Assembly (NCBI GenBank): GCA_963818475.1
Contig: CAWFSF010000006.1
Span: forward strand, 1,696,001 to 1,760,000
Source of the DNA: Nitrospirota bacterium
Lineage (GTDB): Bacteria > Nitrospirota > UBA9217
DNA length: 64,000 nucleotides
Direction: 5' to 3'
Notes under the pieces: model-generated
What the model saw: only the letters and a program-made list of their open reading frames with translations
What the model was told of the DNA's origin: nothing
Database searches by the model: none
Made by a program: the position numbers and the translations under genes
Shown here: one piece after another, positions 1 to 64,000 of the stretch
Layout of the letters: every line of letters begins with the position of its first letter
How positions within the stretch are numbered: the first letter of the stretch is position 1

Positions 1-15
1 AATCAGGAGATACAT
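1..15 (-). CDS. 5' end of a gene running off the left edge (MYLLI...), probably the HyfF-like subunit of Ehr cluster A
   Basis: ATG at 15-13 on the minus strand preceded by GAGG; hydrophobic start; the order B-C-E-F in the other two clusters predicts F here. Confidence 0.4.
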
Positions 16-100
16 GAGAACCTCAGCGCGTTATAACAGTGAACCGTATTATTGCGATTAATGATAAGCTAACCCGCTTGGCGGGAGAGATTGGTTATTT

Positions 101-328
101 TTAGTTTCTTTTGACTAATTGAATATCTTCTGAATATTTCGCATAGTGGACGAGGCCCATTTTTCCGCTTTTTATCATAATGCCGTTCTTCAAGTAGTTC
201 CATTCTTGAGCGGGAAAATCGGCCGAATATTCATTCGTATCGATTGAGAAAACGACAACCCCGAAATCGTCATCTGCGATTTTCACTTTATCGCCAATTC
301 TGATATCAGTTCCATCCGAGTAGTGCAT
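101..328 (-). CDS. small hypothetical protein (75 aa)
   Basis: Clean ORF with GAGG RBS; AT-rich; no family recognised with certainty. Confidence 0.7.
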   Translation of the reverse strand: MHYSDGTDIRIGDKVKIADDDFGVVVFSIDTNEYSADFPAQEWNYLKNGIMIKSGKMGLVHYAKYSEDIQLVKRN

Positions 329-364
329 TATTTTACCTCAAACGGTTCATATGAAGTGCAGTTC

Positions 365-433
365 GTAGGTTGGGTTAAGCGAAGCGCAACCCAACAGCAT
401 TTGTCGGGTTTTACGTTGCTCTACCGAGCCTAC
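365..433. repeat. GTAG-type REP doublet (two inverted palindromic units)
   Basis: GTAGGTTGGGTT...AACCCAAC...CCTAC; close to the reverse complement of 25958-26026. Confidence 0.75.
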
Positions 434-457
434 CGACTTTTTCTTCTGCATCAGCAA

Positions 458-856
458 TTACAGTTTCATCACTCTGAGCGCCGTGCATTGCGCAATATAA
501 TCGAAATCGGAATCATTATGCAGCAAGGTAAGTTCGTTCTCGATTGCGACCGCAGCGATCAGGCAGTCAATTGTCTTTCTGATGGTTTTGCCTTTTTTCA
601 TGCATCGCCGGGAAATATTTGCAGCTTCAACATAGGTCGTGATGTCGGAAGGACCATACAGAGGAAATTCAAGAAGGTATCCTTTTGTTTCATTGTTCGC
701 CTTATCATCCTTTATGCCCTGCAGTATTTCGGTGAGTATAATACCGGTAATACAGAGGTCTTCCTCTTCGACGATGAGATTATGGAGAATGTCGCGATAT
801 GGAGTGTCCCTGCCTCGAAAGAAATCGATCCATACGCTGGTATCAATCAGGACCAT
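458..856 (-). CDS. vapC: VapC-family PIN-domain toxin
   Basis: LIDTSVWIDF start, D-L-IAA and LLHNDSDF PIN motifs; overlaps the antitoxin stop codon. Confidence 0.9.
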   Translation of the reverse strand: MVLIDTSVWIDFFRGRDTPYRDILHNLIVEEEDLCITGIILTEILQGIKDDKANNETKGYLLEFPLYGPSDITTYVEAANISRRCMKKGKTIRKTIDCLIAAVAIENELTLLHNDSDFDYIAQCTALRVMKL

Positions 857-1053
857 ACCCTGCTCGCCCTCATCTGGCTCAAGTCTCCCTCCCATTGGAC
901 CTTGCCTTCAAGTTCCAGGATGCGTTTTCTTCTTGCCTTTTTAACCAATTCCTCCAATGCGAAATTCACCAGCTCTTTCTTTGTCCTCAAGTGTGTGACC
1001 TTGAGCCCTTCCTTTACCAACTTGTCGTCTATATCAATGTTCGTTCTTGACAT
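847..1053 (-). CDS. vapB: VapB-family antitoxin (DUF2191-like)
   Basis: MSRTNIDIDDKL...TKKELVNFAL pattern; directly upstream of vapC. Confidence 0.88.
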   Translation of the reverse strand: MSRTNIDIDDKLVKEGLKVTHLRTKKELVNFALEELVKKARRKRILELEGKVQWEGDLSQMRASRVWS

Positions 1054-1069
1054 AAATTCTCCTTAAATA

Positions 1070-1109
1070 ATCATACACCAAATATAGCAGAATCGTGTGT
1101 ATGATACAA
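1070..1109 (-). promoter_or_regulatory. vapBC promoter with inverted-repeat operator
   Basis: TTGTAT-17 nt-TATATT on the minus strand, bracketed by the inverted repeat ATCATACAC (1070-1078) / GTGTATGAT (1097-1105). Confidence 0.6.
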
Positions 1110-1147
1110 GTGATCCCTTGGTGTAGTCCATAAACTTCAAAAAGCCG

Positions 1148-1186
1148 TCCCCCTCACCCTCCGCCCTCTCCCACAAGGGGTGAGGG
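1148..1186. repeat. short GC-rich palindromic element (CCCTCACCC...GGGTGAGGG)
   Basis: Inverted repeat downstream of hyfE of cluster A. Confidence 0.5.
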
Positions 1187-1214
1187 TACACTGGCGTATC
1201 GGAACATCTTGACA

Positions 1215-1881
1215 TCAATCCTCTTCCTTCAACCTCGCCATCTGGTCAACATCCAGGCTGTCGAAGGTGGTGCTGATATGGAAAAAGAACATGCCGAAGA
1301 TAAAGGCTGCGATCAAAAGATCGAGCGCCACGCCCAATTCGACCACCAGGGGCATGCCGTAGGTCGCGCTGGTCGCAGCGAAGAGCAGGCCGTTCTCCAT
1401 GGCCAGGAACCCGATGATCTGCGTCACCGCGTGCTTGCGGGTGATCATCATCAGAAAACCGAGCATGAACGTGGCAAGGGCCACGGCAATGGTCGAACGG
1501 GTCACGAGCGTCGAAAGTTCCCTGATAGGCGCAGTCAGATGATAGGAATAGATCACGAGAACGATCCCGATGAGCATCGTGGTCGGGATATTGATGAGCG
1601 AATCGATCTCTTTATGGATCTTCAGCTTTTGGACCAGTTTATGCAGAATGTACGGGAGGAGGAGGACTTTCACCGAGAGCGTCAGGATCGAAGAGATGTA
1701 AAGATGATGCGCGCCGCCCACAAACCCGACAATGGCGGTGCTGACGGCAAGCAGGAACCCCTGCCACGCAAAAATGTGGAGCAACGCGTTCATCCTCCGC
1801 TGCACCACCAGGGCAAACGCGGTGAGCAGGATCAACGCGGCGAGAAGACTGTTCAGTTGCGCTGCGATGGCATGGATTCAT
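1215..1881 (-). CDS. hyfE: HyfE-like membrane subunit, Ehr cluster A (1-nt indel just after the ATG)
   Basis: QIIGFLAMENGL and YGMPLVVELG motifs; GGAGGG RBS before ATG 1881. Confidence 0.85.
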
Positions 1882-1891
1882 GTTCCCTCCG

Positions 1892-2839
1892 CTATTCCAG
1901 CATGAAATATGACATCATCCCCAGTGTTGCAAAAAGAAAAGCGCTCCCGAGAAATTCCGTTATGCGGAAGATCCGCATTTTCGCAAGCCCGGTCTCGATC
2001 AGCACCAGTCCCACTCCAACAAACCCCAGTTTAAGCAACAGGACCGCGAGCGCTGCGAAGACGGCGAACAGATCATCATTCAATGCGATCCCCCAGGGGA
2101 AGAATGACGCGATCCCGAGCACGACGAACAGATACAGTTTCATCATCCCCGCCCATTCGATAAGGGCCAGGTGCCTGCCGGAATATTCAAGGATCATGGC
2201 CTCGTGGATCATGGTGAGTTCCAGGTGCGTGGCCGGATTGTCAACCGGCACCCTCCCCGTTTCGGCAAGAGCAATAAGGATGAACGCCAAAAGCGCAAAC
2301 ACGAGCGACGGCCTGAGCATGGCATGCCCGCCCTGGGAAATGACCGCGGTCATCTGGGACAGGGAGGTGGACTTGCCCACCAGCGATACGGCGAACACAG
2401 CCATCAGCATGGCCGGCTCGGCGAGGGAAGCAATGGTCATCTCTCTGCTCGACCCCATGCCGCCGAAGGCGGTGCCGATGTCCATGCCGGCCAGTGCCGT
2501 AAAGAACCGGGCAATGGCAAAAAGCGCGACCAGCACGATAACATCGGCTATCGCCGAGAGCGGCAGGTCCGTCGACAAGGTGGGGATAATACTTCCTGCC
2601 ATGACCGAGACGCCGAACACGAGGTAGGGAGTGAATCGGAAGATCCATGATGCATTCTCAGCCAGCACGACATCCTTGGAGAAAAGCTTCCTGAGGTCCC
2701 GGTACGGCTGGAAAAGGCTCGGCGAGGTCCTGCCCTGGAACCAGCACTTCATCATCTTCACCCAGCCTGCGAACAGCGGGGCAGCGAATAGAAGAAGTGC
2801 GACCTGGGCAACCGCTATGAAAAATGGATGGATGTTCAA
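1892..2839 (-). CDS. hyfC: HyfC/NuoH-like membrane subunit, cluster A
   Basis: QPYRDLRKLF, GSSRE and AETGRVPVDNPATHLELTMIHEAMILEYSG motifs. Confidence 0.92.
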   Translation of the reverse strand: MNIHPFFIAVAQVALLLFAAPLFAGWVKMMKCWFQGRTSPSLFQPYRDLRKLFSKDVVLAENASWIFRFTPYLVFGVSVMAGSIIPTLSTDLPLSAIADVIVLVALFAIARFFTALAGMDIGTAFGGMGSSREMTIASLAEPAMLMAVFAVSLVGKSTSLSQMTAVISQGGHAMLRPSLVFALLAFILIALAETGRVPVDNPATHLELTMIHEAMILEYSGRHLALIEWAGMMKLYLFVVLGIASFFPWGIALNDDLFAVFAALAVLLLKLGFVGVGLVLIETGLAKMRIFRITEFLGSAFLFATLGMMSYFMLE

Positions 2840-2887
2840 TCAAGATCTCCTGAACGAGTAAGAATGAATCGTAATAAATCTATGTCT

Positions 2888-2965
2888 ACCACGGAGACAC
2901 AGAGACACTGAGAACTGAATCACAAGAATTAATAGGTTTTCTCCGTGCCTCAGTGCCTCCGTGGT
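2888..2965. repeat. 9-mer-unit palindrome
   Basis: ACCACGGAGACACAGAGACACTGAG...CTCCGTGCCTCAGTGCCTCCGTGGT. Confidence 0.8.
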
Positions 2966-2986
2966 TAAATCAATGTTTATAGGTTT

Positions 2987-5029
2987 TTATGTGAATATCA
3001 GCAGCACAATGATCGTCACGAACGAATAAATGAGATACACCTGAATACGGCCATGCTGCATTCTTCCGATCCTCCGCGATATCCAGAAGCTCGCATCCGC
3101 GATCGGTTGATAGATCCATATCCAAAAGCGGTCCCGTATCCGGAGATGGTACTGCAGTCGCTCAGGAAAGGCACGGTGCGCGGTCTCCGGAAGCAGACGT
3201 ACGTGCTCTTTTATGCTGAAGAGAAAGCCGAAGATCCTGCGCAGGGGCATGGAAAAGGAAGTGGCAGTGTACTGCATCCGGTTGGTTACTTTCGCAAAAC
3301 CGCAGTCCCAGAGCGGCACCCGCCTGATGGCCCCGGGGCGGGTATGCAGAAGGAGGTACGTAACGACCACGACGGCAAGAATCCCCACGAAAACCAGGGG
3401 CGCTGAATAGGACGCCCGCTCATGGGAGATCGGGGTCAGCCACATCCAGCCGAACCCCGCAGCCGAGGACGAGATGGTGTCGCCCACCAGTAATTCGGTG
3501 ATGGGGTCCATCAAGTTGATCAGGTAGGTCGGGAAAACGCCGAGTCCGAAGCAGGTAACCGCGGTCAGCAGCATGCCGATGCGCATGGACCAGCGCACCT
3601 CATGCACCCCTGCGAGATGATGACCGCGCCGGTGCCCCAGGAACGTCACGCCGAAGGCCTTCACGAAGCAGGCAGCCGCAAGCGCGCTCGTAAGCGCAAG
3701 GAGCGCGGCCCCCAACGGGATGAGCATGTTCAGGAGCGGACTGGGAAGCGCGGGAGAAAGCAGAAAGGCCTGATACGTCAGCCATTCCGATACGAATCCG
3801 TTAAAAGGCGGCAGCGCGGAGATCGATACGCACCCGACAAGAAAGAGCGCGGCTGTCCAGGGCATGAAACGGATAAGCCCGCCCATCTCTTCCATGTTCC
3901 GTTCGTGCGTGGCGTGGAGCACCGCGCCCGCTCCCATGAAGAGAAGCCCCTTGAACATGGCATGGTTCAGCGTGTGATAGAGACCTGCAACGAGCGCCAG
4001 GGCCGCCAGCAGGGTCATATCGAAGGAGGTGAAGATCATCGCAAGGCCGATGCCGATCAGGATGATGCCGATGTTCTCCACGGAATGATACGCGAGGAGC
4101 CTCTTCAGATCATGCTGCATCAGGGCATAGAGAACGCCCAGGACCGCGGAAACCAGACCGAACACCAATACGAGAGCGCCCCACCACCAGGGAAATACGC
4201 CGATGAGGTCGAAGATGACCCGCACCATTCCGTAGATGGCGGTCTTGAGCATCACGCCGCTCATGAGCGCGGAGACGTTCGAAGGCGCCACCGGGTGGGC
4301 CTCGGGCAGCCAGATGTGAAGCGGGATCACGCCGGCCTTGGCGGAGAAACCGAAGAAGGCCAGCAGAAAGGCGGCTGTTGCCAGCCCCGCAGGGAGTTCC
4401 GTCTCGCGCATGGCGTCGAAGGTATAACTTTGGAACCCCGAGAACCCGGTCGCAAGCCCTGCCATGATACCGAAGGAGAGAAGGATCGCGATTGCGCCCA
4501 CATGGGCCACGACGAGATAGAGGAACGCGGCCCTTCTGTTCTCAACGCGTTCGTCTTCAAAGAGGACCAGAAAATACGAGGCCGCAGCCATCAATTCCCA
4601 GGCGATAAGAAAGAACAAGGCGTCGTCAGCCAGGACGACCAGCTGCATCCCGATGAGGAAAACGGAATAAAATACCACCAGGCTGGTGATCGGCCGGTGC
4701 CCCAGAAAACCTTTGACGTATCCGATGGAATAGATGGAGACAAACGTGGACAGAAGTCCGACGACGATGAGAAAAAAACCCGACAGGACGTCAAGCCTCA
4801 GATGAAACGGAAGATCGGGAAGACCGAGGGGAATGACGAGCTGGAATGTGCCGCCGCTTGCCACGGTCCAGACACCCGCAGCCGTGGCAAGAAAAGAGGC
4901 AATGGTTGCGAAGGAAAAACCGACGGTAATCAAGAGTCGCTGAGAATGGCGCAGCACCGGCGTCAGTGCGAGCAGAAGCAGAAACACTGCGAACGACGAG
5001 GCTATGAGGCTAACCGGTGCAAGAACCAC
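2987..5029 (-). CDS. hyfB: HyfB-like antiporter-type subunit, cluster A
   Basis: KAGVIPLHIWLPEAHPVAPS, LKRLLAYHSVEN, PPFNGFVSEW, WDCG and MQYTA motifs; 680 aa. Confidence 0.92.
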   Translation of the reverse strand: MVLAPVSLIASSFAVFLLLLALTPVLRHSQRLLITVGFSFATIASFLATAAGVWTVASGGTFQLVIPLGLPDLPFHLRLDVLSGFFLIVVGLLSTFVSIYSIGYVKGFLGHRPITSLVVFYSVFLIGMQLVVLADDALFFLIAWELMAAASYFLVLFEDERVENRRAAFLYLVVAHVGAIAILLSFGIMAGLATGFSGFQSYTFDAMRETELPAGLATAAFLLAFFGFSAKAGVIPLHIWLPEAHPVAPSNVSALMSGVMLKTAIYGMVRVIFDLIGVFPWWWGALVLVFGLVSAVLGVLYALMQHDLKRLLAYHSVENIGIILIGIGLAMIFTSFDMTLLAALALVAGLYHTLNHAMFKGLLFMGAGAVLHATHERNMEEMGGLIRFMPWTAALFLVGCVSISALPPFNGFVSEWLTYQAFLLSPALPSPLLNMLIPLGAALLALTSALAAACFVKAFGVTFLGHRRGHHLAGVHEVRWSMRIGMLLTAVTCFGLGVFPTYLINLMDPITELLVGDTISSSAAGFGWMWLTPISHERASYSAPLVFVGILAVVVVTYLLLHTRPGAIRRVPLWDCGFAKVTNRMQYTATSFSMPLRRIFGFLFSIKEHVRLLPETAHRAFPERLQYHLRIRDRFWIWIYQPIADASFWISRRIGRMQHGRIQVYLIYSFVTIIVLLIFT

Positions 5030-5090
5030 GTTGCAACCTCGCTCTAGTTCTCTGGCGCGTTAACGAAACGATCTCCCTATAAACCCTTTT

Positions 5091-5175
5091 ATCCGCAGAT
5101 TTTCGCAGATGAACGCAGATTTTAAAAATTAGAAATCAGAATTATCACTCCGCACAATCTGCGAAATCTGCGGAT
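5091..5175. repeat. 9/10-mer-unit palindrome
   Basis: ATCCGCAGATTTTCGCAGATGAACGCAGAT...ATCTGCGAAATCTGCGGAT. Confidence 0.75.
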
Positions 5176-5213
5176 ACTCTGTTGAACTGAGCTGTTGCAT
5201 CTGCTCCACCAAC

Positions 5214-5739
5214 TCATCTCGTGCAGTTATCAATGATCTTGGAAAGCCCGAGCAGGATGGCAGTCGGCGTCGGCGGGCAGCCGGGGATATGACCATCCAC
5301 CGGAATCACGTTCCCCACGCCATCGGTCACTGCATAGCTTCCCTGGTAAATACCGCCGTTCATTGCACAATCCCCGCAGGCAACAACGAGCTTCGGGTCC
5401 GGCATCGGCACTGTAGGTCCTTCTGAGCGCCAATTCCATCTGTCGAGCTACCGGGCCGGTTACCAGCAGCAGATCTGCATGGCGCGGCGAAGCGACAAAA
5501 TCGATGCCGAACCGCTGGATATCGTAGATGGGATTCATGAGCGCAATGCCTTCCCACTCACAGGCATTGCAGGACCCCGCATCCACAAATCTGATCCTGA
5601 GTGATCTATGGAAGATTGTATCAATTTTCCGCTGGAAGTCAATGATCTTCGCCGCCTGATCGGGCGTGACATTGAATCCCTCAGGAAAAGGGATGGCCTT
5701 CTTTTTTGTAAATACGTTTTTGAATATCTCTTTCAGCAT
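5214..5739 (-). CDS. ehrS: Ehr small subunit (NuoB/HyfI-like), cluster B; frameshift near 5410
   Basis: DAGSCNACE and ASPRHADLLLVTG in one frame; VACGDCA and IPGCPP in the next. Confidence 0.85.
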
Positions 5740-5767
5740 AGTTTAACCTTGTACTCAGTGTTTATCT

Positions 5768-5802
5768 GACCCTGGACCCTGAACCCCGACCCCTGAACCC
5801 TG
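5768..5802. repeat. heptamer tandem repeat (about ACCCTGA x5)
   Basis: gaccctggaccctgaaccccgacccctgaaccctg between the large- and small-subunit genes. Confidence 0.6.
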
Positions 5803-5807
5803 CCGTT

Positions 5808-7376
5808 CTACATATCCGTTCCCGAGTACGACAGATTAAAACTCTTATTGCACAAGGGGAAATCCGGCACGATGTTGCCATGCACGGCGAAGGGCACCGC
5901 CGGCCAGTTGCAGTATGAAGGCGATCGGAGTTTCACCCTGAGCGGCTTGCCGTCCCTGTCAGCCATGACCCAGTAGAACAGCGAACCCCGCGGCGTTTCA
6001 ACATACCCTAAAGCGGAGGCATAAGCCGGCACTGCTTTAAGCGGTACGGCCAGTTCGCCTTTGTAACCGCTTTCCATCAGCGCCTGGATCATGGAGATCG
6101 AGCACTCCGTTTCCTCTGCCCTGATCATCATGCGTGCGAGCACATCGCCCTGTTCATACGTGTGGGCCTCAAATATCAGCCTGTCGTAGAGCAGATGCGG
6201 ATGGGATTTCCTGATATCATCGGGCAGTCCCGAGGCGCGTGCGGCCACTCCCGTGACCCCCAGTTTTCGGGCGATGTCCTTGGACAGCCGGCCGGTGTTC
6301 GTGATCCGTTCCATGTGAGAGACTGACCCGATCAGGAGCTGCATAAGGTCCTTGTATTCCTTCGTAGCCCAATCCAGGGTCTTCAGGATATCATCGGCCT
6401 GAGCGTAGACATCCCGCGTGACGCCGCCCACGACGTTCACCCCGCGCAGAAACCTGCTGTTGGTCAGCCGCTCGTTCAGCTGCATGAGCCGTTCTTTGAT
6501 GACCGCTCCCTTGGCGTACCCAACGGCCAGTCCCGTTCCCGCGCACATGTACCCGATATCGCCGATGTGGTTGTACAGGCGCTCAAGTTCAAGGACCAGT
6601 GTTCTGACGGCTGCTGCTTTTTCCGTGATCTCGATGCCCATCATCCGCTCGACGGCCATGCAGTATGCTGCTCCATGGGAAAAGGAAGACGTGCCGGACA
6701 CACGCTCGGCGAGCCTGACACCATCGATGAAGCCAAGTCGCTCAAACTGCTTTTCCGTGCCTTTGTGGGTGTAGAACAACCGCGGCTCAAGAAAGAAGAT
6801 GGTTTCCCCGATAGCGCTGAACCGGAAATGGCCGGGTTCGATAATGCCGGCATGCACCGGGCCGACCGGGATCTGGACGATTCCCTCGCCCGTGACCTCC
6901 AGAAAGGGATGGGGTACCTTGATCGCCGTCCCCTCGCCCCACTCTTTTTTCTCCGGATCGGAGATGCTCCAATCCTTGCGGAGCGGATGGCCGCCTGCGG
7001 GAAAGGCCTCGTGAAATACAAGCCTGCGCGGGTCGGGATGCCCGATGGGAACGAGTCCGAGGAGGTCGCTGATCTCCCGTTCGTACCAGTGAGCAGCCGG
7101 GATCATCGGCGTGAGAGAGGGAAATGACGCAACGTCCTCTTTCACCGGCAGAACAATAAACGTGAAGGTGTCGGCGCCGGGGATCGTAAACACGGCATAG
7201 ATCCGGAACAATCCGTCCTTTTCCCGTTCGTCCGCTGCGAACATGAGCCGCAGGAGCGCATGCTGCTTCATGACGAGCGAGACGCAGACCTCCCTGAAAT
7301 CAGTGCTGTCGACTTCGACGTAGACTTCATTGAGCTGGTCCCGCCTGGCACGTCCTTTATTGAAAATACTTTCCAT
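5808..7376 (-). CDS. ehrL: Ehr large subunit (NuoC+NuoD/HyfG-like) lacking NiFe cysteines, cluster B
   Basis: WYEREI, GPVHAGIIEPGHFRF, ELERLYNH and ETPRG motifs; L1 region reads ERVSGTS and the C-terminus PDFPLCNKSFNLSYSGTD, with no CxxC pairs. Confidence 0.9.
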   Translation of the reverse strand: MESIFNKGRARRDQLNEVYVEVDSTDFREVCVSLVMKQHALLRLMFAADEREKDGLFRIYAVFTIPGADTFTFIVLPVKEDVASFPSLTPMIPAAHWYEREISDLLGLVPIGHPDPRRLVFHEAFPAGGHPLRKDWSISDPEKKEWGEGTAIKVPHPFLEVTGEGIVQIPVGPVHAGIIEPGHFRFSAIGETIFFLEPRLFYTHKGTEKQFERLGFIDGVRLAERVSGTSSFSHGAAYCMAVERMMGIEITEKAAAVRTLVLELERLYNHIGDIGYMCAGTGLAVGYAKGAVIKERLMQLNERLTNSRFLRGVNVVGGVTRDVYAQADDILKTLDWATKEYKDLMQLLIGSVSHMERITNTGRLSKDIARKLGVTGVAARASGLPDDIRKSHPHLLYDRLIFEAHTYEQGDVLARMMIRAEETECSISMIQALMESGYKGELAVPLKAVPAYASALGYVETPRGSLFYWVMADRDGKPLRVKLRSPSYCNWPAVPFAVHGNIVPDFPLCNKSFNLSYSGTDM

Positions 7377-7378
7377 AC

Positions 7379-8860
7379 TTATTTCATTCCCAGAACCAGC
7401 ACGCAGGTCCTGATCGTCCCGTCAATGAACCCGGGGATCCTGATGCCCATCACGATGATTGCAGCAGCCATGGCGATCATGACCACATTGCCAAGTATGT
7501 TGCCCATGCCGAAACGCGACGCCTGCCAGCGTGCGGTGTTCGCTGCATCCATTGCGACCGGGGCGCCGAAAAGCATCTTTCCGAACGCGGAAAGCACGCC
7601 GTAGAAAACCAGCGCTATAAAGAAAAGGAAAACGCCTACCACGGGCCACAGACCCTTGTCCACGGCAGCCTTCAGGATCGTAAACTCGCTCATGAAAATA
7701 TTGAACGGCGGCGTTCCAGACAGGGCCAGGGCGCCGATGAACGTGAGCGTCCCGAGGAGCGGCATGGTTGAAAGCACCCCGTTCACATTCGCGATGTTCG
7801 TGGAGCCGAACCGCGCCTGGATCTTCCCGGAAGCAAAGAACATAAGGGGTTTCGCAAAGGTATTGCTCAGGACATGGAGCAATGCGCCATAAACGCCGAC
7901 GGGCCCGCCGATACCGACACCAAGAACGATGATGCCCATGTGCTCGACGCTGCTGTAGGCAAGCAGCCGCTTGAAGTTGTTCTGGACCAGGATGAATACG
8001 GCCGCAATACCCACGGAGATGAGGCCGAAAATGATGAGCAGGTTGCCGGTGAAGACATCGCCGGTCGACGGTTCCACGATCGAGACAAAGCGCATGATGG
8101 CGTAGAACGCGGTCCAGCCGGGCAAGAGAGCGCTGATCGGGCTCGGAGCCTCACCCTGAGCATCAGGGAGCCAGTTGTGTATTGGCGCAAGTCCGGCCTT
8201 GGTCCCGTATCCCACGAGCACAAAGATGAACGCGAGCTTCATCGTCTCGGGGTTCAGCTTCGGAGCAATGCCTTTGAGCACCGTCCAGTTCAACGCGCCT
8301 TCAGCGCCCGTGACCGCGGTCGAGGCATAGTAGGTAATGAACGTGCCGAGGAGCGCGAACGTGATACCCACGGTGCAGAGGACGATATATTTCCACGCAG
8401 CCTCAACAGCGAGCGGCCGCTTGCGAAAACCGAGTCCGATGAGAAGCGCCGAGACGATCGTCGTTGCCTCCATCCCGATCCACATGAGCGCGAGGTTGTT
8501 CGCCATGGACACCAGCAGCATGGTGAACACAAAAATATGAAAAAGGCCGTAATAACGCCGCATGCCACGGAAATCAATAAGCCCGGCAATAAGCTCATTA
8601 TCGAGATAACCGATCGAATAAACCGCCGATGCCAGGCTGTACAGGATCATCAACCCCATGATGTAGGCCGAAAATGCATCCATGAAGAGCGCGCCCTTTG
8701 CCGCGGTGACGGGCGTGGACACCGCGCCGATGATGATCGGTGCGGCATAGGCCGCAAGCGCAACAATACCAGCAAGGTTCGCATAGCCGATCAGCCGCGG
8801 ACTCTTCACCACGTAGCATGCCATGGCGGTTACCAAGGGAATGAGCAATATGATTAGCAC
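7379..8860 (-). CDS. hyfF: HyfF-like antiporter-type subunit, cluster B
   Basis: EATT, EAAWKY, GYGTKAGLAP and KRLLAYSSVEHMG motifs; GTG start at 8860 (the longer ORF start lies inside the repeat). Confidence 0.88.
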   Translation of the reverse strand: MLIILLIPLVTAMACYVVKSPRLIGYANLAGIVALAAYAAPIIIGAVSTPVTAAKGALFMDAFSAYIMGLMILYSLASAVYSIGYLDNELIAGLIDFRGMRRYYGLFHIFVFTMLLVSMANNLALMWIGMEATTIVSALLIGLGFRKRPLAVEAAWKYIVLCTVGITFALLGTFITYYASTAVTGAEGALNWTVLKGIAPKLNPETMKLAFIFVLVGYGTKAGLAPIHNWLPDAQGEAPSPISALLPGWTAFYAIMRFVSIVEPSTGDVFTGNLLIIFGLISVGIAAVFILVQNNFKRLLAYSSVEHMGIIVLGVGIGGPVGVYGALLHVLSNTFAKPLMFFASGKIQARFGSTNIANVNGVLSTMPLLGTLTFIGALALSGTPPFNIFMSEFTILKAAVDKGLWPVVGVFLFFIALVFYGVLSAFGKMLFGAPVAMDAANTARWQASRFGMGNILGNVVMIAMAAAIIVMGIRIPGFIDGTIRTCVLVLGMK

Positions 8861-9010
8861 GTTGGTCGTTTCACTCCGTTGCACTCCGTACTCCATTGGA
8901 AATTGGAAAATGAAGATTGGAAATTTCAAATTTTAAAGCTACAGCACGTGTTCTTTTTAACCTTCAATTTCCAATCTTCAATTTTCAATTCGGCATTCAA
9001 AGAATGCCGG
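8861..9010. repeat. inverted heptamer-array element without a gene (ATTGAAG/ATTGGAA arms)
   Basis: On the sense strand: stop, GC hairpin, left arm, about 30-nt spacer, complementary right arm, GGAG...CGACC, start. Confidence 0.8.
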
Positions 9011-9670
9011 CTATCCTTTCAGCACCGTCAGTTTGTCCAGATCGGCCGTAGCAAAGGTCCGCCGGATCTGCACCGCAAAGATGCCGAGAATGATCACGCC
9101 CATCAGCATATCAAACAACACCCCGAGTTCGATGATCGTCGGCATCCCGAAGGTCAGGGAAAAACCGGCGAGGAACAGGCCGTTTTCCATGAACAGCAAT
9201 CCCATGACCATCGTCAGGGCCTTCTTTCTCGTGATCATGATAAAAAGACTGATAAGGATCACCGCAATCGCTATCTGGAGCACATTCCGGGAAAATCCCG
9301 TGACCGTGATGCCGGTCTTGAGCGATGCATACACCACGGCAACAAGGATGCTCGATACGGCAAGCGAAAGCGTATTGCTGATAGAGGGCTGTATAATATG
9401 GGTCACCCGCATCTGGCGCACGATCTTTCGCAGAAAAAGCGGGATCAAAACACCCTTTGTCGCAAGCGTGAGCAGGGCCGCGACATAGAGATGCGACTCG
9501 TCAACGAGGATTGCCACCACGGCGACAAGGCATGCCAGGAGCCAGGAGTTGATCGTATATGCCTTCACATAGGATTCGATGCTCTTAAAAGCATTCAGCG
9601 TAACCGCTGTCAGAAGAAGACCGACAGAGATGAAATCAACTATGGAATAAGCCTCGAGCCATGATTTCAT
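9011..9670 (-). CDS. hyfE: HyfE-like subunit, cluster B
   Basis: MENGLFL and FGMPTIIELGVLFD motifs; ATG 9670 after GGAG. Confidence 0.88.
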   Translation of the reverse strand: MKSWLEAYSIVDFISVGLLLTAVTLNAFKSIESYVKAYTINSWLLACLVAVVAILVDESHLYVAALLTLATKGVLIPLFLRKIVRQMRVTHIIQPSISNTLSLAVSSILVAVVYASLKTGITVTGFSRNVLQIAIAVILISLFIMITRKKALTMVMGLLFMENGLFLAGFSLTFGMPTIIELGVLFDMLMGVIILGIFAVQIRRTFATADLDKLTVLKG

Positions 9671-9726
9671 GTCGCTGCGCTCCATTGGAAATTGAAGATT
9701 GGAAATTGGAAATTTAAAATTTGCGA
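9671..9726. repeat. heptamer right arm plus RBS; direct repeat of 10093-10141
   Basis: 37 identical bp at 9671-9707 and 10093-10129. Confidence 0.85.
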
Positions 9727-9731
9727 GACCC

Positions 9732-10091
9732 TCATTTATTCTTTTTTGCCGTGATGAGCGATTTAGCGATAATATTAATAAGTTGTTTTGTCTCTTCAAT
9801 GAGCGCGTGCAAATCGATATCCTGGAGCATTTCTGCTCTCTGCAATAGTTTTAACCAGTAATGTGATTCGCGCAGTTCCTTCAGTACTATCTGAAGTTTG
9901 TGGATGAAATCAGCCTTGCTCGACGCACCACACGCTTCTTCATAATTGGCGCCTGTTGAGGTCGCGGACCGGAATAACTGTCCTGCCACGTGTTTGCCAG
10001 GCAATGAGGCATCAAGTTTCATGGTGAGCTTGAATATCGACGCACCATAATCGAGTAAGCGTTCTGCAAGCTTATTGGCCTGGTTTTCCAT
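9732..10091 (-). CDS. four-helix-bundle protein (TIGR02436 / 23S-IVS-protein family)
   Basis: QLFRSATSTGANYEEA, SKADFIHKLQIVLKELRESHYWL and ETKQLINI signature; 119 aa. Confidence 0.9.
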   Translation of the reverse strand: MENQANKLAERLLDYGASIFKLTMKLDASLPGKHVAGQLFRSATSTGANYEEACGASSKADFIHKLQIVLKELRESHYWLKLLQRAEMLQDIDLHALIEETKQLINIIAKSLITAKKNK

Positions 10092-10279
10092 GGTCGCTGC
10101 GCTCCATTGGAAATTGAAGATTGGAAATTTTAAATTTGCAATGCTCTCACTTTTTATCATCGTGACAATGGATCAGACGAATCAGATTGATACTCAACTG
10201 ACGATCATTACGCCGTCCATTTTAAAATTTCCAATCTTCAATTTCCAATCTTCAATCCGACACGCCCCGCGTGTCGGCC
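10092..10279. repeat. inverted heptamer-array element upstream of the four-helix-bundle gene
   Basis: GC hairpin CCGACACGC..GCGTGTCGG, then (ATTGAAG ATTGGAA)x2, a spacer, and the complementary arm ending GGAGCGCAGCGACC-ATG. Confidence 0.85.
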
Positions 10280-11197
10280 CTATTTCCCCATCATGATATG
10301 CGTCACCAGCGAAAGGAATGCGAGAACAAATGCTCCGCCGAGAATGGACGGCAGCTGAAAAAATCTCACCTTTGCCCGCGTCGACTCCACAACCGCCATC
10401 GCGATGCAGAGGCCGAGCATCTTGAGAGCATAGATGCCGGCAGGCAGGGCGAGCGCGCCGGCGCCAGTTGCCTGTGCAATGCCCACCGGGAGGAAGATGT
10501 CGATCGCCAGCGTGAACAGGACCATCTGTTTTATATAATGCGCCCATTCCATGAGCGCAAGGTATCGTCCCGAGTATTCGAGGATCATGCCCTCATGGAT
10601 CATGGTGAGCTCCAGATGGGTGTCGGGATTATCCACCGGCACCCTCCCGGTCTCCGCGGTGATCGCAACCATCAGGGCTGCAAGCGCCAGCAGATGCGAC
10701 GGAGAGTACAGCGCACGCTGCGCATCTGCTATGCGGGCAATGTTCGTTGAACCGGCGGTAATGGCCGCTGTAAAAAGTGCGAGCATCATCATCGGCTCTA
10801 CCAGGATCGCCACCGTCATCTCCCGGCTGCTCCCCTCGCCCCCGAAGACGGTGCCGGCATCAAGCCCGGCAAGGGCCATAAAGAACCGCCCCAGCGCAAA
10901 GACAGCGATGAGGGCAATGACATCTCCCATCATGCTGAAGACCGACTGCGTCGTAAGAACCGGGACGAGCAGGGCTGCGGCGGCGGCAGACGTAAAAACG
11001 ATGTACGGCGTGGCCGTGAAGATCCACGAAGTCACGCTGGAGACAACCATGCCCTTCTTGAACAGACGCAGCAGATCATAGTAGGGCTGCAGCACGCCGG
11101 CACCGATCCTGCCCTGCATGTTCGCCTTCAGCTTCTTGATCACCCCGTTCACGAGGGGCGAGAAGAAGATGACTATGAGAAACTGAAAATATTCCAT
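10280..11197 (-). CDS. hyfC: HyfC-like subunit, cluster B
   Basis: QPYYDLLRLF, GSSRE and AETGRVPVDNPDTHLELTMIHE motifs. Confidence 0.9.
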   Translation of the reverse strand: MEYFQFLIVIFFSPLVNGVIKKLKANMQGRIGAGVLQPYYDLLRLFKKGMVVSSVTSWIFTATPYIVFTSAAAAALLVPVLTTQSVFSMMGDVIALIAVFALGRFFMALAGLDAGTVFGGEGSSREMTVAILVEPMMMLALFTAAITAGSTNIARIADAQRALYSPSHLLALAALMVAITAETGRVPVDNPDTHLELTMIHEGMILEYSGRYLALMEWAHYIKQMVLFTLAIDIFLPVGIAQATGAGALALPAGIYALKMLGLCIAMAVVESTRAKVRFFQLPSILGGAFVLAFLSLVTHIMMGK

Positions 11198-11266
11198 AGA
11201 GTCTGTACACGAGAGTCCTGAGCTAATTGCTATTAAAAATCCATGTAAAAAGGCCAAACAATTATC

Positions 11267-11366
11267 GCCACGAAGGCACGAAGACACAAAGAAATTCCTT
11301 ACGATTTATGATTTATAAAACCTTTAAAGAGCCAGGCCTCTCTTCGAGTCTTCGTGCCTTCGTGGC
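11267..11366. repeat. 9-mer-unit palindrome
   Basis: GCCACGAAGGCACGAAGACACAAAG...CTTCGAGTCTTCGTGCCTTCGTGGC. Confidence 0.8.
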
Positions 11367-11388
11367 AAATTGGTACGGTTTGTCCCAG

Positions 11389-13380
11389 TTACGTGCCAAA
11401 TATCAACAAAACGATCAGCGTAATCAAAATATACCCGAGATACAGCTGCAGGCTGCCGGACTGGAGCAGCTTCACTTTACCTGCAGCGGCGTGCACAGCG
11501 CGTGTCACCGGATCATAGACGTATCGTTCGAAGAAAGGCGTGATCTCGCCGCCGTAGTGAATGGACCGCACGAAGAAAGGCTTGATGATATACGAAACCT
11601 TCATATCACGGCTCGGGAGATAGATGCGTTTGTAGATGATCCTGAGCGGTTTGGTAAATGCCGTGGCCGTGTACTGCATGCGCGGCGTTAGCCCGCGGAT
11701 GCCGCAATCCCATGAGTCAGCGTACACGGTCTTTTTCCTGCTGCCCGCGAACCTCACGAAAAAAACGGCCCCGATGAAGATCAGCAGCATGACCCCGGCA
11801 AGCGCAGCGGTCGAGAGCGATGCCGCACCACCGGGAGTTATCAGGATGCCCTGCTGGTCCAGTTCTACCGGGGAGCCCGTAATGGCAAATACTGCGGGAG
11901 AGACCAGCGAAACAGGAATGCTCGGGAAAAGACCGAAGAGAATGCACAGAAGCGCAAGGAGCGCCATACCAGCGATCATCCATGTCGATGATTCCCGAGC
12001 TTCGGTTGCGTGCTCGCTCCGCGCCATGCCGAGGAAGGTTGTGCCGAAGGTCTTGACAAACCCGGCGGCAACGATCGCTCCGGTAAGCGCCAGAGCCGCT
12101 CCTCCCAAGGGCGAAACGATCTTTGCAAGAACGGATGAAGACTTGAAACCGAGCAGGAGCGACTGGTAGGTGAGCCACTCGCTCACGAACCCGTTCAGCG
12201 GCGGAAGGGCCGTTATGGCGAGGGCGCCCACGAGGAACAGAGCACCCGTCCAGGGCATGGTCTTCAGGAGCCCGCCCAGTTTCTCCATGTTCCGCGTCCG
12301 TGCGGCGCTTACGACCGACCCCGCTCCCAGGAACAGGAGGCTCTTGAAGAGGGCGTGGTTCACGGCGTGGTAAAGCGCAGCCGCAAGGGCAAAGCTTGAC
12401 AAAGCAAGCATCCCGCTGCTCCGGAACATCATGGATGCTCCGATGCCCAGCAGGATGATACCCACATTCTCCACGCTCGAGTAGGCGAGAAAGACCTTGA
12501 GATCGTTCTCCATGATCGCGTAGAGGATGCCCAGGACCGCCGAGCTCGCGCCGACCACGATGACCGTAATCCCCCACCACTCGGGCCCCGCTCCCAGCAC
12601 GTCCAGGGCGATCCGAAGAAAGCCGTACACTGCGGTCTTGATCATGACGCCGGACATGAGGGGTGTGATGTTCGAAGGCGCAACCGGATAGGCCCGGGGG
12701 ATCCAGGTATGGAGCGGGATGATGCCCGCCTTGGTGCCGAAGCCGATGAGCGCGAAGATGAATACCAGAGATCTGACGTCCTGCGGAAGCGCTGCTGCAG
12801 CGGCGCGCATGGACGAGAACTCCATGCTGCCGGTGTAATGATACAGCACGAGGAAGAGAACGATGATGAAGGCCGTTCCGATGTGGGTCATCACTACGGT
12901 AAACAGGCCTGCTTTTGCCGACTCTGCATTCCGGTCGAAGACCACGAGAAAATAGGCGGCCACTGCCATGGTTTCCCAGCATACCAGAAAGGTTATGATG
13001 TTCGCCGAAAGGACCACACCGTACATGCTGAGAACGAGGATGTTATAGAAGAACCCCAGGTAGCCGGCGTTCCTGATCCCTCGGGTAAAACCGATGGAGT
13101 AAAAAGAGACAGCGATGGTGATAAGGGATATGAGGACGACAAAGAAGCCCGAGAGCGCGTCGCAGGAGAAGGCAAAACTGAAGATCGAGGTTATGGGGAT
13201 TGTCGTGCCGATAAAAGGCGGAGTAAAGAGAAGATACCCGCCTGCAGCGAGAAAGAGGAGTGCGCCTGTCGTGGAGAAGAGATAGCTGAAGTTTCGTACT
13301 TTCGAGAGCGGGAGCTGTGAAGCGACTGCGCCGGAAAGAAAAAAGATAATGCCCAGAGATAATATATTTGCAACGTCCAT
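11389..13380 (-). CDS. hyfB: HyfB-like subunit, cluster B
   Basis: KAGIIPLHTW, AYSSVEN, PPLNGFVSEW, WDCG and RMQYTA motifs; 663 aa. Confidence 0.9.
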   Translation of the reverse strand: MDVANILSLGIIFFLSGAVASQLPLSKVRNFSYLFSTTGALLFLAAGGYLLFTPPFIGTTIPITSIFSFAFSCDALSGFFVVLISLITIAVSFYSIGFTRGIRNAGYLGFFYNILVLSMYGVVLSANIITFLVCWETMAVAAYFLVVFDRNAESAKAGLFTVVMTHIGTAFIIVLFLVLYHYTGSMEFSSMRAAAAALPQDVRSLVFIFALIGFGTKAGIIPLHTWIPRAYPVAPSNITPLMSGVMIKTAVYGFLRIALDVLGAGPEWWGITVIVVGASSAVLGILYAIMENDLKVFLAYSSVENVGIILLGIGASMMFRSSGMLALSSFALAAALYHAVNHALFKSLLFLGAGSVVSAARTRNMEKLGGLLKTMPWTGALFLVGALAITALPPLNGFVSEWLTYQSLLLGFKSSSVLAKIVSPLGGAALALTGAIVAAGFVKTFGTTFLGMARSEHATEARESSTWMIAGMALLALLCILFGLFPSIPVSLVSPAVFAITGSPVELDQQGILITPGGAASLSTAALAGVMLLIFIGAVFFVRFAGSRKKTVYADSWDCGIRGLTPRMQYTATAFTKPLRIIYKRIYLPSRDMKVSYIIKPFFVRSIHYGGEITPFFERYVYDPVTRAVHAAAGKVKLLQSGSLQLYLGYILITLIVLLIFGT

Positions 13381-13512
13381 GTTTTAAAGACTACGCAGAG
13401 CCTGACGGACCATGCCGCCGGGCATTGCGAAGAATCTCGATTTTCAAAGTTCGACGACCGTGGTGCTGCCAAGTTGGTCCCAGGCCGTGATGCCGAAAAA
13501 CAAAAGCGAGCA

Positions 13513-13542
13513 AATGTACAACAACTTGGCGTGTTCTGTCAA
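13513..13542 (-). promoter_or_regulatory. candidate sigma70 promoter for clusters B and A
   Basis: TTGACA-18 nt-TACATT with TG just before the -10, about 130 nt upstream of hyfB. Confidence 0.5.
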
Positions 13543-13681
13543 GGTGAAAATGCCCGTTTGCGATCTGTGCCTCAAATTTTATTTGCAATATTTATCCTTT
13601 GTGTATATTATCATTTGCGTTGCCAACTATTTACCATAACGAGCCCGGCCTTTTTCCGGAAATTATCCTGAAGGAGTTCTT

Positions 13682-14170
13682 ATGGCCCAAAAAACAGCTA
13701 TGGTCGCGGAAATCGTCGACAACCTGAGGCGTGTTTTTCAGGTGGTGAACGAGCAAGCGAAAAAGGCGGAGCTCAAAACCGGGCTTACCGGTCCGCAGCT
13801 CTGGGCGATCAAAGTCATATCCAAGGAATCGCCGATCATGGTTTCCGATATTGCACGCCGCATGTACCTTCACCCCGCGACCGTGGTCGGGATCCTCGAC
13901 CGCCTCGAACTCCAGGGCCTTGTCACGCGAGTCCGTTCTCTGACGGATCGCAGAATTGTACACCTCGAGTTAACCGCGAAAGGGCAGGCCTTGGTGAATA
14001 AATCTCCTGAAGTCGCCACAGGCACCCTGGTCGCAGGGCTTGAGAAGCTGTCTGTGATCGAACTCAAGGGCATCTCGGGCGGCATGGAACGGATCGTAAA
14101 AATTCTCGGCGCACAGGGGATCCCGCCGCAGCTCATTCATTCGCCGGGAGTAAATACGCCTTCGGAATAA
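13682..14170 (+). CDS. MarR-family transcriptional regulator
   Basis: GLTGPQLWAI, HTH, LDRLELQGLVTR and DRR wing motif; AAGGAG RBS. Confidence 0.92.
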   Translation: MAQKTAMVAEIVDNLRRVFQVVNEQAKKAELKTGLTGPQLWAIKVISKESPIMVSDIARRMYLHPATVVGILDRLELQGLVTRVRSLTDRRIVHLELTAKGQALVNKSPEVATGTLVAGLEKLSVIELKGISGGMERIVKILGAQGIPPQLIHSPGVNTPSE

Positions 14171-14249
14171 ACAGCCCTTACGGAAACGAGTATGGTAGCC
14201 GCAAGAGTGCGGTGTTGGGCCGGCGTTGAGTGATCATATCTCTTCATCC

Positions 14250-14407
14250 CAACCCGGACAAACCGGAAAACAGTTTAGCCACAAAAGTCACAAAGAACAC
14301 AAAGGAAAACGAAAACCATAACAGTTTTTAACACATTCCAGCTTTTCTCTGTGCCCTTTGTGCTTTCTGTGGCAAAATATTCTTGCCATTTTGAGTTGAA
14401 TTTGATT
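14250..14407. repeat. composite repeat: conserved outer frame with an inner 9-mer palindrome (14278-14373)
   Basis: Outer ends match 56411-56574. Confidence 0.75.
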
Positions 14408-14435
14408 CTTGAGTAACTACCCAGGAGTACCGGCA

Positions 14436-16475
14436 ATGCCCGAAGGATTGGAAATGCTCTCCGGACTGTTCATCGCTTCGATCGTTCTGCTCGCGATCGC
14501 CGGATTGCTGCCGCTTTTCTTCCCGCGTTCGAAGCGGCTCGCGGCATTATCCTTCTCAATAGGCGTGCTCGCCGGAATGGTGCTCGCGGTTTTCTCCATC
14601 GGCGCGCTGCTGAACAACGTGCCGCTCAGATTCGAGTTGCCCGCGGGCCTCTTCCCGCCCGAGCCTCCGGCATTCGTGATCGACGCGCTCTCTGCCTTTT
14701 TCTGCCTCATCCTTTCCATCCTGCTGACCGCGATCTCGCTCTATTCGATCCGCTACCTGGACCATTACGACGGCACCCCCGTCGGGGTCCTGGCCGGGTT
14801 CTTTCACTTCATCGCCCTCTCCATACTGATGATTTTCTCGGCAGACAACAGCTTCCAGTTCCTGATCGCCTGGGAGCTGATGACGCTCTTCGCCTTTTTC
14901 CTCGTGGTGTATGAATACCGGAAGGAGCAGGCCGTGCGCGCGGGCGTGTACTACCTCAGCGTGACCCATTTCGGCACCCTGTTCCTGATCGCCATGTTCA
15001 TCCTCCTGCAGAAGTTCTCCGGGACCATGCTCTTTTCCCAGACCGCCGCTCAGCTCGGGAACTTCCCGCGCTGGTCGCTCACCTTCGTTTTCATCGCTTC
15101 GCTCGTCGGCTTCGGATGCAAGGCGGGCGTTTTCCCGTTCCATATCTGGCTGCCGCTGGCCCACCCGGTGGCGCCGTCGAACGTGTCGGCGTTCATGTCG
15201 GGCCTGCTGATCAAAACGGGGATCTACGGCCTGCTCAGGATCCTGCTGATCGTCCATGGCTCGGCGGAGCTGTGGTGGGGCGTTCTGCTGCTCGTGGTCG
15301 CATCGGTCTCGGCCCTGCTCGGCATCATGTATGCGCTCATGGAACACGATCTCAAGCGGCTGCTCGCCTACTCCAGCATCGAGAACATCGGGATCATCCT
15401 GATCGGCGTGGCCATGGCCTTGATCTTCAGCGCCTCCGGCATGCCCGTGCTCGCCGGGTTCGCCCTCACCGCCGGGCTCTTCCACACACTGAACCATGCG
15501 GTGTTCAAGGCGCTCCTCTTCCTCGGCGCGGGCGGCGTGCACAGCGTGACGCATACGCGGGACATGGAGAAACTGGGCGGCCTCGCCCGGCTCATGCCCT
15601 GGACCGCGGCCGCGTTCCTGGTCGGCGCGCTCTCCATCTCGGCCATCCCGCCGCTCAGCGGTTTTGTGAGCGAATGGATGTCCTTTGTTTCGATCATCCA
15701 GGTCTACCGGATCGATCAGGTGCCGCAGGTTCTCCGGATCACCGTCCCCCTGGCGGGCGCCATGCTTGCGCTCACCGGCGCGCTTGCAGCAGCCTGCTTC
15801 GTGAAGGTCTACGGCATCGTCTTCCTCGGCACGCCGCGCTCCGAAAAGGCCCTGACGGCGAACGAACTGCCGGTCCCCATGCGGCTGGCGCAGCTCCTGC
15901 TTGCCCTGGTATGTATCGTGACCGGGGCGTTCCCGTTCCTCGTGATCAACGCCACCCGGGACATCCGAACGGCCTTCTTCGGGCCCGATGCGCTCATCGC
16001 GGCGGGTCCCCGGTTCCTTGCCGCGCCCGGCGACGCGGGTTCCATCTCGACGCTCGCGGTGTTCGGCGCGTTATTCCTCTTCCTGGCGCTCGGGCTGCTC
16101 CTTACGCGTGCCTTTGGGAAGGGAAGAACATCTGAAAATATCACCTGGGCCTGCGGCGGTGAGGCAGGCGGCAGGCACCAGTACACGGCAACGGGATTTT
16201 CGAAACCGATCCGCAGGATCTTCAGCGCCCTCTACCAGCCCAAAAAACAGATCGTCGTGGATACGACCGCCGAGAACAAATACCAGATCCGGTCCATCAA
16301 GTTCCACGGCATGACGCAGAACGTCTTTGAACGTTACCTCTATCTCCCGCTCATCGACGTGGCCAACAAGCTCTCCCGGAAGGTCCTCGCCGGGCAGGAA
16401 GGCAACATCAACGGCTACCTGGCCTACATCTTCCTGCTGTTCATCCTGATGCTGCTCGCGGGAGGCGCGCGATGA
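14436..16475 (+). CDS. hyfB: HyfB-like subunit, cluster C
   Basis: KAGVFPFHIWLPLAHPVAPS, LKRLLAYSSIEN, WACG and QYTA motifs; AGGAG RBS before ATG 14436. Confidence 0.9.
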   Translation: MPEGLEMLSGLFIASIVLLAIAGLLPLFFPRSKRLAALSFSIGVLAGMVLAVFSIGALLNNVPLRFELPAGLFPPEPPAFVIDALSAFFCLILSILLTAISLYSIRYLDHYDGTPVGVLAGFFHFIALSILMIFSADNSFQFLIAWELMTLFAFFLVVYEYRKEQAVRAGVYYLSVTHFGTLFLIAMFILLQKFSGTMLFSQTAAQLGNFPRWSLTFVFIASLVGFGCKAGVFPFHIWLPLAHPVAPSNVSAFMSGLLIKTGIYGLLRILLIVHGSAELWWGVLLLVVASVSALLGIMYALMEHDLKRLLAYSSIENIGIILIGVAMALIFSASGMPVLAGFALTAGLFHTLNHAVFKALLFLGAGGVHSVTHTRDMEKLGGLARLMPWTAAAFLVGALSISAIPPLSGFVSEWMSFVSIIQVYRIDQVPQVLRITVPLAGAMLALTGALAAACFVKVYGIVFLGTPRSEKALTANELPVPMRLAQLLLALVCIVTGAFPFLVINATRDIRTAFFGPDALIAAGPRFLAAPGDAGSISTLAVFGALFLFLALGLLLTRAFGKGRTSENITWACGGEAGGRHQYTATGFSKPIRRIFSALYQPKKQIVVDTTAENKYQIRSIKFHGMTQNVFERYLYLPLIDVANKLSRKVLAGQEGNINGYLAYIFLLFILMLLAGGAR

Positions 16476-17431
16476 TTGTTCTCGTTCTGCTCAGTACGCT
16501 CCAGGTCCTGACGCTGCTTTTGGTGGGACCGTTGTTTGCGAACTTCATCAGGATCGTCCATGCCCGGCTCCAGGGAAGGCAGGGGCCGCCGCTTTTGCAG
16601 GGACACTACGATATTTTCAAGCTGCTGCAGAAGGACCGCATCTATTCGGTCCGGTCGTCCTTCGTGACGCGCATCACGCCGGCGATCAACTTCGCCGCGG
16701 TCTGCGTCGCTGCTCTGATGGTCCCGGTGCTCAGCACGACGGTCCCCTTCCATTTCGCCGGCGACTTCATCGTATTCATCTACCTCTTCGGCCTGGCGCG
16801 TTTTTTAACGGCGCTCACCGGGCTTGACGCGGGCTCCACCTTCGGCGGCATGGCCTCGAGCCGCGAAATGACCCTCTCGTCTTTGGCCGAGCCGGCGATC
16901 CTGCTCGGGTTCATCGTGATCTCGACCGCGGCCGGGAGCATGGACATCTCGGTCATGACAGCCCAACTCATCCACCTGCCCGGCAAGTACGTGAATCCCT
17001 TTTTCATCCTGACGCTCCTTTCCTTTTCCATCGTCATCATGGCCGAGAACGGCAGGGTGCCCTTCGACAATCCCGCGACGCACCTGGAGCTCACCATGGT
17101 CCATGAGGGCATGGTGCTTGAACTTTCCGGCAGGGACCTCGGCGTCTTCCAGTGGGCGCACGCGTCGCGGCTCCTGGCGCTCACGGTCGTGGCCTTGGAC
17201 GTCTTTTTCCCCTTCGGCCTCGCAACGGAAGTGACAACCTACGCTCTGATGATCTCGCTCGGCGCATTACTCCTGAAACTCTTCATCGCCGCTGTTGTTA
17301 TAGCATACGTCGAGACCGCGAACGCCAAGTACCGCCTCTTCCGCCTTCCCGATCTGCTTACCCTGGCTTTCGTGTTCTCGCTCATTGCGCTGATCGCCTA
17401 CTATGCTACGGAGGTGGCCGGTGCCCGTTGA
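16472..17431 (+). CDS. hyfC: HyfC-like subunit, cluster C
   Basis: SSRE and AENGRVPFDNPATHLELTMVHE motifs; ATGA overlap. Confidence 0.9.
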   Translation: MIVLVLLSTLQVLTLLLVGPLFANFIRIVHARLQGRQGPPLLQGHYDIFKLLQKDRIYSVRSSFVTRITPAINFAAVCVAALMVPVLSTTVPFHFAGDFIVFIYLFGLARFLTALTGLDAGSTFGGMASSREMTLSSLAEPAILLGFIVISTAAGSMDISVMTAQLIHLPGKYVNPFFILTLLSFSIVIMAENGRVPFDNPATHLELTMVHEGMVLELSGRDLGVFQWAHASRLLALTVVALDVFFPFGLATEVTTYALMISLGALLLKLFIAAVVIAYVETANAKYRLFRLPDLLTLAFVFSLIALIAYYATEVAGAR

Positions 17432-18078
17432 TATCCTGCTGGAATCGCGTTTGATCAACCTGATCTATGTCTTCGCCCTGGCCGTGGTTATCTGGGCCGT
17501 GGCGAGTTCGGGCATCCCGTCGATGATCCGTCTCTTCGGGCTCCAGTCCTTTCTGCTCGCCTGCGGCACGGCGCTCATCGCCCGCGTGGCCAAGTGAACC
17601 GCACATGTTCTACGCGTCCCTGTTCACGATCGTGTTCAAGGTCATACTGATCCCGCTGGTGCTGACCTACATCATGAACCGGCTCAAGATCAGGAAGGAG
17701 ATCGAGGACTTCATCAACATTCCCTCGGCCCTCATCGTCTGCTCGATCCTGACGATCATCGCCTACGCCGTGACCCTGCGCGTGATCCAGGCAAAGGCAA
17801 CCTTCAACGTGGCCGGCGTGTTCGCCGTGGCCGTCGCGATCATGCTGATCGGTTTTTTCATCATGGTAAACCGGAAGAAGACCCTGACCCAGATCATCGG
17901 CCTCATGTTCGTCGAGAACGGCGTGTTCCTGGCCGCCGTGGCCATGACTTACGGGATGCCGCTGCTCGTCGAGTTCGGCATCTTCTTTGACGTGTTCGTG
18001 GCCATCCTCATCATGGGGATCATGCTGTTCAAGATCTGGGACACCCTTTCGGACATGGACTACAAGGAGAATCTGTGA
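17421..18078 (+). CDS. hyfE: HyfE-like subunit, cluster C; frameshift near 17593
   Basis: GGAGG RBS plus GTG; QIIGLMFVENG and YGMPLLVEFG motifs. Confidence 0.82.
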
Positions 18079-19541
18079 CGGCCTTCGAGACCCTGCTTAT
18101 CATCCCCGGCACGCTGGCCCTGCTTTCGATCGCCCTGCCGTGGCGGCGCGTCGTCAACGTCGTGAACGTCAGCGGGTACCTGGCCTACGGGGTCGTGACC
18201 GCGCTCCTGGTCCGGTCCCATCTCTCGGGGCTTGATGGACGCGCAACCGGGCCCTTTCATCACGACGCCCTGACGCTGCTCATCCTCATGATCATCGCCC
18301 TCGTGGGCTTTGCCGGCGTGCTCTATTCGGCGTCCTTTATCGCCGATAAGATCAAACGGCACAGTCTCGGTCCGGGCAAATACCGCAAGTACTTCGCGCT
18401 GTACAACCTGCTGTTCTTCGCCATGACCCTCCTGGTGCTGGCGGACAACATCGGCGTCATGTGGGTGTCCATCGAGGCCACGACCCTGGCGTCGGCGCTT
18501 TTGGTCAGCTTCGACAACCGGCGGGAATCGGTGGAAGCGGCCTGGCGGTATCTCCTGATCTGCTCCATCGGCATCGCCTTCGCGCTCTTCGGCACGGTCC
18601 TCACCTACTATGCATCGAGCCAGGCAGCAGGGCCCGAGAGCGGGAGCCTGAGCTGGAGAACGCTCTTGGGAAGCGCCGCCACGATCGATCCCGCGTCCAT
18701 GAAATTCGCCTTCCTGTTCCTGCTGCTGGGCTACGGCACCAAGGCCGGGCTCGTTCCGATGGCACGGTGGAAACCACAGACCTACGGCGAGGCGCCGTCC
18801 CCGGTCAGCGCCGTGCTCGCCGGCGCGCTCGTGGCCTGCTCGCTCTACACCCTCGTACGCTTCGCGGTCCTCTGCGGCGCCGTGCTCGGCGCGGCCACGG
18901 TCAGCCGCTACCTCATTTTCTTCGGCATCATTTCCGTTGCCTTCTCCGTGCCGCTCATCATCGCCGAGAACGACGTAAAGCGGGTCTTCGCCTACTCGAG
19001 CATCGAGCACGTGGGGATCATCACGGTCGGGCTCGGCTTCGGGACCTTCTTCGGCATCTACGGCGCGCTGCTCCACATCCTGAACAACTCGGTCATGAAG
19101 ACCGCGCTCTTTTTGTCGGCAGGCAACCTGGTGAGCGCCACCGGCGAGAAGGACGTGCGAAGGCTGTCGTGCATGATCAAGAGCACGCCGCTCATGACGA
19201 TCGGGTTCCTTGCGGCAGTCGTGGCGGTGACCGCCATGCCGCCGTTCTCGCTCTTCCTGTCCGAGTTCAATATCATCCGGGGCGGCATCCAGTCCGGCAG
19301 CTACCTGGCCGTGGGGGTCCTGATGCTCGCGCTCTTTCTGGTGTTCACCGCGTTCTACGTGAAGTTCTCCAAGGTCGCCTTCGGGGACGAGTGCCGGGCT
19401 GACTCGCGGCCGGTGGCGCTGATCCAGCAGATCATCCCGGTGGTGTTGCTCGTTCCGATGCTGCTGTTCGGTTTTTACATACCCTCTCCGCTCCACCGCC
19501 TCCTGGTCGAAGCGGCCGGTTTGTTCGGGGTGAAACCATGA
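18075..19541 (+). CDS. hyfF: HyfF-like subunit, cluster C
   Basis: EATT, EAAWRY, GYGTKAGL and AYSSIEHVG motifs. Confidence 0.88.
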   Translation: MTAFETLLIIPGTLALLSIALPWRRVVNVVNVSGYLAYGVVTALLVRSHLSGLDGRATGPFHHDALTLLILMIIALVGFAGVLYSASFIADKIKRHSLGPGKYRKYFALYNLLFFAMTLLVLADNIGVMWVSIEATTLASALLVSFDNRRESVEAAWRYLLICSIGIAFALFGTVLTYYASSQAAGPESGSLSWRTLLGSAATIDPASMKFAFLFLLLGYGTKAGLVPMARWKPQTYGEAPSPVSAVLAGALVACSLYTLVRFAVLCGAVLGAATVSRYLIFFGIISVAFSVPLIIAENDVKRVFAYSSIEHVGIITVGLGFGTFFGIYGALLHILNNSVMKTALFLSAGNLVSATGEKDVRRLSCMIKSTPLMTIGFLAAVVAVTAMPPFSLFLSEFNIIRGGIQSGSYLAVGVLMLALFLVFTAFYVKFSKVAFGDECRADSRPVALIQQIIPVVLLVPMLLFGFYIPSPLHRLLVEAAGLFGVKP

Positions 19542-21084
19542 GAAGCAAAGCATATACGTTCATCCATACCTACAACGCTACGCACGATAATGGGAACGAA
19601 TACACCATCACGGTCAAGCCGAAAGACCTGGTCAAGATCGCGAAACACGTTCACCGTGATCTGCGCGGCGTGGTGAGCTCGGTGTTCTGCACGCAGGAGA
19701 CAGAACGGATACACGCTGGTGCTGGTCTTCTCGATCCGGGCCTCGGGGCTGTTCGTCATTCTACGGTGCCATTCCGATGCTCCCCAATTCCCGGCAATCT
19801 CGCCCATCGATGCACGCGGCAGCCTGGTTCGAGCGGGAGATCCAGGACCTCTTCGGCGTCACCATGGAAGGCCATCTCGATCCGCGTCCGCTCATGCTGT
19901 TCCCGGAAAACTGGCCTGCCGGCATGCACCCGCTTCGCAAGGACTATCCCGCAGGCCAACGGCCGACGGTGCAGACCGCGAAATTCGCGTATCAGCGCGT
20001 GGAAGGCGAGGGAGTGTACGAGATCCCCGTGGGACCGGTGCATGCGGGCGTGATCGAACCGGGCCATTTCCGGTTCTCCGTGGCCGGCGAGCCGATCATC
20101 AAGCTTGAAGCGCGGCTCTTCTGGAAGCATAAAGGGATCGAAAAACAGTTCGAGGGCAAAGACCCCCTGGCCATGGTTGCGCTCGCCGAGCGGATCTCGG
20201 GCGACGAGTCCTTCAGCCACGCCTTTGCCTATGTCCATGCTGTTGAACGGATCTGCGGCGTCTCCGTCCCCTTGCGGGCCGAGTATCTGCGAGGCATCGC
20301 GGCGGAGCTGGAGCGGGTGTCCATGCATCTCTTCGACATCGGCAACATCTGCGTCGGTACCGCGTTCAACTTCGGGGCAGCAACCCTCTGGCGTCAGAAG
20401 GAATCGCTCATGCGCGAGTGCGAACGGTTGTTCGGCAGCCGCTTCCTGCGCAACGTGGTCCGCCCCGGCGGTGTGGCCAGGGACGTTTCAAGCGGCGATC
20501 TTACTTCCCTGAACAAGCTTCTGGCCCGCATCCTTGTCGAGGCGGAGTCCATCATCAAGATCATGCAGTCCAGCTCCTCGATCCTGGACCGGCTCAGGAC
20601 CACGGCGCCGCTCCGTCGCGAAGAGGCCCTGGATTTCGGCACTGTCGGCGTGGTTGCGCGCGGCTCGGGCATCGGCTTCGACGCGCGGTTCCATATTCCC
20701 TATTCCGTGTACCGCATTCACCGGCCGAACGTAGTGGTCGAAACAGATGGGGATGTGCAGGCGCGGATCATGGTGCGCGTGGGCGAACTGCGGGAATCCA
20801 TCCGGTATATCGGCGAGCTGATCGCCGCCATCCCCGACGGCCCGGTTGCCGCCCCGGTGACCGGGGTTGACGATGGCGGCGCGCTGGGCTGGGCTGAGAC
20901 CCCGCGCGGCATGGTGCTGTTCTGGGTGGAGACGCGGGAAGGAAAGCTCGGGCGCGTAAAGATCACGTCGCCGTCGTTCCTGAACTGGCACGCCATGCCC
21001 CAGGCCATTTCAGGCATGATCGTCCCCGACTTCCCGCTGCTGAATAAGAGCTTCGGCCTTTCCTATTCCGGGTGCGACGGGTGA
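19538..21084 (+). CDS. ehrL: Ehr large subunit lacking NiFe cysteines, cluster C; frameshifts at about 19700-19810
   Basis: WFEREI, GPVHAGVIEPGHFRF, ERISGDE (no Cys), ETPRG and PDFPLLNKSFGLSYSGCD motifs. Confidence 0.87.
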
Positions 21085-21112
21085 AGGAAGCAAGTCAGAT
21101 TCAGATGCATTT

Positions 21113-21223
21113 TCTCGCGGAGACGCGGAGACGCAGAGAAGTCAACGGCTTGAAACAAAGGATAAGAAATTGACCTTCTTTTATTTAAGGATTTCCTTGG
21201 CAACCTTTGCGCCTTTGCGAGAG
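21113..21223. repeat. 9-mer-unit palindrome
   Basis: TCTCGCGGAGACGCGGAGACGCAGAG...CTTTGCGCCTTTGCGAGA. Confidence 0.7.
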
Positions 21224-21243
21224 ACGCCTTGCTTTTGACCTTA

Positions 21244-22655
21244 TGTACTCCCAAAATGATAATGTCCTATTCTCCCAAAGTAGAAATGTCCTATTCTAAG
21301 TTACAATACCCTGATGTAATTGGAGGGTACTGTGACAGAAATGGACATGATCACTATGAGCAGGAGAGAAACAAAAAGACTGCACATTATCCACCAAGCA
21401 TTGGATAAAAGGATCACGCAGAAGACAGCTGCTGAACTTGTAGGCTTGAGCAGCAGGCAGATTCGACGGATACTCAAACGAGTACGGAAGGAGGGAGACG
21501 ACGGCATCAGTCACCGATCCCGCGGCAAAACCTCGAATCGTCGATTCCCTCAGAAGGTAAAAGACAAGGCACTCAAGCTGTATCGGGAGAAATACAGTGA
21601 TTTTGGCCCCACCTTTGCCTGCGAGAAGCTTCTTGATGTTCATGAAATCAAGCTAAGCGACGAAAAACCCTCCGTCTATGGCTTAATCAGGAAAGCATCC
21701 CTTACGAGAAGCGCAAGGGTAGAAAGCACCGGCAATGGCGCGAGAGGAAGCATCATTTTGGTGAACTGCTCCAGATGGATGGCTCCCATCATGCCTGGTT
21801 CGAAGGCCGGGGCCCTGAGAGCGTATTAATGGGATATATCGATGATGCCACAGGAACGGTGTATGGGCGCTTTTATGATTATGAGGGGACCATGCCAGCC
21901 ATGGACAGCTTCAAGCGGTATATCAAGCGCTACGGCATTCCACAGAGTGTCTATTTGGACAAGCACTCAACGTATAAATCCAATGCCAAGCAGAGCATCG
22001 AGGATGAGTTGGAAGATAGAAAACCCATGAGCCAGTTCGAAAGGAGTCTAACCGAACTCGGGGTAACGGTCATCCATGCGAATTCACCCCAGGCAAAAGG
22101 CAGGATAGAAAGAAGTTTTCGAACGCTCCAGGATCGATTGGTTAAAGAGATGAGGCTTGCCAGGGTAAACAGTGTTGTGCAGGCAAACGAATTCCTGATA
22201 AAGTATCATCCAATATACAATACGAAATTCAAAGTAAAACCCGTTTCTGCAGCCGATGTACACCAACGCGCGCTATCCATAAGGGAACTCGACAAGATCT
22301 TCTGCATTCGAGAGGAGCGTACGCTACGGAACGATTTCACCATTGCGTATAATGGCAAACTCTACCAGATCAAAGACGCCATAAAAACCCAAAAGGTTGC
22401 GGTAGAAGAACGACTCGATGGGTCTCTGCATATCACTCACAGGGGCTTGGAATTAACATACCGGGAGATCAAAACACGGCCAACGAAAGAAAACCCTAAA
22501 ACACCGGCAGTCAATAAGAAACCGACAAGTCGGTATCAACCATCAGATCATCCATGGAAGAGACTCCGCAGAGCAAATGTACAATTTCCAATTGCTTCCT
22601 AAAAGCGGACATTTCTATCTTGGTAAGAGTAGGACATTTCTACTTTGGGTTGACA
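21244..22655 (+). mobile_element. IS1202-family (formerly ISNCY) insertion sequence, 1412 bp, with a 16-bp target duplication
   Basis: TGT...ACA ends; tandem terminal repeats (CCCAAAGTAGAAATGTCCT and its inverse); direct repeat CTTGCTTTTGACCTTA at 21228-21243 and 22656-22671. Confidence 0.92.
21341..22602 (+). CDS. DDE transposase (HTH plus rve-like core); frameshift near 21665
   Basis: AAELVGLSSRQIRR, FGPT, QMDGSHHAW, IDDATG, YLDKHS and PQAKGRIERSFRTLQDRL motifs. Confidence 0.9.
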
Positions 22656-22696
22656 CTTGCTTTTGACCTTAATAGCTACAAAGGACTAACCATTAT

Positions 22697-23497
22697 ATGT
22701 TCGCGATCATCAAAAAATACCTGACCACCCCGGCGACGACGGAGTCGCTCCGGAACCTTCTCGCCGACGCCGAGGCCCGCAGGATCGAAGTCCCCCGGCT
22801 CGATCCCGCTCAATGCACCGGCTGCGGCGCCTGCGTTGCCGCCTGCCCCACGAAAGCGCTGGAATTGAATACCGCCGAATTCCTCGTACGCGGGGAACTC
22901 TGCATCCGGTGCGGAAGGTGTCTCACGGCTTGTACGCCAGGCGCGCTGGCCTATGCTTTCCGTCTGCCCGTTGCAGCGCGGGACAAGACCGCGTTCCTGC
23001 AGCGACATCGGCGCGAAGGAGGGAAATTCCTTCCCGCGGAACAGAACACCGAAAACCCGGTGATCAATCCCGATGCGAAGAGCCTGCGCTCGCTGCTCCG
23101 CCGTTCCTTCCAGTTCCGCGAGCTCGATTCGGGCTCCTGCAATGCCTGCGAGGTCGAGGTGAATATGACGACCGCGCCGCAGTACGATCTCGAGCGCTTC
23201 GGCATCGGCTCCACCGCCTCTCCCCGGTTCGCCGACGGCGTCCTGATCACCGGCCCGGTCACGCGGAACATGAAGCTCGCCTGCGAGAGGACCTATGCGG
23301 CGATCCCCGCTCCCAAGATCGTGATCGCCATGGGGAGCTGCGCCATTTCCGGAGGGATCTTTTGCGGCAACTACGCCGTTCTGGACGGCGCCGAAAACGT
23401 CATGCCCGTGGACGTCTTCATTCCCGGCTGCCCGCCCTCGCCCCAGGCCCTGATCCACGGCCTGCTCCTGGCCTCCAACGCATTGCCCAAGCGATGA
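22697..23497 (+). CDS. ehrS: Ehr small subunit with an N-terminal 2x[4Fe-4S] ferredoxin domain, cluster C
   Basis: CTGCGACVAACP and CIRCGRCLTAC followed by DSGSCNACE, SPRFAD, GSCA and PGCPP. Confidence 0.9.
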   Translation: MFAIIKKYLTTPATTESLRNLLADAEARRIEVPRLDPAQCTGCGACVAACPTKALELNTAEFLVRGELCIRCGRCLTACTPGALAYAFRLPVAARDKTAFLQRHRREGGKFLPAEQNTENPVINPDAKSLRSLLRRSFQFRELDSGSCNACEVEVNMTTAPQYDLERFGIGSTASPRFADGVLITGPVTRNMKLACERTYAAIPAPKIVIAMGSCAISGGIFCGNYAVLDGAENVMPVDVFIPGCPPSPQALIHGLLLASNALPKR

Positions 23498-23516
23498 CAC
23501 CTAACCCAAAAGGCAT

Positions 23517-23951
23517 CTCTCGCAAAGCTCGCAAAGGGAACCTTGTATCCATAACTCTTTATTCATGATTCGTCATCCCCGTGGAAACGGGGATCCAGTA
23601 AAGCAAACCTTTTTTAACCGCTAATGTACGCGAATGAACGCTAATCAAAAAAGAGTACTTATTACTTTATTCGCGTTAATTAGCGTTAATCAGCGGTTCC
23701 TTCGGTTTTGACACCGTAATAAGTATCCCAGGCAAATAGACACAAAAGGGTTAAAGAAATCCTTAGTTTTTTAATGCCGCACTTTTGAGCTTTCTGTGCA
23801 TTTTGTGGCAATTTTCATTTTTTACAACTTCATCAGCCTTAAAAATCCTGGATTCCCGCCTGCGCGGGAACGACGGACTGGGGAAATGGCCTTTTAAAAC
23901 CAAGCCGCTTTTTTTTGGGTTTCCTTTGCGACCTTTGCGTGCTTTGCGAGA
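23517..23951. repeat. nested stack of inverted-repeat elements
   Basis: Outer CGCAAAG arms; an ATCCCC/ATTCCCGC hairpin pair at 23571-23598 and 23848-23875; inner palindromes at 23616-23698 and about 23731-23809. Confidence 0.75.
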
Positions 23952-24001
23952 AAATATCCTTGCCCTTTTAATCAGAATATGTTTTTCTAATATCCAATCC
24001 T

Positions 24002-25900
24002 ATGCCAATTAAAATACTCCTCATCACGCCGCCCTTCACCCAGCTCAACACCCCCTATCCTGCTTCGCCTTATTTGAAAGGATTTCTGAAGCACCATGGC
24101 TATGATGTATTTCAAGCCGACCTGAGCATCGAAGTAATGAATGCCCTTTTCTCGCAAAAAGGATTTCAAAAACTCTTCGACCACCTTTCGAGCGGCAATA
24201 AACAGCTCTCCCAAAATTCGGACCGCATCCTGAACAATAAAGATTACTATATCCAGACCGTGAACCAGGTCATGAATTTCCTGCAATACAAGGACACAAC
24301 GCTTGCACAGCGCATATGCTCTGATCATTTTCTGCCAAGGGCATCACGATTTGACCAGCTGCCTGATCTGGAATGGTCTTTTGGAAGCGTCGGAGTGAAC
24401 GACAAGGCCCGGTTCCTGGCAACTCTGTATATCGAAGATGTGGGAGATCTGATAAAAGAAGGCATAACTCCGTATTTCGGCTTCAGCCGCTATGCCGAAA
24501 AGCTGGGAATGTCCGCTCATTCTTTTGATCCGATCGACCAGGCTTTGCAACAGCCGGAGAATATCATCGAGACCTGGATGCTCGAATTATTGAAGACACA
24601 TATCGAAGAGCAGCGTCCTGATGTTGTGGGGCTGACCATTCCCTTTCCCGGGAATCTCTATGCCGCGCTCAAATGCGGACAATATGTCAAGCGGAACTAT
24701 CCTCACATCAAAGTTATCGCCGGCGGCGGTTATGTGAACACGGAACTGCGTGAGCTTTCCGAGCCTACGGTATTCAACTATGTTGACTTTATTACGCTGG
24801 ATGACGGCGAACGCCCGTTGCTGGATATTCTGGAGGTTATTGGAGGCAAACGGAAGTCCGGAGAGTTCACCAGAACGTTTACGAGAATTGGCAGTGATGT
24901 TAAATATGTGAACCGTGAAGAGGAAGCGTGTATCTCGCATAAGGACATCGGAACTCCGGACTACTCGGACCTGCCTCTCGACAAATACCTGTCACTCATC
25001 GATCTTGCCAACCCCATGCACCGCCTCTGGAGCGACGGGCGCTGGAACAAGATTACGATAGCGCATGGATGTTACTGGCATAAATGCTCGTTCTGCGACA
25101 CTACCCTCGACTATATCAATCGCTTTGACAGCGCCTCGGCCACCGTGCTGGTCGACAGGATCGAGCGCATCATCGCCCAGACAGGCCAGACCGGCTTTCA
25201 TTTTGTCGACGAGGCTGCTCCGCCTGCGGCTTTGAAAGAACTGGCCTTAGAGCTCTTGAGAAGAAAGATCAGCATTTCCTGGTGGACCAATATCCGCTTT
25301 GAACAAGCTTTTACCGAGGACCTCTGCAGGCTGCTCGCGACATCAGGCTGCATTGCCGTCACCGGCGGCTTGGAAACAGCCTCTGACAGGCTGTTGAAGC
25401 TGATGAACAAAGGCGTGACCGTTCGCCAGGCAGCCCAGGTATGCAGCAACTTAAGCAACGCCGGCATCATGGTGCATGCCTACCTCATGTACGGTTTCCC
25501 GACGCAAACTGCACAGGAGACCGTTGATTCCCTTGAGATCGTACGGCAGTTGTTCGACCAGGGGCTCATCCAATCCGCGTTCTGGCACCAGTTCACCGCC
25601 ACTGTTCACAGCGACGTTGGGATAAATCCGGAGAAATATCATGTGCAAGATCATCGAGCCGCCTGCCGGCAGGTTTGCAAAAAATGACCTGCAGCATGAA
25701 GATCCCACGCGGGTGCGACCATCAGGCCTTTACGCAGGGCCTGAACAAAGCGGTTTACAACTTCATGCACGGCATCGGCACGGATCATCCGGTTGCTGAA
25801 TGGTTTCGACTTCAAAGTGCCGGCAATATCGGTCAATCGGAATTACGTGAGACGGGCGGCAAAACAGCATCTGGCACCTTACAAAAACAAAAAAGGACGA
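24002..25900 (+). CDS. B12-binding-domain radical SAM protein; frameshifts after about 25645, 3' end approximate
   Basis: GCYWHKCSFC (CxxxCxxC), FVDEA, GGLE and YLMYGFP motifs. Confidence 0.85.
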
Positions 25901-25957
25901 CCTTCCGGCCGCCCTTGATGATCGTTACACTTCTATTTTGGTTTGTAGGTCAGTTTT

Positions 25958-26026
25958 GTAGGGCGGGTAGAGCAAAGCGAAACCCGACAAATGCCATTGG
26001 GTTGCGCAGACGCTTAACCCAAACTA
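25958..26026. repeat. GTAG-type REP doublet
   Basis: Close to the reverse complement of 365-433. Confidence 0.72.
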
Positions 26027-26242
26027 AATTTGAAAAAGCTAAACCCGTATTTGCATATTAGTTTTATTTGGCACATATTCCATTTATCGGACATTAGTCT
26101 TTTGCTCAAATCTCAATGATTTAACCAGGATGCGTCACTATATTTCTTAAATTCATTGACCACTTTTCGAATCCGTGCTACTGTATTTCGGTACCGATAA
26201 TACCTGGTTAGGCTGAAATTTGAAATTCTGAAAAGGCTGAGC

Positions 26243-26831
26243 ATGAAAGTAAAAGGCTGCCCATTTTGCGACGAAAATCTTATCTCAACGAAAGTAAAAT
26301 TTGATACTGGAAATGAAATACCGTGTAACAGATTGATTTACGAAAATGAGTCTTGTTATGCAGTATTAAAACCAGAGCAGCACTCTCATGGTGAGGCTCT
26401 GATTATTTTGAAAGTAACATGTCAGAGACATCACTGATAACATCCAGCCAGATCTATTATCAAAATTTATAATTACAACGCAAAGGATAGCTCAGGCGAT
26501 GAAGTGCTGCTTAATTAATGAGCATAACGAAAAGCCTGAAAAAATTTATACATCAACTTTATGCGATGGGATACAGCATTTGCACTTTCATTTAATACCG
26601 AGATATCCTTTTACTGAAACAGATCGTAATACATTTAGGAGAATATTCTTAAAGCGCGATGGAAAAGAAAAGGTCCAAAATGCTCTCGATATTAATGAGC
26701 TTGGGGGATATTGGTATGTCGCAGAAAGAGAAGCAAATCACAAGAATTCAGAGTATTGGCGACTTCCAAACAAAAATAAGGCAACAATATTGGAATGTTT
26801 AGCCAGTTGTATGCGTACAAAAATATGCTAA
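26243..26831 (+). CDS. HIT-family protein; frameshift near 26414
   Basis: CPFC at the N-terminus, IYENE, and the histidine triad QHLHFHLIPRY. Confidence 0.8.
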
Positions 26832-26837
26832 TACATT

Positions 26838-26890
26838 GTCTATCCATCGCGTGGACTCGGACGCGGGATAGATCGCCGCGCGCCGCTGTC
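26838..26890 (+). other. degenerate or truncated attC-like site
   Basis: GC-rich patch right after the HIT stop, resembling the left half of the other attC sites; no intact AAC or GTT core. Confidence 0.35.
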
Positions 26891-26911
26891 CATATGGAAA
26901 GGGAAAATAGC

Positions 26912-27994
26912 ATGATGAACAATAGACATCGTTTTTGTGCTTTGATCACTCTTATTTTTATAATTAGCTGCAGCAGTGCATTTGCTAGGGACGACATGTA
27001 CTCAAGTGAGCAAAACTGGAGTTTCTATCTTGATAGTTGCAAAACCCTCGATAACGAATTAGATGAAGTTAAGAAACAGATGGAATCTGGGTCGGACGTT
27101 GTTTTTATAAGCTCCATTAAATTTCATTTGAAAAGGATGGCTAATTCACTTAAAGCTGTTGATCAAAAAGATATAATTCTTCAGGAAAAGCAAATGTGTG
27201 ACGATAAGGTAAAAGCATCAAAAATAATTATCGCACAAGGAGAGGAATACGAAAAGAAAATCGCTAATAAGGAACAGCAAGAAATTCGCGGTGAACATGA
27301 GAAGTCGCCCAATTATAGAAAGGCAAAAGGACTGGGATTGACCGACTATGAACATATTTCTCAGATAAAGGTTGTTATTGAAAAACTCGGCTTGGAAAAA
27401 GCCAAGAAATATTTATATATCGTAGGGTCAAATCCATTCATATATCGAATATCGCAAAAACATGGCAATTACGCTGTCTATTCAAGTGATAAACACGACT
27501 CTGTTACTAGCGGCCAAATTCTTGTGCTACCCTTGCAGGGCGAAATTGTAGAAAAGGGGGCCGCCTTGTCTGGTGATTATTACCGCCTACTTGATGTGGT
27601 TGAAGCTGCTGGCTTGGACGGATTTAAGAGAAAATTGCCTCTATTTCAGCGGTTCATATCAGACAATGAAAAAATCGGATACGGAAATCCGCCTGATGAT
27701 ATGTCTTGTCGTAAGATTATTGTTGGTAGCTGGTCATATCATAAGGTTTCGAGTGGTATAGACAAATTTGTCTTTAAAGCAAATGGAGCTCTTTCTGGAA
27801 CAACATATTCAGACGATGATCATAGAGGCGACAACTTTGTAGGAACATGGAGCATTAATAATCGAGTGTTAGAAATTAACATGGATTATCAAAATGGACG
27901 AACAACGACTATTACCGCTCGAATTATAAAGCTCACTCAGGATACATTAATAACACACATTGGTTATGAAATGTTATTTCACAAAAAGCCATAA
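26912..27994 (+). CDS. exported hypothetical protein, cassette-like, with a possible C-terminal lipocalin-like domain
   Basis: Signal peptide; low GC; IVGSW and FVGTW motifs; attC-like site 2 nt after the stop. Confidence 0.7.
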   Translation: MMNNRHRFCALITLIFIISCSSAFARDDMYSSEQNWSFYLDSCKTLDNELDEVKKQMESGSDVVFISSIKFHLKRMANSLKAVDQKDIILQEKQMCDDKVKASKIIIAQGEEYEKKIANKEQQEIRGEHEKSPNYRKAKGLGLTDYEHISQIKVVIEKLGLEKAKKYLYIVGSNPFIYRISQKHGNYAVYSSDKHDSVTSGQILVLPLQGEIVEKGAALSGDYYRLLDVVEAAGLDGFKRKLPLFQRFISDNEKIGYGNPPDDMSCRKIIVGSWSYHKVSSGIDKFVFKANGALSGTTYSDDDHRGDNFVGTWSINNRVLEINMDYQNGRTTTITARIIKLTQDTLITHIGYEMLFHKKP

Positions 27995-27996
27995 AA

Positions 27997-28055
27997 TACT
28001 AACCAGCCGGTCCACAGCGTCGCGCCGGAAGCGGCGCGTGACCGGCGTGTTCACC
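27997..28055 (+). other. integron attC-like recombination site
   Basis: TACTAAC...imperfect palindrome...GTTCACC, 59 bp (alternative core GTTAGAT at 28061); very similar to the reverse complement of 51648-51707. Confidence 0.72.
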
Positions 28056-28441
28056 TGCCCGTTAGATAAACAATAGTGAACATGCCGATCATGGAGAAGG
28101 GCAGCAGTGCTCATATGCACTTAGCCCAAACCGACGAACTGCAATTCAAAACTTTGAGCAGGCAAGACGGACTGGCGCTCAAACCTCAGGGCATCACCTT
28201 CTAAACGTCTGCACACTCAATTTGTCCTGCCATCCCTAACTACCAGCAGACCATCTCATCTGATACTTTAGACTGATAAATAAGAACTATCCGAAAACGC
28301 TCTCATCCGCCTTTACTGATGGTTTTATGAAGGGAGATTTATACGCTATACTATTTAGTATCGGTCTGCGCTGGTGCCGAATTAAAGTGGGCTTTAGGCA
28401 GATGATAGAAAATAATAGATGGGTAAGAAAAAGGGGAAATC

Positions 28442-29209
28442 ATGAATACCATGCCTGAAAAGAAACGCGGGCGCCGATTCATCGTGGCCGCAGGCAGCAG
28501 TGGCCGGAACATACTATCCCTCTCGCTGCTGCTCCAACGCTTTAACTACGAGGTTTTTATTGCAAACACGGCAGCACAGGCCTTCGAACGCATTTCAGCG
28601 GACCGGCCCGCCCTGGTCTTTACCGACCTTGCCCTGCCGGACATGGGTGGTATGGACTTTTTTATGAAGCTCCGGGAAAGCCGGGACGGGAAGTCCATTC
28701 CCGTGATCTTTATGGTCCCCCCGGGAGACGCGGCAGCGGAGCACCGTTGTATGGCTTACGGTGCAGCGGGCTGTATCACAAAGCCGGTACAGGCCGAAGA
28801 GCTGTATCGGGCGGTCCAGCATGTCATAGAACCAAAACCGCGCGCCAGCATGCGCATCGGCACCCGTATGCCGGTATCGGTTGACAACCTGCCGCTTGAC
28901 TGCGGCACAAAAGAGTGCAGCATAGACTTGTCTGAGCAAGGGATGCGGGTGCCGATAGACAAACCCTATCCCAGGAATAAGCAGGTCGTCATACAGCTTC
29001 ATATGAAAGAGAGGACCATCTCGGTTGAAGGCTCGGTACGGTATTACATTCCTGCTCATTCCGGGCCTTCAGACTCGCCTGCCATGGGGCTCATGTTCTC
29101 GAGTATTGCCCCCCAGGACAAGGAGTTCATCAGAAAGTTCGTACGCGATGAGGTCGTGAGGGACGTCAACGAAGCTCTGACATCACAATATCCCTCCGTC
29201 GTTGTTTAA
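28442..29209 (+). CDS. receiver (REC) plus PilZ domain protein
   Basis: LVFTDLALPDMGG and ITKP; PilZ motifs RASMR and DLSEQG. Confidence 0.85.
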   Translation: MNTMPEKKRGRRFIVAAGSSGRNILSLSLLLQRFNYEVFIANTAAQAFERISADRPALVFTDLALPDMGGMDFFMKLRESRDGKSIPVIFMVPPGDAAAEHRCMAYGAAGCITKPVQAEELYRAVQHVIEPKPRASMRIGTRMPVSVDNLPLDCGTKECSIDLSEQGMRVPIDKPYPRNKQVVIQLHMKERTISVEGSVRYYIPAHSGPSDSPAMGLMFSSIAPQDKEFIRKFVRDEVVRDVNEALTSQYPSVVV

Positions 29210-30721
29210 CCTCTGCGCGAACGTGTCCACTCCCTGAAGGATTCCGTTGCTGTTCGTGTTATTGTAATTTCGATAATCATACCAGGTGATGATCGCGCCG
29301 CCCCTGCCGTCCGGTATGATCTGCGGCTCGTACTGACTGTATGCGGCAGTGCTGACGGGCACGCCGTCTGTTGTCCATTGCACGGTCCCCGATGCATTTA
29401 CGCGTTGCGCATAGATGTCCCGGATTGCCGAGCCGGCACGGCAGTCTTCCCAGGTTATAATTGCTCCGCCGCTGCCATCTGTTGTCATCTGGGGAGCGGT
29501 CTGGTCAGCGGTAGCAGCAGAAATAATCGTGCCTGCAGATCCCCATTGCACCGTCCCGCTTCCATTGATTCGTTGAGCATAAATGTCACCGCTGCTGCTC
29601 TTCCATCCGACGATTGCGCCGCCAGCCCCGTCAGCCAGGGGATGAGGCACGTACTGATAGGATGCGGCAATTGTAGAGATGCCAATGCCGTTGGTTGTCC
29701 ATTGAGCGGCGCCTGCGCTATCGATCCTTTGCGCATACATGTTCCAGGCGCCGGAGCGGTAGTCCTGCCAGACGATGATCGCGCCGCCCGCATCGTCAGT
29801 GACGATCTCGGGGAAAAGGAATTGCGGATTATTGGAAGCACTTGAGATCGCGACTCCGTTCGCGGTCCACTGCGGTACGCCGTTCCCGTCGATCCTCTGG
29901 GCATAGACCTCATACCGGCTGCCGCTCCGGTAATCATGCCAGACGACGATCGCCCCGCCGGCGCCGTCGGACACGATTTTTGGCTTTTCCTGGCCCCCTC
30001 CGGCAGTGCAGACAGCAACATTCGACGCCCATACCAGAGCACCGCTCGGGCTTATTCTCTGCGCGTAGATATCGGCTGCATTCCCGTTCCGGTAATCTTC
30101 CCACACGACGATAGCCCCGCCATTGCCGTCAGAAACGAGTTGGGGGAAATACTGTCCTCCGGCTGCCGTGGAAAGGGGAACCCCATCGGAATTCCATATT
30201 ATTTTGCCCCGGCTGTTCAAACGCTGAGCGTAGATATTTACCTGGCTGCGGTGGTCATTCCAGACAAGAATGGCGCCGCCAACTCCCTCCGCGATGAGCT
30301 GCGCGTGCAGAGGACTCACATGGTTGCCGGGGATGATGACATTCTGCGGATTCTCCTTATCCCACAGTACGACGAGATGCTTCTCATCGCTGTTCTTATC
30401 CGCTACTGTTGCTTTAATCGCACCGGTCAACGCGTCCTCGGGGACGATAGCTTTTATCTCTGAATCGCTCCAGGACACTATCGAAGCTGCCGCTGCGCCG
30501 CCGACGGTCAACACACTCGTACCCTTGTTATTACCGAATCCGAAGCCTGCTATGGTGATCGTCGCGCCTGCCTTTACCTCCGTCGGCGTAACACCAGTAA
30601 TTAACGGCTGCGATGCTGTTGCTGGCGTAGAAGGATCGGATTTCGAGCAGCCAGATGGCAGGGTAACGACAAACAATGCGAAAATGGTCAAAAACCAACC
30701 TAGCCTTTTTGGTGACATCAT
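29183..30721 (-). CDS. lipoprotein with an IPT/TIG domain and tandem DGxGGAIIxW...IYAQR repeats (likely beta-propeller)
   Basis: LPSGC lipobox-like motif; TITIAGFGFG and IVSWSDSEI; about six repeats of roughly 60 aa. Confidence 0.8.
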   Translation of the reverse strand: MMSPKRLGWFLTIFALFVVTLPSGCSKSDPSTPATASQPLITGVTPTEVKAGATITIAGFGFGNNKGTSVLTVGGAAAASIVSWSDSEIKAIVPEDALTGAIKATVADKNSDEKHLVVLWDKENPQNVIIPGNHVSPLHAQLIAEGVGGAILVWNDHRSQVNIYAQRLNSRGKIIWNSDGVPLSTAAGGQYFPQLVSDGNGGAIVVWEDYRNGNAADIYAQRISPSGALVWASNVAVCTAGGGQEKPKIVSDGAGGAIVVWHDYRSGSRYEVYAQRIDGNGVPQWTANGVAISSASNNPQFLFPEIVTDDAGGAIIVWQDYRSGAWNMYAQRIDSAGAAQWTTNGIGISTIAASYQYVPHPLADGAGGAIVGWKSSSGDIYAQRINGSGTVQWGSAGTIISAATADQTAPQMTTDGSGGAIITWEDCRAGSAIRDIYAQRVNASGTVQWTTDGVPVSTAAYSQYEPQIIPDGRGGAIITWYDYRNYNNTNSNGILQGVDTFAQRLNNDGGIL

Positions 30722-30892
30722 AGTCTCCTTCGAATAAGGTTTACGACAAGCAACAGGCAAAGCACAAACATATTGCTATAACTATATAGAACTCTGATAT
30801 CGATGTAAAGGTATAATTCGAAGTAATGATGCACTATGATTCGCAAACATATATCTAAGGTTTTAGGACAAAACCCTTCAAAGTTTACTGAC

Positions 30893-30919
30893 AAAAAAGG
30901 GCGGCCTCTTGGCCGCCCT
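30893..30919 (-). terminator. intrinsic terminator
   Basis: AGGGCGGCC-TCTT-GGCCGCCCT hairpin with a T-run on the minus strand. Confidence 0.75.
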
Positions 30920-30952
30920 CGGTGTTCGTTGCACTTCAGTTATGACTGGTAA

Positions 30953-31373
30953 TTAATGTCCGCCGACCTTCAACAGGCCGCTTGCTGCAAGCGAAAGCAC
31001 CAGGATCTCGACGATCGCGATAACAACATAGGCGGTATCCTTCTTCCTGATACAGGATGGGCAGAATGACCGCGTAGCACAGAATGGTCAGGCCCGAAAG
31101 CATCGCAATGCCGATAAAATTCAGGTAATCGCCCTTCCCGACCAGCGGCGCCCAGCCCCAGCCGGTCGGCGCGTTGAGCGCCACATTGAAATCATGGACC
31201 CGCATGGTCCAGTATTTCGGCAGGTCATCGATCGGCACAAAGCTCGGGAGCACCCCCGATACATACACAAAGAAGGTTACCACCATGACCGCGAGCCCCA
31301 GCCACATCCCGATATTCAAAACGCTTGCATATGCCATCTGTTCTTCAGATGCTTGGGTTTTTAAGTTCGACAT
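30953..31373 (-). CDS. DUF1634-like membrane protein; frameshift near 31050
   Basis: EQMAYA, PTGWGW and GDYLNFIGIA motifs; usual partner of TauE genes. Confidence 0.75.
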
Positions 31374-31385
31374 TGTATATCCCTC

Positions 31386-32414
31386 CTATTTCCAGATTCC
31401 GAGTCCCTTGAGCAGGGACCTGAGTCCTGCGAAGAGCAGGAGACCGATGACCATCCATTTGATGGCCTTTGGCTTCGACTTGGCGAGGATCTTCACGCCG
31501 ATCATCGAGCCGAGCATGATGCCCACCAGCGACGGCACCACGATCATGGGCAGCACGGCGCCCTGGTTCAGGTAGACCCAGGCGGCCGAGGTGTCGGTGA
31601 TCGAGAGCAGGAACTTGCTCGTTGCCACCGAGATCTTGAGCGGCGCGCCCATCAGCAGGTTCAGCACCGGCACGTTCGCCCATCCGGCGCCGAGGCCGAA
31701 CATGCCTGCCATGATGCCGATCACGACGAACAGGGCCAGGCCCATCGGCGTCTTATGAACATTCCACTCCACATCCTTGCCGAGCGACTCTTCGCGGTAG
31801 ATGCCCATGATCCCGAGGCTCTGCGACAGCGCATCCGGCTTCGGCACCACGGGGAAATCCGATTTCTTGGCCGTTGCCATGATGACCACGATGAACAGGA
31901 TGGTGGCGCCAAGAAGGGTGTTGATCACATTAGCCGAGAGCGCGAGGCCGATCATGGCGCCGACGATCGCGGCTGACGAGGCGATGAGCGCAACGGGAAG
32001 CGCCAGCCGGAGGCTCGCCAGGTTCCTTTTGAGAAGGCCCGGCCCGGCGGCAAGCGCACCCGCAAGCGCCACGAGCAGACCGGCGCCCCTCACAAAGTCG
32101 ATATGGAACGGGAAGAATCCGCCCACGATCGGCACGAACAGCACGCCGCCGCCCACGCCGCCGAGCACCGCCAGGATGCCGAGGATGAACGTGACGATGA
32201 ACAGGGCCAGCGGCCAGATCCACCAGGGTGCGGCCGACTCGGGAACGGCGGAAGCGATCGGCGCGGCAGCATGCGCATCCCCGTGCGCGGTCTCTGTCAC
32301 AGCGGAGACGGCGGCAGGCGCAGCGTCATGCGCTGCAAACGACGCAGTGGCCGTAACAAGCGCAACCGCTACGAGCAACATCATGATTATGATCCTTGAA
32401 TAACGATGTGGCAT
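31386..32414 (-). CDS. TauE/SafE-family (TSUP) sulfite-exporter-like permease
   Basis: GGVGGGVLFVP, GMFGLGAGWANVP and ATSKF motifs. Confidence 0.88.
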   Translation of the reverse strand: MPHRYSRIIIMMLLVAVALVTATASFAAHDAAPAAVSAVTETAHGDAHAAAPIASAVPESAAPWWIWPLALFIVTFILGILAVLGGVGGGVLFVPIVGGFFPFHIDFVRGAGLLVALAGALAAGPGLLKRNLASLRLALPVALIASSAAIVGAMIGLALSANVINTLLGATILFIVVIMATAKKSDFPVVPKPDALSQSLGIMGIYREESLGKDVEWNVHKTPMGLALFVVIGIMAGMFGLGAGWANVPVLNLLMGAPLKISVATSKFLLSITDTSAAWVYLNQGAVLPMIVVPSLVGIMLGSMIGVKILAKSKPKAIKWMVIGLLLFAGLRSLLKGLGIWK

Positions 32415-32676
32415 TTCTTATTATTCCCTCCCTTTAGCTATTTAAATCAATGTACTGAAATATTTTCAGCGGATAAACTATTGCGTTATGCACTCATGGG
32501 GTTTCATTTTGCACGGCTGATCATGTTATTATAATGATGGAGAAGTTGTCAAGAAAAATATACCTCTGCTCGGCGTAATCACCATTAAAACATTCAAGCG
32601 GGCTATAAAAATAGCTTATGGTTGGGGGAAAAAACGAAGTTTTTTTGGGGTTGACAGAGTGGCGAGGCCAGCTTTT

Positions 32677-32753
32677 ACCGCGGAGACGCTGAGACGCCGA
32701 GAAGATCTAATTATTTTAACGTGCCGCTCTCTGCGCCTCCGCGCCTCGGCGGT
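32677..32753. repeat. 9-mer-unit palindrome
   Basis: ACCGCGGAGACGCTGAGACGCCGAG...CTCTGCGCCTCCGCGCCTCGGCGGT. Confidence 0.8.
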
Positions 32754-32766
32754 GAATTCATGGGCG

Positions 32767-35700
32767 CTACACTCGTACTATCCGCTCGAACACAGCCCTC
32801 ACTCCCGCACTAGTCCGTTCGTACTCCTGAAGGAGCTTCCGGCCTGCAGGCATGCCGTCATCGTCGTAACCCATCCGGCGTGCCAGCGGGCGAAGTTTTT
32901 CCGGGTCACGGGCGAGTTCGCTCGTCGCCTGGTTCGTCACGATCCTCATCCTGCTTTCAAGCAGACGCATGAATCGGCATGCCGGCGCCAGAAAACGGTA
33001 ATCCTCAGGCGCAAGGAGCCGCTCCTTATGCAATGCCCGCAGCGCATTCATGGTTCCCGGGACCCTCACCCATGCATGCCGGTTTCCGTGCAAAAGCTGC
33101 AGATACTGCACAAGGAACTCGATATCCACCAGGCCGCCGGCGCCCTGTTTTATATTATAGGCCCCTGCGCTCTCCTTGCCGACCTCTTCTTCCATTCTTT
33201 TGCGCATGCTGCGGATATCTTGTGCCAGCGCCGCCTGATCGACGGTCCGGTAGATCAGGCCGGGCAGGGCGCGGCAGAACTCCCGGCCGACCAGGGGGTC
33301 CCCGGCCACACTTCGCGCGCGAAGCATGGCCTGGCGCTCCCAGGTCTCTACCTGCGCGGCATAATAGCTCCTGACAGCGCTCGATGCTCTGCACCAGCGG
33401 CCCCTTGGACCCCGTCGGCCGGAGCCGCGTGTCCACGCGGAACACAAAACCTTCCCGCGTAAGCGTCGAAAGATAGGCGATCGTCTTTTCTGCGATCTTG
33501 CTGAAGTATTCGAACACGGTCATGCCCGCGGGCGGGGGCGCGGCACGCTCCTCGGAGAAGACAAAGAGGATGTCGAGGTCGGATGCGTAGGTCAGTTCCC
33601 TGCCGCCGAGCTTGCCCACGCCGATCACCGCCAGGCCCGCGGCCGACGCCTCCAGGGCGTACCGTTTCGCCGATCTCCGCCGCGGCAAGCGCAAGCGCTG
33701 ACGAGAGGCATGCTTCCGCCAGCTTCGAAAGATCGCGGCAGACCACGGCCTGATCTGCATCGGCAAGCAGGTCGGCCATGCCGAGCCGGATCTCTTCATG
33801 GTGTTTGAACCGGCGAAGCGCATCGAGCTTTTCCGTGATGCCCGGGGCCTTGTCCAGAGCGTCGCCAGTTCCTGCGAGAACACCCGGGCGGTGCCGGTCC
33901 CGAAGGCTTTGCGCGACTCAAGCAGGTTCTCGACCAAGAACAGGCCTGCTGATGAGCATGCGCGACAGATACTCGCTGTTGGCGAAGACCGCAATGAGCG
34001 TCTTGACCACGTCGGGATCGAGCTTCACCAGCGATTGAAAGGATTCCCAGGAGCCCTGCGCCGCCAGAAAGGACTCGAGATGGTTCAGGGCCATGTCCGG
34101 GTCGGGCGAGGAGACGATCTCCTGGAACAGCGCGGGGAATATATCGTTGAACAGCTTGCGGCTCCGCGGCGTCTGGTGGACAAAGGCCGGCCCTTCGCGC
34201 AGCATCAGCAGGTTGCGGTATGCCTTGCCCGGGTCGCGGAACCCGAACCGTGCAAAGGCGGCGACGGCTTCCTGCTCCGTGATCGACGCATCGAGCAGCA
34301 GGTCATAATCACTGCGATCGCCGACTGCGGCGGCACTGTCCTCGCCGGTGAACGCAAAGAGATCGTCATAGATGCTCCTGACCTTGTGCGTATGGTCGGC
34401 ATAGTCCTGGAGCAGCTGCTCCGCCTCTGTCCGGGCTCCAGATACCCCGAGCGCCGCGCCAGGGCGCGCAGTTCCCGGTCGTCCAGCGGCATGGTCTGCG
34501 TCTGCAGGTCGTCAAGGATCTGGATGCGGTGCTCGACGGTCCGGAGGAACACATAGGCCCGCGACAGGTCTGCCTGCTCCTGATAGGTGATCAGCCCCTT
34601 CTGGGCGAGCAGGTGCAGCGCCTTGAGCGCGTTCTTTTCCCGCAAGGACCGGTCCCTGCCGGCATAGATGAGCTGCAGCGCCTGGACCACGAACTCGATC
34701 TCGCGGATGCCGCCGTACCCCAGCTTCACGTCGCGGTGCGTCCTGCCTTTTTGCTCCACGTCCTTGTTGATCTTCTGCTTCATGTCGCGGATCTCGGCAA
34801 TGGCGCTGTAGTCGAGGTACTTGCGGTACACGAAGGGCGTGATCCGCTCGACGAACTCCCTGCCCAGCGCTTCATCGCCGGCCACGGGCCGCGCCTTGAT
34901 CAGCGCCGAACGCTCCCAGGTCTGGCCCCAGGACTCGTAGTAGATCTCGTAGCCGCCCAGGCTCTGCGCCAGCGGACCGCGCTGCCCCTCGGGCCGAAGC
35001 CGCAGGTCGACGCGGAACACGAACCCGTCTTCGGTCTTTTCGCCGATGGCCGCGCTCAGTTTCTCGGCAAGCTTGATGAAATACTGGTGGTTCGTGATCC
35101 TGTTCGCTGCAGCGCCGTCCGCCGACGCTGTCCCCTCGGTCTCGCCGTCCGCTGAATAGACGTACATGAGGTCCACATCGGAGCTGAAATTCAGTTCCCG
35201 GCCGCCGAGCTTGCCCATGGCAATGACGGCAAAACCGGCAGGCTGCACCGTCCCGTCCTCGCTGCGACGACCGGCCGGCCATAGCGCTTCCGCAGCTCAC
35301 CATCTGCCCATTCGTAGGCCTTCTGCAGACAGACCTCGGCAAGGTCCGACAGTTCGTTCACCGTCTCCTGGAGGTCGGCCTTGCCGAGCAGGTCGCGCAG
35401 GCCGATGCGGAGCATCTCCTGCTTTCGGAAGAGCCGCAGGACGCGGAACACGTCCTTGTCGGTCCCGGTGTCATGCAACAGATCGTCCAGCCGCGCGGCA
35501 AGAGCAGACGCGCCTGCCGGATGGGCAAGAAATTCGGCATTGGCAAGGAGTGCGAGCCCTTGTTCCTGGTATGCAATGAGAAAGGTCGAGAGAAAGCGGC
35601 TCGCGCCGAAGACCGTCAGGAGTGACACGAGCAGGGCTGGATTGGCGCGGAGAAGTGATACAAACGCCGGGACATCGTCAAGGCCGCTGACGAACCGTTC

Positions 35701-35853
35701 GAAGTTATTGAGTGCCATGTCCGGGTCAGCAGTACGGGAAAGGACGGGAAAGAAGAGCGGCAGGACCTCGCTGCAGACGCCTTCGCCGAGACCGGTCCGG
35801 AGATACTCAAGGTTCTTCAGCGCCTGCGCTAGGTCCTCTATCCCGAAGCGCAC
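32767..35853 (-). CDS. glnE: bifunctional glutamine synthetase adenylyltransferase/deadenylase; several frameshifts
   Basis: Two nucleotidyltransferase domains (MGKLGGRELNFSSDVDL, VGKLGGRELTYASDLD), RVDLRLRPEG, GGIREIEF and GGLVDIEF across frames. Confidence 0.92.
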
Positions 35854-35985
35854 GCAATTGCTTCCTGCGAAGGCGTTATATAATTGTAAAATGACATTTT
35901 TTATATTATACTGACAAGCATTGAAAGATACAACGTGGAAAAAATCACGCCTTGCAGGCTCTTTGTACAAACATACTTTCAAGAT

Positions 35986-36381
35986 ATGAAGGAATTACGC
36001 GACAACGAACGCTGCTACGTCTGCGGCACAAAGAATCCCGAAGGACTCGGCGTTCATTTCGAAATCGACCATAAGGCACGATCCATAAGCGCACGCTTCA
36101 CTCCCCGAAACGCGCATCAAGGCTTTGAGGGCATTGTCCACGGCGGCATCCTTTCGGCGCTATTGGACGAGGCCATGGCCAAACTCTCCGTCGCGCTCGG
36201 CATCCCGGCCGTGACCGCTGAGATGACCGTGAAGTTCAAAGCCTCGGCTGCTCCGGGAGAAGAGCTCATGATCACCGGCAGGCTGGTGGAAGAAACGCGG
36301 CGGCTGGTCCGGGCGGAAGCAGCGATAGGGCGGGGCCCGGTGATCGTGGCCGAAGCAAAAGGAAAACTGATACGAATATGA
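35986..36381 (+). CDS. PaaI-family thioesterase
   Basis: CYVCG..NPEGL and HGGILSALLDE motifs. Confidence 0.88.
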   Translation: MKELRDNERCYVCGTKNPEGLGVHFEIDHKARSISARFTPRNAHQGFEGIVHGGILSALLDEAMAKLSVALGIPAVTAEMTVKFKASAAPGEELMITGRLVEETRRLVRAEAAIGRGPVIVAEAKGKLIRI

Positions 36382-38534
36382 AATACACCAATAAACAGAT
36401 CATCGAGATCATGCAGGCCAAAGGCGGCAAACCGCTGCTCGTCCGCGAGTTGATGCGGCTCCTGCGGCTCAAACCCGAGGACCGCCACGACTTCAAACAG
36501 ACCCTGACGATGCTGGCGCAAAAGGGCGAAATTATCAAAACACGCGGCAACCGCTACGGCCTGCCGGAAAAGATGGACCTCGTTACCGGCAGATTCCAGG
36601 CCCACCCGTCCGGGCTACGGCTTCGTGATCCCTGAAAAAAAGGGCGATCCCGATGTATTCGTATCCATTGCGAGCCGGCTCGATGCCATGGACGGCGACA
36701 CAGTCGTGGTGCGCGTGTCCCCTCCTGCGGGCAGACGGAAGCAGACGGGCAAGCGCGAGGGGGCGATCGTCCGCATCGTCGAGCGCGCCCAGACCAAGAT
36801 CGTCGGCACCTATGTGCTGCAGGAAGACCGCCCCGGCGGCTTCGGTTTTGTGGAGTCGTCCAATCCGAGGATCACGCAGAACATCGTGATCAGCCGCGAG
36901 CACGCCGGCGGCGCACGCCCCGGCGATATCGTGTCCGCCGAGATCATCGCCTATCCCCTGCGCAACAGGCCGCCTGAAGGCAAGATCATCAGGATCATCG
37001 GCAAGCCGGGCCAGCCCGGCATCGATTCCGAGCTCATCATCGAGCAGTACGAGCTTCCGGTCCAGTTCTCTCCCGCTGTGCTGCGAGAGGCCGACAGCAT
37101 TGCCGCAGCAGGTGACGCCTGCCATGCGCAAGGACCGGCAGGACCTCCGCGAACTGACGACCGTAACGATCGACGGAGAAAAAGCGCGGGACTTCGACGA
37201 CGCCATCTCGATCCAGAGGATCAAGACGGGCTACCGCCTCTGGGTGCATATCGCCGACGTGGCGCACTACGTGGTCGAAGGCACGCTCCTGGACCAGGAG
37301 GCCTATCAGCGCGGCACCAGCGTGTACCTCCCGGACCGCGCCATCCCCATGCTCCCCACTGCGCTTTCGAACGGCATCTGCAGCCTCAACCCGGCAGTGG
37401 ACCGGCTGACGCTCACCTGCGAGATGGACATCTCGCCCGCAGGGCGAGATTCTGAAGTACGACATCTACGAAAGCGTCATCAACAGCAACGAACGCATGA
37501 CCTATACCGCCGTGCGGGAGATCCTGGTCGACAGGACCCGGCCCAGCGGAAGCGCTACGCGCCGATCCTGAAGGAATTCGAGCTCATGGAAGAGCTCATG
37601 CAGGTCCTCAAGGCAAAACGGTCGAAGCGCGGCAGCATCGACTTCGACCTGCCCGGAGCCCGAGATCGTCCTCGACCTCCAGGGACGCATGACGGACGAT
37701 CATCAGGGCGGAACGGAACATGGCGCACCAGATCGTCGAGGAGTTCATGCTCGCGGCGAACGAGACCGTGGCGTCCCATGTCGAGAACAGATGGAGAAGC
37801 CGTTCATCTATCGCATCCACGAGGAGCCGGCCGAGGAAAAGGTGACAGGACCTGGTCGACTTCCTCGCCACGCTCGGCATCACGCCTGCCCGACGGCCAA
37901 GAAGATCAAGCCGCTCCATCTGCAGAAGGCGCTGGCCAAGGCCAAGGGCACGCCGGAGGAAATGCTGATCAACACCGTGCTGCTCAGGACCATGAAGCAG
38001 GCCCGCTATTCCACCGAGAACGTGGGCCACTTCGGCCTCGCCGCCGAGAGCTATACCCACTTCACCTCTCCCATCAGGCGCTATCCCGACCTGATCGTCC
38101 ACCGCATCCTGAAGGCGGCAACATCGGGGCCTGCTGAAGAAAGAGGCCTACACGAAACATCTCGCAGCAGACCCTGCCCGAAGCCGCGACCCACTGTTCG
38201 CTGCGGGAGCGCACGGCCATGGAGGCCGAACGCGACGTGATCACCATGCTCAAGCTGCAGTTCATGACGGACAAGCTGGGCGAGATCTACGACGGCATCA
38301 TCACCGGCGTGGCGCAGTTCGGCTTCTTCGTGCAGCTGCAGGAGCTGTTCGTCGAAGGGCTGGTCCACATTTCTGCGCTCGACCGATGACTACTATCATT
38401 ATCATCGAGAAGCTCCACTGCTTGCGCGGCGAGCAACGCAAGAAGGTCTACCGCATCGGCGACACGGTGCGCGTGCGCGTTGACCGCGTGGACACCGGTC
38501 CGGAAAAAGATCGATTTTTCGCTGGCCGACCTAG
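36378..38534 (+). CDS. rnr: ribonuclease R; several frameshifts
   Basis: TIDGEKARDFDDA, VHIADVAHYV, RGTSVY, YTHFTSPIRRYPDL and a C-terminal S1 domain. Confidence 0.92.
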
Positions 38535-38576
38535 GTTCGCCGCTCCTGTGGTTTCATTTTTCTCGAAGAGCAGTTG

Positions 38577-38704
38577 AGCCACAAAATACACAGAAATCAC
38601 ATAAACAGCAAGTACCTGTGTCTGTGAAACATCCCTAATTTGGTGATCACTGCATTTGTTTCAATTCTTGCTTTAACTATGAGCATTATGTGCTTTTTGT
38701 GGCT
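38577..38704. repeat. 9-mer-type palindrome (degenerate)
   Basis: AGCCACAAAATACACAG...TGTGCTTTTTGTGGCT. Confidence 0.6.
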
Positions 38705-38800
38705 AACTGCCGTTTAGTAGGTTCACCTTTTCTCTGCGCCTCTGCGAAAACGACCTGCCACATCCTTCCCTAATCACCGTTGGCCCACCCTTCCACAAAT

Positions 38801-38834
38801 AAAAAGACCCTGCGTTCAATGAACGAAGGGTCTT
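38801..38834 (-). terminator. intrinsic terminator
   Basis: AAGACCCT..CGTTCA/TGAACG..AGGGTCTT hairpin with a T-run on the minus strand. Confidence 0.6.
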
Positions 38835-38859
38835 GGATGGTCTTCTTCAGTAAGCTCGT

Positions 38860-39892
38860 TTACAGCTTGATCGTGGCTTCCCGGTCGCGCAAGTTCAATC
38901 CACTGGTGTACACAGCCGCATTCTCCGGCGCTTCGGGATCATACATCCTGGCAAAAGGATCGGAGATCGAGGAGCTCTTTGGCACGGTTCACCGTGGCCG
39001 TGTCGTCGAGGCCGATATTCTTGAGGGAGATGCCGTCCCGCGGTGACCGAGAAGGACCGGAATGCGCAGGGATAGGTCACGATCGCGGGGTCGGACACAT
39101 AGGTGATCTTGCCGACGGTCTCGACCTTCGATACGTGGTGATGGCCGGAAACCACGAGGCGCACATTCGGATACTCGCTCAGGAGATCATTCACCTCGAG
39201 GCTGTTCTTGACCATCCAGAGCGACCATCCGCCGCGTTTTGTCCTGCGCCGTGGTCGGCAGCAGCAGCTGGTGCGTGAAGACCATGATGAGTTTCTTGTC
39301 CTTGTTCGCCTTCAGCTCATTCTCCAGCCACTTGAGCTCGGTCGGGCTCGCCTCTCCGTGCGGCTTTGCCGTCTACCGTCACATCGAAACCGATGACCCG
39401 CACGTCTCTTGACCGGATCGAAGGCCCAGGAGGAATGGCCCGGCCGCAGCCCCTTGCCGGTCCAGGCCTTGAGATAATCCTCCTTGCTCAGTTTGGACAC
39501 ACCGTTGACCGGCGACACCTCGGTATTGCCGAGCAGGATGTAGATACGGCATGTTCAGATGGGCCGTCCATTTCTGGAACACGTCGAGCGATTCCTTGTC
39601 GTTCGGGCCGTAGTGGATCTGGTCTCCTCCGAACACCACGAAGTTCAGTTTCGGCAGCCGGTCCGAGCTGGCGCAGCGCATCGATGAACAGGGGAACGCT
39701 CTTCTCGCGGTACTGCCAGGTGCTCTCGCCCTTCACGTCGAGGTGCAGGTCGGTAATGTGGGCAAAGGAGAACTTCGGTATTTCGATCGCCTCGGCAAAG
39801 GGCACGAACAATCGCCTGCTGATGCCCAATGCGCTCACTGCGGCGCTGCCGGCCGCCAGGCCCTTCAAAAAATTACGTCTGTTCATCACCAT
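38860..39892 (-). CDS. Tat-exported calcineurin-like metallophosphoesterase; frameshifts
   Basis: NRRNFLK Tat signal; DLH, GGD, GN and SGHHH motifs across frames. Confidence 0.82.
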
Positions 39893-40079
39893 TCCATCCC
39901 CTTTTCTGAGTCTCGTCCGTGATCTCGAACACGCGGAACATCTGCTCGTGTAAAGTTGACATATTCCCGGATGAACTGTCAAGGGCAAAAAATTGGGCAA
40001 GCGCTCAGAACAATCAATCGGTCATGCACGGCATCTGCCGTGTTGATATTTCCCTTGCTATCTATGCTATGTTACACCC

Positions 40080-41497
40080 ATGAAGGAACTGCTCAGAAAA
40101 CTTCCGTCCGTGGACGATATCCTGAAGGAAACCAGGACCCAGCACTGGCTTGAGGCCCACCCCCGCGTTCTGGTGCTCGATGCGATCCGGTCGGCCCTGG
40201 ACCGACCAGGCGCAGGGCGATCCTGGAGCCGTCGGCACAGGCCGCTTCACTCGATGAGCGGATGCTCTCCCTGCCAGCGATCCTGGATCTGGCCGGCAGC
40301 CCTCCTGGCCGAACTCTCCGAACCGAGCCTTCAGCCGCGTCATCAATGCCACCGGCGTGGTCGTGCATACGAACCTCGGCACGTTCGATCCTGTCGGAAA
40401 AGGCGATCGAGCGCGTTGCCGAGGCCGCCCGGCAGCTACTCGAACCTCGAATACGACATCGCCGCAGGCGAGCGCGGCAAACGACACGTCCATGTCGAAG
40501 GCATCCTGACGCGGCTCACCGGCGTCGAGGCCGCCACGGCCGTGAACAACAATGCGGCCGCCGTCCTGCTCTGCCTGAACACCCTTGCCCGCGGCAAGGA
40601 AGTGATCGTTTCGCGCGGCGAACTCGTCGAGATCGGCGGCTCCTTCCGCGTGCCCGACGTGATGGAACGGAGCGGGGCCAAGCTGCGCGAGGTCGGCACG
40701 ACGAACAAGACCCATCTCAAGGACTACGAGAAGGCGATCAACGAGAACACGGGCCTGCTGCTCAAGGTCCATACGAGCAATTACAAGATCGTGGGCTTCA
40801 CCAAGGAAGTCGAGCCCGACGAGCTTGCGCAGCTCGGCAAAAAATACAACCTGCCGGTCATGTGGGACCTCGGCAGCGGCAGCTTCATCGATCTCGCTGC
40901 CTACGGCGCAGGCGGCGAACCCACGGTGCAGCAGGCCGTTGATTCCGGCGTGGACGTGCTCACCTTCAGCGGCGACAAGCTTCTGGGCGGGCCGCAGGCA
41001 GGCATGATCCTCGGCAGGACAGACGTAGCTCGACCCCATCCGGTCCAATCCCCTTGCCCGCGCTCTCCGGATCGACAAGCTTACCCTGGCCGCGCTCGAC
41101 GCCACGCTTCGCCAGTATCTGGACTGCGACAAGGCCGTGCGCGACATCCCCACGCTCTGGATGCTGACCCAGCCGCTCTCCGAGATCGAGCGCAAGGCGG
41201 AGCTGCTGTCATCGGGCTCGAAGGATCGATGATCCCGGCCTGTCCGTCGCTGATGCAGGACGACACGTCACAGAGCGGCGGCGGCGCGCTGCCCACTGGG
41301 CAATTTCCCGACCAGGACCGTCTGCATCCGCCATGACCGTATGAGCGCCAACCAGATCGAATCCGCGCCTCCGGCTGGGCAAACCGCACATCATCACCCG
41401 GATCAAGGAAGGCATGGTCCTCTTCGATCCGCGGACGCTGAACGACGATGAGATCGGAAAGATCGTGGAAGCGGTGAAAAAGCTGCTCACCTCGTAA
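40080..41497 (+). CDS. selA: L-seryl-tRNA(Sec) selenium transferase; frameshifts
   Basis: [34 protein letters not shown] and [13 protein letters not shown] motifs. Confidence 0.95.
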
Positions 41498-41659
41498 CAA
41501 GGTCAGAAATCAGGAATACGTCCAGTTTGACACTGATCAACACTGAACAAGTACGATTAGTCGTGACCAAATGATTTATTGCTGGAATCTGATGTAAACC
41601 GGTGCATAGCCGTTGATTTATCCTCCGTGACTCCGTATCTCGTACTCGACACTGACCCT

Positions 41660-43566
41660 ATGAAATACATCATTCTCGGCACTGCCGGACATATCGACCA
41701 CGGGAAATCGACCCTGGTCAAGGCCCTTACCGGCACCGACCCCGACCGCTTAAAGGAGGAAAAGGAGCGCGGCATCACGCTCGATCTCGGGATTCGCGTC
41801 CCTGGACCTCCCCGGCGGCAACCGCCTCGGCATCGTGGACGTGCCGGGCCATGAAGGGCTCATCAAGAACATGCTTGCCGGCGTCGGCGGCATCGATATC
41901 GTCATGCTCGTGATCGCCGCCGATGAAGGCATCATGCCCCAGACGCGCGAGCACCTCGCCATCTGCGACCTCCTGCAGGTCAAAAAAGGCCTGATCGTCC
42001 TGACCAAGATGGACATGGTGGACAAGGACTGGCTCGCGCTGGTGCAGGACGATGTCCGCGCGTTCGTCAAAGGCACCTTCCTCGAAAAGTCCCCCATCGT
42101 CCCGGTCTCGTCCAAAGACCGGCGAGAACCTGCCGCTGCTCGTCCAGGAGCTGGCAAAGCTTTCGAACGAGGTATCGCCCAAATCATCGAACGGCATCCT
42201 GCGCCTGCCCATCGACCGCGTCTTTACCATGAAAGGCTTCGGCACGGTCATCACCGGCACCCTGCTTTCGGGCACGATCAGCACGGACCAGGAGGTGGAG
42301 ATCCTGCCCAAAGGGATACGCACAAAGGTCCGCGGCATCCAGTCCCATAATCAAGGCCGCACAGCGTTCCGTCGCCGGCCAGCGCACGGCGGTCAATCTC
42401 CAGGGCGTTGAGAAGGACCAGCTCTCGCGCGGGGACACGATCGTGAGCGCCGGGTTATTTCACGCCGACCAGAACGCTCGACGCAAAGCTCGACCTGCTC
42501 AAGCAGGCGCCGCGCGGGCTCAAGACCGGCTCCCGTATCCGTTTCTACAATACCACCCAGGAGGCCATCGGCAGGATCACCATCCTCGGGCAGAACACTC
42601 TTGCGCCGGGCGAAGAGGCCTATGTCCAGCTCCGGTTCGAACAACCCGTGATCGTGCAGCACGGCGACCGGTTCATCCTGCGTTTTTATTCGCCCATGGA
42701 GACCCTGGGCGGCGGCATGGTCCTGAACCCCCATCCCCGCAGGCACAAGCAGAAGACCATGGAGGAATCGCTCAAAAACCTCGCCGTCCTTGAAAAAGGC
42801 TCGCTCGACGAACGGCTTGCGCTCCTTATTTCCGGCCGCGGCCTTGCGGGCATGGAAGAGGCCGAGGTCATCGGCGCCGTCGCCGCGGACAAACCCGATA
42901 TCGCATCAGCGCTGGCCGTCGCTTTCCCAGAAGAAGACCGTGCTGCGCGTCGACAACCGTCTACGTCCATGCCTCCCATCTCGGCACGCTGGAGCAGAAG
43001 ATCGTCGACCTCGTGACTCAGTTCCACAAGGAGAACCCGCTCAAGCCCGGCCCGGACAAGGAAGAGCTCAAGGGCATGCTCCGCATGCGGATCAGCCCCA
43101 AAGTGCTGAACCTGGCCGTTGACGGGCTCGTGAAGAAAAAAAGCTCGAGGCCGATGCGTCGAAGCTGAGGCTCCCGGGATTCAAGGCCGCCAGCGGCAAG
43201 GTGAGCGACGAGGTCAAGAACAGGATCGTGGACGCCATCAAGAAAGGCGGCACCCAGCCCCCGGTGCGGGAAGAGCTCCCCGCCCTGTTCAGCATCAGCG
43301 AAAAGGACGCGAAGGACCTGCTCAAGCTCCTTGCCGACGAAGGCAGGACCGTCAGGATCAACGACTCGCTTCACCTGGACCGCGATATCGTCGAAACGAT
43401 CAAGGCCGATCTCAGGAAGTATCTTGAAGAAAAGAAAGAGATCACCATGGCCGAGTTCCGCGACATCGCCAAGACCTCGCGCAAGTTCGCGGTGCCCATC
43501 ATGGAATATTTCGACTCGCAGAAGCTGACCCAGCGGATCGGCGACAAGAGGGTGCTGCGGGGGTAA
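41660..43566 (+). CDS. selB: selenocysteine-specific elongation factor; frameshifts
   Basis: [23 protein letters not shown] and the C-terminal winged-helix [13 protein letters not shown]. Confidence 0.95.
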
Positions 43567-43706
43567 TCGCATACCCTGTTCCCCGTCACTGTTTTTCCAT
43601 GCGAAAGTAGGAACAGAAATGGTGCAAAGGCCCACCTGTGATACCTACCATGCGCCCAACATAAAGGACAAGGCCGGGAAGAACTGCACCCCCAGGAGAA
43701 CGATTC

Positions 43707-45488
43707 GTGGCAACCGTTAAAAAACCCTATGTCATAACCCGGGGAAAGGTCATCTTCGACTATTCCACCATTTACTGCGAGACGCCGGAAAAACTGCTCA
43801 GAAGCGAGCTCTTCCTGGAGATCGTCGACCGGTTCATCGAGCGCATCGCTTCACGGGGAAGCTCGCTCTTCGCGTTCCTGCGGGATGCCTGCCCGTCCAT
43901 GGAGCGGGGCAAAATGACGGCAAACCTGGCCAACGTGTTCAGACTGCTCGCGAGCCATACCGCTGAAGAGATCACCGCCATGAACAGCGAATGCGCGCCC
44001 ATTCTCGCGGACCAGGAAAAGCTCTTCGAGCTCATCGAGGAACTGTACAATTTCTGGCGGCGCTTCGAGCGGTTCATCTATCTGGAAGCTCCGCAGCGGT
44101 CCAAATACACCAAGCACAGCCTCCACCATGCCCAGTTCATCAAATCGAACGAAGAATTCAAGAACCTCGTGCTCTACGTATACCGCCGCATCAGCGAGAA
44201 CCTGAGCGGGAAGAACCCGCGCGTCTACCGCCAGCTGCCTGCGGGAGCAAACATGGGGATGCTGCTCGAACGGGTCGGATGGAACTGCCCGGCAGCGTAC
44301 ACGAACCTGCGGGATATTTCCTTTATCCGGCTCACCCTGATCGAGCCGCCGGTGATCCTCTACCCGGCCATGAACAAACGAAAGGGAAAATTCGAGGAGA
44401 TTCCGGACATCAAGGAAGGCATGCTCTCTCTGAACGCAGAAGAATGGTACTGCTATCCCGCCAAAGTCGGGGACCTGACCGCTTTTATTTACTTTCACCA
44501 CGATTTTATATCCCTGGCTCTTTCGATGTGCAATCTCTTCGAGATCGCGGACTACGAGGATATCGAAGGAAAAACTCCGGACATCATGATCGTCTTCGGC
44601 CTTGCAACCGACCTTCCGGGCGACACCCTCTTCTATGAGGATAAGGCCAACGAGATGCTCGTCGGCCTGGTCAGACATTCCGAGGAAGTGGACTACTTCG
44701 GCTATTTCAAGAAGATGACCCTGACGCTGCACAACATCGCCATGCTCAAGCGGGACCGCCTTCCTCTGCACGGCGCCATGGTCTGCATCAAACTGAAGGA
44801 TGGGGGATCGGCCAATGTCATTATCGTCGGCGACAGCGGCGCGGGAAAATCAGAGACCATCGAGGCCCTGCGCGCGCTTGCCGGTGAGCACATCTGCGAG
44901 ATGACGATCATCTTCGACGACATGGGATCGATCGGGCTTGACGCGGAAGGAAAGGTCGTGGGCTACGGGACAGAGATCGGCGCTTTTGTGCGGCTCGACG
45001 ATCTTCAGTCCGGCTATGCTTACGAGGAGATCGACCGAAGCATCTTCATGAATCCCGACAAGACCAATGCGCGCCTCATCATGCCAATCACGCGATACCA
45101 TCATATCGTTAAAGGCTATCCCGTGAACATGTTCCTCTATGCGAACAATTATGAGCAGGTGAATGACGACGTCCCTGCGATCGAGTTCTTTGGAACCCCC
45201 GAGGAAGCCCTCTCAACCTTCAGGAGTGCCGCCCGGCTTGCCAAGGGAACGACCGATGAAAAAGGACTGGTCCACACCTACTTCGCCAATCCCTTCGGCG
45301 CTCCGCAGCGCAAGGACCAGCACGAGAGGATCGCAAAACAGTATTTCGAACGTATGTTCAGGTCGGACGTCAAGGTTGGCCAGATCCGCACTCGCCTCGG
45401 CATCGGCGGCTTCGAGCATGCTGGGCCCAAAGAAGCCTCCATGGCGCTGTTCGCGGAAATACGCAAGTCCGGCGGCATGAAGAAATAA
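43707..45488 (+). CDS. PEP-carboxykinase-like P-loop protein
   Basis: YFGYFKK, LPLHGAM, GDSGAGKSE and IFDDMG resemble PEPCK metal and kinase-1a/2 motifs; atypical N-terminus. Confidence 0.65.
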   Translation: MATVKKPYVITRGKVIFDYSTIYCETPEKLLRSELFLEIVDRFIERIASRGSSLFAFLRDACPSMERGKMTANLANVFRLLASHTAEEITAMNSECAPILADQEKLFELIEELYNFWRRFERFIYLEAPQRSKYTKHSLHHAQFIKSNEEFKNLVLYVYRRISENLSGKNPRVYRQLPAGANMGMLLERVGWNCPAAYTNLRDISFIRLTLIEPPVILYPAMNKRKGKFEEIPDIKEGMLSLNAEEWYCYPAKVGDLTAFIYFHHDFISLALSMCNLFEIADYEDIEGKTPDIMIVFGLATDLPGDTLFYEDKANEMLVGLVRHSEEVDYFGYFKKMTLTLHNIAMLKRDRLPLHGAMVCIKLKDGGSANVIIVGDSGAGKSETIEALRALAGEHICEMTIIFDDMGSIGLDAEGKVVGYGTEIGAFVRLDDLQSGYAYEEIDRSIFMNPDKTNARLIMPITRYHHIVKGYPVNMFLYANNYEQVNDDVPAIEFFGTPEEALSTFRSAARLAKGTTDEKGLVHTYFANPFGAPQRKDQHERIAKQYFERMFRSDVKVGQIRTRLGIGGFEHAGPKEASMALFAEIRKSGGMKK

Positions 45489-45538
45489 GGCCTTTCGACA
45501 AACTTTACAGACTGTAATACTTGATAAAGCTAAGATCC

Positions 45539-45610
45539 ACCACAGAGACACAGAGAAAAGCAAAATACATTAATACATGGGTTTCCTCCGTGCCTCTGTG
45601 CCTCCGTGGT
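45539..45610. repeat. 9-mer-unit palindrome
   Basis: Right arm nearly identical to 2941-2970. Confidence 0.8.
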
Positions 45611-45660
45611 TAAATCCGACTTTTATGCTTTATCATGCTTTTCTTTTTTTGAGGAAAACA

Positions 45661-46260
45661 ATGAAAGACATCAGTACGCTCATAAACAATAACCGGGAAT
45701 GGGCCAAACAGGTCGAGCAAGAAACCCCGGGTTTCTTCAAGAAACTTTCACGACAGAACCCGAAATACTTATGGATCGGGTGCTCTGACAGCCGGGTCCC
45801 TGCGAACCAGATAACCGGTCTGCTGCCGGGCGAGGTATTCGTTCACCGGAACATATCCAACCAGGTCATTAACACCGACATGAACCTGATGTGCGTTCTG
45901 CAATACGCAATCGAAATACTAAAAGTGAAGCACATCATCGTATGCGGCCATTACGGCTGCGGCGGCATCACTGCTGTCATGAAAAACAAGACTTCGGGCC
46001 TCCTGGAGCATTGGCTGGGGAATGTAAAAGCAGCGATTCCAGCGCACAAAAAGATCACGCACAATAAAATGTGCGAATTGAACGTCATCAAACAGGTCGA
46101 CAACCTCTCCCACAACACGATCGTGCAAAAAGCATGGAAACAGAAGAGAAAGCTCTATATTCACGGCTGGATCTATTCTGTCTCCGACGGTTTGATAAGA
46201 GATCTGAAAATAATGCAAAAAGGCGCGTCCACCAAGGATGCAGCGAAGCCAAAGGGATGA
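45661..46260 (+). CDS. can: beta-class carbonic anhydrase
   Basis: GCSDSRVP, FVHRN and CGHYGCGG zinc ligands. Confidence 0.93.
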   Translation: MKDISTLINNNREWAKQVEQETPGFFKKLSRQNPKYLWIGCSDSRVPANQITGLLPGEVFVHRNISNQVINTDMNLMCVLQYAIEILKVKHIIVCGHYGCGGITAVMKNKTSGLLEHWLGNVKAAIPAHKKITHNKMCELNVIKQVDNLSHNTIVQKAWKQKRKLYIHGWIYSVSDGLIRDLKIMQKGASTKDAAKPKG

Positions 46261-46333
46261 GCGAATTATTTTAGCCGGTCGTTTCCTGCGGTGATGCCAT
46301 TATCATGCAGCACGAAATTCGGAGGGCACTGTC

Positions 46334-47035
46334 TTGCAGAACATGAGACGGCACAAACGATATCGGCTCGATCTTATTGAGGTGAACGGCCAGATAAGCC
46401 TGACCGACAAAGTGGAGATACTCGACATCAGTCTCGGCGGGATCGCCCTGAAAGTGGACCGTCGGCTGAATATCGGCAGAGAATATCTGCTGAAGCTGCG
46501 GGAAAAAGATAAAACGCTCGACGTAAGATGCATTGTCGCCCGCGCGGAATTGAGCGGCATTGAGCAGCGGGCCACCGGCGAAAGTGTCTCGATCTACACA
46601 ACAGGCATGATATTCAAGGAGGGTTCGACCGACAGGATCGCCGACTTTCTCAAGCCAATAGAACAGCACAAGAGAATGAAGAAGGTGGACGACGCCGACC
46701 GGCGGGTTGACGTCAGGTTCCTGCTCGGCGGCCCCAGGGACACGATGTTGAGCTATCCGGCTGAGTTCACCGTAAAGACGATCAGCCTGTGCGGCATGCT
46801 CATCCGGACAGAGCAGGCCCTGGCAATAGAAAGCAGGATCCCCATGGCATTGTCTCTCGATGCCGAAAATCCGGTTCGATTCATCGGAAGGATCGCTGCC
46901 TGCCAAAGGAACGATGATCAGGGGGGCAAACGTTACGACATAGGGGTCGAGTTCACCAACCTGACGGACCGGGACATCACCTTGTTGAAGACCTTCATAG
47001 ACTTCCTTGCAGACACAGATATAAAGAACACATAA
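46334..47035 (+). CDS. tandem PilZ-domain protein
   Basis: RRHKR...DISLGG and RRVDVR...TISLCG. Confidence 0.85.
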   Translation: MQNMRRHKRYRLDLIEVNGQISLTDKVEILDISLGGIALKVDRRLNIGREYLLKLREKDKTLDVRCIVARAELSGIEQRATGESVSIYTTGMIFKEGSTDRIADFLKPIEQHKRMKKVDDADRRVDVRFLLGGPRDTMLSYPAEFTVKTISLCGMLIRTEQALAIESRIPMALSLDAENPVRFIGRIAACQRNDDQGGKRYDIGVEFTNLTDRDITLLKTFIDFLADTDIKNT

Positions 47036-47147
47036 CAGAACGTCCTTGCAGCGGACTGCTAGATTATCGCTCCCTGTACCTCTCAGCCGCTTCAGCTTCC
47101 GATTTTCCCGGTTGTGACAATTCATCAAACTATGCTATTATAATTCC

Positions 47148-49141
47148 ATGCACGAGCAAGAGATCACCATACTCCGCGAGCTCATTATCATCCTCGCGGC
47201 CTCTCTTCCCATCACCTACCTCTTCCACCGGGCTAAGCTGCCGGCGCTTGTGGGATTCCTGATAACGGGCGTGCTCATCGGCCCCTACGGCACGGCAATC
47301 ATCACCGAGATCCAGGTGATCGAACGGCTGGCCGAGGTCGGCGTGGTCCTGCTATTGTTCACGGTAGGCATCGAGTTTTCCATCGCGGACATCGCGCAAT
47401 CGGGACGCCAACTCCTTATCGGCGGCAGTTCCCAGGTGGTCCTGACCATCGCCGTGATCATGGGCATCGCACTCTCGCTCGGCTACCCGCTCCCCCAGAC
47501 CGTTTTCTTCGGGTTCCTCGCATCGCTCAGCAGCACGGCCATCGTGCTCAAGATCTACTCGGACCGCGCTGAGCTCGACACCACCCACGGCAGGCTTTCC
47601 ACGGGCATCCTGCTGTTCCAGGACATCGCCGTCGTTCCCATGATGCTGCTGCTGCCGGTCCTGGGAGAGGCCGGCACGGCCGGGTCGGTCTCGCTGCTTT
47701 CGATCGCCGCCACGCTGGGCAAGGCAGTGATCGGTCTGGTCGTCGTCTTCATCGCGGCGCGCCAGGTCGTCCCCTTTCTCCTGCACCAGGTGATCCGCCT
47801 GAAGAACCGGGAGATCTTTTTCCTGCTCATCGTGCTCATCTGCCTGGGTACTGCCTGGATCACCTACAGCCTCGGCCTGTCCCTGGCGCTCGGCGCGTTC
47901 CTTGCCGGCCTTATCATCTCTGAATCGGAATACAGCCATCACATCGTGTCGGAGATCATGCCATTCCGCGATTACTTCGCGAGCATCTTCTTTATCTCCA
48001 TCGGCATGCTGCTCCATACCGGTCATTTCCTGGCGCACTGGCCCATGGTCATCATGCTCACCCTGCTGCTGATGCTCGTCAAGTCGGGCATTGTCGTCGC
48101 TACGGCCCGGGCGCTGCGCTACCCGATCCGAAGCGCGCTGCTGGCCGGGCTGGGGCTGGCGCAGATCGGCGAATTCTCGTTCCTGCTGGCGCAGCAGGGG
48201 CTCGACCGCGGCCTCATGGGCCAGGACGTGTTCCAGATGTTCATCAGCACATCGATCCTGAGCATGCTCGCCACACCGTTCCTGATGCAGGCCGGCCCCT
48301 GGTTCACGGCACGGCTTCCGGAACTGGCGCCTGCGGCCGCAAGCAAGAACAATGTCTGTACGACTCAAGGGACATACGGTCATCGCCGGCTACGGTCTGA
48401 ACGGCATGAACCTTGCCAAAACGCTGAAGGCGACGCACATTCCCTACGTGGTCCTGGAGGTCAACGCTGACACCATCCGGAGGGCACGGGACGACGGGCG
48501 AGCCCATCATCTACGGCGACATCACCCGAAAGGACGTGCTCGTACGCGCAGGAGTGGAGTGCGCCAAGGTCATGGTCTTTGCCGTCTCCGATTTTGCCGC
48601 GACCCGCATCGCCGTGCGCACGGTGCGCGAACTGAACCCGTCGATCTTCATCCTGATCCGCACCCGCTATGCCGCCGATGTGGATGAACTGTACAAGCTC
48701 GGCGCGGACCAGGTGATCCCCGAGGAGTTCGAGACATCGATCGAGATCTTCTCGCGCGTCCTCCATCAGTACCACGTCCCCGGCAACATCATCGCGAACC
48801 AGATCCAGCTGGTGCGCTTCGAAGGTTATAAGATGCTGCGCGGCATCTCTCTGGATCAGGAGAACCTCAGCCGCGTGGCGGCGCTCTTTGCCGGCGCGAC
48901 TGTGGACAATATCCAGCTCCAGTCCGGATCGCCGGCCATCGGCAAAACGCTGAAGGACCTTGACATCCGTCGCGCCACCGGCGCCACGGTCATCGCCGTG
49001 GTCAGGAACGGCGAGGCAGCAACCAATCCCGGCCCGGATTATACGCTCCAATCCGATGACATTCTGGTGCTGCTCGGCGCGCACCGCGACCTGGACGAGG
49101 CTGCGGGCCTGTTGACGCTGCGCGGGCAGGTGGATGGATGA
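47148..49141 (+). CDS. CPA2-family (Kef-like) cation/H+ antiporter with TrkA-N and TrkA-C domains; frameshifts at about 48360-48500
   Basis: LSSTAIV, GILLFQD, LGAFLAG, LAQIGEFSF, IAGYG and GADQVIPEEFE motifs. Confidence 0.9.
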
Positions 49142-49157
49142 GGGAAAGAGAGAACAT

Positions 49158-49565
49158 ATGGGGTTCATAACATGGAATGACCATTATTCGGTCAATGTAC
49201 CGGAGATAGACGATCAGCACAAAAAACTGATCGCCCTGGCCAACCAGTTGTACGACGCCATGCGCGCGGGCAAAGGACGGGACGTGCTCGGCCCCGTATT
49301 GACCGAGCTCGTAGAGTACACGACCTATCATTTCGAATCCGAAGAGCGACTCATGCTGCAGCACGATTACCCGGAGCACGACGAGCATAAGGAACAGCAC
49401 GATTCGCTGGCAGAGAAGGCAAGGCAGTTCAGGGATGACTTCAGACAGGGAAAGGGATCCCGCGCCATGGATGTCATGCTTTTTCTGAGCAACTGGCTGG
49501 ATGTCCACATTCTCGAAGTGGACAAGCGCTATGCGTTGTTCCTGAGCGACAAAGGCGTTTCCTGA
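49158..49565 (+). CDS. bacteriohemerythrin
   Basis: IDDQH, HFESEE, HKEQH and WLDVHILEVD iron ligands. Confidence 0.92.
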   Translation: MGFITWNDHYSVNVPEIDDQHKKLIALANQLYDAMRAGKGRDVLGPVLTELVEYTTYHFESEERLMLQHDYPEHDEHKEQHDSLAEKARQFRDDFRQGKGSRAMDVMLFLSNWLDVHILEVDKRYALFLSDKGVS

Positions 49566-49589
49566 TCTTTCACGGTAAAACGCTTCGAC

Positions 49590-49934
49590 CTACTGGTGTA
49601 TTTCTTTGCACATCTTCAGTTTTTCGCAAGCCAGGGCGCTTCCCGAACCTTTGGGGCACAGATTGCCTGTCGGCAAACCGCAATTGAGCGGCCCGAAATC
49701 CCCGACCGCAAAGGAATAGATACAGCAGTTCACCCGTTCCCCCGATGGATCCTTACCAAGGCAGCATTCCTGCTTTTCCCCGCAGTCCTCAAAAGCGCCC
49801 AATTGCGCTTCCTCGGCCTGCCCGCACGCAGCCCGACAGGTACCGTTCAACATGGAACAATTTTCCCCTGCCATGGTGAAAGATGAAGTGAATAGAATAA
49901 CGATGAAAATGGCGATTGAGGATATATGTGGCAT
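49590..49934 (-). CDS. small secreted Cys-rich protein (114 aa, 12 Cys)
   Basis: Signal peptide, then C-x6-C-x3-C-x13-C-x5-CC and a second six-Cys segment. Confidence 0.7.
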   Translation of the reverse strand: MPHISSIAIFIVILFTSSFTMAGENCSMLNGTCRAACGQAEEAQLGAFEDCGEKQECCLGKDPSGERVNCCIYSFAVGDFGPLNCGLPTGNLCPKGSGSALACEKLKMCKEIHQ

Positions 49935-49977
49935 TCTGTCACCGGTCGGTTTTGTTAAGTGTACTGCTTCCTTTATT

Positions 49978-50036
49978 GATGAACACGCGGCTAAGACGCG
50001 CGTTTCTGCGCGTCGGACTTGAGCCGCAGGTTGGAA
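49978..50036 (-). other. integron attC-like site
   Basis: Minus strand TTCCAAC...GACGCGCAGAAACGCGCGTC...GTTCATC, 59 bp imperfect palindrome. Confidence 0.72.
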
Positions 50037-50521
50037 CATTGGGTAGCGTTTCGCTTGACACCGTCGATGGTGTTTTTTTCTAAAATATCAAGACGATATT
50101 CAATTGCATTGGCTATGCAGTGACGTACGCGAGAATGCTGAATATCTTGAGAATTTCTTATGAAAGAAATAACGTCTCTAAGCGATTCCTTTTTATCTTT
50201 GTTTGATCTTTGTGCCTTTATGGCTAGAGCCTCAAAAATGTCGGCGGCTAATAATTCACCGAATTGAAACTCAGAATAATATAAACTTTGGGGACGCCAA
50301 ATTGCCAGAACAACGACGATTAGTAACACGAGGAAAATAAATGCTATACCGGCAAAAAGCATTGCACCTTTAAGTTCTGAGGGTGCAGATACTAATCCGA
50401 TCAATAGAACAGACTCGGAGATTGTTAAGATGAAGGCAAGCAGATTGAACGGAGACCTGATCGCGTCAATCAATTTAATTTGCCAGAATCCATTTTTTTG
50501 ATATTTTGATTTACGAAGCAT
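49991..50521 (-). CDS. hypothetical two-TM membrane protein (cassette gene; start uncertain, ORF open to 50650)
   Basis: Low GC; two hydrophobic segments; 3' end reads into the attC-like site. Confidence 0.6.
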   Translation of the reverse strand: MLRKSKYQKNGFWQIKLIDAIRSPFNLLAFILTISESVLLIGLVSAPSELKGAMLFAGIAFIFLVLLIVVVLAIWRPQSLYYSEFQFGELLAADIFEALAIKAQRSNKDKKESLRDVISFIRNSQDIQHSRVRHCIANAIEYRLDILEKNTIDGVKRNATQCSNLRLKSDAQKRAS

Positions 50522-51032
50522 AATTAACTTATTTATAAAGCATACTGAAATATTTTCAATTGGTGTTTGCAGATCAGCTGCTCTAGGAATTAGCTCATAG
50601 AGATCATGTAATATTGGATTTATAATCACCTCAATTGCTTTTTTAATCAATTCGACTTTTTATTCTCATGCTCTCTTGAGAATCCGCAGGCGTAATACCC
50701 ATATGTTTTTATAAAGAATTTTACAACTAATATCGCTTCAAAAACAAAGGGCTTTATTAACCCGCCACCCATGAAAGGAACTTCAATCTTGTTTTAAAAC
50801 ATTCACCTGCAGTTTAAGAGACTTATAAAAAAGCGTTTGTTGGGACAAAATTGGAATCATTTAGGATTTTTTTGTGGAAAAATATTAAGTGTAAGTATCT
50901 GTAAAAAAAGAGGTCGCATTTGCGCGAGTAACCATATGAACGTCATGTGAAGTATTTAGATCGGCATGGGAAGTCGTCGGAGACGAATAAAACATTTTAA
51001 ATCGCCGTATTTGAAAAATATTATGATCAAGG

Positions 51033-51638
51033 TTAATTCAATATCTTTTCTTTTTCGAATCTCATGTAACGTTTTAGTTCTCTCGGTGGTATGCGAAGAT
51101 ATTTTACTTTGGCAAGAGTAAATAAAACGCTCGCAGTGATCGGAGCGTCTTTCTTCAGTGATTTATTGGATGAACGACCTCGGTTTATGCGATCGTAGAT
51201 TAACGTAGCGAACCAATGATTAAGCTCTGGCATGAAAGCAATTTCTTTTTTTCTATCAACTGGCATTTTAGGAAATCTTTTTAGCCATTTTTTAAACGTC
51301 TTAACATGAATTCCAAAATAACGTGCGATATTTCCAATGCCGAGCAAGTAGAATTCATTTATTAAATGAATATCTTTTTTGTACATAAACATCCGCCTGT
51401 TCTTATGATGAACAGGCAAATTATACTTTCTAGACAATCTGTACAGTCGTTTTCTATTTGCATCATGATTATCTGCCCTGCTACTAATATTCAATGCTGT
51501 GCATATCTCTTTACAGCCTACTACAATTCCTTCGCTTTTGTCTTTCGCCGCATGTTTGTCACGCATAAAATAACGAGATAGATCAAACAACACTTGTTCC
51601 AGCCGGTCGTCATTCTTTATGCAAAGATATTTTGTCAT
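51033..51638 (-). CDS. basic protein with two putative HTH (excisionase/MerR-like) segments
   Basis: GCKEICTALNIS...LYRL..KYNLPV and GIGNIARYFGIHVKTFKKW...MPV. Confidence 0.6.
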   Translation of the reverse strand: MTKYLCIKNDDRLEQVLFDLSRYFMRDKHAAKDKSEGIVVGCKEICTALNISSRADNHDANRKRLYRLSRKYNLPVHHKNRRMFMYKKDIHLINEFYLLGIGNIARYFGIHVKTFKKWLKRFPKMPVDRKKEIAFMPELNHWFATLIYDRINRGRSSNKSLKKDAPITASVLFTLAKVKYLRIPPRELKRYMRFEKEKILN

Positions 51639-51647
51639 ATAGGCTTA

Positions 51648-51707
51648 GTTCAACACGCCGGTCACGCGCCGCCGTCTGGCGCGTCGCTGTGGACTGGCTC
51701 GTTGGTC
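51648..51707 (-). other. integron attC-like site
   Basis: Minus strand GACCAAC...GTTGAAC, 60 bp, 2 nt after the upstream gene's stop. Confidence 0.78.
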
Positions 51708-51709
51708 TA

Positions 51710-52525
51710 TCATTGTTGTTTTCTGCTGTTTTCTTCCGAAGAGTCTTCATTCCCCACGCCGAGTTGCAGAGCCATTCTCCGGCCACTATGTGTTAGTTCA
51801 TATTTCTGCATACGCATCTCCTGATTATAATTTCGAACCACTAAATTCTTTGCGACAAGCTCACCTAAAATGAATTCCGAGACAACTTTTGAGCAGCCAA
51901 ATTTCTTAGTTAAGCCTTGCATGATGGTTGATTCGTAACTTTCAGATGAATTCTTGAATAAGCCAAAGAAGTATATTACTTCATTTTTGTATTTCTGCAA
52001 TTCGGTTAGTTCCACAAGAAACAAACTGTGTTCATTTGGCACATATTGAGGTTTCTCTTTGTTGAGAGCCGTATAAATGTCGCGAATTCTCTCGATTTCT
52101 GCATCTCTCTTTGTAATTTCCTCCTGATGTTCCTTTGTCATTCTGTACATTTCGCTTCTAATCATTGTCGCTTCTTCTCTTGTTAGTGGTTCTTCATCTT
52201 CGATTCTTTGCCTGGCTTCCTTTAAATCCTTCTGTCGCGCTCGCCAAAATTCGTACACCTTCTTCGCAGGATATGGATAGACATAAATAAAGAATGCAGT
52301 GGTCATGAGAGGATATGCCATCCCTTTGAGCAATGCTATCTTTTGGCTTGGAAAGATGATTGCATCAATCAAATTGAATTTATCACTAACTGGTATCGTC
52401 GAAAAGATTATAATGAGAAAGCGATAATTCCAAAGACACCATGAAAGAACGAAGGTACCCAACAGAGGGCTCGATATGCGTTCGTATAGCATAGCCTTTA
52501 TTGTCTTCATCGTATCTTCAAACAT
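51710..52525 (-). CDS. hypothetical membrane-anchored coiled-coil protein (cassette gene)
   Basis: ERISSPLLGTFVLSW..WNY N-terminal TM pair; GGAGGAG RBS; bounded by two attC-like sites. Confidence 0.8.
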   Translation of the reverse strand: MFEDTMKTIKAMLYERISSPLLGTFVLSWCLWNYRFLIIIFSTIPVSDKFNLIDAIIFPSQKIALLKGMAYPLMTTAFFIYVYPYPAKKVYEFWRARQKDLKEARQRIEDEEPLTREEATMIRSEMYRMTKEHQEEITKRDAEIERIRDIYTALNKEKPQYVPNEHSLFLVELTELQKYKNEVIYFFGLFKNSSESYESTIMQGLTKKFGCSKVVSEFILGELVAKNLVVRNYNQEMRMQKYELTHSGRRMALQLGVGNEDSSEENSRKQQ

Positions 52526-52560
52526 TGGCTTACTCCTCCAGATTTTATTATCCTATATAA

Positions 52561-52618
52561 ATCTAACGCGCGCGTGAGCCGCGAGTTTTTCGCGGCGGAC
52601 TCGACGCGCTGGTTGAGA
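52561..52618 (-). other. integron attC-like site
   Basis: Minus strand TCTCAAC...CCGCGAAAAACTCGCGG...GTTAGAT, 58 bp. Confidence 0.8.
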
Positions 52619-52670
52619 TCATCGTGACAGATTCCGTCGTGATCTCTCCGGACTTAGATACTTTTTGATC

Positions 52671-54164
52671 TTATCTTTTAAAATGGCGCCTTAATGCTAA
52701 TATAAAGAGTGGGATAAGTGTCGACATAACGATGAATTGTAAAATGTAGATCTTGATAGTCGATGAAGATTTGATTTCCGTAAAATATCTTGCAATCCCC
52801 GGGATTAGATTTCCAATGGCATAAAATAGTGATTCATAAAAATCATGTAGGATGCCACCCAGGTCGTTTGGTATCCCAAATTCGTATTGAATATTTGGCA
52901 ACCCTGTAAACATAGTAATTGAAGAAAATACAAGGAGACTTATCAGTATTAACACCAGCGGTCGGATATAGCTTATCCCATACCCACTTGTATATTTGTA
53001 CCAAGCATAAAAAGAGAAGACGTCAGTTTTCATCCAATACATCAGCGCATAGAAGGACAACTTTGGATTCTTCTTATCGATCTTTTCGGCAAGAGTTGCA
53101 CCCGTAAGGAAACGCTTCATCTCCATTTCGCAGTAGTGAAATTTATCCGCAGTGACGTAGTCCTTATTCGTTTCAAAATTATTTTTGAAGGAACAATATG
53201 TTTCTTTCAAAGACTGATTATTGGTGTTCATTTCACTAGCTGCATTAAAACCACAATTGTAACCTTCGCTCCAATAATTTCCTGCTCTGGAATTGAACAA
53301 TTCATCAAACAATATTATTCGAGTGGCGGACAGGAATTTTGCTTCATTAAATTTGCAATCTATAAATCTTGCATTTAGCAATTTAGCACCAAGGAAAAAG
53401 ACCTCCGTTAAATCTATGTGATTGAAAACGCAATTAGATAAATCAGCAGATATAAAAGATACATTCTTGAGAGAACTGGCGGCAAATTCAAGTCCCCCAT
53501 TGCCTCTGGGGCTAAACATGCAGTTTTTCAAACTGGATTTGTGGAATATAATTCTATGGTCGGCTGCGATTATAACATGGGAGAAGTTTAGCTTAACGTA
53601 GTTGGTTGCAGCGATGTCTTTTGCGTCACTTAGACCAGATGCAGAGGCAAAAATACAGTCGCCCGAAAAAGTAGCTCTTTCAAAATCTAGTGCGTTATAC
53701 TCGATTTGATGAAAATTAGACTTGGTCAAGAAGTTACATTCTCGAAAAGTTGCCTTGCCTCTGAAAACGACCCCGGCAAACGATGTAGAGCTACCCCGAA
53801 AAGTTGATCGATCGAATACAACATCGTCGAATTCAGAACCTGAACAATCTAAATCAACAAAGTCATCATTAGACAAATCGACCGAGTGACGAAACTTGCA
53901 GTCTCTTAATATTGTTTTCTGTTTGTAGGGATTGCCCGTTTTCGTAAATGGTGCTTTGCTGCTAAATTCAATGCCGCTGTAATCACGATTGCACTGGTAG
54001 TGTTTATTTTTATAAGTATTAAATTCATCATCTAAACCAAGTCGTTCTCTTAATTTTATAGGGGCATGCAGAGTGCAATATTCCTTACCATCATCATCTT
54101 TATATGTTGGTCCGCCTAACTGTTTGCACCAATCATATTTTGTTATCATACAACATGTTCCCAT
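52671..54164 (-). CDS. pentapeptide-repeat protein with a C-terminal membrane domain
   Basis: YCTLH N-terminal motif; repeated F-x4 pentapeptides; GYG...RP followed by TM helices; GGAG RBS before ATG 54164. Confidence 0.82.
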   Translation of the reverse strand: MGTCCMITKYDWCKQLGGPTYKDDDGKEYCTLHAPIKLRERLGLDDEFNTYKNKHYQCNRDYSGIEFSSKAPFTKTGNPYKQKTILRDCKFRHSVDLSNDDFVDLDCSGSEFDDVVFDRSTFRGSSTSFAGVVFRGKATFRECNFLTKSNFHQIEYNALDFERATFSGDCIFASASGLSDAKDIAATNYVKLNFSHVIIAADHRIIFHKSSLKNCMFSPRGNGGLEFAASSLKNVSFISADLSNCVFNHIDLTEVFFLGAKLLNARFIDCKFNEAKFLSATRIILFDELFNSRAGNYWSEGYNCGFNAASEMNTNNQSLKETYCSFKNNFETNKDYVTADKFHYCEMEMKRFLTGATLAEKIDKKNPKLSFYALMYWMKTDVFSFYAWYKYTSGYGISYIRPLVLILISLLVFSSITMFTGLPNIQYEFGIPNDLGGILHDFYESLFYAIGNLIPGIARYFTEIKSSSTIKIYILQFIVMSTLIPLFILALRRHFKR

Positions 54165-54210
54165 ATGGTCTTTCTCCAAATTAACAAGTTGTTTACTATA
54201 AGGGGCCATA

Positions 54211-54336
54211 TATCTACAGGTATATACATTCATCTACCGGCAGATGAAAATATCTACCTGTAGATAGCAAGCTTCCATATACCGGTAGATAACTTTTCAA
54301 ATTAACAAACTGCTATGAATCATCTACCTGTATATG
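54211..54336. promoter_or_regulatory. five copies of a 16-bp imperfect palindrome (consensus core ATCTACCGGTAGAT)
   Basis: Copies start at 54211, 54231, 54251, 54276 and 54321. Confidence 0.7.
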
Positions 54337-54512
54337 TTTTTCCTGAGACGTGCCAGCGATTTTACCATACTTCACAAACCAAAGCAGTTTCTCAGGATTC
54401 CACCTTCCTCCTGCCGTTTTGGCTTGCAGACGAGCAGGCATGTCGTCGGCTCTAATGCGCATAGGCACCAGCGCTTCCGCATCATAGCGCTGCGGCGGAT
54501 TCCATCCAGTTT

Positions 54513-54588
54513 GTAGGTTGGGCTACGCATCACAGCCCAACATCTTTTATATTCTGTTGGGCAAGGTGTGGCGTTTTGCCCAACCTAC
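54513..54588. repeat. GTAG-type REP doublet
   Basis: GTAGGTTGGGC...GCCCAAC / GTTGGGC...GCCCAACCTAC. Confidence 0.75.
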
Positions 54589-54592
54589 CTGA

Positions 54593-56272
54593 CTATTTCC
54601 CTACAAACCAGCTATCCTGCTCCTCATTCTTCACCAAAAGACGCTGATACAGCATCCCGCCGACATAGAAGGTCACTCCGAGAACAACGAGCCCGATGAT
54701 CCGCGCGACCGTGGATGCGCCGCTCAGGTCAAAGAGCAGCACCTTTCCAGCTGTGGCGCCGAATACGGCCAGGGATGATTGTCCCATCAGTTTGTCCTTC
54801 ACGTACAGCGACAGGCCGAGGCTCCCGATGGCGAGCACTCCCCATGCGACCGATTCGATGATCGGTTCGTGCAGAAGGTGAATCGCCGCGGCCATGGCGC
54901 AGATGTGGCCCATGGCGATCAGCAGTGTTGTCGCGCTGCCGATCAGGTCATTCTGGCGGCAGAACCAATAGCCGAGATAGAGGAGCAGGGCGTAAGAGAC
55001 GGAGAGCAATTGCCGGGCTGGTACCGTGTCAATATCGGCATTGAAGAGGATGCGCAGGTAGTTCACCGTGAAGATGATGCCGACGGCTACCCAGATGGGC
55101 CATCGCGAGCCGAATCCGTCATCGCTCCGTATGCTGATAATCGCGACAACGGGGACCAGCAGAAAACCGATCCAGGGACCCCATGCTGCGGGCACGGACT
55201 CGATGTAGCCCGCATGGAACAGTACGAGCGCCGCATAGCACCACAACAGCAGCTCCCCGCCCGGAAGCTGCTCCTGCAGCGCGTAACGAGCGACAGCATA
55301 GATCAGGGCAAGAGCGGCCAGGCTGCCAACCGCGATCCAGGGCGCAATGGCGGGCAGATGCTGGTTCAGCAGGCTGTATTGCAGAAAATAGAAGAGCAAG
55401 AGCGGCGGCAAATGCGCGAGCGCGTCCTGCTGACTGAGCGGTTCGTTATGCCGGACGGAGAAGACGGCGGTGGCGATGCCGAAGATCGCGAACTGGATGG
55501 TCTGAAAAGCTATGACCGCGCTCCACTGGTCCGCTCCCTGGATCTTCCAGAGCATGTCAAAACCGATGAGCGCAAGGTAGAGCGCCAGGAGATAGATCAG
55601 CCTTCGGCCATGCCAGATGGAAAAGACGCTGAATACGACACTCCATGCCGAGTAGTAGATCGCCACGTCAGTGAGGGGGCCTGCCGCGCCCCTGAGCAGA
55701 AAGGGGGCGAAGTACGAGCCGGCCACGGCGAAGAGGGCGAAGAGGTCGCTTTCGAAAGCCCTGCAGAGCCAGAGCGAAGCGCCGCACACGATGATAACGG
55801 CAGCTCCGGCCTCTTGCACGCTGATGAGATGATGATACAGGTGTCCGCCGTAGATGGTGAGAAAAAGGACGGCGATGCCCGCGGCAGGAAGCAGGCCGGC
55901 ATAGTCCCGGTCATTTTTCCGCAGGGCAAAACCTGAGCCGATCAGCAGCAGCCCGAAGACGGCCGAGCAGGCGACCTGCCTGATCGGCGTCAGCCAGCCG
56001 CTGTCGATCGCCAGCTTGATGAGATAGGACGCTGCCAGCAGAAGCGCGATGGCCCCGCCCCAGCCGAGGACGTTGCCGATGAGTTGTGATTCCGTTTGCT
56101 GTTGAGGAGGTGACGCAGTGCGGACAGTTGGCCGAGCCGCCGGTGCAGCCACGGTCGTTTGCGGGCGGACAACCGTCTGCGCCTGAGCCGCCCGCTTCAA
56201 CAGATGCGCCTCAATTCCCGCGACTCGCGCCTCTATGGCAGCAACACGACTTTCAAGATCATCAAGACTCAT
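54593..56272 (-). CDS. DUF2339-like polytopic membrane protein
   Basis: N-terminal coiled coil, IGNVLGWGG, many TMs, and C-terminal KVLLFDL...RII. Confidence 0.82.
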   Translation of the reverse strand: MSLDDLESRVAAIEARVAGIEAHLLKRAAQAQTVVRPQTTVAAPAARPTVRTASPPQQQTESQLIGNVLGWGGAIALLLAASYLIKLAIDSGWLTPIRQVACSAVFGLLLIGSGFALRKNDRDYAGLLPAAGIAVLFLTIYGGHLYHHLISVQEAGAAVIIVCGASLWLCRAFESDLFALFAVAGSYFAPFLLRGAAGPLTDVAIYYSAWSVVFSVFSIWHGRRLIYLLALYLALIGFDMLWKIQGADQWSAVIAFQTIQFAIFGIATAVFSVRHNEPLSQQDALAHLPPLLLFYFLQYSLLNQHLPAIAPWIAVGSLAALALIYAVARYALQEQLPGGELLLWCYAALVLFHAGYIESVPAAWGPWIGFLLVPVVAIISIRSDDGFGSRWPIWVAVGIIFTVNYLRILFNADIDTVPARQLLSVSYALLLYLGYWFCRQNDLIGSATTLLIAMGHICAMAAAIHLLHEPIIESVAWGVLAIGSLGLSLYVKDKLMGQSSLAVFGATAGKVLLFDLSGASTVARIIGLVVLGVTFYVGGMLYQRLLVKNEEQDSWFVGK

Positions 56273-56410
56273 AAGCGTTGCCCTCCTGTTTTTGTGTCGT
56301 TACATTCGAAAGTGAGGTGCTATTCCAGAAAGTATATTTTCCAGACGACTATAACATAGAATGCCGATAGATGCGGTACTTTTCGGGGGGACGGGTAAGG
56401 TCGATTATTC

Positions 56411-56574
56411 TAACCCGGACAAGCCGGCACCATAATATTTTCACCACGAAGGCCGCGAAGAGCACGAAGGAATTCAACGTGCTAATGTCTTTAACAACGT
56501 CCGTATACGTTTCTCTTCGTGAACTTCGTGTTCTTCGTGGTAAATATTCTTGCCATTTTGAGTAGAATTAGATT
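56411..56574. repeat. composite repeat: conserved outer frame with an inner 9-mer palindrome (56443-56541)
   Basis: Outer ends match 14250-14407. Confidence 0.75.
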
Positions 56575-56592
56575 TGTTTGTTACTAAAAACG

Positions 56593-56719
56593 GCATTTGA
56601 ACACGGAAGAAGCGAAAACATCTGGTTAACGCGGATAAATTCTAAAGCATTCACCTATTGGGTGAACCTCTTATAAAAGAAATAATCCGATCATCCGGCT
56701 TTTATCCGTGTCCAAATGC
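56593..56719. repeat. palindromic element (GCATTTGAACACGGA...TCCGTGTCCAAATGC)
   Basis: Terminal inverted repeat around an AT-rich spacer. Confidence 0.6.
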
Positions 56720-56774
56720 TTTTTTAAGGATAATGGCGCTATCAGGAACAGCGTTGTAGGGCATACAGAGAAAT

Positions 56775-57374
56775 TCAACCGTTCAACAGTTTAAGGACAG
56801 CCATGCCGTCCTCGTAATGTTCGATGATGTTGAGCGCGCCGAAAGACTGGTCAAGACGGAAGAGGTTGTTCAGGTCGAGGCCGAGGACATGGGCGAGGAT
56901 GACGCGGTTCACGCCGCCGTGCAGCAGCATGGCGATCTCCTGGTTCGGGTGGGCCGACACCAGCCGCTCGTATTCGGGGATGATCCGGTCGCGCACGTCG
57001 CTGACGCATTCGCCGCCGGACGGACGGTAGTTGAGAAGGTCGGCCCGCCAGAGCTGGAACTCCTCGGGAAAGCGCTCCTTGATCTCATCGACCGTAAGCC
57101 CTTCCCAGACGCCGACGCTCCGCTCCCGCAGCTGGCGGAGGGGAGTATAGGAAATATTGAGCCGCTTCGAGATGATGTCGGCGCCTTTGACCGACCGGAT
57201 GAGGTCGCTGGAATAGACCGCGGTGATGGGCTTGTCCGCCAGCATCCCGGCCAGCCGGTGCATCTGCTCCACACCGGTCTCGGTGATGTCCACGTCAATA
57301 TGGCCGTTGTAGCGTTTTTGTCCGCCATTCGCCACTTCACCATGGCGCATGAGATAGACCCGCGTCAGCATCAA
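56775..57374 (-). CDS. cobC: alpha-ribazole phosphatase (histidine phosphatase)
   Basis: RHG, SSDL.R and HGG motifs; cob operon context. Confidence 0.85.
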   Translation of the reverse strand: MMLTRVYLMRHGEVANGGQKRYNGHIDVDITETGVEQMHRLAGMLADKPITAVYSSDLIRSVKGADIISKRLNISYTPLRQLRERSVGVWEGLTVDEIKERFPEEFQLWRADLLNYRPSGGECVSDVRDRIIPEYERLVSAHPNQEIAMLLHGGVNRVILAHVLGLDLNNLFRLDQSFGALNIIEHYEDGMAVLKLLNG

Positions 57375-58135
57375 TTACTCCGCACCTGACAGGACCACCA
57401 GAAGCAGCAGGACCAGGACCTCGTTCAGCTCGCTTATGGCCCCGATCGCATCGCCGGTGACCCCGCCCAGCCTCTTCACCAGATACCAGCGACCCAGAAG
57501 CGTGAACGCCAGAACGCCCGCTACCAGGTAGAGGGCGGTCCATCCGTTCACCCAGATCGCCAGCCCGAAGGCAATCGCGAACGCCGCGATCATATTGTTT
57601 CCGCGCAAGTGACCGACAAAGGCGCTGCCCATCCCCTTTTCCCGGCCGTAGTTCGCCTTGTACACCATGAGCGTCTGGGACCATCGCGCGAGCAGGGGAG
57701 CCGTCAGCAGCGCTTCCACCTTGCTGCCCGAGAACAGATTGTTCAGCGTCAGGTACTTGACGAGCAGCAGCAGTACGATGCCGATAGCGCCGGCCGTGCC
57801 GAGCCTGCTGTCCTTCATGATATGGAGCCGGGACTCTGGTCGTAGCCGCCCATCAGGCCGTCCAGGGTGTCAGCCAGACCGTCGATGTGAAAGGCGCGGG
57901 TGAGCAGCACCAGAATGACGATGAGCATTGCGTTCACGATGGTATTCGGGAACATCCATAAGAGCCCCTTGTCCGCGTTCACCAGGATGAACCCCAGGGC
58001 AAAACCTACGAGCGGGAAGTAGACCATGGACTTCGCGAGGTCGTTCTCCGCCACCTCGTGCTTCTTGTTGAGGGTGAAGATCGTCAGGAACTGGACCGCG
58101 GTTATGAAATTTTTTAGCATTGCTTTCATGGTCAT
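57375..58135 (-). CDS. cobS: cobalamin synthase; frameshift near 57825
   Basis: QFLT, HIDGLADTLDG, MKDSRLG and GGVTGDAIGA motifs. Confidence 0.92.
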
Positions 58136-58147
58136 CAGGTACTTGCG

Positions 58148-59218
58148 CTAGTGCTTTACGGGGTCCCCTTCTTTTTCAGCAACACCGGCATCGGCAAAGG
58201 TCGCCATCTCGGTCAGGATCCTGACGCCCGCCTCTACGAGCGATATGCCCAGGGCCGCGCCCGTGCCTTCGCCGAGCCTGAGGTTCAGATCGAGAAGCGG
58301 CACCTGTTCGAGATGCTCCAGCATCTTCCGGTGGCCGATCTCGACGGACTGGTGGGCGGCAATGATATACCCTTTGACCAGCGGGTTCAGTTCGGCGGCG
58401 ATCAGGGCGCCCGCAGTGGAGATGAAACCGTCGATAACAACCGGGATCTTATAGAGCGCGGCGCCGAGCACAAGACCGGCAATGCCGGCTATCTCGAAGC
58501 CGCCGACCTTGGCAAGCACATCGAGGGCGTCCGACCGATCGGGCCGGTTCACTTCTATCGCCTTCCTGATGACCGCGGCCTTGTGCTTGAGCGAAGCATC
58601 ATCGATGCCGGTGCCGCGTCCCGTCACTTTTTCGGGGTCCGTGTTCGTGATGACCGACACGATGGCCGAGGAAGGCGTGGTGTTCGCAATGCCCATATCG
58701 CCGGTCCCGAGGATGTCGAGCTGGTCGCGGTATTTTTCGACGAGTTCGATGCCTGCCAGCACGGCGCGCTCCGCTTCGTCGCGCGTCATGGCCGGGCCCT
58801 GCGTCATGTTCTGCGTGCCGTGGCCGATCTTCCGGATCTCGAGGCCTTCCATGGGTTCAAAATCGTGGTCAACGCCCATGTCCACGACGATCACGCGCGC
58901 GCCCACATGCTTGGCGAGCACGTTCACACCGGCGCCGCCGCGCAGGAAGTTGTAGACCATCTGGGGAGTCACTTCTTTCGGGAAGGCGCTCACCCCTTCA
59001 GCTACAACACCATGGTCGCCGGCAAAAGTGAAAATGATCTTGTTCCTGATGCTCGGCTTGTCCCTGCCGGTGATGAGGCAGTATTTTTTCGCCAGCTCTT
59101 CAAGCCGGCCGAGGCTGCCCTGCGGCTTGGTCAGATTATCGAGCCTTGCCTGAACCGCGTTCGATCGCGATGCGTCCACGGGCTGGATCTTTTTTATGAT
59201 ATCCTGCAATTTACTCAT
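58148..59218 (-). CDS. cobT: nicotinate-nucleotide:dimethylbenzimidazole phosphoribosyltransferase
   Basis: LTKPQGSLGRLE, DHGV, MGIANTT and LRLGEGTGA motifs. Confidence 0.95.
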   Translation of the reverse strand: MSKLQDIIKKIQPVDASRSNAVQARLDNLTKPQGSLGRLEELAKKYCLITGRDKPSIRNKIIFTFAGDHGVVAEGVSAFPKEVTPQMVYNFLRGGAGVNVLAKHVGARVIVVDMGVDHDFEPMEGLEIRKIGHGTQNMTQGPAMTRDEAERAVLAGIELVEKYRDQLDILGTGDMGIANTTPSSAIVSVITNTDPEKVTGRGTGIDDASLKHKAAVIRKAIEVNRPDRSDALDVLAKVGGFEIAGIAGLVLGAALYKIPVVIDGFISTAGALIAAELNPLVKGYIIAAHQSVEIGHRKMLEHLEQVPLLDLNLRLGEGTGAALGISLVEAGVRILTEMATFADAGVAEKEGDPVKH

Positions 59219-59250
59219 CCTGTGTTACCTCCCCAAATATTTTTTGTTCT

Positions 59251-59283
59251 AATTCCGCAATCCGCAATCCGAAATCCGCAATA
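59251..59283. repeat. heptamer tandem repeat (TCCGCAA x4)
   Basis: aattccgcaatccgcaatccgaaatccgcaat between cobU and cobT. Confidence 0.65.
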
Positions 59284-59286
59284 AGA

Positions 59287-59811
59287 TCACTTTATCTTTA
59301 TCGGTATCCCCGAAGCGGTGAAGTACACTTCGTCGGCGACCTGGGCCACTTTCTGGTTCAAAAGCCCGGCATAGTCGCGGAACTGGCGCGCCAGCGGATT
59401 GTCGGGAACGATCCCGAGGCCGACCTCGTTCGAGACGATGAGCAGCGTGCCGTTGAAATCGCGAATGGCGGCAATGAGCTCTTCAGAATGGGCGCTGATG
59501 ACATCGCCGTCGACCGTATGGGCGATGATATTGCTCAACCAGAGCGTCAGGCAATCCAGAAGCGCAACATCATAATGCCGGGCGCTCAGCTTCTGGAGCA
59601 GTTCGGCAATGGCAAGCGGCTCCTCATAGGTGTCCCAGGCTTTGCTCCGGTCCTTGCGGTGCTTCTCGATCCGCGCTGCCATCTCGGGATCGAGCGCCTG
59701 CGCCGTGGCGATGTAGGCCCGCTTCCCTTCAAGCTCATGCGCCAGGCGTTCGGCAAAGCCTGATTTTCCCGACCGCGCGCCGCCGGTTATGAAGTAGATC
59801 TTAGTAGCCAT
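59287..59811 (-). CDS. cobU: adenosylcobinamide kinase/guanylyltransferase
   Basis: TGGARSGKS, YIATA, DCLTLWLSN and VSNEVGLG motifs. Confidence 0.95.
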   Translation of the reverse strand: MATKIYFITGGARSGKSGFAERLAHELEGKRAYIATAQALDPEMAARIEKHRKDRSKAWDTYEEPLAIAELLQKLSARHYDVALLDCLTLWLSNIIAHTVDGDVISAHSEELIAAIRDFNGTLLIVSNEVGLGIVPDNPLARQFRDYAGLLNQKVAQVADEVYFTASGIPIKIK

Positions 59812-59828
59812 AGGATCCTGTCTTATTT

Positions 59829-59870
59829 GCAGGGGCGGGTTGTAAGGGCGGGTTTTAAACCCGCCCCTAC
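59829..59870. repeat. REP-like GTAGGGGCGGGTT palindrome
   Basis: GGGCGGGTTTTAAACCCGCCCCTAC preceded by a partial second copy. Confidence 0.6.
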
Positions 59871-59897
59871 GCGCCCATTTCACCGCGTTCATCCAGA

Positions 59898-59932
59898 TAA
59901 AAAACCCCTACCTGGTTGTCTCAGGCAGGGGT
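59898..59932 (-). terminator. intrinsic terminator after the tRNA
   Basis: ACCCCT.CCTG hairpin followed by a T-run on the minus strand. Confidence 0.65.
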
Positions 59933-59963
59933 CAGGTTCACGCGCTGTCTTTCAAGGTCAAAA

Positions 59964-60039
59964 TGGAGCGGGCGACGGGGTTCGAACCCGCGACCCCAAG
60001 CTTGGGAAGCTTGTACTCTACCAGCTGAGCTACGCCCGC
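59964..60039 (-). tRNA. tRNA-Gly (CCC)
   Basis: GCGGGCGTAGCTCAGCTGGTAGAG...TTCCCAA...GGTTCGAACCC...CGCCCGCTCCA; 76 nt cloverleaf with CCA. Confidence 0.97.
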
Positions 60040-60096
60040 TTTTTCGAAAAGGATTATATCGGCATGGGTAACCGATGTCAATTAAAAAACTGGAGG

Positions 60097-60591
60097 CTAC
60101 AGGAGTTGTTTGACGGTCTGCTCTATCTCCTCTTCATTCCCGGACCCCAGAAAGCGCTTCAGGATCTTGCCGGACTTGTCGATGATTACCACCATCGGGA
60201 TCGTGCGGACACTGTACTGGTCAGCCACCTCATCGGTCCCCATCAGCACCGTATAGGTCATGCCGTGCTCTTTCTGAAAGGTGCTGATATCCGCTGCTGC
60301 ATCTCCGTCGACCGATATGGCGAGAATGACCAGTCCCTTGCCGGCATAGTCCGCGTTGAGCTTTGCGATGCCGGGAATGGAGTCGCGGCAGGGCTGGCAC
60401 CAGGTTGCCCAGAAGTCGAGCACGACCGGCTTGCCCTTGAAATCGGAGAGCTGGACCGTCTTTCCATTCAGGTCCTTGAGCTTGAAGTTCGGCGCATCGC
60501 CCGATGCAACCGTTGACCGTTCATCGGACCGGGTGCAGCCCAGAAGCAGGACAAGTACTATGATCGATACGGTGATGAATCTCCTGAACAT
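60097..60591 (-). CDS. TlpA/ResA-like thioredoxin lipoprotein
   Basis: LLGC lipobox, APNFKL and FWATWCQPC motifs. Confidence 0.9.
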   Translation of the reverse strand: MFRRFITVSIIVLVLLLGCTRSDERSTVASGDAPNFKLKDLNGKTVQLSDFKGKPVVLDFWATWCQPCRDSIPGIAKLNADYAGKGLVILAISVDGDAAADISTFQKEHGMTYTVLMGTDEVADQYSVRTIPMVVIIDKSGKILKRFLGSGNEEEIEQTVKQLL

Positions 60592-60693
60592 CGGGTGCAT
60601 CTCCTTAAAAAAATCCGGCAAGCGGCGCTCGCCTTTACGCGATGTCCCTCTTGCCGGAGGTTCACAATCGTTTACTGGAGGTACGGGAACGGG

Positions 60694-61014
60694 CTATTTC
60701 AGCAGGGTGTCGACCTTCGACTTGAGCTGTGCCTTGGGCACCGCACCCACTACCTGGTCAACGGTCTGCCCTCCCTTGAAGAACATCAGGGTCGGGATCC
60801 CCATGATACGGTATTTGCCGGCCACATCCGGATTTTCGTCCGTGTTCAGCTTGAGGACCTTCAGCTTGCCCGCATATTCCTTTGATATTTCGTCAACGAT
60901 CGGCGCCACCATCCGGCACGGTCCGCACCAGACGGCCCAGAAATCCACCAGGACGAGGCCCTCTGCTTTCAGTACTTCCTGCTCCCATGTTGCGGTCGTC
61001 ACTGCTTCTGCCAT
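60694..61014 (-). CDS. trxA: thioredoxin
   Basis: [11 protein letters not shown] and GIPT motifs. Confidence 0.95.
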
Positions 61015-61035
61015 TCCATCCTCCTTAAAACCCTG

Positions 61036-61233
61036 TTATCGTGTATTTTGAATAGTTGCAGAAAGTTCCTGCCTGATCGAACCTTCGGGACAGACGCGGG
61101 GACAGGCGCCGCAGTCGATGCATTCCAGGGTGATGACGGCCTTTCCATCGACCATCCGTATGGCATCGGCCGGGCAAATATCCTGACAGGAGCCGCATCC
61201 CGTGCATGTTTTATCATTGACTCGATACGTCAT
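61036..61233 (-). CDS. 2x[4Fe-4S] ferredoxin
   Basis: CTGCGSCQDICP and CIDCGACPRVCP. Confidence 0.88.
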   Translation of the reverse strand: MTYRVNDKTCTGCGSCQDICPADAIRMVDGKAVITLECIDCGACPRVCPEGSIRQELSATIQNTR

Positions 61234-61319
61234 ATAACAACCGTTTGCAATAATAAACCATGCCCTGGGCATTGTCAATAATTTTTAGTTCGCCCGTAAA
61301 TAAGCAACAAGCCGAAACC

Positions 61320-61432
61320 AATTTTGCCACGAAGACACGAAGGCACTAAGAAATGCCTGAATGCTTTCGTGATTGTTTAACTCAATAATTTTCAAGACGT
61401 TCTTCGTGTCTTAGAGCCTTCGTGGCAAAATT
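61320..61432. repeat. 9-mer-unit palindrome
   Basis: AATTTTGCCACGAAGACACGAAGGCACTAAG...CTTCGTGTCTTAGAGCCTTCGTGGCAAAATT. Confidence 0.82.
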
Positions 61433-61494
61433 AATGTTGCCCTCCGGTAGGATCCGGCGTTGTCTATTTACAGAACTTGTGGCATAATCTGCGC

Positions 61495-64000
61495 GTGAAA
61501 CACTGCTTATTGCCATACGGCAGCACCGGCTGGGCGCGGAAAAGAGAGCTCTTCGAGGAGCTCGCGGCAGCCTGTCCGGGCCCGCCGTTCCGCTTCGACC
61601 GGGTGCTGGTGCTCGTCCCCTCGTCCCGCATGACCCGTGCTTACCGGAAGCTGTTCCTCGACGCCGTTGAAAAGGCCCATGGCGCAGCAGCGCTCATCCC
61701 TCCCGTCATCCAGACGCTGCATCGCTTTCTGACCTCTCTCTCGGCGCGCGTTCCGGGCCCGGCGCTCATCGATGAGAACACCCGGCTCGTGCTGGTCGAA
61801 GGGATCGTCAAGAATTATCTCGCCGAGCGCATGCTGTTCAGCCAGAGTCCCGAGCTGCTCGCCCCGTCGCTCTCGGCGTCGCTGGCAGCCATGATCGACC
61901 AGCTCGCCCATGCAGGCATCGGTCCGGCAGAGCTCCGCGCTGCCCTGGCGCCGACGGACTCGGTTGACAAGAAGCAGGTCGTCCTGCTCATGGACATCTA
62001 CGACGCCTACGAGCGCATTCTCAGGGAGCGGAACCTGGTTGACCCTGCAGGCATGCTGTCCCATCTTGGCGGGCTTTTCGATCCTGCCTGGCTCGATCCC
62101 TATGACACGATCATCATCGACAATATTGCCGATGCCGGCGACCTCGAGGCAGGCATCCTGGCCGGGATCCTGGAGCATCGGAACTGCCGCTATATCGGTG
62201 AAGGACCGGGAGGGCTCGTAGCGCGGGCCGGGGAGTATCATCCGCTCAGGATCACGAAGGACTTCCTTGCAAAGATCAACGTCGTGCCGGGAGAGGACGG
62301 CAGTACCATGGATGGCGACAACGCGTTCCTGGCGCAGGCACTCTTCTCCGACAAAACCTTTGCAGAAATAGAACAGCAGGCACGCAGCCTTCCCTGCTTT
62401 GAAAAAACAGTACACCTGCTCTCCGCGGTTAATCCCCGTGAAGAGGTATCGTTCATTGCCGGCGAGGTCAAGAAGGCGCTCCGCGACGGGGCTGTGGCTG
62501 ATTCCCTGCTCGTTGCGTTCCCGTCGCTCGACGAGTACGGCCCGCTGGTGGAAGAGATCTTTACGGATTGCGGCATCCCCTACAACCGGGCGCTCGGCAG
62601 GCAGCTCAGCACGTCGCCGGTCACGACAGCGGCCGTCTCTCTCCTGCGCGCCTGCCACGAAGAGTTCTCCGGGCCGTCCCTGCTCCGGGTCCTCAGTTCC
62701 CCCTTTCTGAAGTTCGGAGAGAACCGCTCCCTTGCGCCTGCTCTTGACCGTTTCCTGCGCGACCAGAAGATCATGGGAGGCAAAGAGCGCCTGCTCACCG
62801 CGCTTCGATACCACCGCCCCGACGAAAGCAGCCTTGACGTGCTCAGTGGTCCGCTCTCGGACCTGTTCGCAGCTTTGGAACCCTTTTGCACTGCCCGATC
62901 CTGCCCCGCTCGCTGTCTGGATGGAGCGGCTTAACCGGCTCGTTGTCTGGTCGAAGCTTGCCTCGCGCGTGCTGCTCATCAAAGGTCCGCTCAACAGCAA
63001 CCTTCAGGCGCACAAGAAGCTGGAGGAGACCTTCGCCTCCCTGACGGCTGCCGGCAGGCTCTTCCCTGAATACCATTACACCTTCGGCGAATGGTTCTTC
63101 CTGCTGCGAAAAACGCTGATGCACGTACGGTACCAGGTACCGCCCGATGACGAGGGCGGGGTGCAGGTCCTGGGCCTCGGCGAGACCATGGGGCATGCCT
63201 GGACCGCGATCTACCTGGGCGGCCTCGTTGACACGAAATTCCCCCAGCGCCTGCCGCAGAACATCTTCCTGCCCGAGTCAACGCTCGAGCCGCTCGGGAT
63301 CCGAACGCTCGAAAAAGCGCGGCTCACCGCGTCACATCACTTCTACCGGCTGCTGCTTTCAGCGGAAAAGGTCACGCTCACCTGGCCTGAGAACGAGGGA
63401 GACCGCGCGACCGTGGCATCACCCTTCCTGTCCGAACTGACGCCGCTCAAGCGGGCAGGCCTCGTCAACCGGGGGATCGAACGGACCTCGGGCATCCAGT
63501 TCAGCCTCAAGCCTGAAGACAGCAGAAGCATCTCCGAGCTGGCAAAAGCCGTTGGCAGCAGAGGCAGGGTAGCGGGCATCGAGCAGGTCCTGAGCGCGGA
63601 TATTCCGAACATGGCTGCGATCAGAAGCGCTTACGACTTCGATCCCTCCTCAGTTGCACGGGCATTGTTATCACTGAGCAAGAAGACCTTCCGGGTCACG
63701 GAGCTGGACGACTACCTCCAGTGCCCTTACGATTACTATGTCAAACATGTTCTCCGGCTTAAGCCCCTTGAGGAAGTGACCGAGGACATCTCCCCCCTGG
63801 ACCGGGGCAGCACCGTACATGGCATCCTGCATAGCTTCTACAAGGAATGGGACAGGCCCGTTACTGCTGAGAGCAGGAACGAAGCGGCAGGCGCTGCTCC
63901 GAAAACTAGCCGATACTGCCTATGACCGCGCCCTGGTGGCCGACACCTTCCGCAACCGCCGCGACCAGCAGCTCTTTCTCACCGTTATCGCGGAGCGCTT
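61495..64000 (+). CDS. AddB/RexB-like inactive-helicase plus PD-(D/E)xK nuclease subunit; frameshifts; runs off the right edge
   Basis: LVLVPS, REEV, SPFL, YLQCPYDYY..HVLRL and RGSTVHGILH motifs. Confidence 0.8.

Follow-up and report, generated by a model that had tools for sequence, protein, structure and literature searches.

The closest precedent for the locus described here, a 23S rRNA intervening sequence (IVS) with heptamers before an S23p ORF, is already in print (PMC4990558). According to the accessible text of that article, the Coxiella burnetii IVS is 428 nt long, with the S23p ATG immediately preceded by three tandem heptamers; the first of these repeats, within the stem of the inverted repeats, is where RNase III cuts, and the S23p protein is apparently not made and decaying; 23S rRNA IVS are cited there for Leptospira as well. 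A structural relative is Avd, which forms a pentameric barrel like the S23 proteins, and Avd-binding stem-loops have been described in the RNA of diversity-generating retroelements (DGRs; accessible part of bioRxiv 10.1101/2023.10.23.563531). Intergenic TAACTGA heptamers of Beggiatoaceae, also found in cyanobacteria and Bacteroidetes, were proposed to have a role in translation; in the accessible text of that study (PMC4679880), the terms "S23" and "intervening" occur 0 times and the heptamers are not linked to PF05635 genes or hairpins. Across the literature outside subscription journals and the TIGRFAM/Pfam entry texts, we found no link of PF05635 genes outside rRNA to repeat arms. PF05635 genes go by the bare annotation "four helix bundle protein", and to our knowledge what the 23S rRNA IVS and the S23p/four-helix-bundle proteins do has been a question since about 1990. 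Other elements that invite comparison are the REPs, which affect mRNA stability, the cyanobacterial STRR heptamers, and the integron cassettes, in which recombination takes place at an imperfect hairpin and the known route is excision as a circle.

We analysed a stretch of 64,000 nucleotides (hereafter the window) that holds a four-helix-bundle (4HB) gene inside an Ehr/Hyf-like operon. The initial annotation had described, on the sense strand, a hyfC stop, a GC hairpin, a left arm, a spacer, a right arm and a ribosome-binding site with the ATG of the 4HB gene, and every one of these elements was indeed found on the minus strand, which is the sense strand. The features are as follows (hyf gene names are approximate):

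10280-11287, minus strand: hyfC-like membrane subunit of the NuoH family, the upstream host gene (Pfam NADHdh, E 1e-45).
10257-10279, minus strand: GC-rich stem-loop, directly 3' of the hyfC stop and directly 5' of the left arm (9 pairs in both the MFE and the centroid fold).
10221-10256, minus strand: left arm L1, five heptamers, ATTGAAG and ATTGGAA alternating and the last ATTTTAA (repeat-pair analysis).
10135-10220, minus strand: spacer of 86 nt that separates the arms, the loop of the L1-R1 hairpin.
10092-10134, minus strand: right arm R1 (10106-10134, complementary to L1 at 29/29 positions) and GGAGCGCAGCGACC, the ribosome-binding module of the 4HB gene.
9732-10091, minus strand: 4HB gene, 119 aa (PF05635, E 3e-16; TIGR02436, E 3e-24).
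9671-9719, minus strand: right arm R2 (9684-9719), a direct repeat of R1 and partial complement of L1, and GGAGCGCAGCGAC, the ribosome-binding module of hyfE.
9011-9670, minus strand: hyfE-like (NuoK-like) gene, the downstream host gene (Pfam Oxidored_q2, E 9e-5, below the cut-off).
8852-9010, minus strand: gene-less sibling hairpin with GC clamp (8991-9010), left arm (8953-8990), right arm (8895-8938) and GGAGTAC-GGAGTGCAAC-GGAGTGAAAC (repeat pairing and folding).
7379-8851, minus strand: hyfF-like antiporter-type subunit (Pfam Proton_antipo_M, E 3e-50), its start set by comparison with a second genome (L002, see below).

Pfam matches across the operon comprise NuoH-, NuoK- and NuoL/M/N-like membrane subunits and a fused 30-kDa/49-kDa large subunit. 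The hyfC-like ORF stops with the TAG at 10282-10280, and the GC stem-loop that follows is the 5' clamp of the cassette; it has no downstream T-run and was therefore not called a terminator. A similar GC hairpin adjoins the left arm in five other loci (L001, L002, L004, L005 and L051) and at 8991-9010. Arm R1 stops 14 nt upstream of the 4HB start, so that tandem heptamers lie directly before the ORF, which is opened by GGAGCGCAGCGACC-ATG. A second copy of the right arm with its GGAG leads into the hyfE ATG at 9670, and the 4HB gene and hyfE thus share one duplicated GGAG module. The direct repeat (9671-9720 and 10093-10142) is 92% identical over 50 nt at a spacing of 422 bp, and its first 37 bases, read from the sequence, are identical (9671-9707 and 10093-10129), which bears out the 37-bp repeat first reported. 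R2 is complementary to L1 at 81% over 36 nt, and at 93% over 29 nt, and these two arms could thus pair around the gene. The 86-nt spacer shows no conservation in L001 or L002; the idea that it is a relic of an older 4HB gene was rejected, as its best local match to the gene or to the tail of the gene was equalled by 869 and 912 of 1000 shuffles.

Like the 23S rRNA IVS, the cassette carries a PF05635 four-helix-bundle ORF that reads in the same direction as the host transcript, measures about 0.4 kb (428 nt there, 422 bp for the repeat-to-repeat unit here), and combines inverted repeats, here able to form a stem, with variable-number tandem heptamers directly before the ORF; absence of a transposase, patchy distribution and suspected horizontal transfer are likewise common to both. 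Unlike the IVS, it lies between protein-coding genes and not in helix 9, 25 or 45: no rRNA match was found in 8700-10400, where the cassette sits between NuoH-like and NuoK-like genes and not in 23S rRNA. It also differs in having a clamp hairpin and a GGAG module for the neighbouring cistrons, a right arm duplicated on both sides of the gene, and a protein under purifying selection. Since the Coxiella S23p seems to be unexpressed whereas the protein here is conserved, the analogy is incomplete, and it is by this analogy that we propose cutting by RNase III.

Searched with up to 2 mismatches, a 14-mer of two heptamer units has 10 matches in the window, where 0.79 would be expected and 100 shuffles gave at most 4; 9 of the 10 fall in 8895-10249. 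A chance origin of the heptamer repeats is excluded. On the sense strand, the RNA of the filled cassette folds with z -3.3 (0/20 shuffles as good) and that of the empty hyfE-hyfF hairpin with z -4.7 (0/200). The MFE structure pairs L1 with R1, so that the 4HB gene falls outside the hairpin; the centroid fold divides L1 between the two right arms, its outer part pairing with R2. Folding 12 hairpin regions of the window on either strand gave, by count, a mixed preference: the strand of the neighbouring genes was better by at least 3 kcal/mol in 5/12 and the other strand in 2/12, with little difference in 5/12. Weak sigma-70-like hexamers are present in the arm (4 sites, 2.3 +/- 1.6 expected), and the cassette might have a promoter of its own. 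An Rfam search gave nothing real, with one microRNA model at E 0.54.

Within the 64 kb, this heptamer type is confined to two junctions. The window holds about ten gene-less hairpins and many repeat types besides that of the heptamer hairpin, which is not a feature private to the 4HB gene. A sister hairpin type has as its cargo a gene with a PD-(D/E)XK nuclease fold. Strict array and hairpin detectors miss the GC-rich hairpins of the window because each unit carries one mismatch or G:U pair, and TRF, direct reading of the sequence and folds were therefore used for the window.

At the hyfE-hyfF junction the two arms are separated by a 14-nt gap, and GGAG repeats precede the hyfF GTG at 8851; clamp, both arms and GGAG are present and the gene is absent, in agreement with the gene-less layout noted there earlier. 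The same hairpin is present in one other genome (L001) and absent in another (L002), where hyfE and hyfF are joined by TAA, 5 nt and ATG. It is therefore an insertion relative to L002, and the inserted DNA carries a new GGAG ahead of hyfF. L002 is tight both here and at hyfB-hyfC, whereas the window and L001 have a hairpin and new GGAG. That the insert supplies a GGAG before hyfF fits the idea of a translation-neutral insert; the GGAG modules could also have evolved in place after insertion.

At hyfC-hyfE, by contrast, L001 and L002 both have the layout of the window. The cassette occupies this junction in 3/3 of the Ehr-type operons found, at dS of about 1 or more (HyfE shares 94% identity with the L001 protein and 71% with that of L002), and is therefore old and stable there. 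Within L002, R1 and R2 are 89% alike, while each is only 74-75% alike to its positional counterpart in the window, which points to concerted evolution by gene conversion between the two copies. The arrangement of right arm, gene and right arm is limited, among the relatives, to the window, L001 and L002 and appears to be a lineage-specific rearrangement. It had been proposed that recombination between the repeats would remove 422 bp with the whole gene. No empty hyfC-hyfE allele exists among the three operons, in which the gene is syntenic, and no circle or excision product was found, so that this recombination is a geometric possibility only. No near-identical second copy of the cassette or target-site duplication was seen either, and the cassette has not been mobile recently at this junction. 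The paralogous Ehr-like operon of the window was considered as an empty allele and set aside as uninformative, its hyfC-hyfE junction being tight and frame-shifted.

The 4HB protein scores 60 bits with PF05635 (cut-off 33.8) and 85.3 bits with TIGR02436 (cut-off 24), and its PDB match is 2rld_A (E 4.7e-14), an entry with five chains. Its structure model (pLDDT 94.6) consists of helices 2-24, 30-54, 59-86 and 95-117, and Foldseek aligned it with 2RLD at TM 0.82/0.87, with 2GSC at about 0.8 and with Avd (4DWL) at 0.66/0.71. Like Avd (PDB 4DWL, 8UB7), a nucleic-acid-binding partner of structured RNA, the protein has the four-helix-bundle fold (TM 0.66-0.71); unlike Avd, it has no reverse transcriptase or template/variable repeats nearby, and in sequence it stands far nearer to the S23/IVS branch (2RLD) than to Avd. 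Compared with L001, dN/dS is 0.068 for the 4HB protein and 0.074 for HyfE, values that show purifying selection and hence a functional 4HB protein.

We then compared 76 relatives (50-84% identity) from many bacterial phyla and archaea with 689 control genes of the same loci. When the 80 nt before each gene and the 110 nt after it were scored for complementarity, 68/76 relatives against 15/689 controls reached 10 or more, and 57/76 against 6/689 reached 12 or more. The energy of the RNA duplex between the flanks was rejected as a statistic, since GC-rich control flanks score as well (median -37.8 vs -31.3), and ungapped complementarity was used for this reason. The best repeat period in both flanks was 7 in 64/76 relatives and 22/689 controls, so that the heptamer association suspected from the window holds across the family. 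The arms have a median length of 29.5 nt with Watson-Crick pairs at 1833/2250 positions; among the remaining pairs, 77 of the G:U type and 59 of the A:C type give no significant strand signal (p 0.14) and no direct sign that selection acts on the RNA. In the other relatives, the left arm usually lies directly against the start codon and the right arm comes after the stop, which places the gene in the hairpin loop, as in the Coxiella IVS. At least 56 distinct upstream contexts were counted among 75 loci. The protein tree, a quick tree only, does not follow the phyla, and in the clade of the window (support 87) ATTGNAA arms span 8 phyla; the arm unit appears to track the protein clade. Since metagenome bins can be misclassified, the case for transfer is weakened. 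All together, these comparisons suggest that arms and gene form a unit that has passed between distant bacteria and archaea and settles in short junctions of co-directional genes.

We consider that the region is probably a selfish cassette of the IVS type in an Ehr/Hyf-like operon, in which a PF05635 gene is tied to inverted heptamer arrays and rides operon transcripts. The cassette would be transcribed as part of the host operon, as its orientation and gaps too short for a promoter suggest. The arms have the potential to pair into an AU-rich stem of about 30 bp with one mismatch per repeat unit, which would form in the transcript in the cell. By analogy with the stem of the 23S rRNA IVS, we infer that RNase III would cut this stem. 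The GC clamp may protect the 3' end of the preceding cistron. The right arm carries at its outer end a GGAG module, which at hyfE-hyfF lies within the inserted DNA and may restart translation of the downstream gene; the insert would therefore cost the host little. As Avd binds stem-loop RNA in DGRs, the 4HB protein would by analogy most likely bind its own repeat arms and so serve the keeping or copying of the cassette. Spread to new sites, we infer, would most likely occur by recombination at the repeat arms after horizontal transfer. This reading retains from the initial annotation the mobile, translation-neutral element that lacks its own transposase, in that the unit recurs in unrelated junctions, has no transposase or integrase beside it and brings a GGAG at hyfE-hyfF; the stable synteny in 3/3 operons speaks against recent mobility at hyfC-hyfE.

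An unlikely alternative is a miniature transposon acting at the DNA level, with the arms as terminal inverted repeats or single-stranded DNA hairpin signals for a transposase elsewhere (REP/REPIN with RAYT, IS200/IS605-like), the 4HB gene as a passenger and the RNA hairpin as a by-product. Like REP/BIME/REPIN elements and MITEs, these are short hairpin-forming inverted repeats in operon junctions, and copies without a gene are common: a strict hairpin scan of 80 loci found at least 14 gene-less against at least 50 gene-holding ones, both lower bounds, beside the ten or so of the window. The small clamp hairpin with AATTG that recurs at the left end across several phyla and contexts, the presence and absence at hyfE-hyfF and the nuclease-fold gene carried by the sister hairpin would also suit a transposon. 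However, a domain search of 69 ORFs revealed no transposase, RAYT or integrase beside the window copies examined, and no RAYT, IS200-type or IntI gene anywhere in the window. Its one IS (21320-22602) belongs to the rve type, and hairpins are not a substrate of that type. Unlike in REP-type elements and MITEs, the arms consist of tandem 7-10-mers, their units vary with the clade of the cargo, and some hold a gene in the loop. Filled (window and L001) and empty (L002) versions could be compared at one site, hyfE-hyfF, and showed no target-site duplication. Moreover, the sense bias relative to the upstream gene is strong (same strand 61, opposite 8, absent 11 among 80 loci; median gap 52 nt), and the gene-less window hairpins whose sequences were read all have the purine-rich arm first on the strand of the neighbouring genes. 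Purifying selection on the protein would be unexpected for inert cargo.

Less likely again is an operon punctuation that serves the host, in which the hairpins would be host-selected processing or stability signals that set subunit ratios and the 4HB protein an RNA-binding helper, with nothing selfish or mobile. In the first Ehr-like operon, five junctions do carry hairpins or arrays (after 2987, 5029-5230, 5739-5808, 8852-9010 and 11287-11389), but in L002 this operon lacks hairpins at hyfE-hyfF and hyfB-hyfC, and the paralogous operon of the window has none at hyfC-hyfE, the one junction read. Punctuation would explain why the cassette is kept at hyfC-hyfE in three genomes with its protein under purifying selection, and why the clamp and ribosome-binding modules are well placed; it is harder to reconcile with one protein clade and arm type in at least 56 unrelated contexts of many phyla and archaea, with a tree that ignores taxonomy, and with plasmid copies in defence operons. 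It is very unlikely that the Avd-like protein binds the hairpin of its own transcript, recruits a reverse transcriptase from elsewhere and copies the cassette into hairpin-bearing transcribed junctions as in DGR retrohoming: the fold is akin to that of Avd, which its reverse transcriptase needs and which binds stem-loops (accessible part of bioRxiv 10.1101/2023.10.23.563531), and the sense bias, the lack of target-site duplication and transposase, and a small GC hairpin at the boundary, reminiscent of the hairpin beside DGR targets, would fit, but the 69 ORFs of the window include no reverse transcriptase (RVT domain), no template/variable repeat pair was seen in 8700-10400, where the only repeats are the heptamer arms, and selection for expression equally explains the orientation bias.

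A wider and much more tentative view may be offered. PF05635 genes with tandem-repeat arms may make up a large and so far unrecognised class of mobile cassettes that lack a transposase, of which the 23S rRNA IVS would be a special case in rRNA and the STRR-type heptamers and orphan operon hairpins the footprints; an Avd-like oligomer would read its own unit (one type per protein clade, about 4-5 units per arm) to get the cassette copied into transcribed junctions, clamp and ribosome-binding modules would keep the host operon working, and PD-(D/E)XK genes (PDDEXK_3) with CCAC(A/G)(A/G)AG octamer arms would be a second cargo. Like the cyanobacterial STRR and Beggiatoaceae TAACTGA heptamers, the repeats studied here are intergenic tandem heptamers that often stop just before a start codon; unlike those direct arrays, they form complementary pairs around or beside a gene. 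Like integron gene cassettes (an ORF with its attC hairpin), the units are small, apparently promoterless and co-oriented with an outside promoter; unlike them, they have no integron integrase or attI nearby, their arms flank the gene, and they occur singly, scattered in operons.

A gene with heptamer arms thus occurs in ordinary operons of many bacteria and archaea, cultured organisms with Nostoc, Planktothrix and Treponema plasmids included; the arm unit appears to follow the protein clade, and the insert seems to bring its own clamp and ribosome-binding site. With such operon-borne units, the IVS/S23p question becomes testable. Annotators would gain an explanation for odd tandem-repeat hairpins inside operons and for "extra" small genes in defence and respiratory operons, together with a hint at how Avd was recruited by retroelements.

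The association with tandem repeats extends beyond the relatives studied. All 7 further PF05635 genes tested, extra profile matches in the same loci, carry tandem-repeat arrays of other units. One of these loci (L077) has four PF05635 genes within 10.4 kb, each with its own repeat unit, and at L077:5728 the arrays are direct and not inverted. Among the plasmid copies, 8 of 31 records were examined, of which 6 have clear inverted arms and 2 a direct or mixed order; those in Nostoc (including pNPUN02 of Nostoc punctiforme), Planktothrix (including a plasmid of Planktothrix agardhii), Treponema and others have arms of other repeat units, and some sit inside defence operons. Phage records contained two unannotated matches.

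The layout that the initial annotation had described between hyfC and hyfE (the hyf names are approximate) was recovered element by element on the minus strand. At its centre is a 119-aa four-helix-bundle (4HB) gene, which we call the cassette together with its heptamer arms. The gene-less sibling noted at the hyfE-hyfF junction also proved real.

Elements of the two junctions.
10282-10280, minus strand: stop codon of hyfC, a NuoH-like gene (Pfam NADHdh)
10257-10279, minus strand: GC stem-loop of 9 bp, directly after the hyfC stop
10221-10256, minus strand: left arm L1, five heptamers ATTGAAG/ATTGGAA
between L1 and R1, minus strand: spacer of 86 nt
10106-10134, minus strand: right arm R1, complementary to L1 at 29/29 positions
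between R1 and the 4HB ATG, minus strand: GGAGCGCAGCGACC
9732-10091, minus strand: 4HB gene, 119 aa
9684-9719, minus strand: right arm R2, downstream of the 4HB stop
after R2, minus strand: GGAGCGCAGCGAC, running into the ATG of the NuoK-like hyfE
8852-9010, minus strand: hyfE-hyfF junction with GC stem-loop, left arm, short loop, right arm and GGAG repeats, without a gene

The arms can pair. RNA folds beat shuffled sequences for both the filled cassette (z -3.3) and the gene-less hairpin (z -4.7). The window has 10 matches to the two-unit motif where 0.79 would be expected (maximum in 100 shuffles, 4), and nine of these matches fall in the 1.4-kb cassette stretch. The right arms lie in a direct repeat (9671-9720 and 10093-10142) of 92% identity over 50 nt with a spacing of 422 bp, its first 37 bases being identical as read from the alignment.

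A genome scan with the 4HB protein, in a collection that does not hold the source genome, gave 179 confirmed relatives. The best 80, at 50-84% identity, span many phyla of bacteria and several lineages of archaea; their loci are numbered L001-L080. Heptamer arms around these genes, a proposed check, were indeed found: in the flanks of all 80 loci, nearly every 4HB gene has an (A/G)NTG(C/A/G)AA array up to its ATG and a complementary array just after its stop. The remaining ORFs of these loci, with a minimum length of 100 aa, served as controls, and four loci with short flanks or N runs were left out. Period 7 was best in both flanks for 64/76 relatives and 22/689 controls; ungapped flank complementarity scored at least 10 for 68/76 relatives against 15/689 controls, and at least 12 for 57/76 against 6/689. 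The arms, 29.5 nt long at the median, form Watson-Crick pairs at 81% of positions. Because they are complementary in most relatives, the 4HB gene usually occupies the loop of a hairpin whose arms are the repeats. Under strict criteria the 80 loci contain 77 repeat-armed hairpins, with the 4HB gene inside 50 of them; 14 hold no gene and have loops of at most 200 nt, and 13 are of other kinds. In 61 loci the upstream neighbour shares the strand of the 4HB gene, in 8 it lies on the opposite strand and in 11 it is missing; its median gap to the 4HB ATG, 52 nt, is hardly above arm length.

The cassette has spread horizontally. The 75 loci whose upstream flanks were usable represent 56 unrelated contexts, and a quick maximum-likelihood tree of the proteins (few columns, quick search only) was not congruent with taxonomy, placing Nitrospirota in at least five places and nesting archaeal sequences among bacteria. 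The window's clade (support 87) holds eight phyla, all with ATTGNAA-type arms, the bin taxonomy being open to error. A clamp hairpin, CGNCAT...ATGNCG followed by AATTG, forms the left end twice in the window and also in L001, L002, L004, L005 and L051, with differing genes in front. In a deltaproteobacterial locus (L022:724-790), the cassette's right arm ends in CAAT-GGAGCAACGCGAC-ATG, where the ATG starts an unrelated gene downstream. This end agrees with GGAGCGCAGCGAC before hyfE at 10/13 bases; arm and ribosome-binding module may thus move together. Cassettes and flanks are nearly identical in L047 (Dehalococcoidales) and L065 (Sedimentisphaerales), reflecting either a very recent transfer or a binning error.

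A profile of the relatives' proteins revealed more distant PF05635 genes in the same loci. All seven checked with Pfam reach PF05635 (two in L024, three in L077, one each in L027 and L033), and each has arrays of another unit: GGTGTCG, GGTTCAGG, GGTTCAAG, GCATAGC or AACCCAA. One gene (L077:5728) has direct instead of inverted arrays, and in two the right arm is translated as a C-terminal tail. Four PF05635 genes stand on one strand within 10.4 kb at L077:172-10408, each with a repeat unit of its own, which makes the unit a property of the cassette and not of the host. In a plasmid collection, 31 records, mostly Nostoc and Planktothrix, hold a relative. Among eight examined, picked across genera, six have clear inverted arms (AATTCAA, AATCCCC/AATCGTA, ATGAAGG, AATTCGC, a 14-mer in Treponema, TTTAGAT) and two, from Anabaena cylindrica and Bernardetia, direct or mixed-order arrays. 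Defence operons host four of the eight: DISARM, helicase-methylase, cas2-cas1 and DUF1156-HEPN, with cassettes (L082, L083, L084 and L088) placed between drmD and an MmeI-type enzyme, between helicase and methylase, between cas2 and cas1, and between DUF1156 and a HEPN gene.

The window's 4HB protein, the only PF05635 member among 69 ORFs scanned, is a bona fide PF05635/TIGR02436 protein. Its nearest solved relative is BT_0352 (PDB 2RLD, E 4.7e-14), and its AlphaFold model (57 sequences, pLDDT 94.6) has four helices, with Foldseek TM values of 0.82/0.87 to 2RLD, about 0.8 to 2GSC and 0.66/0.71 to Avd, the accessory protein of diversity-generating retroelements (DGR). On these grounds the kinship to Avd and to proteins of 23S rRNA intervening sequences (IVS), given as established in the initial annotation, holds. 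Purifying selection acts on the gene, with dN 0.071, dS 1.05 and dN/dS 0.068 in the comparison with L001 (hyfE: dN/dS 0.074, dS 0.47). The dS of the 4HB gene (9732-10091 against L001:341-697), about twice that of adjacent hyfE, may reflect chance scatter in so short a gene, or a conversion event that replaced the cassette gene from another copy.

Orthologous operons were found in L001 (84% identity) and L002 (65%). Both have the window's layout: clamp, left arm, non-conserved loop, right arm with GGAG, gene, right arm with GGAG, hyfE. The right arm with ribosome-binding site on both sides of the gene, as first described, thus stands for these three operons, and it occurs in no other of the examined loci. 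R1 and R2 are 89% alike within L002 and 74-75% alike to the window's positional counterparts, and both L002 copies have the same GGAG-spacer substitution. This likeness within a genome points to gene conversion between direct repeats that did not cost the cassette its 4HB gene. Comparison of filled and empty junctions gave one pair only: the hyfE-hyfF insert (159 nt in the window, similar in L001) brings a new GGAG before hyfF, whereas L002 has no hairpin there (TAA, 5 nt, ATG; its hyfB-hyfC gap is only 2 nt). An element has inserted at this junction with its own GGAG. An empty hyfC-hyfE allele was seen in neither of the two available relatives. Signs of unequal recombination at arms, which thus does occur elsewhere, are a tandem gene-arm-gene-arm duplication at L028:10001-10747, whose second copy lacks the first residues, and repeated arm modules in the flanks of L008, L016 and L063.

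The closest described system is the 23S rRNA IVS carrying the S23p ORF. As described in the passages covered of PMC4990558, the Coxiella burnetii IVS measures 428 nt and has inverted repeats giving a stem and, immediately ahead of the S23p ATG, three tandem heptamers (GACAGAT, strain-variable in number), at the first of which RNase III cleaves within the stem; the authors refer to an old proposal of a former role of the ORF in mobility. Our cassette has the same cargo family, size, sense orientation, heptamers and inverted arms; unlike the Coxiella IVS, it lies in mRNA and has modules suited to that place. Given both, it is most likely an IVS-type selfish cassette riding in operon transcripts. 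RNase III would cut in the arms and the clamp would protect the neighbouring transcript. Since Avd binds stem-loops of DGR RNA (bioRxiv 10.1101/2023.10.23.563531, passages covered), the 4HB protein may by analogy bind the arms. The route of spread is likewise presumptive; two of the alternatives, a miniature transposon and retro-copying, bear mainly on how the cassette moves.

Several observations count against the reading as an IVS-type selfish cassette. The arms gave no strand-specific G:U signal (77 vs 59, p 0.14), both-strand folds of the window's hairpins had mixed preferences, and the MFE fold forms the L1-R1 hairpin with the gene outside. In this operon, moreover, the cassette is both old and fixed, and a weak promoter-like match, not above chance, lies inside the arm. 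Among the alternatives, a miniature transposon acting at the DNA level and moved in trans is unlikely, operon punctuation selected by the host seems to us quite improbable, and retro-copying by a reverse transcriptase is very improbable. The 69 window ORFs scanned included neither a reverse transcriptase nor a hairpin transposase or integron integrase, in line with the noted absence of an own transposase.

Both the IVS precedent and the kinship to Avd have been published before. A full-text search, its reach ending short of subscription literature and database entry texts, found no link of PF05635 genes outside rRNA to repeat-armed hairpins, gene-less siblings or clamp/RBS modules; as far as our searches reached, this link is new. 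A paper on the Beggiatoaceae TAACTGA repeat describes direct heptamer arrays before start codons and, in the passages covered, does not connect them to PF05635 genes, hairpins or such modules.

A repeat hairpin at operon junctions does accompany the 4HB gene, as noted at first, and is not unique within the window: about ten further intergenic hairpins have arms of tandem 7-10-mers of other units (TRF and direct reading). Five of these hairpins and arrays lie at junctions of the cassette's own operon.

Further hairpins and arrays in the window.
2890-2963, 45541-45608, 56443-56539, 61328-61420: hairpins of CCACGGAG/CCACGAAG/CCACAGAG types
21116-21219, 32679-32751: hairpins of CGCGGAG types
5094-5170: hairpin of CGCAGATTT
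23619-23695: hairpin of CGCTAATGAA
23519 and 23923: CGCAAAG arms
11300-11330, 5768-5802: solo arrays

Octamers CCAC(A/G)(A/G)AG build the first four hairpins and the array at 11300-11330, all gene-less. Arms of this type flank a PD-(D/E)XK gene (PF13366 PDDEXK_3, E 2.4e-44) between che genes at L024:13111-13512, the left arm within its first codons (MTNHKDTKDTK) and the right arm after its stop; PDDEXK_3 may be, on this one example, a second cargo family on a like hairpin chassis. The hairpins at 5094-5170, 21116-21219, 23519-23949, 23619-23695 and 32679-32751 have arms of tandem 8-10-mers (CGCAGATTT, CGCGGAGA, CGCAAAG, CGCTAATGAA) and one mismatch or G:U per unit in their stems; at 23519-23949 one hairpin is nested within another. 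The array at 5768-5802, (GGGTTCA/GGGTCAG)n, lies without a partner arm between the large-subunit and 20-kDa subunit genes, and its unit also builds the left arm of two distant 4HB genes, L077:172 and L024:10218.

Several genes are broken up, namely GlnE (three ORFs, 33155-35982), CobS (two, 57375-58135), SelB (fragments, 41579-43016) and a shortened RNB-domain gene (37100-38137), through either assembly frameshift errors or real pseudogenization. A MarR gene (13682-14170) separates the cassette's operon from a second, paralogous Ehr/Hyf-like operon (13682-21084, plus strand) that diverges from it. Reading frames in this second operon are interrupted near 17590 and within 18060-19807, and its hyfC-hyfE junction has no repeat hairpin. 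An IS-like ORF pair (helix-turn-helix and rve integrase core) lies within 21248-22602, with a 24-nt tandem repeat ahead of it at 21248-21297.
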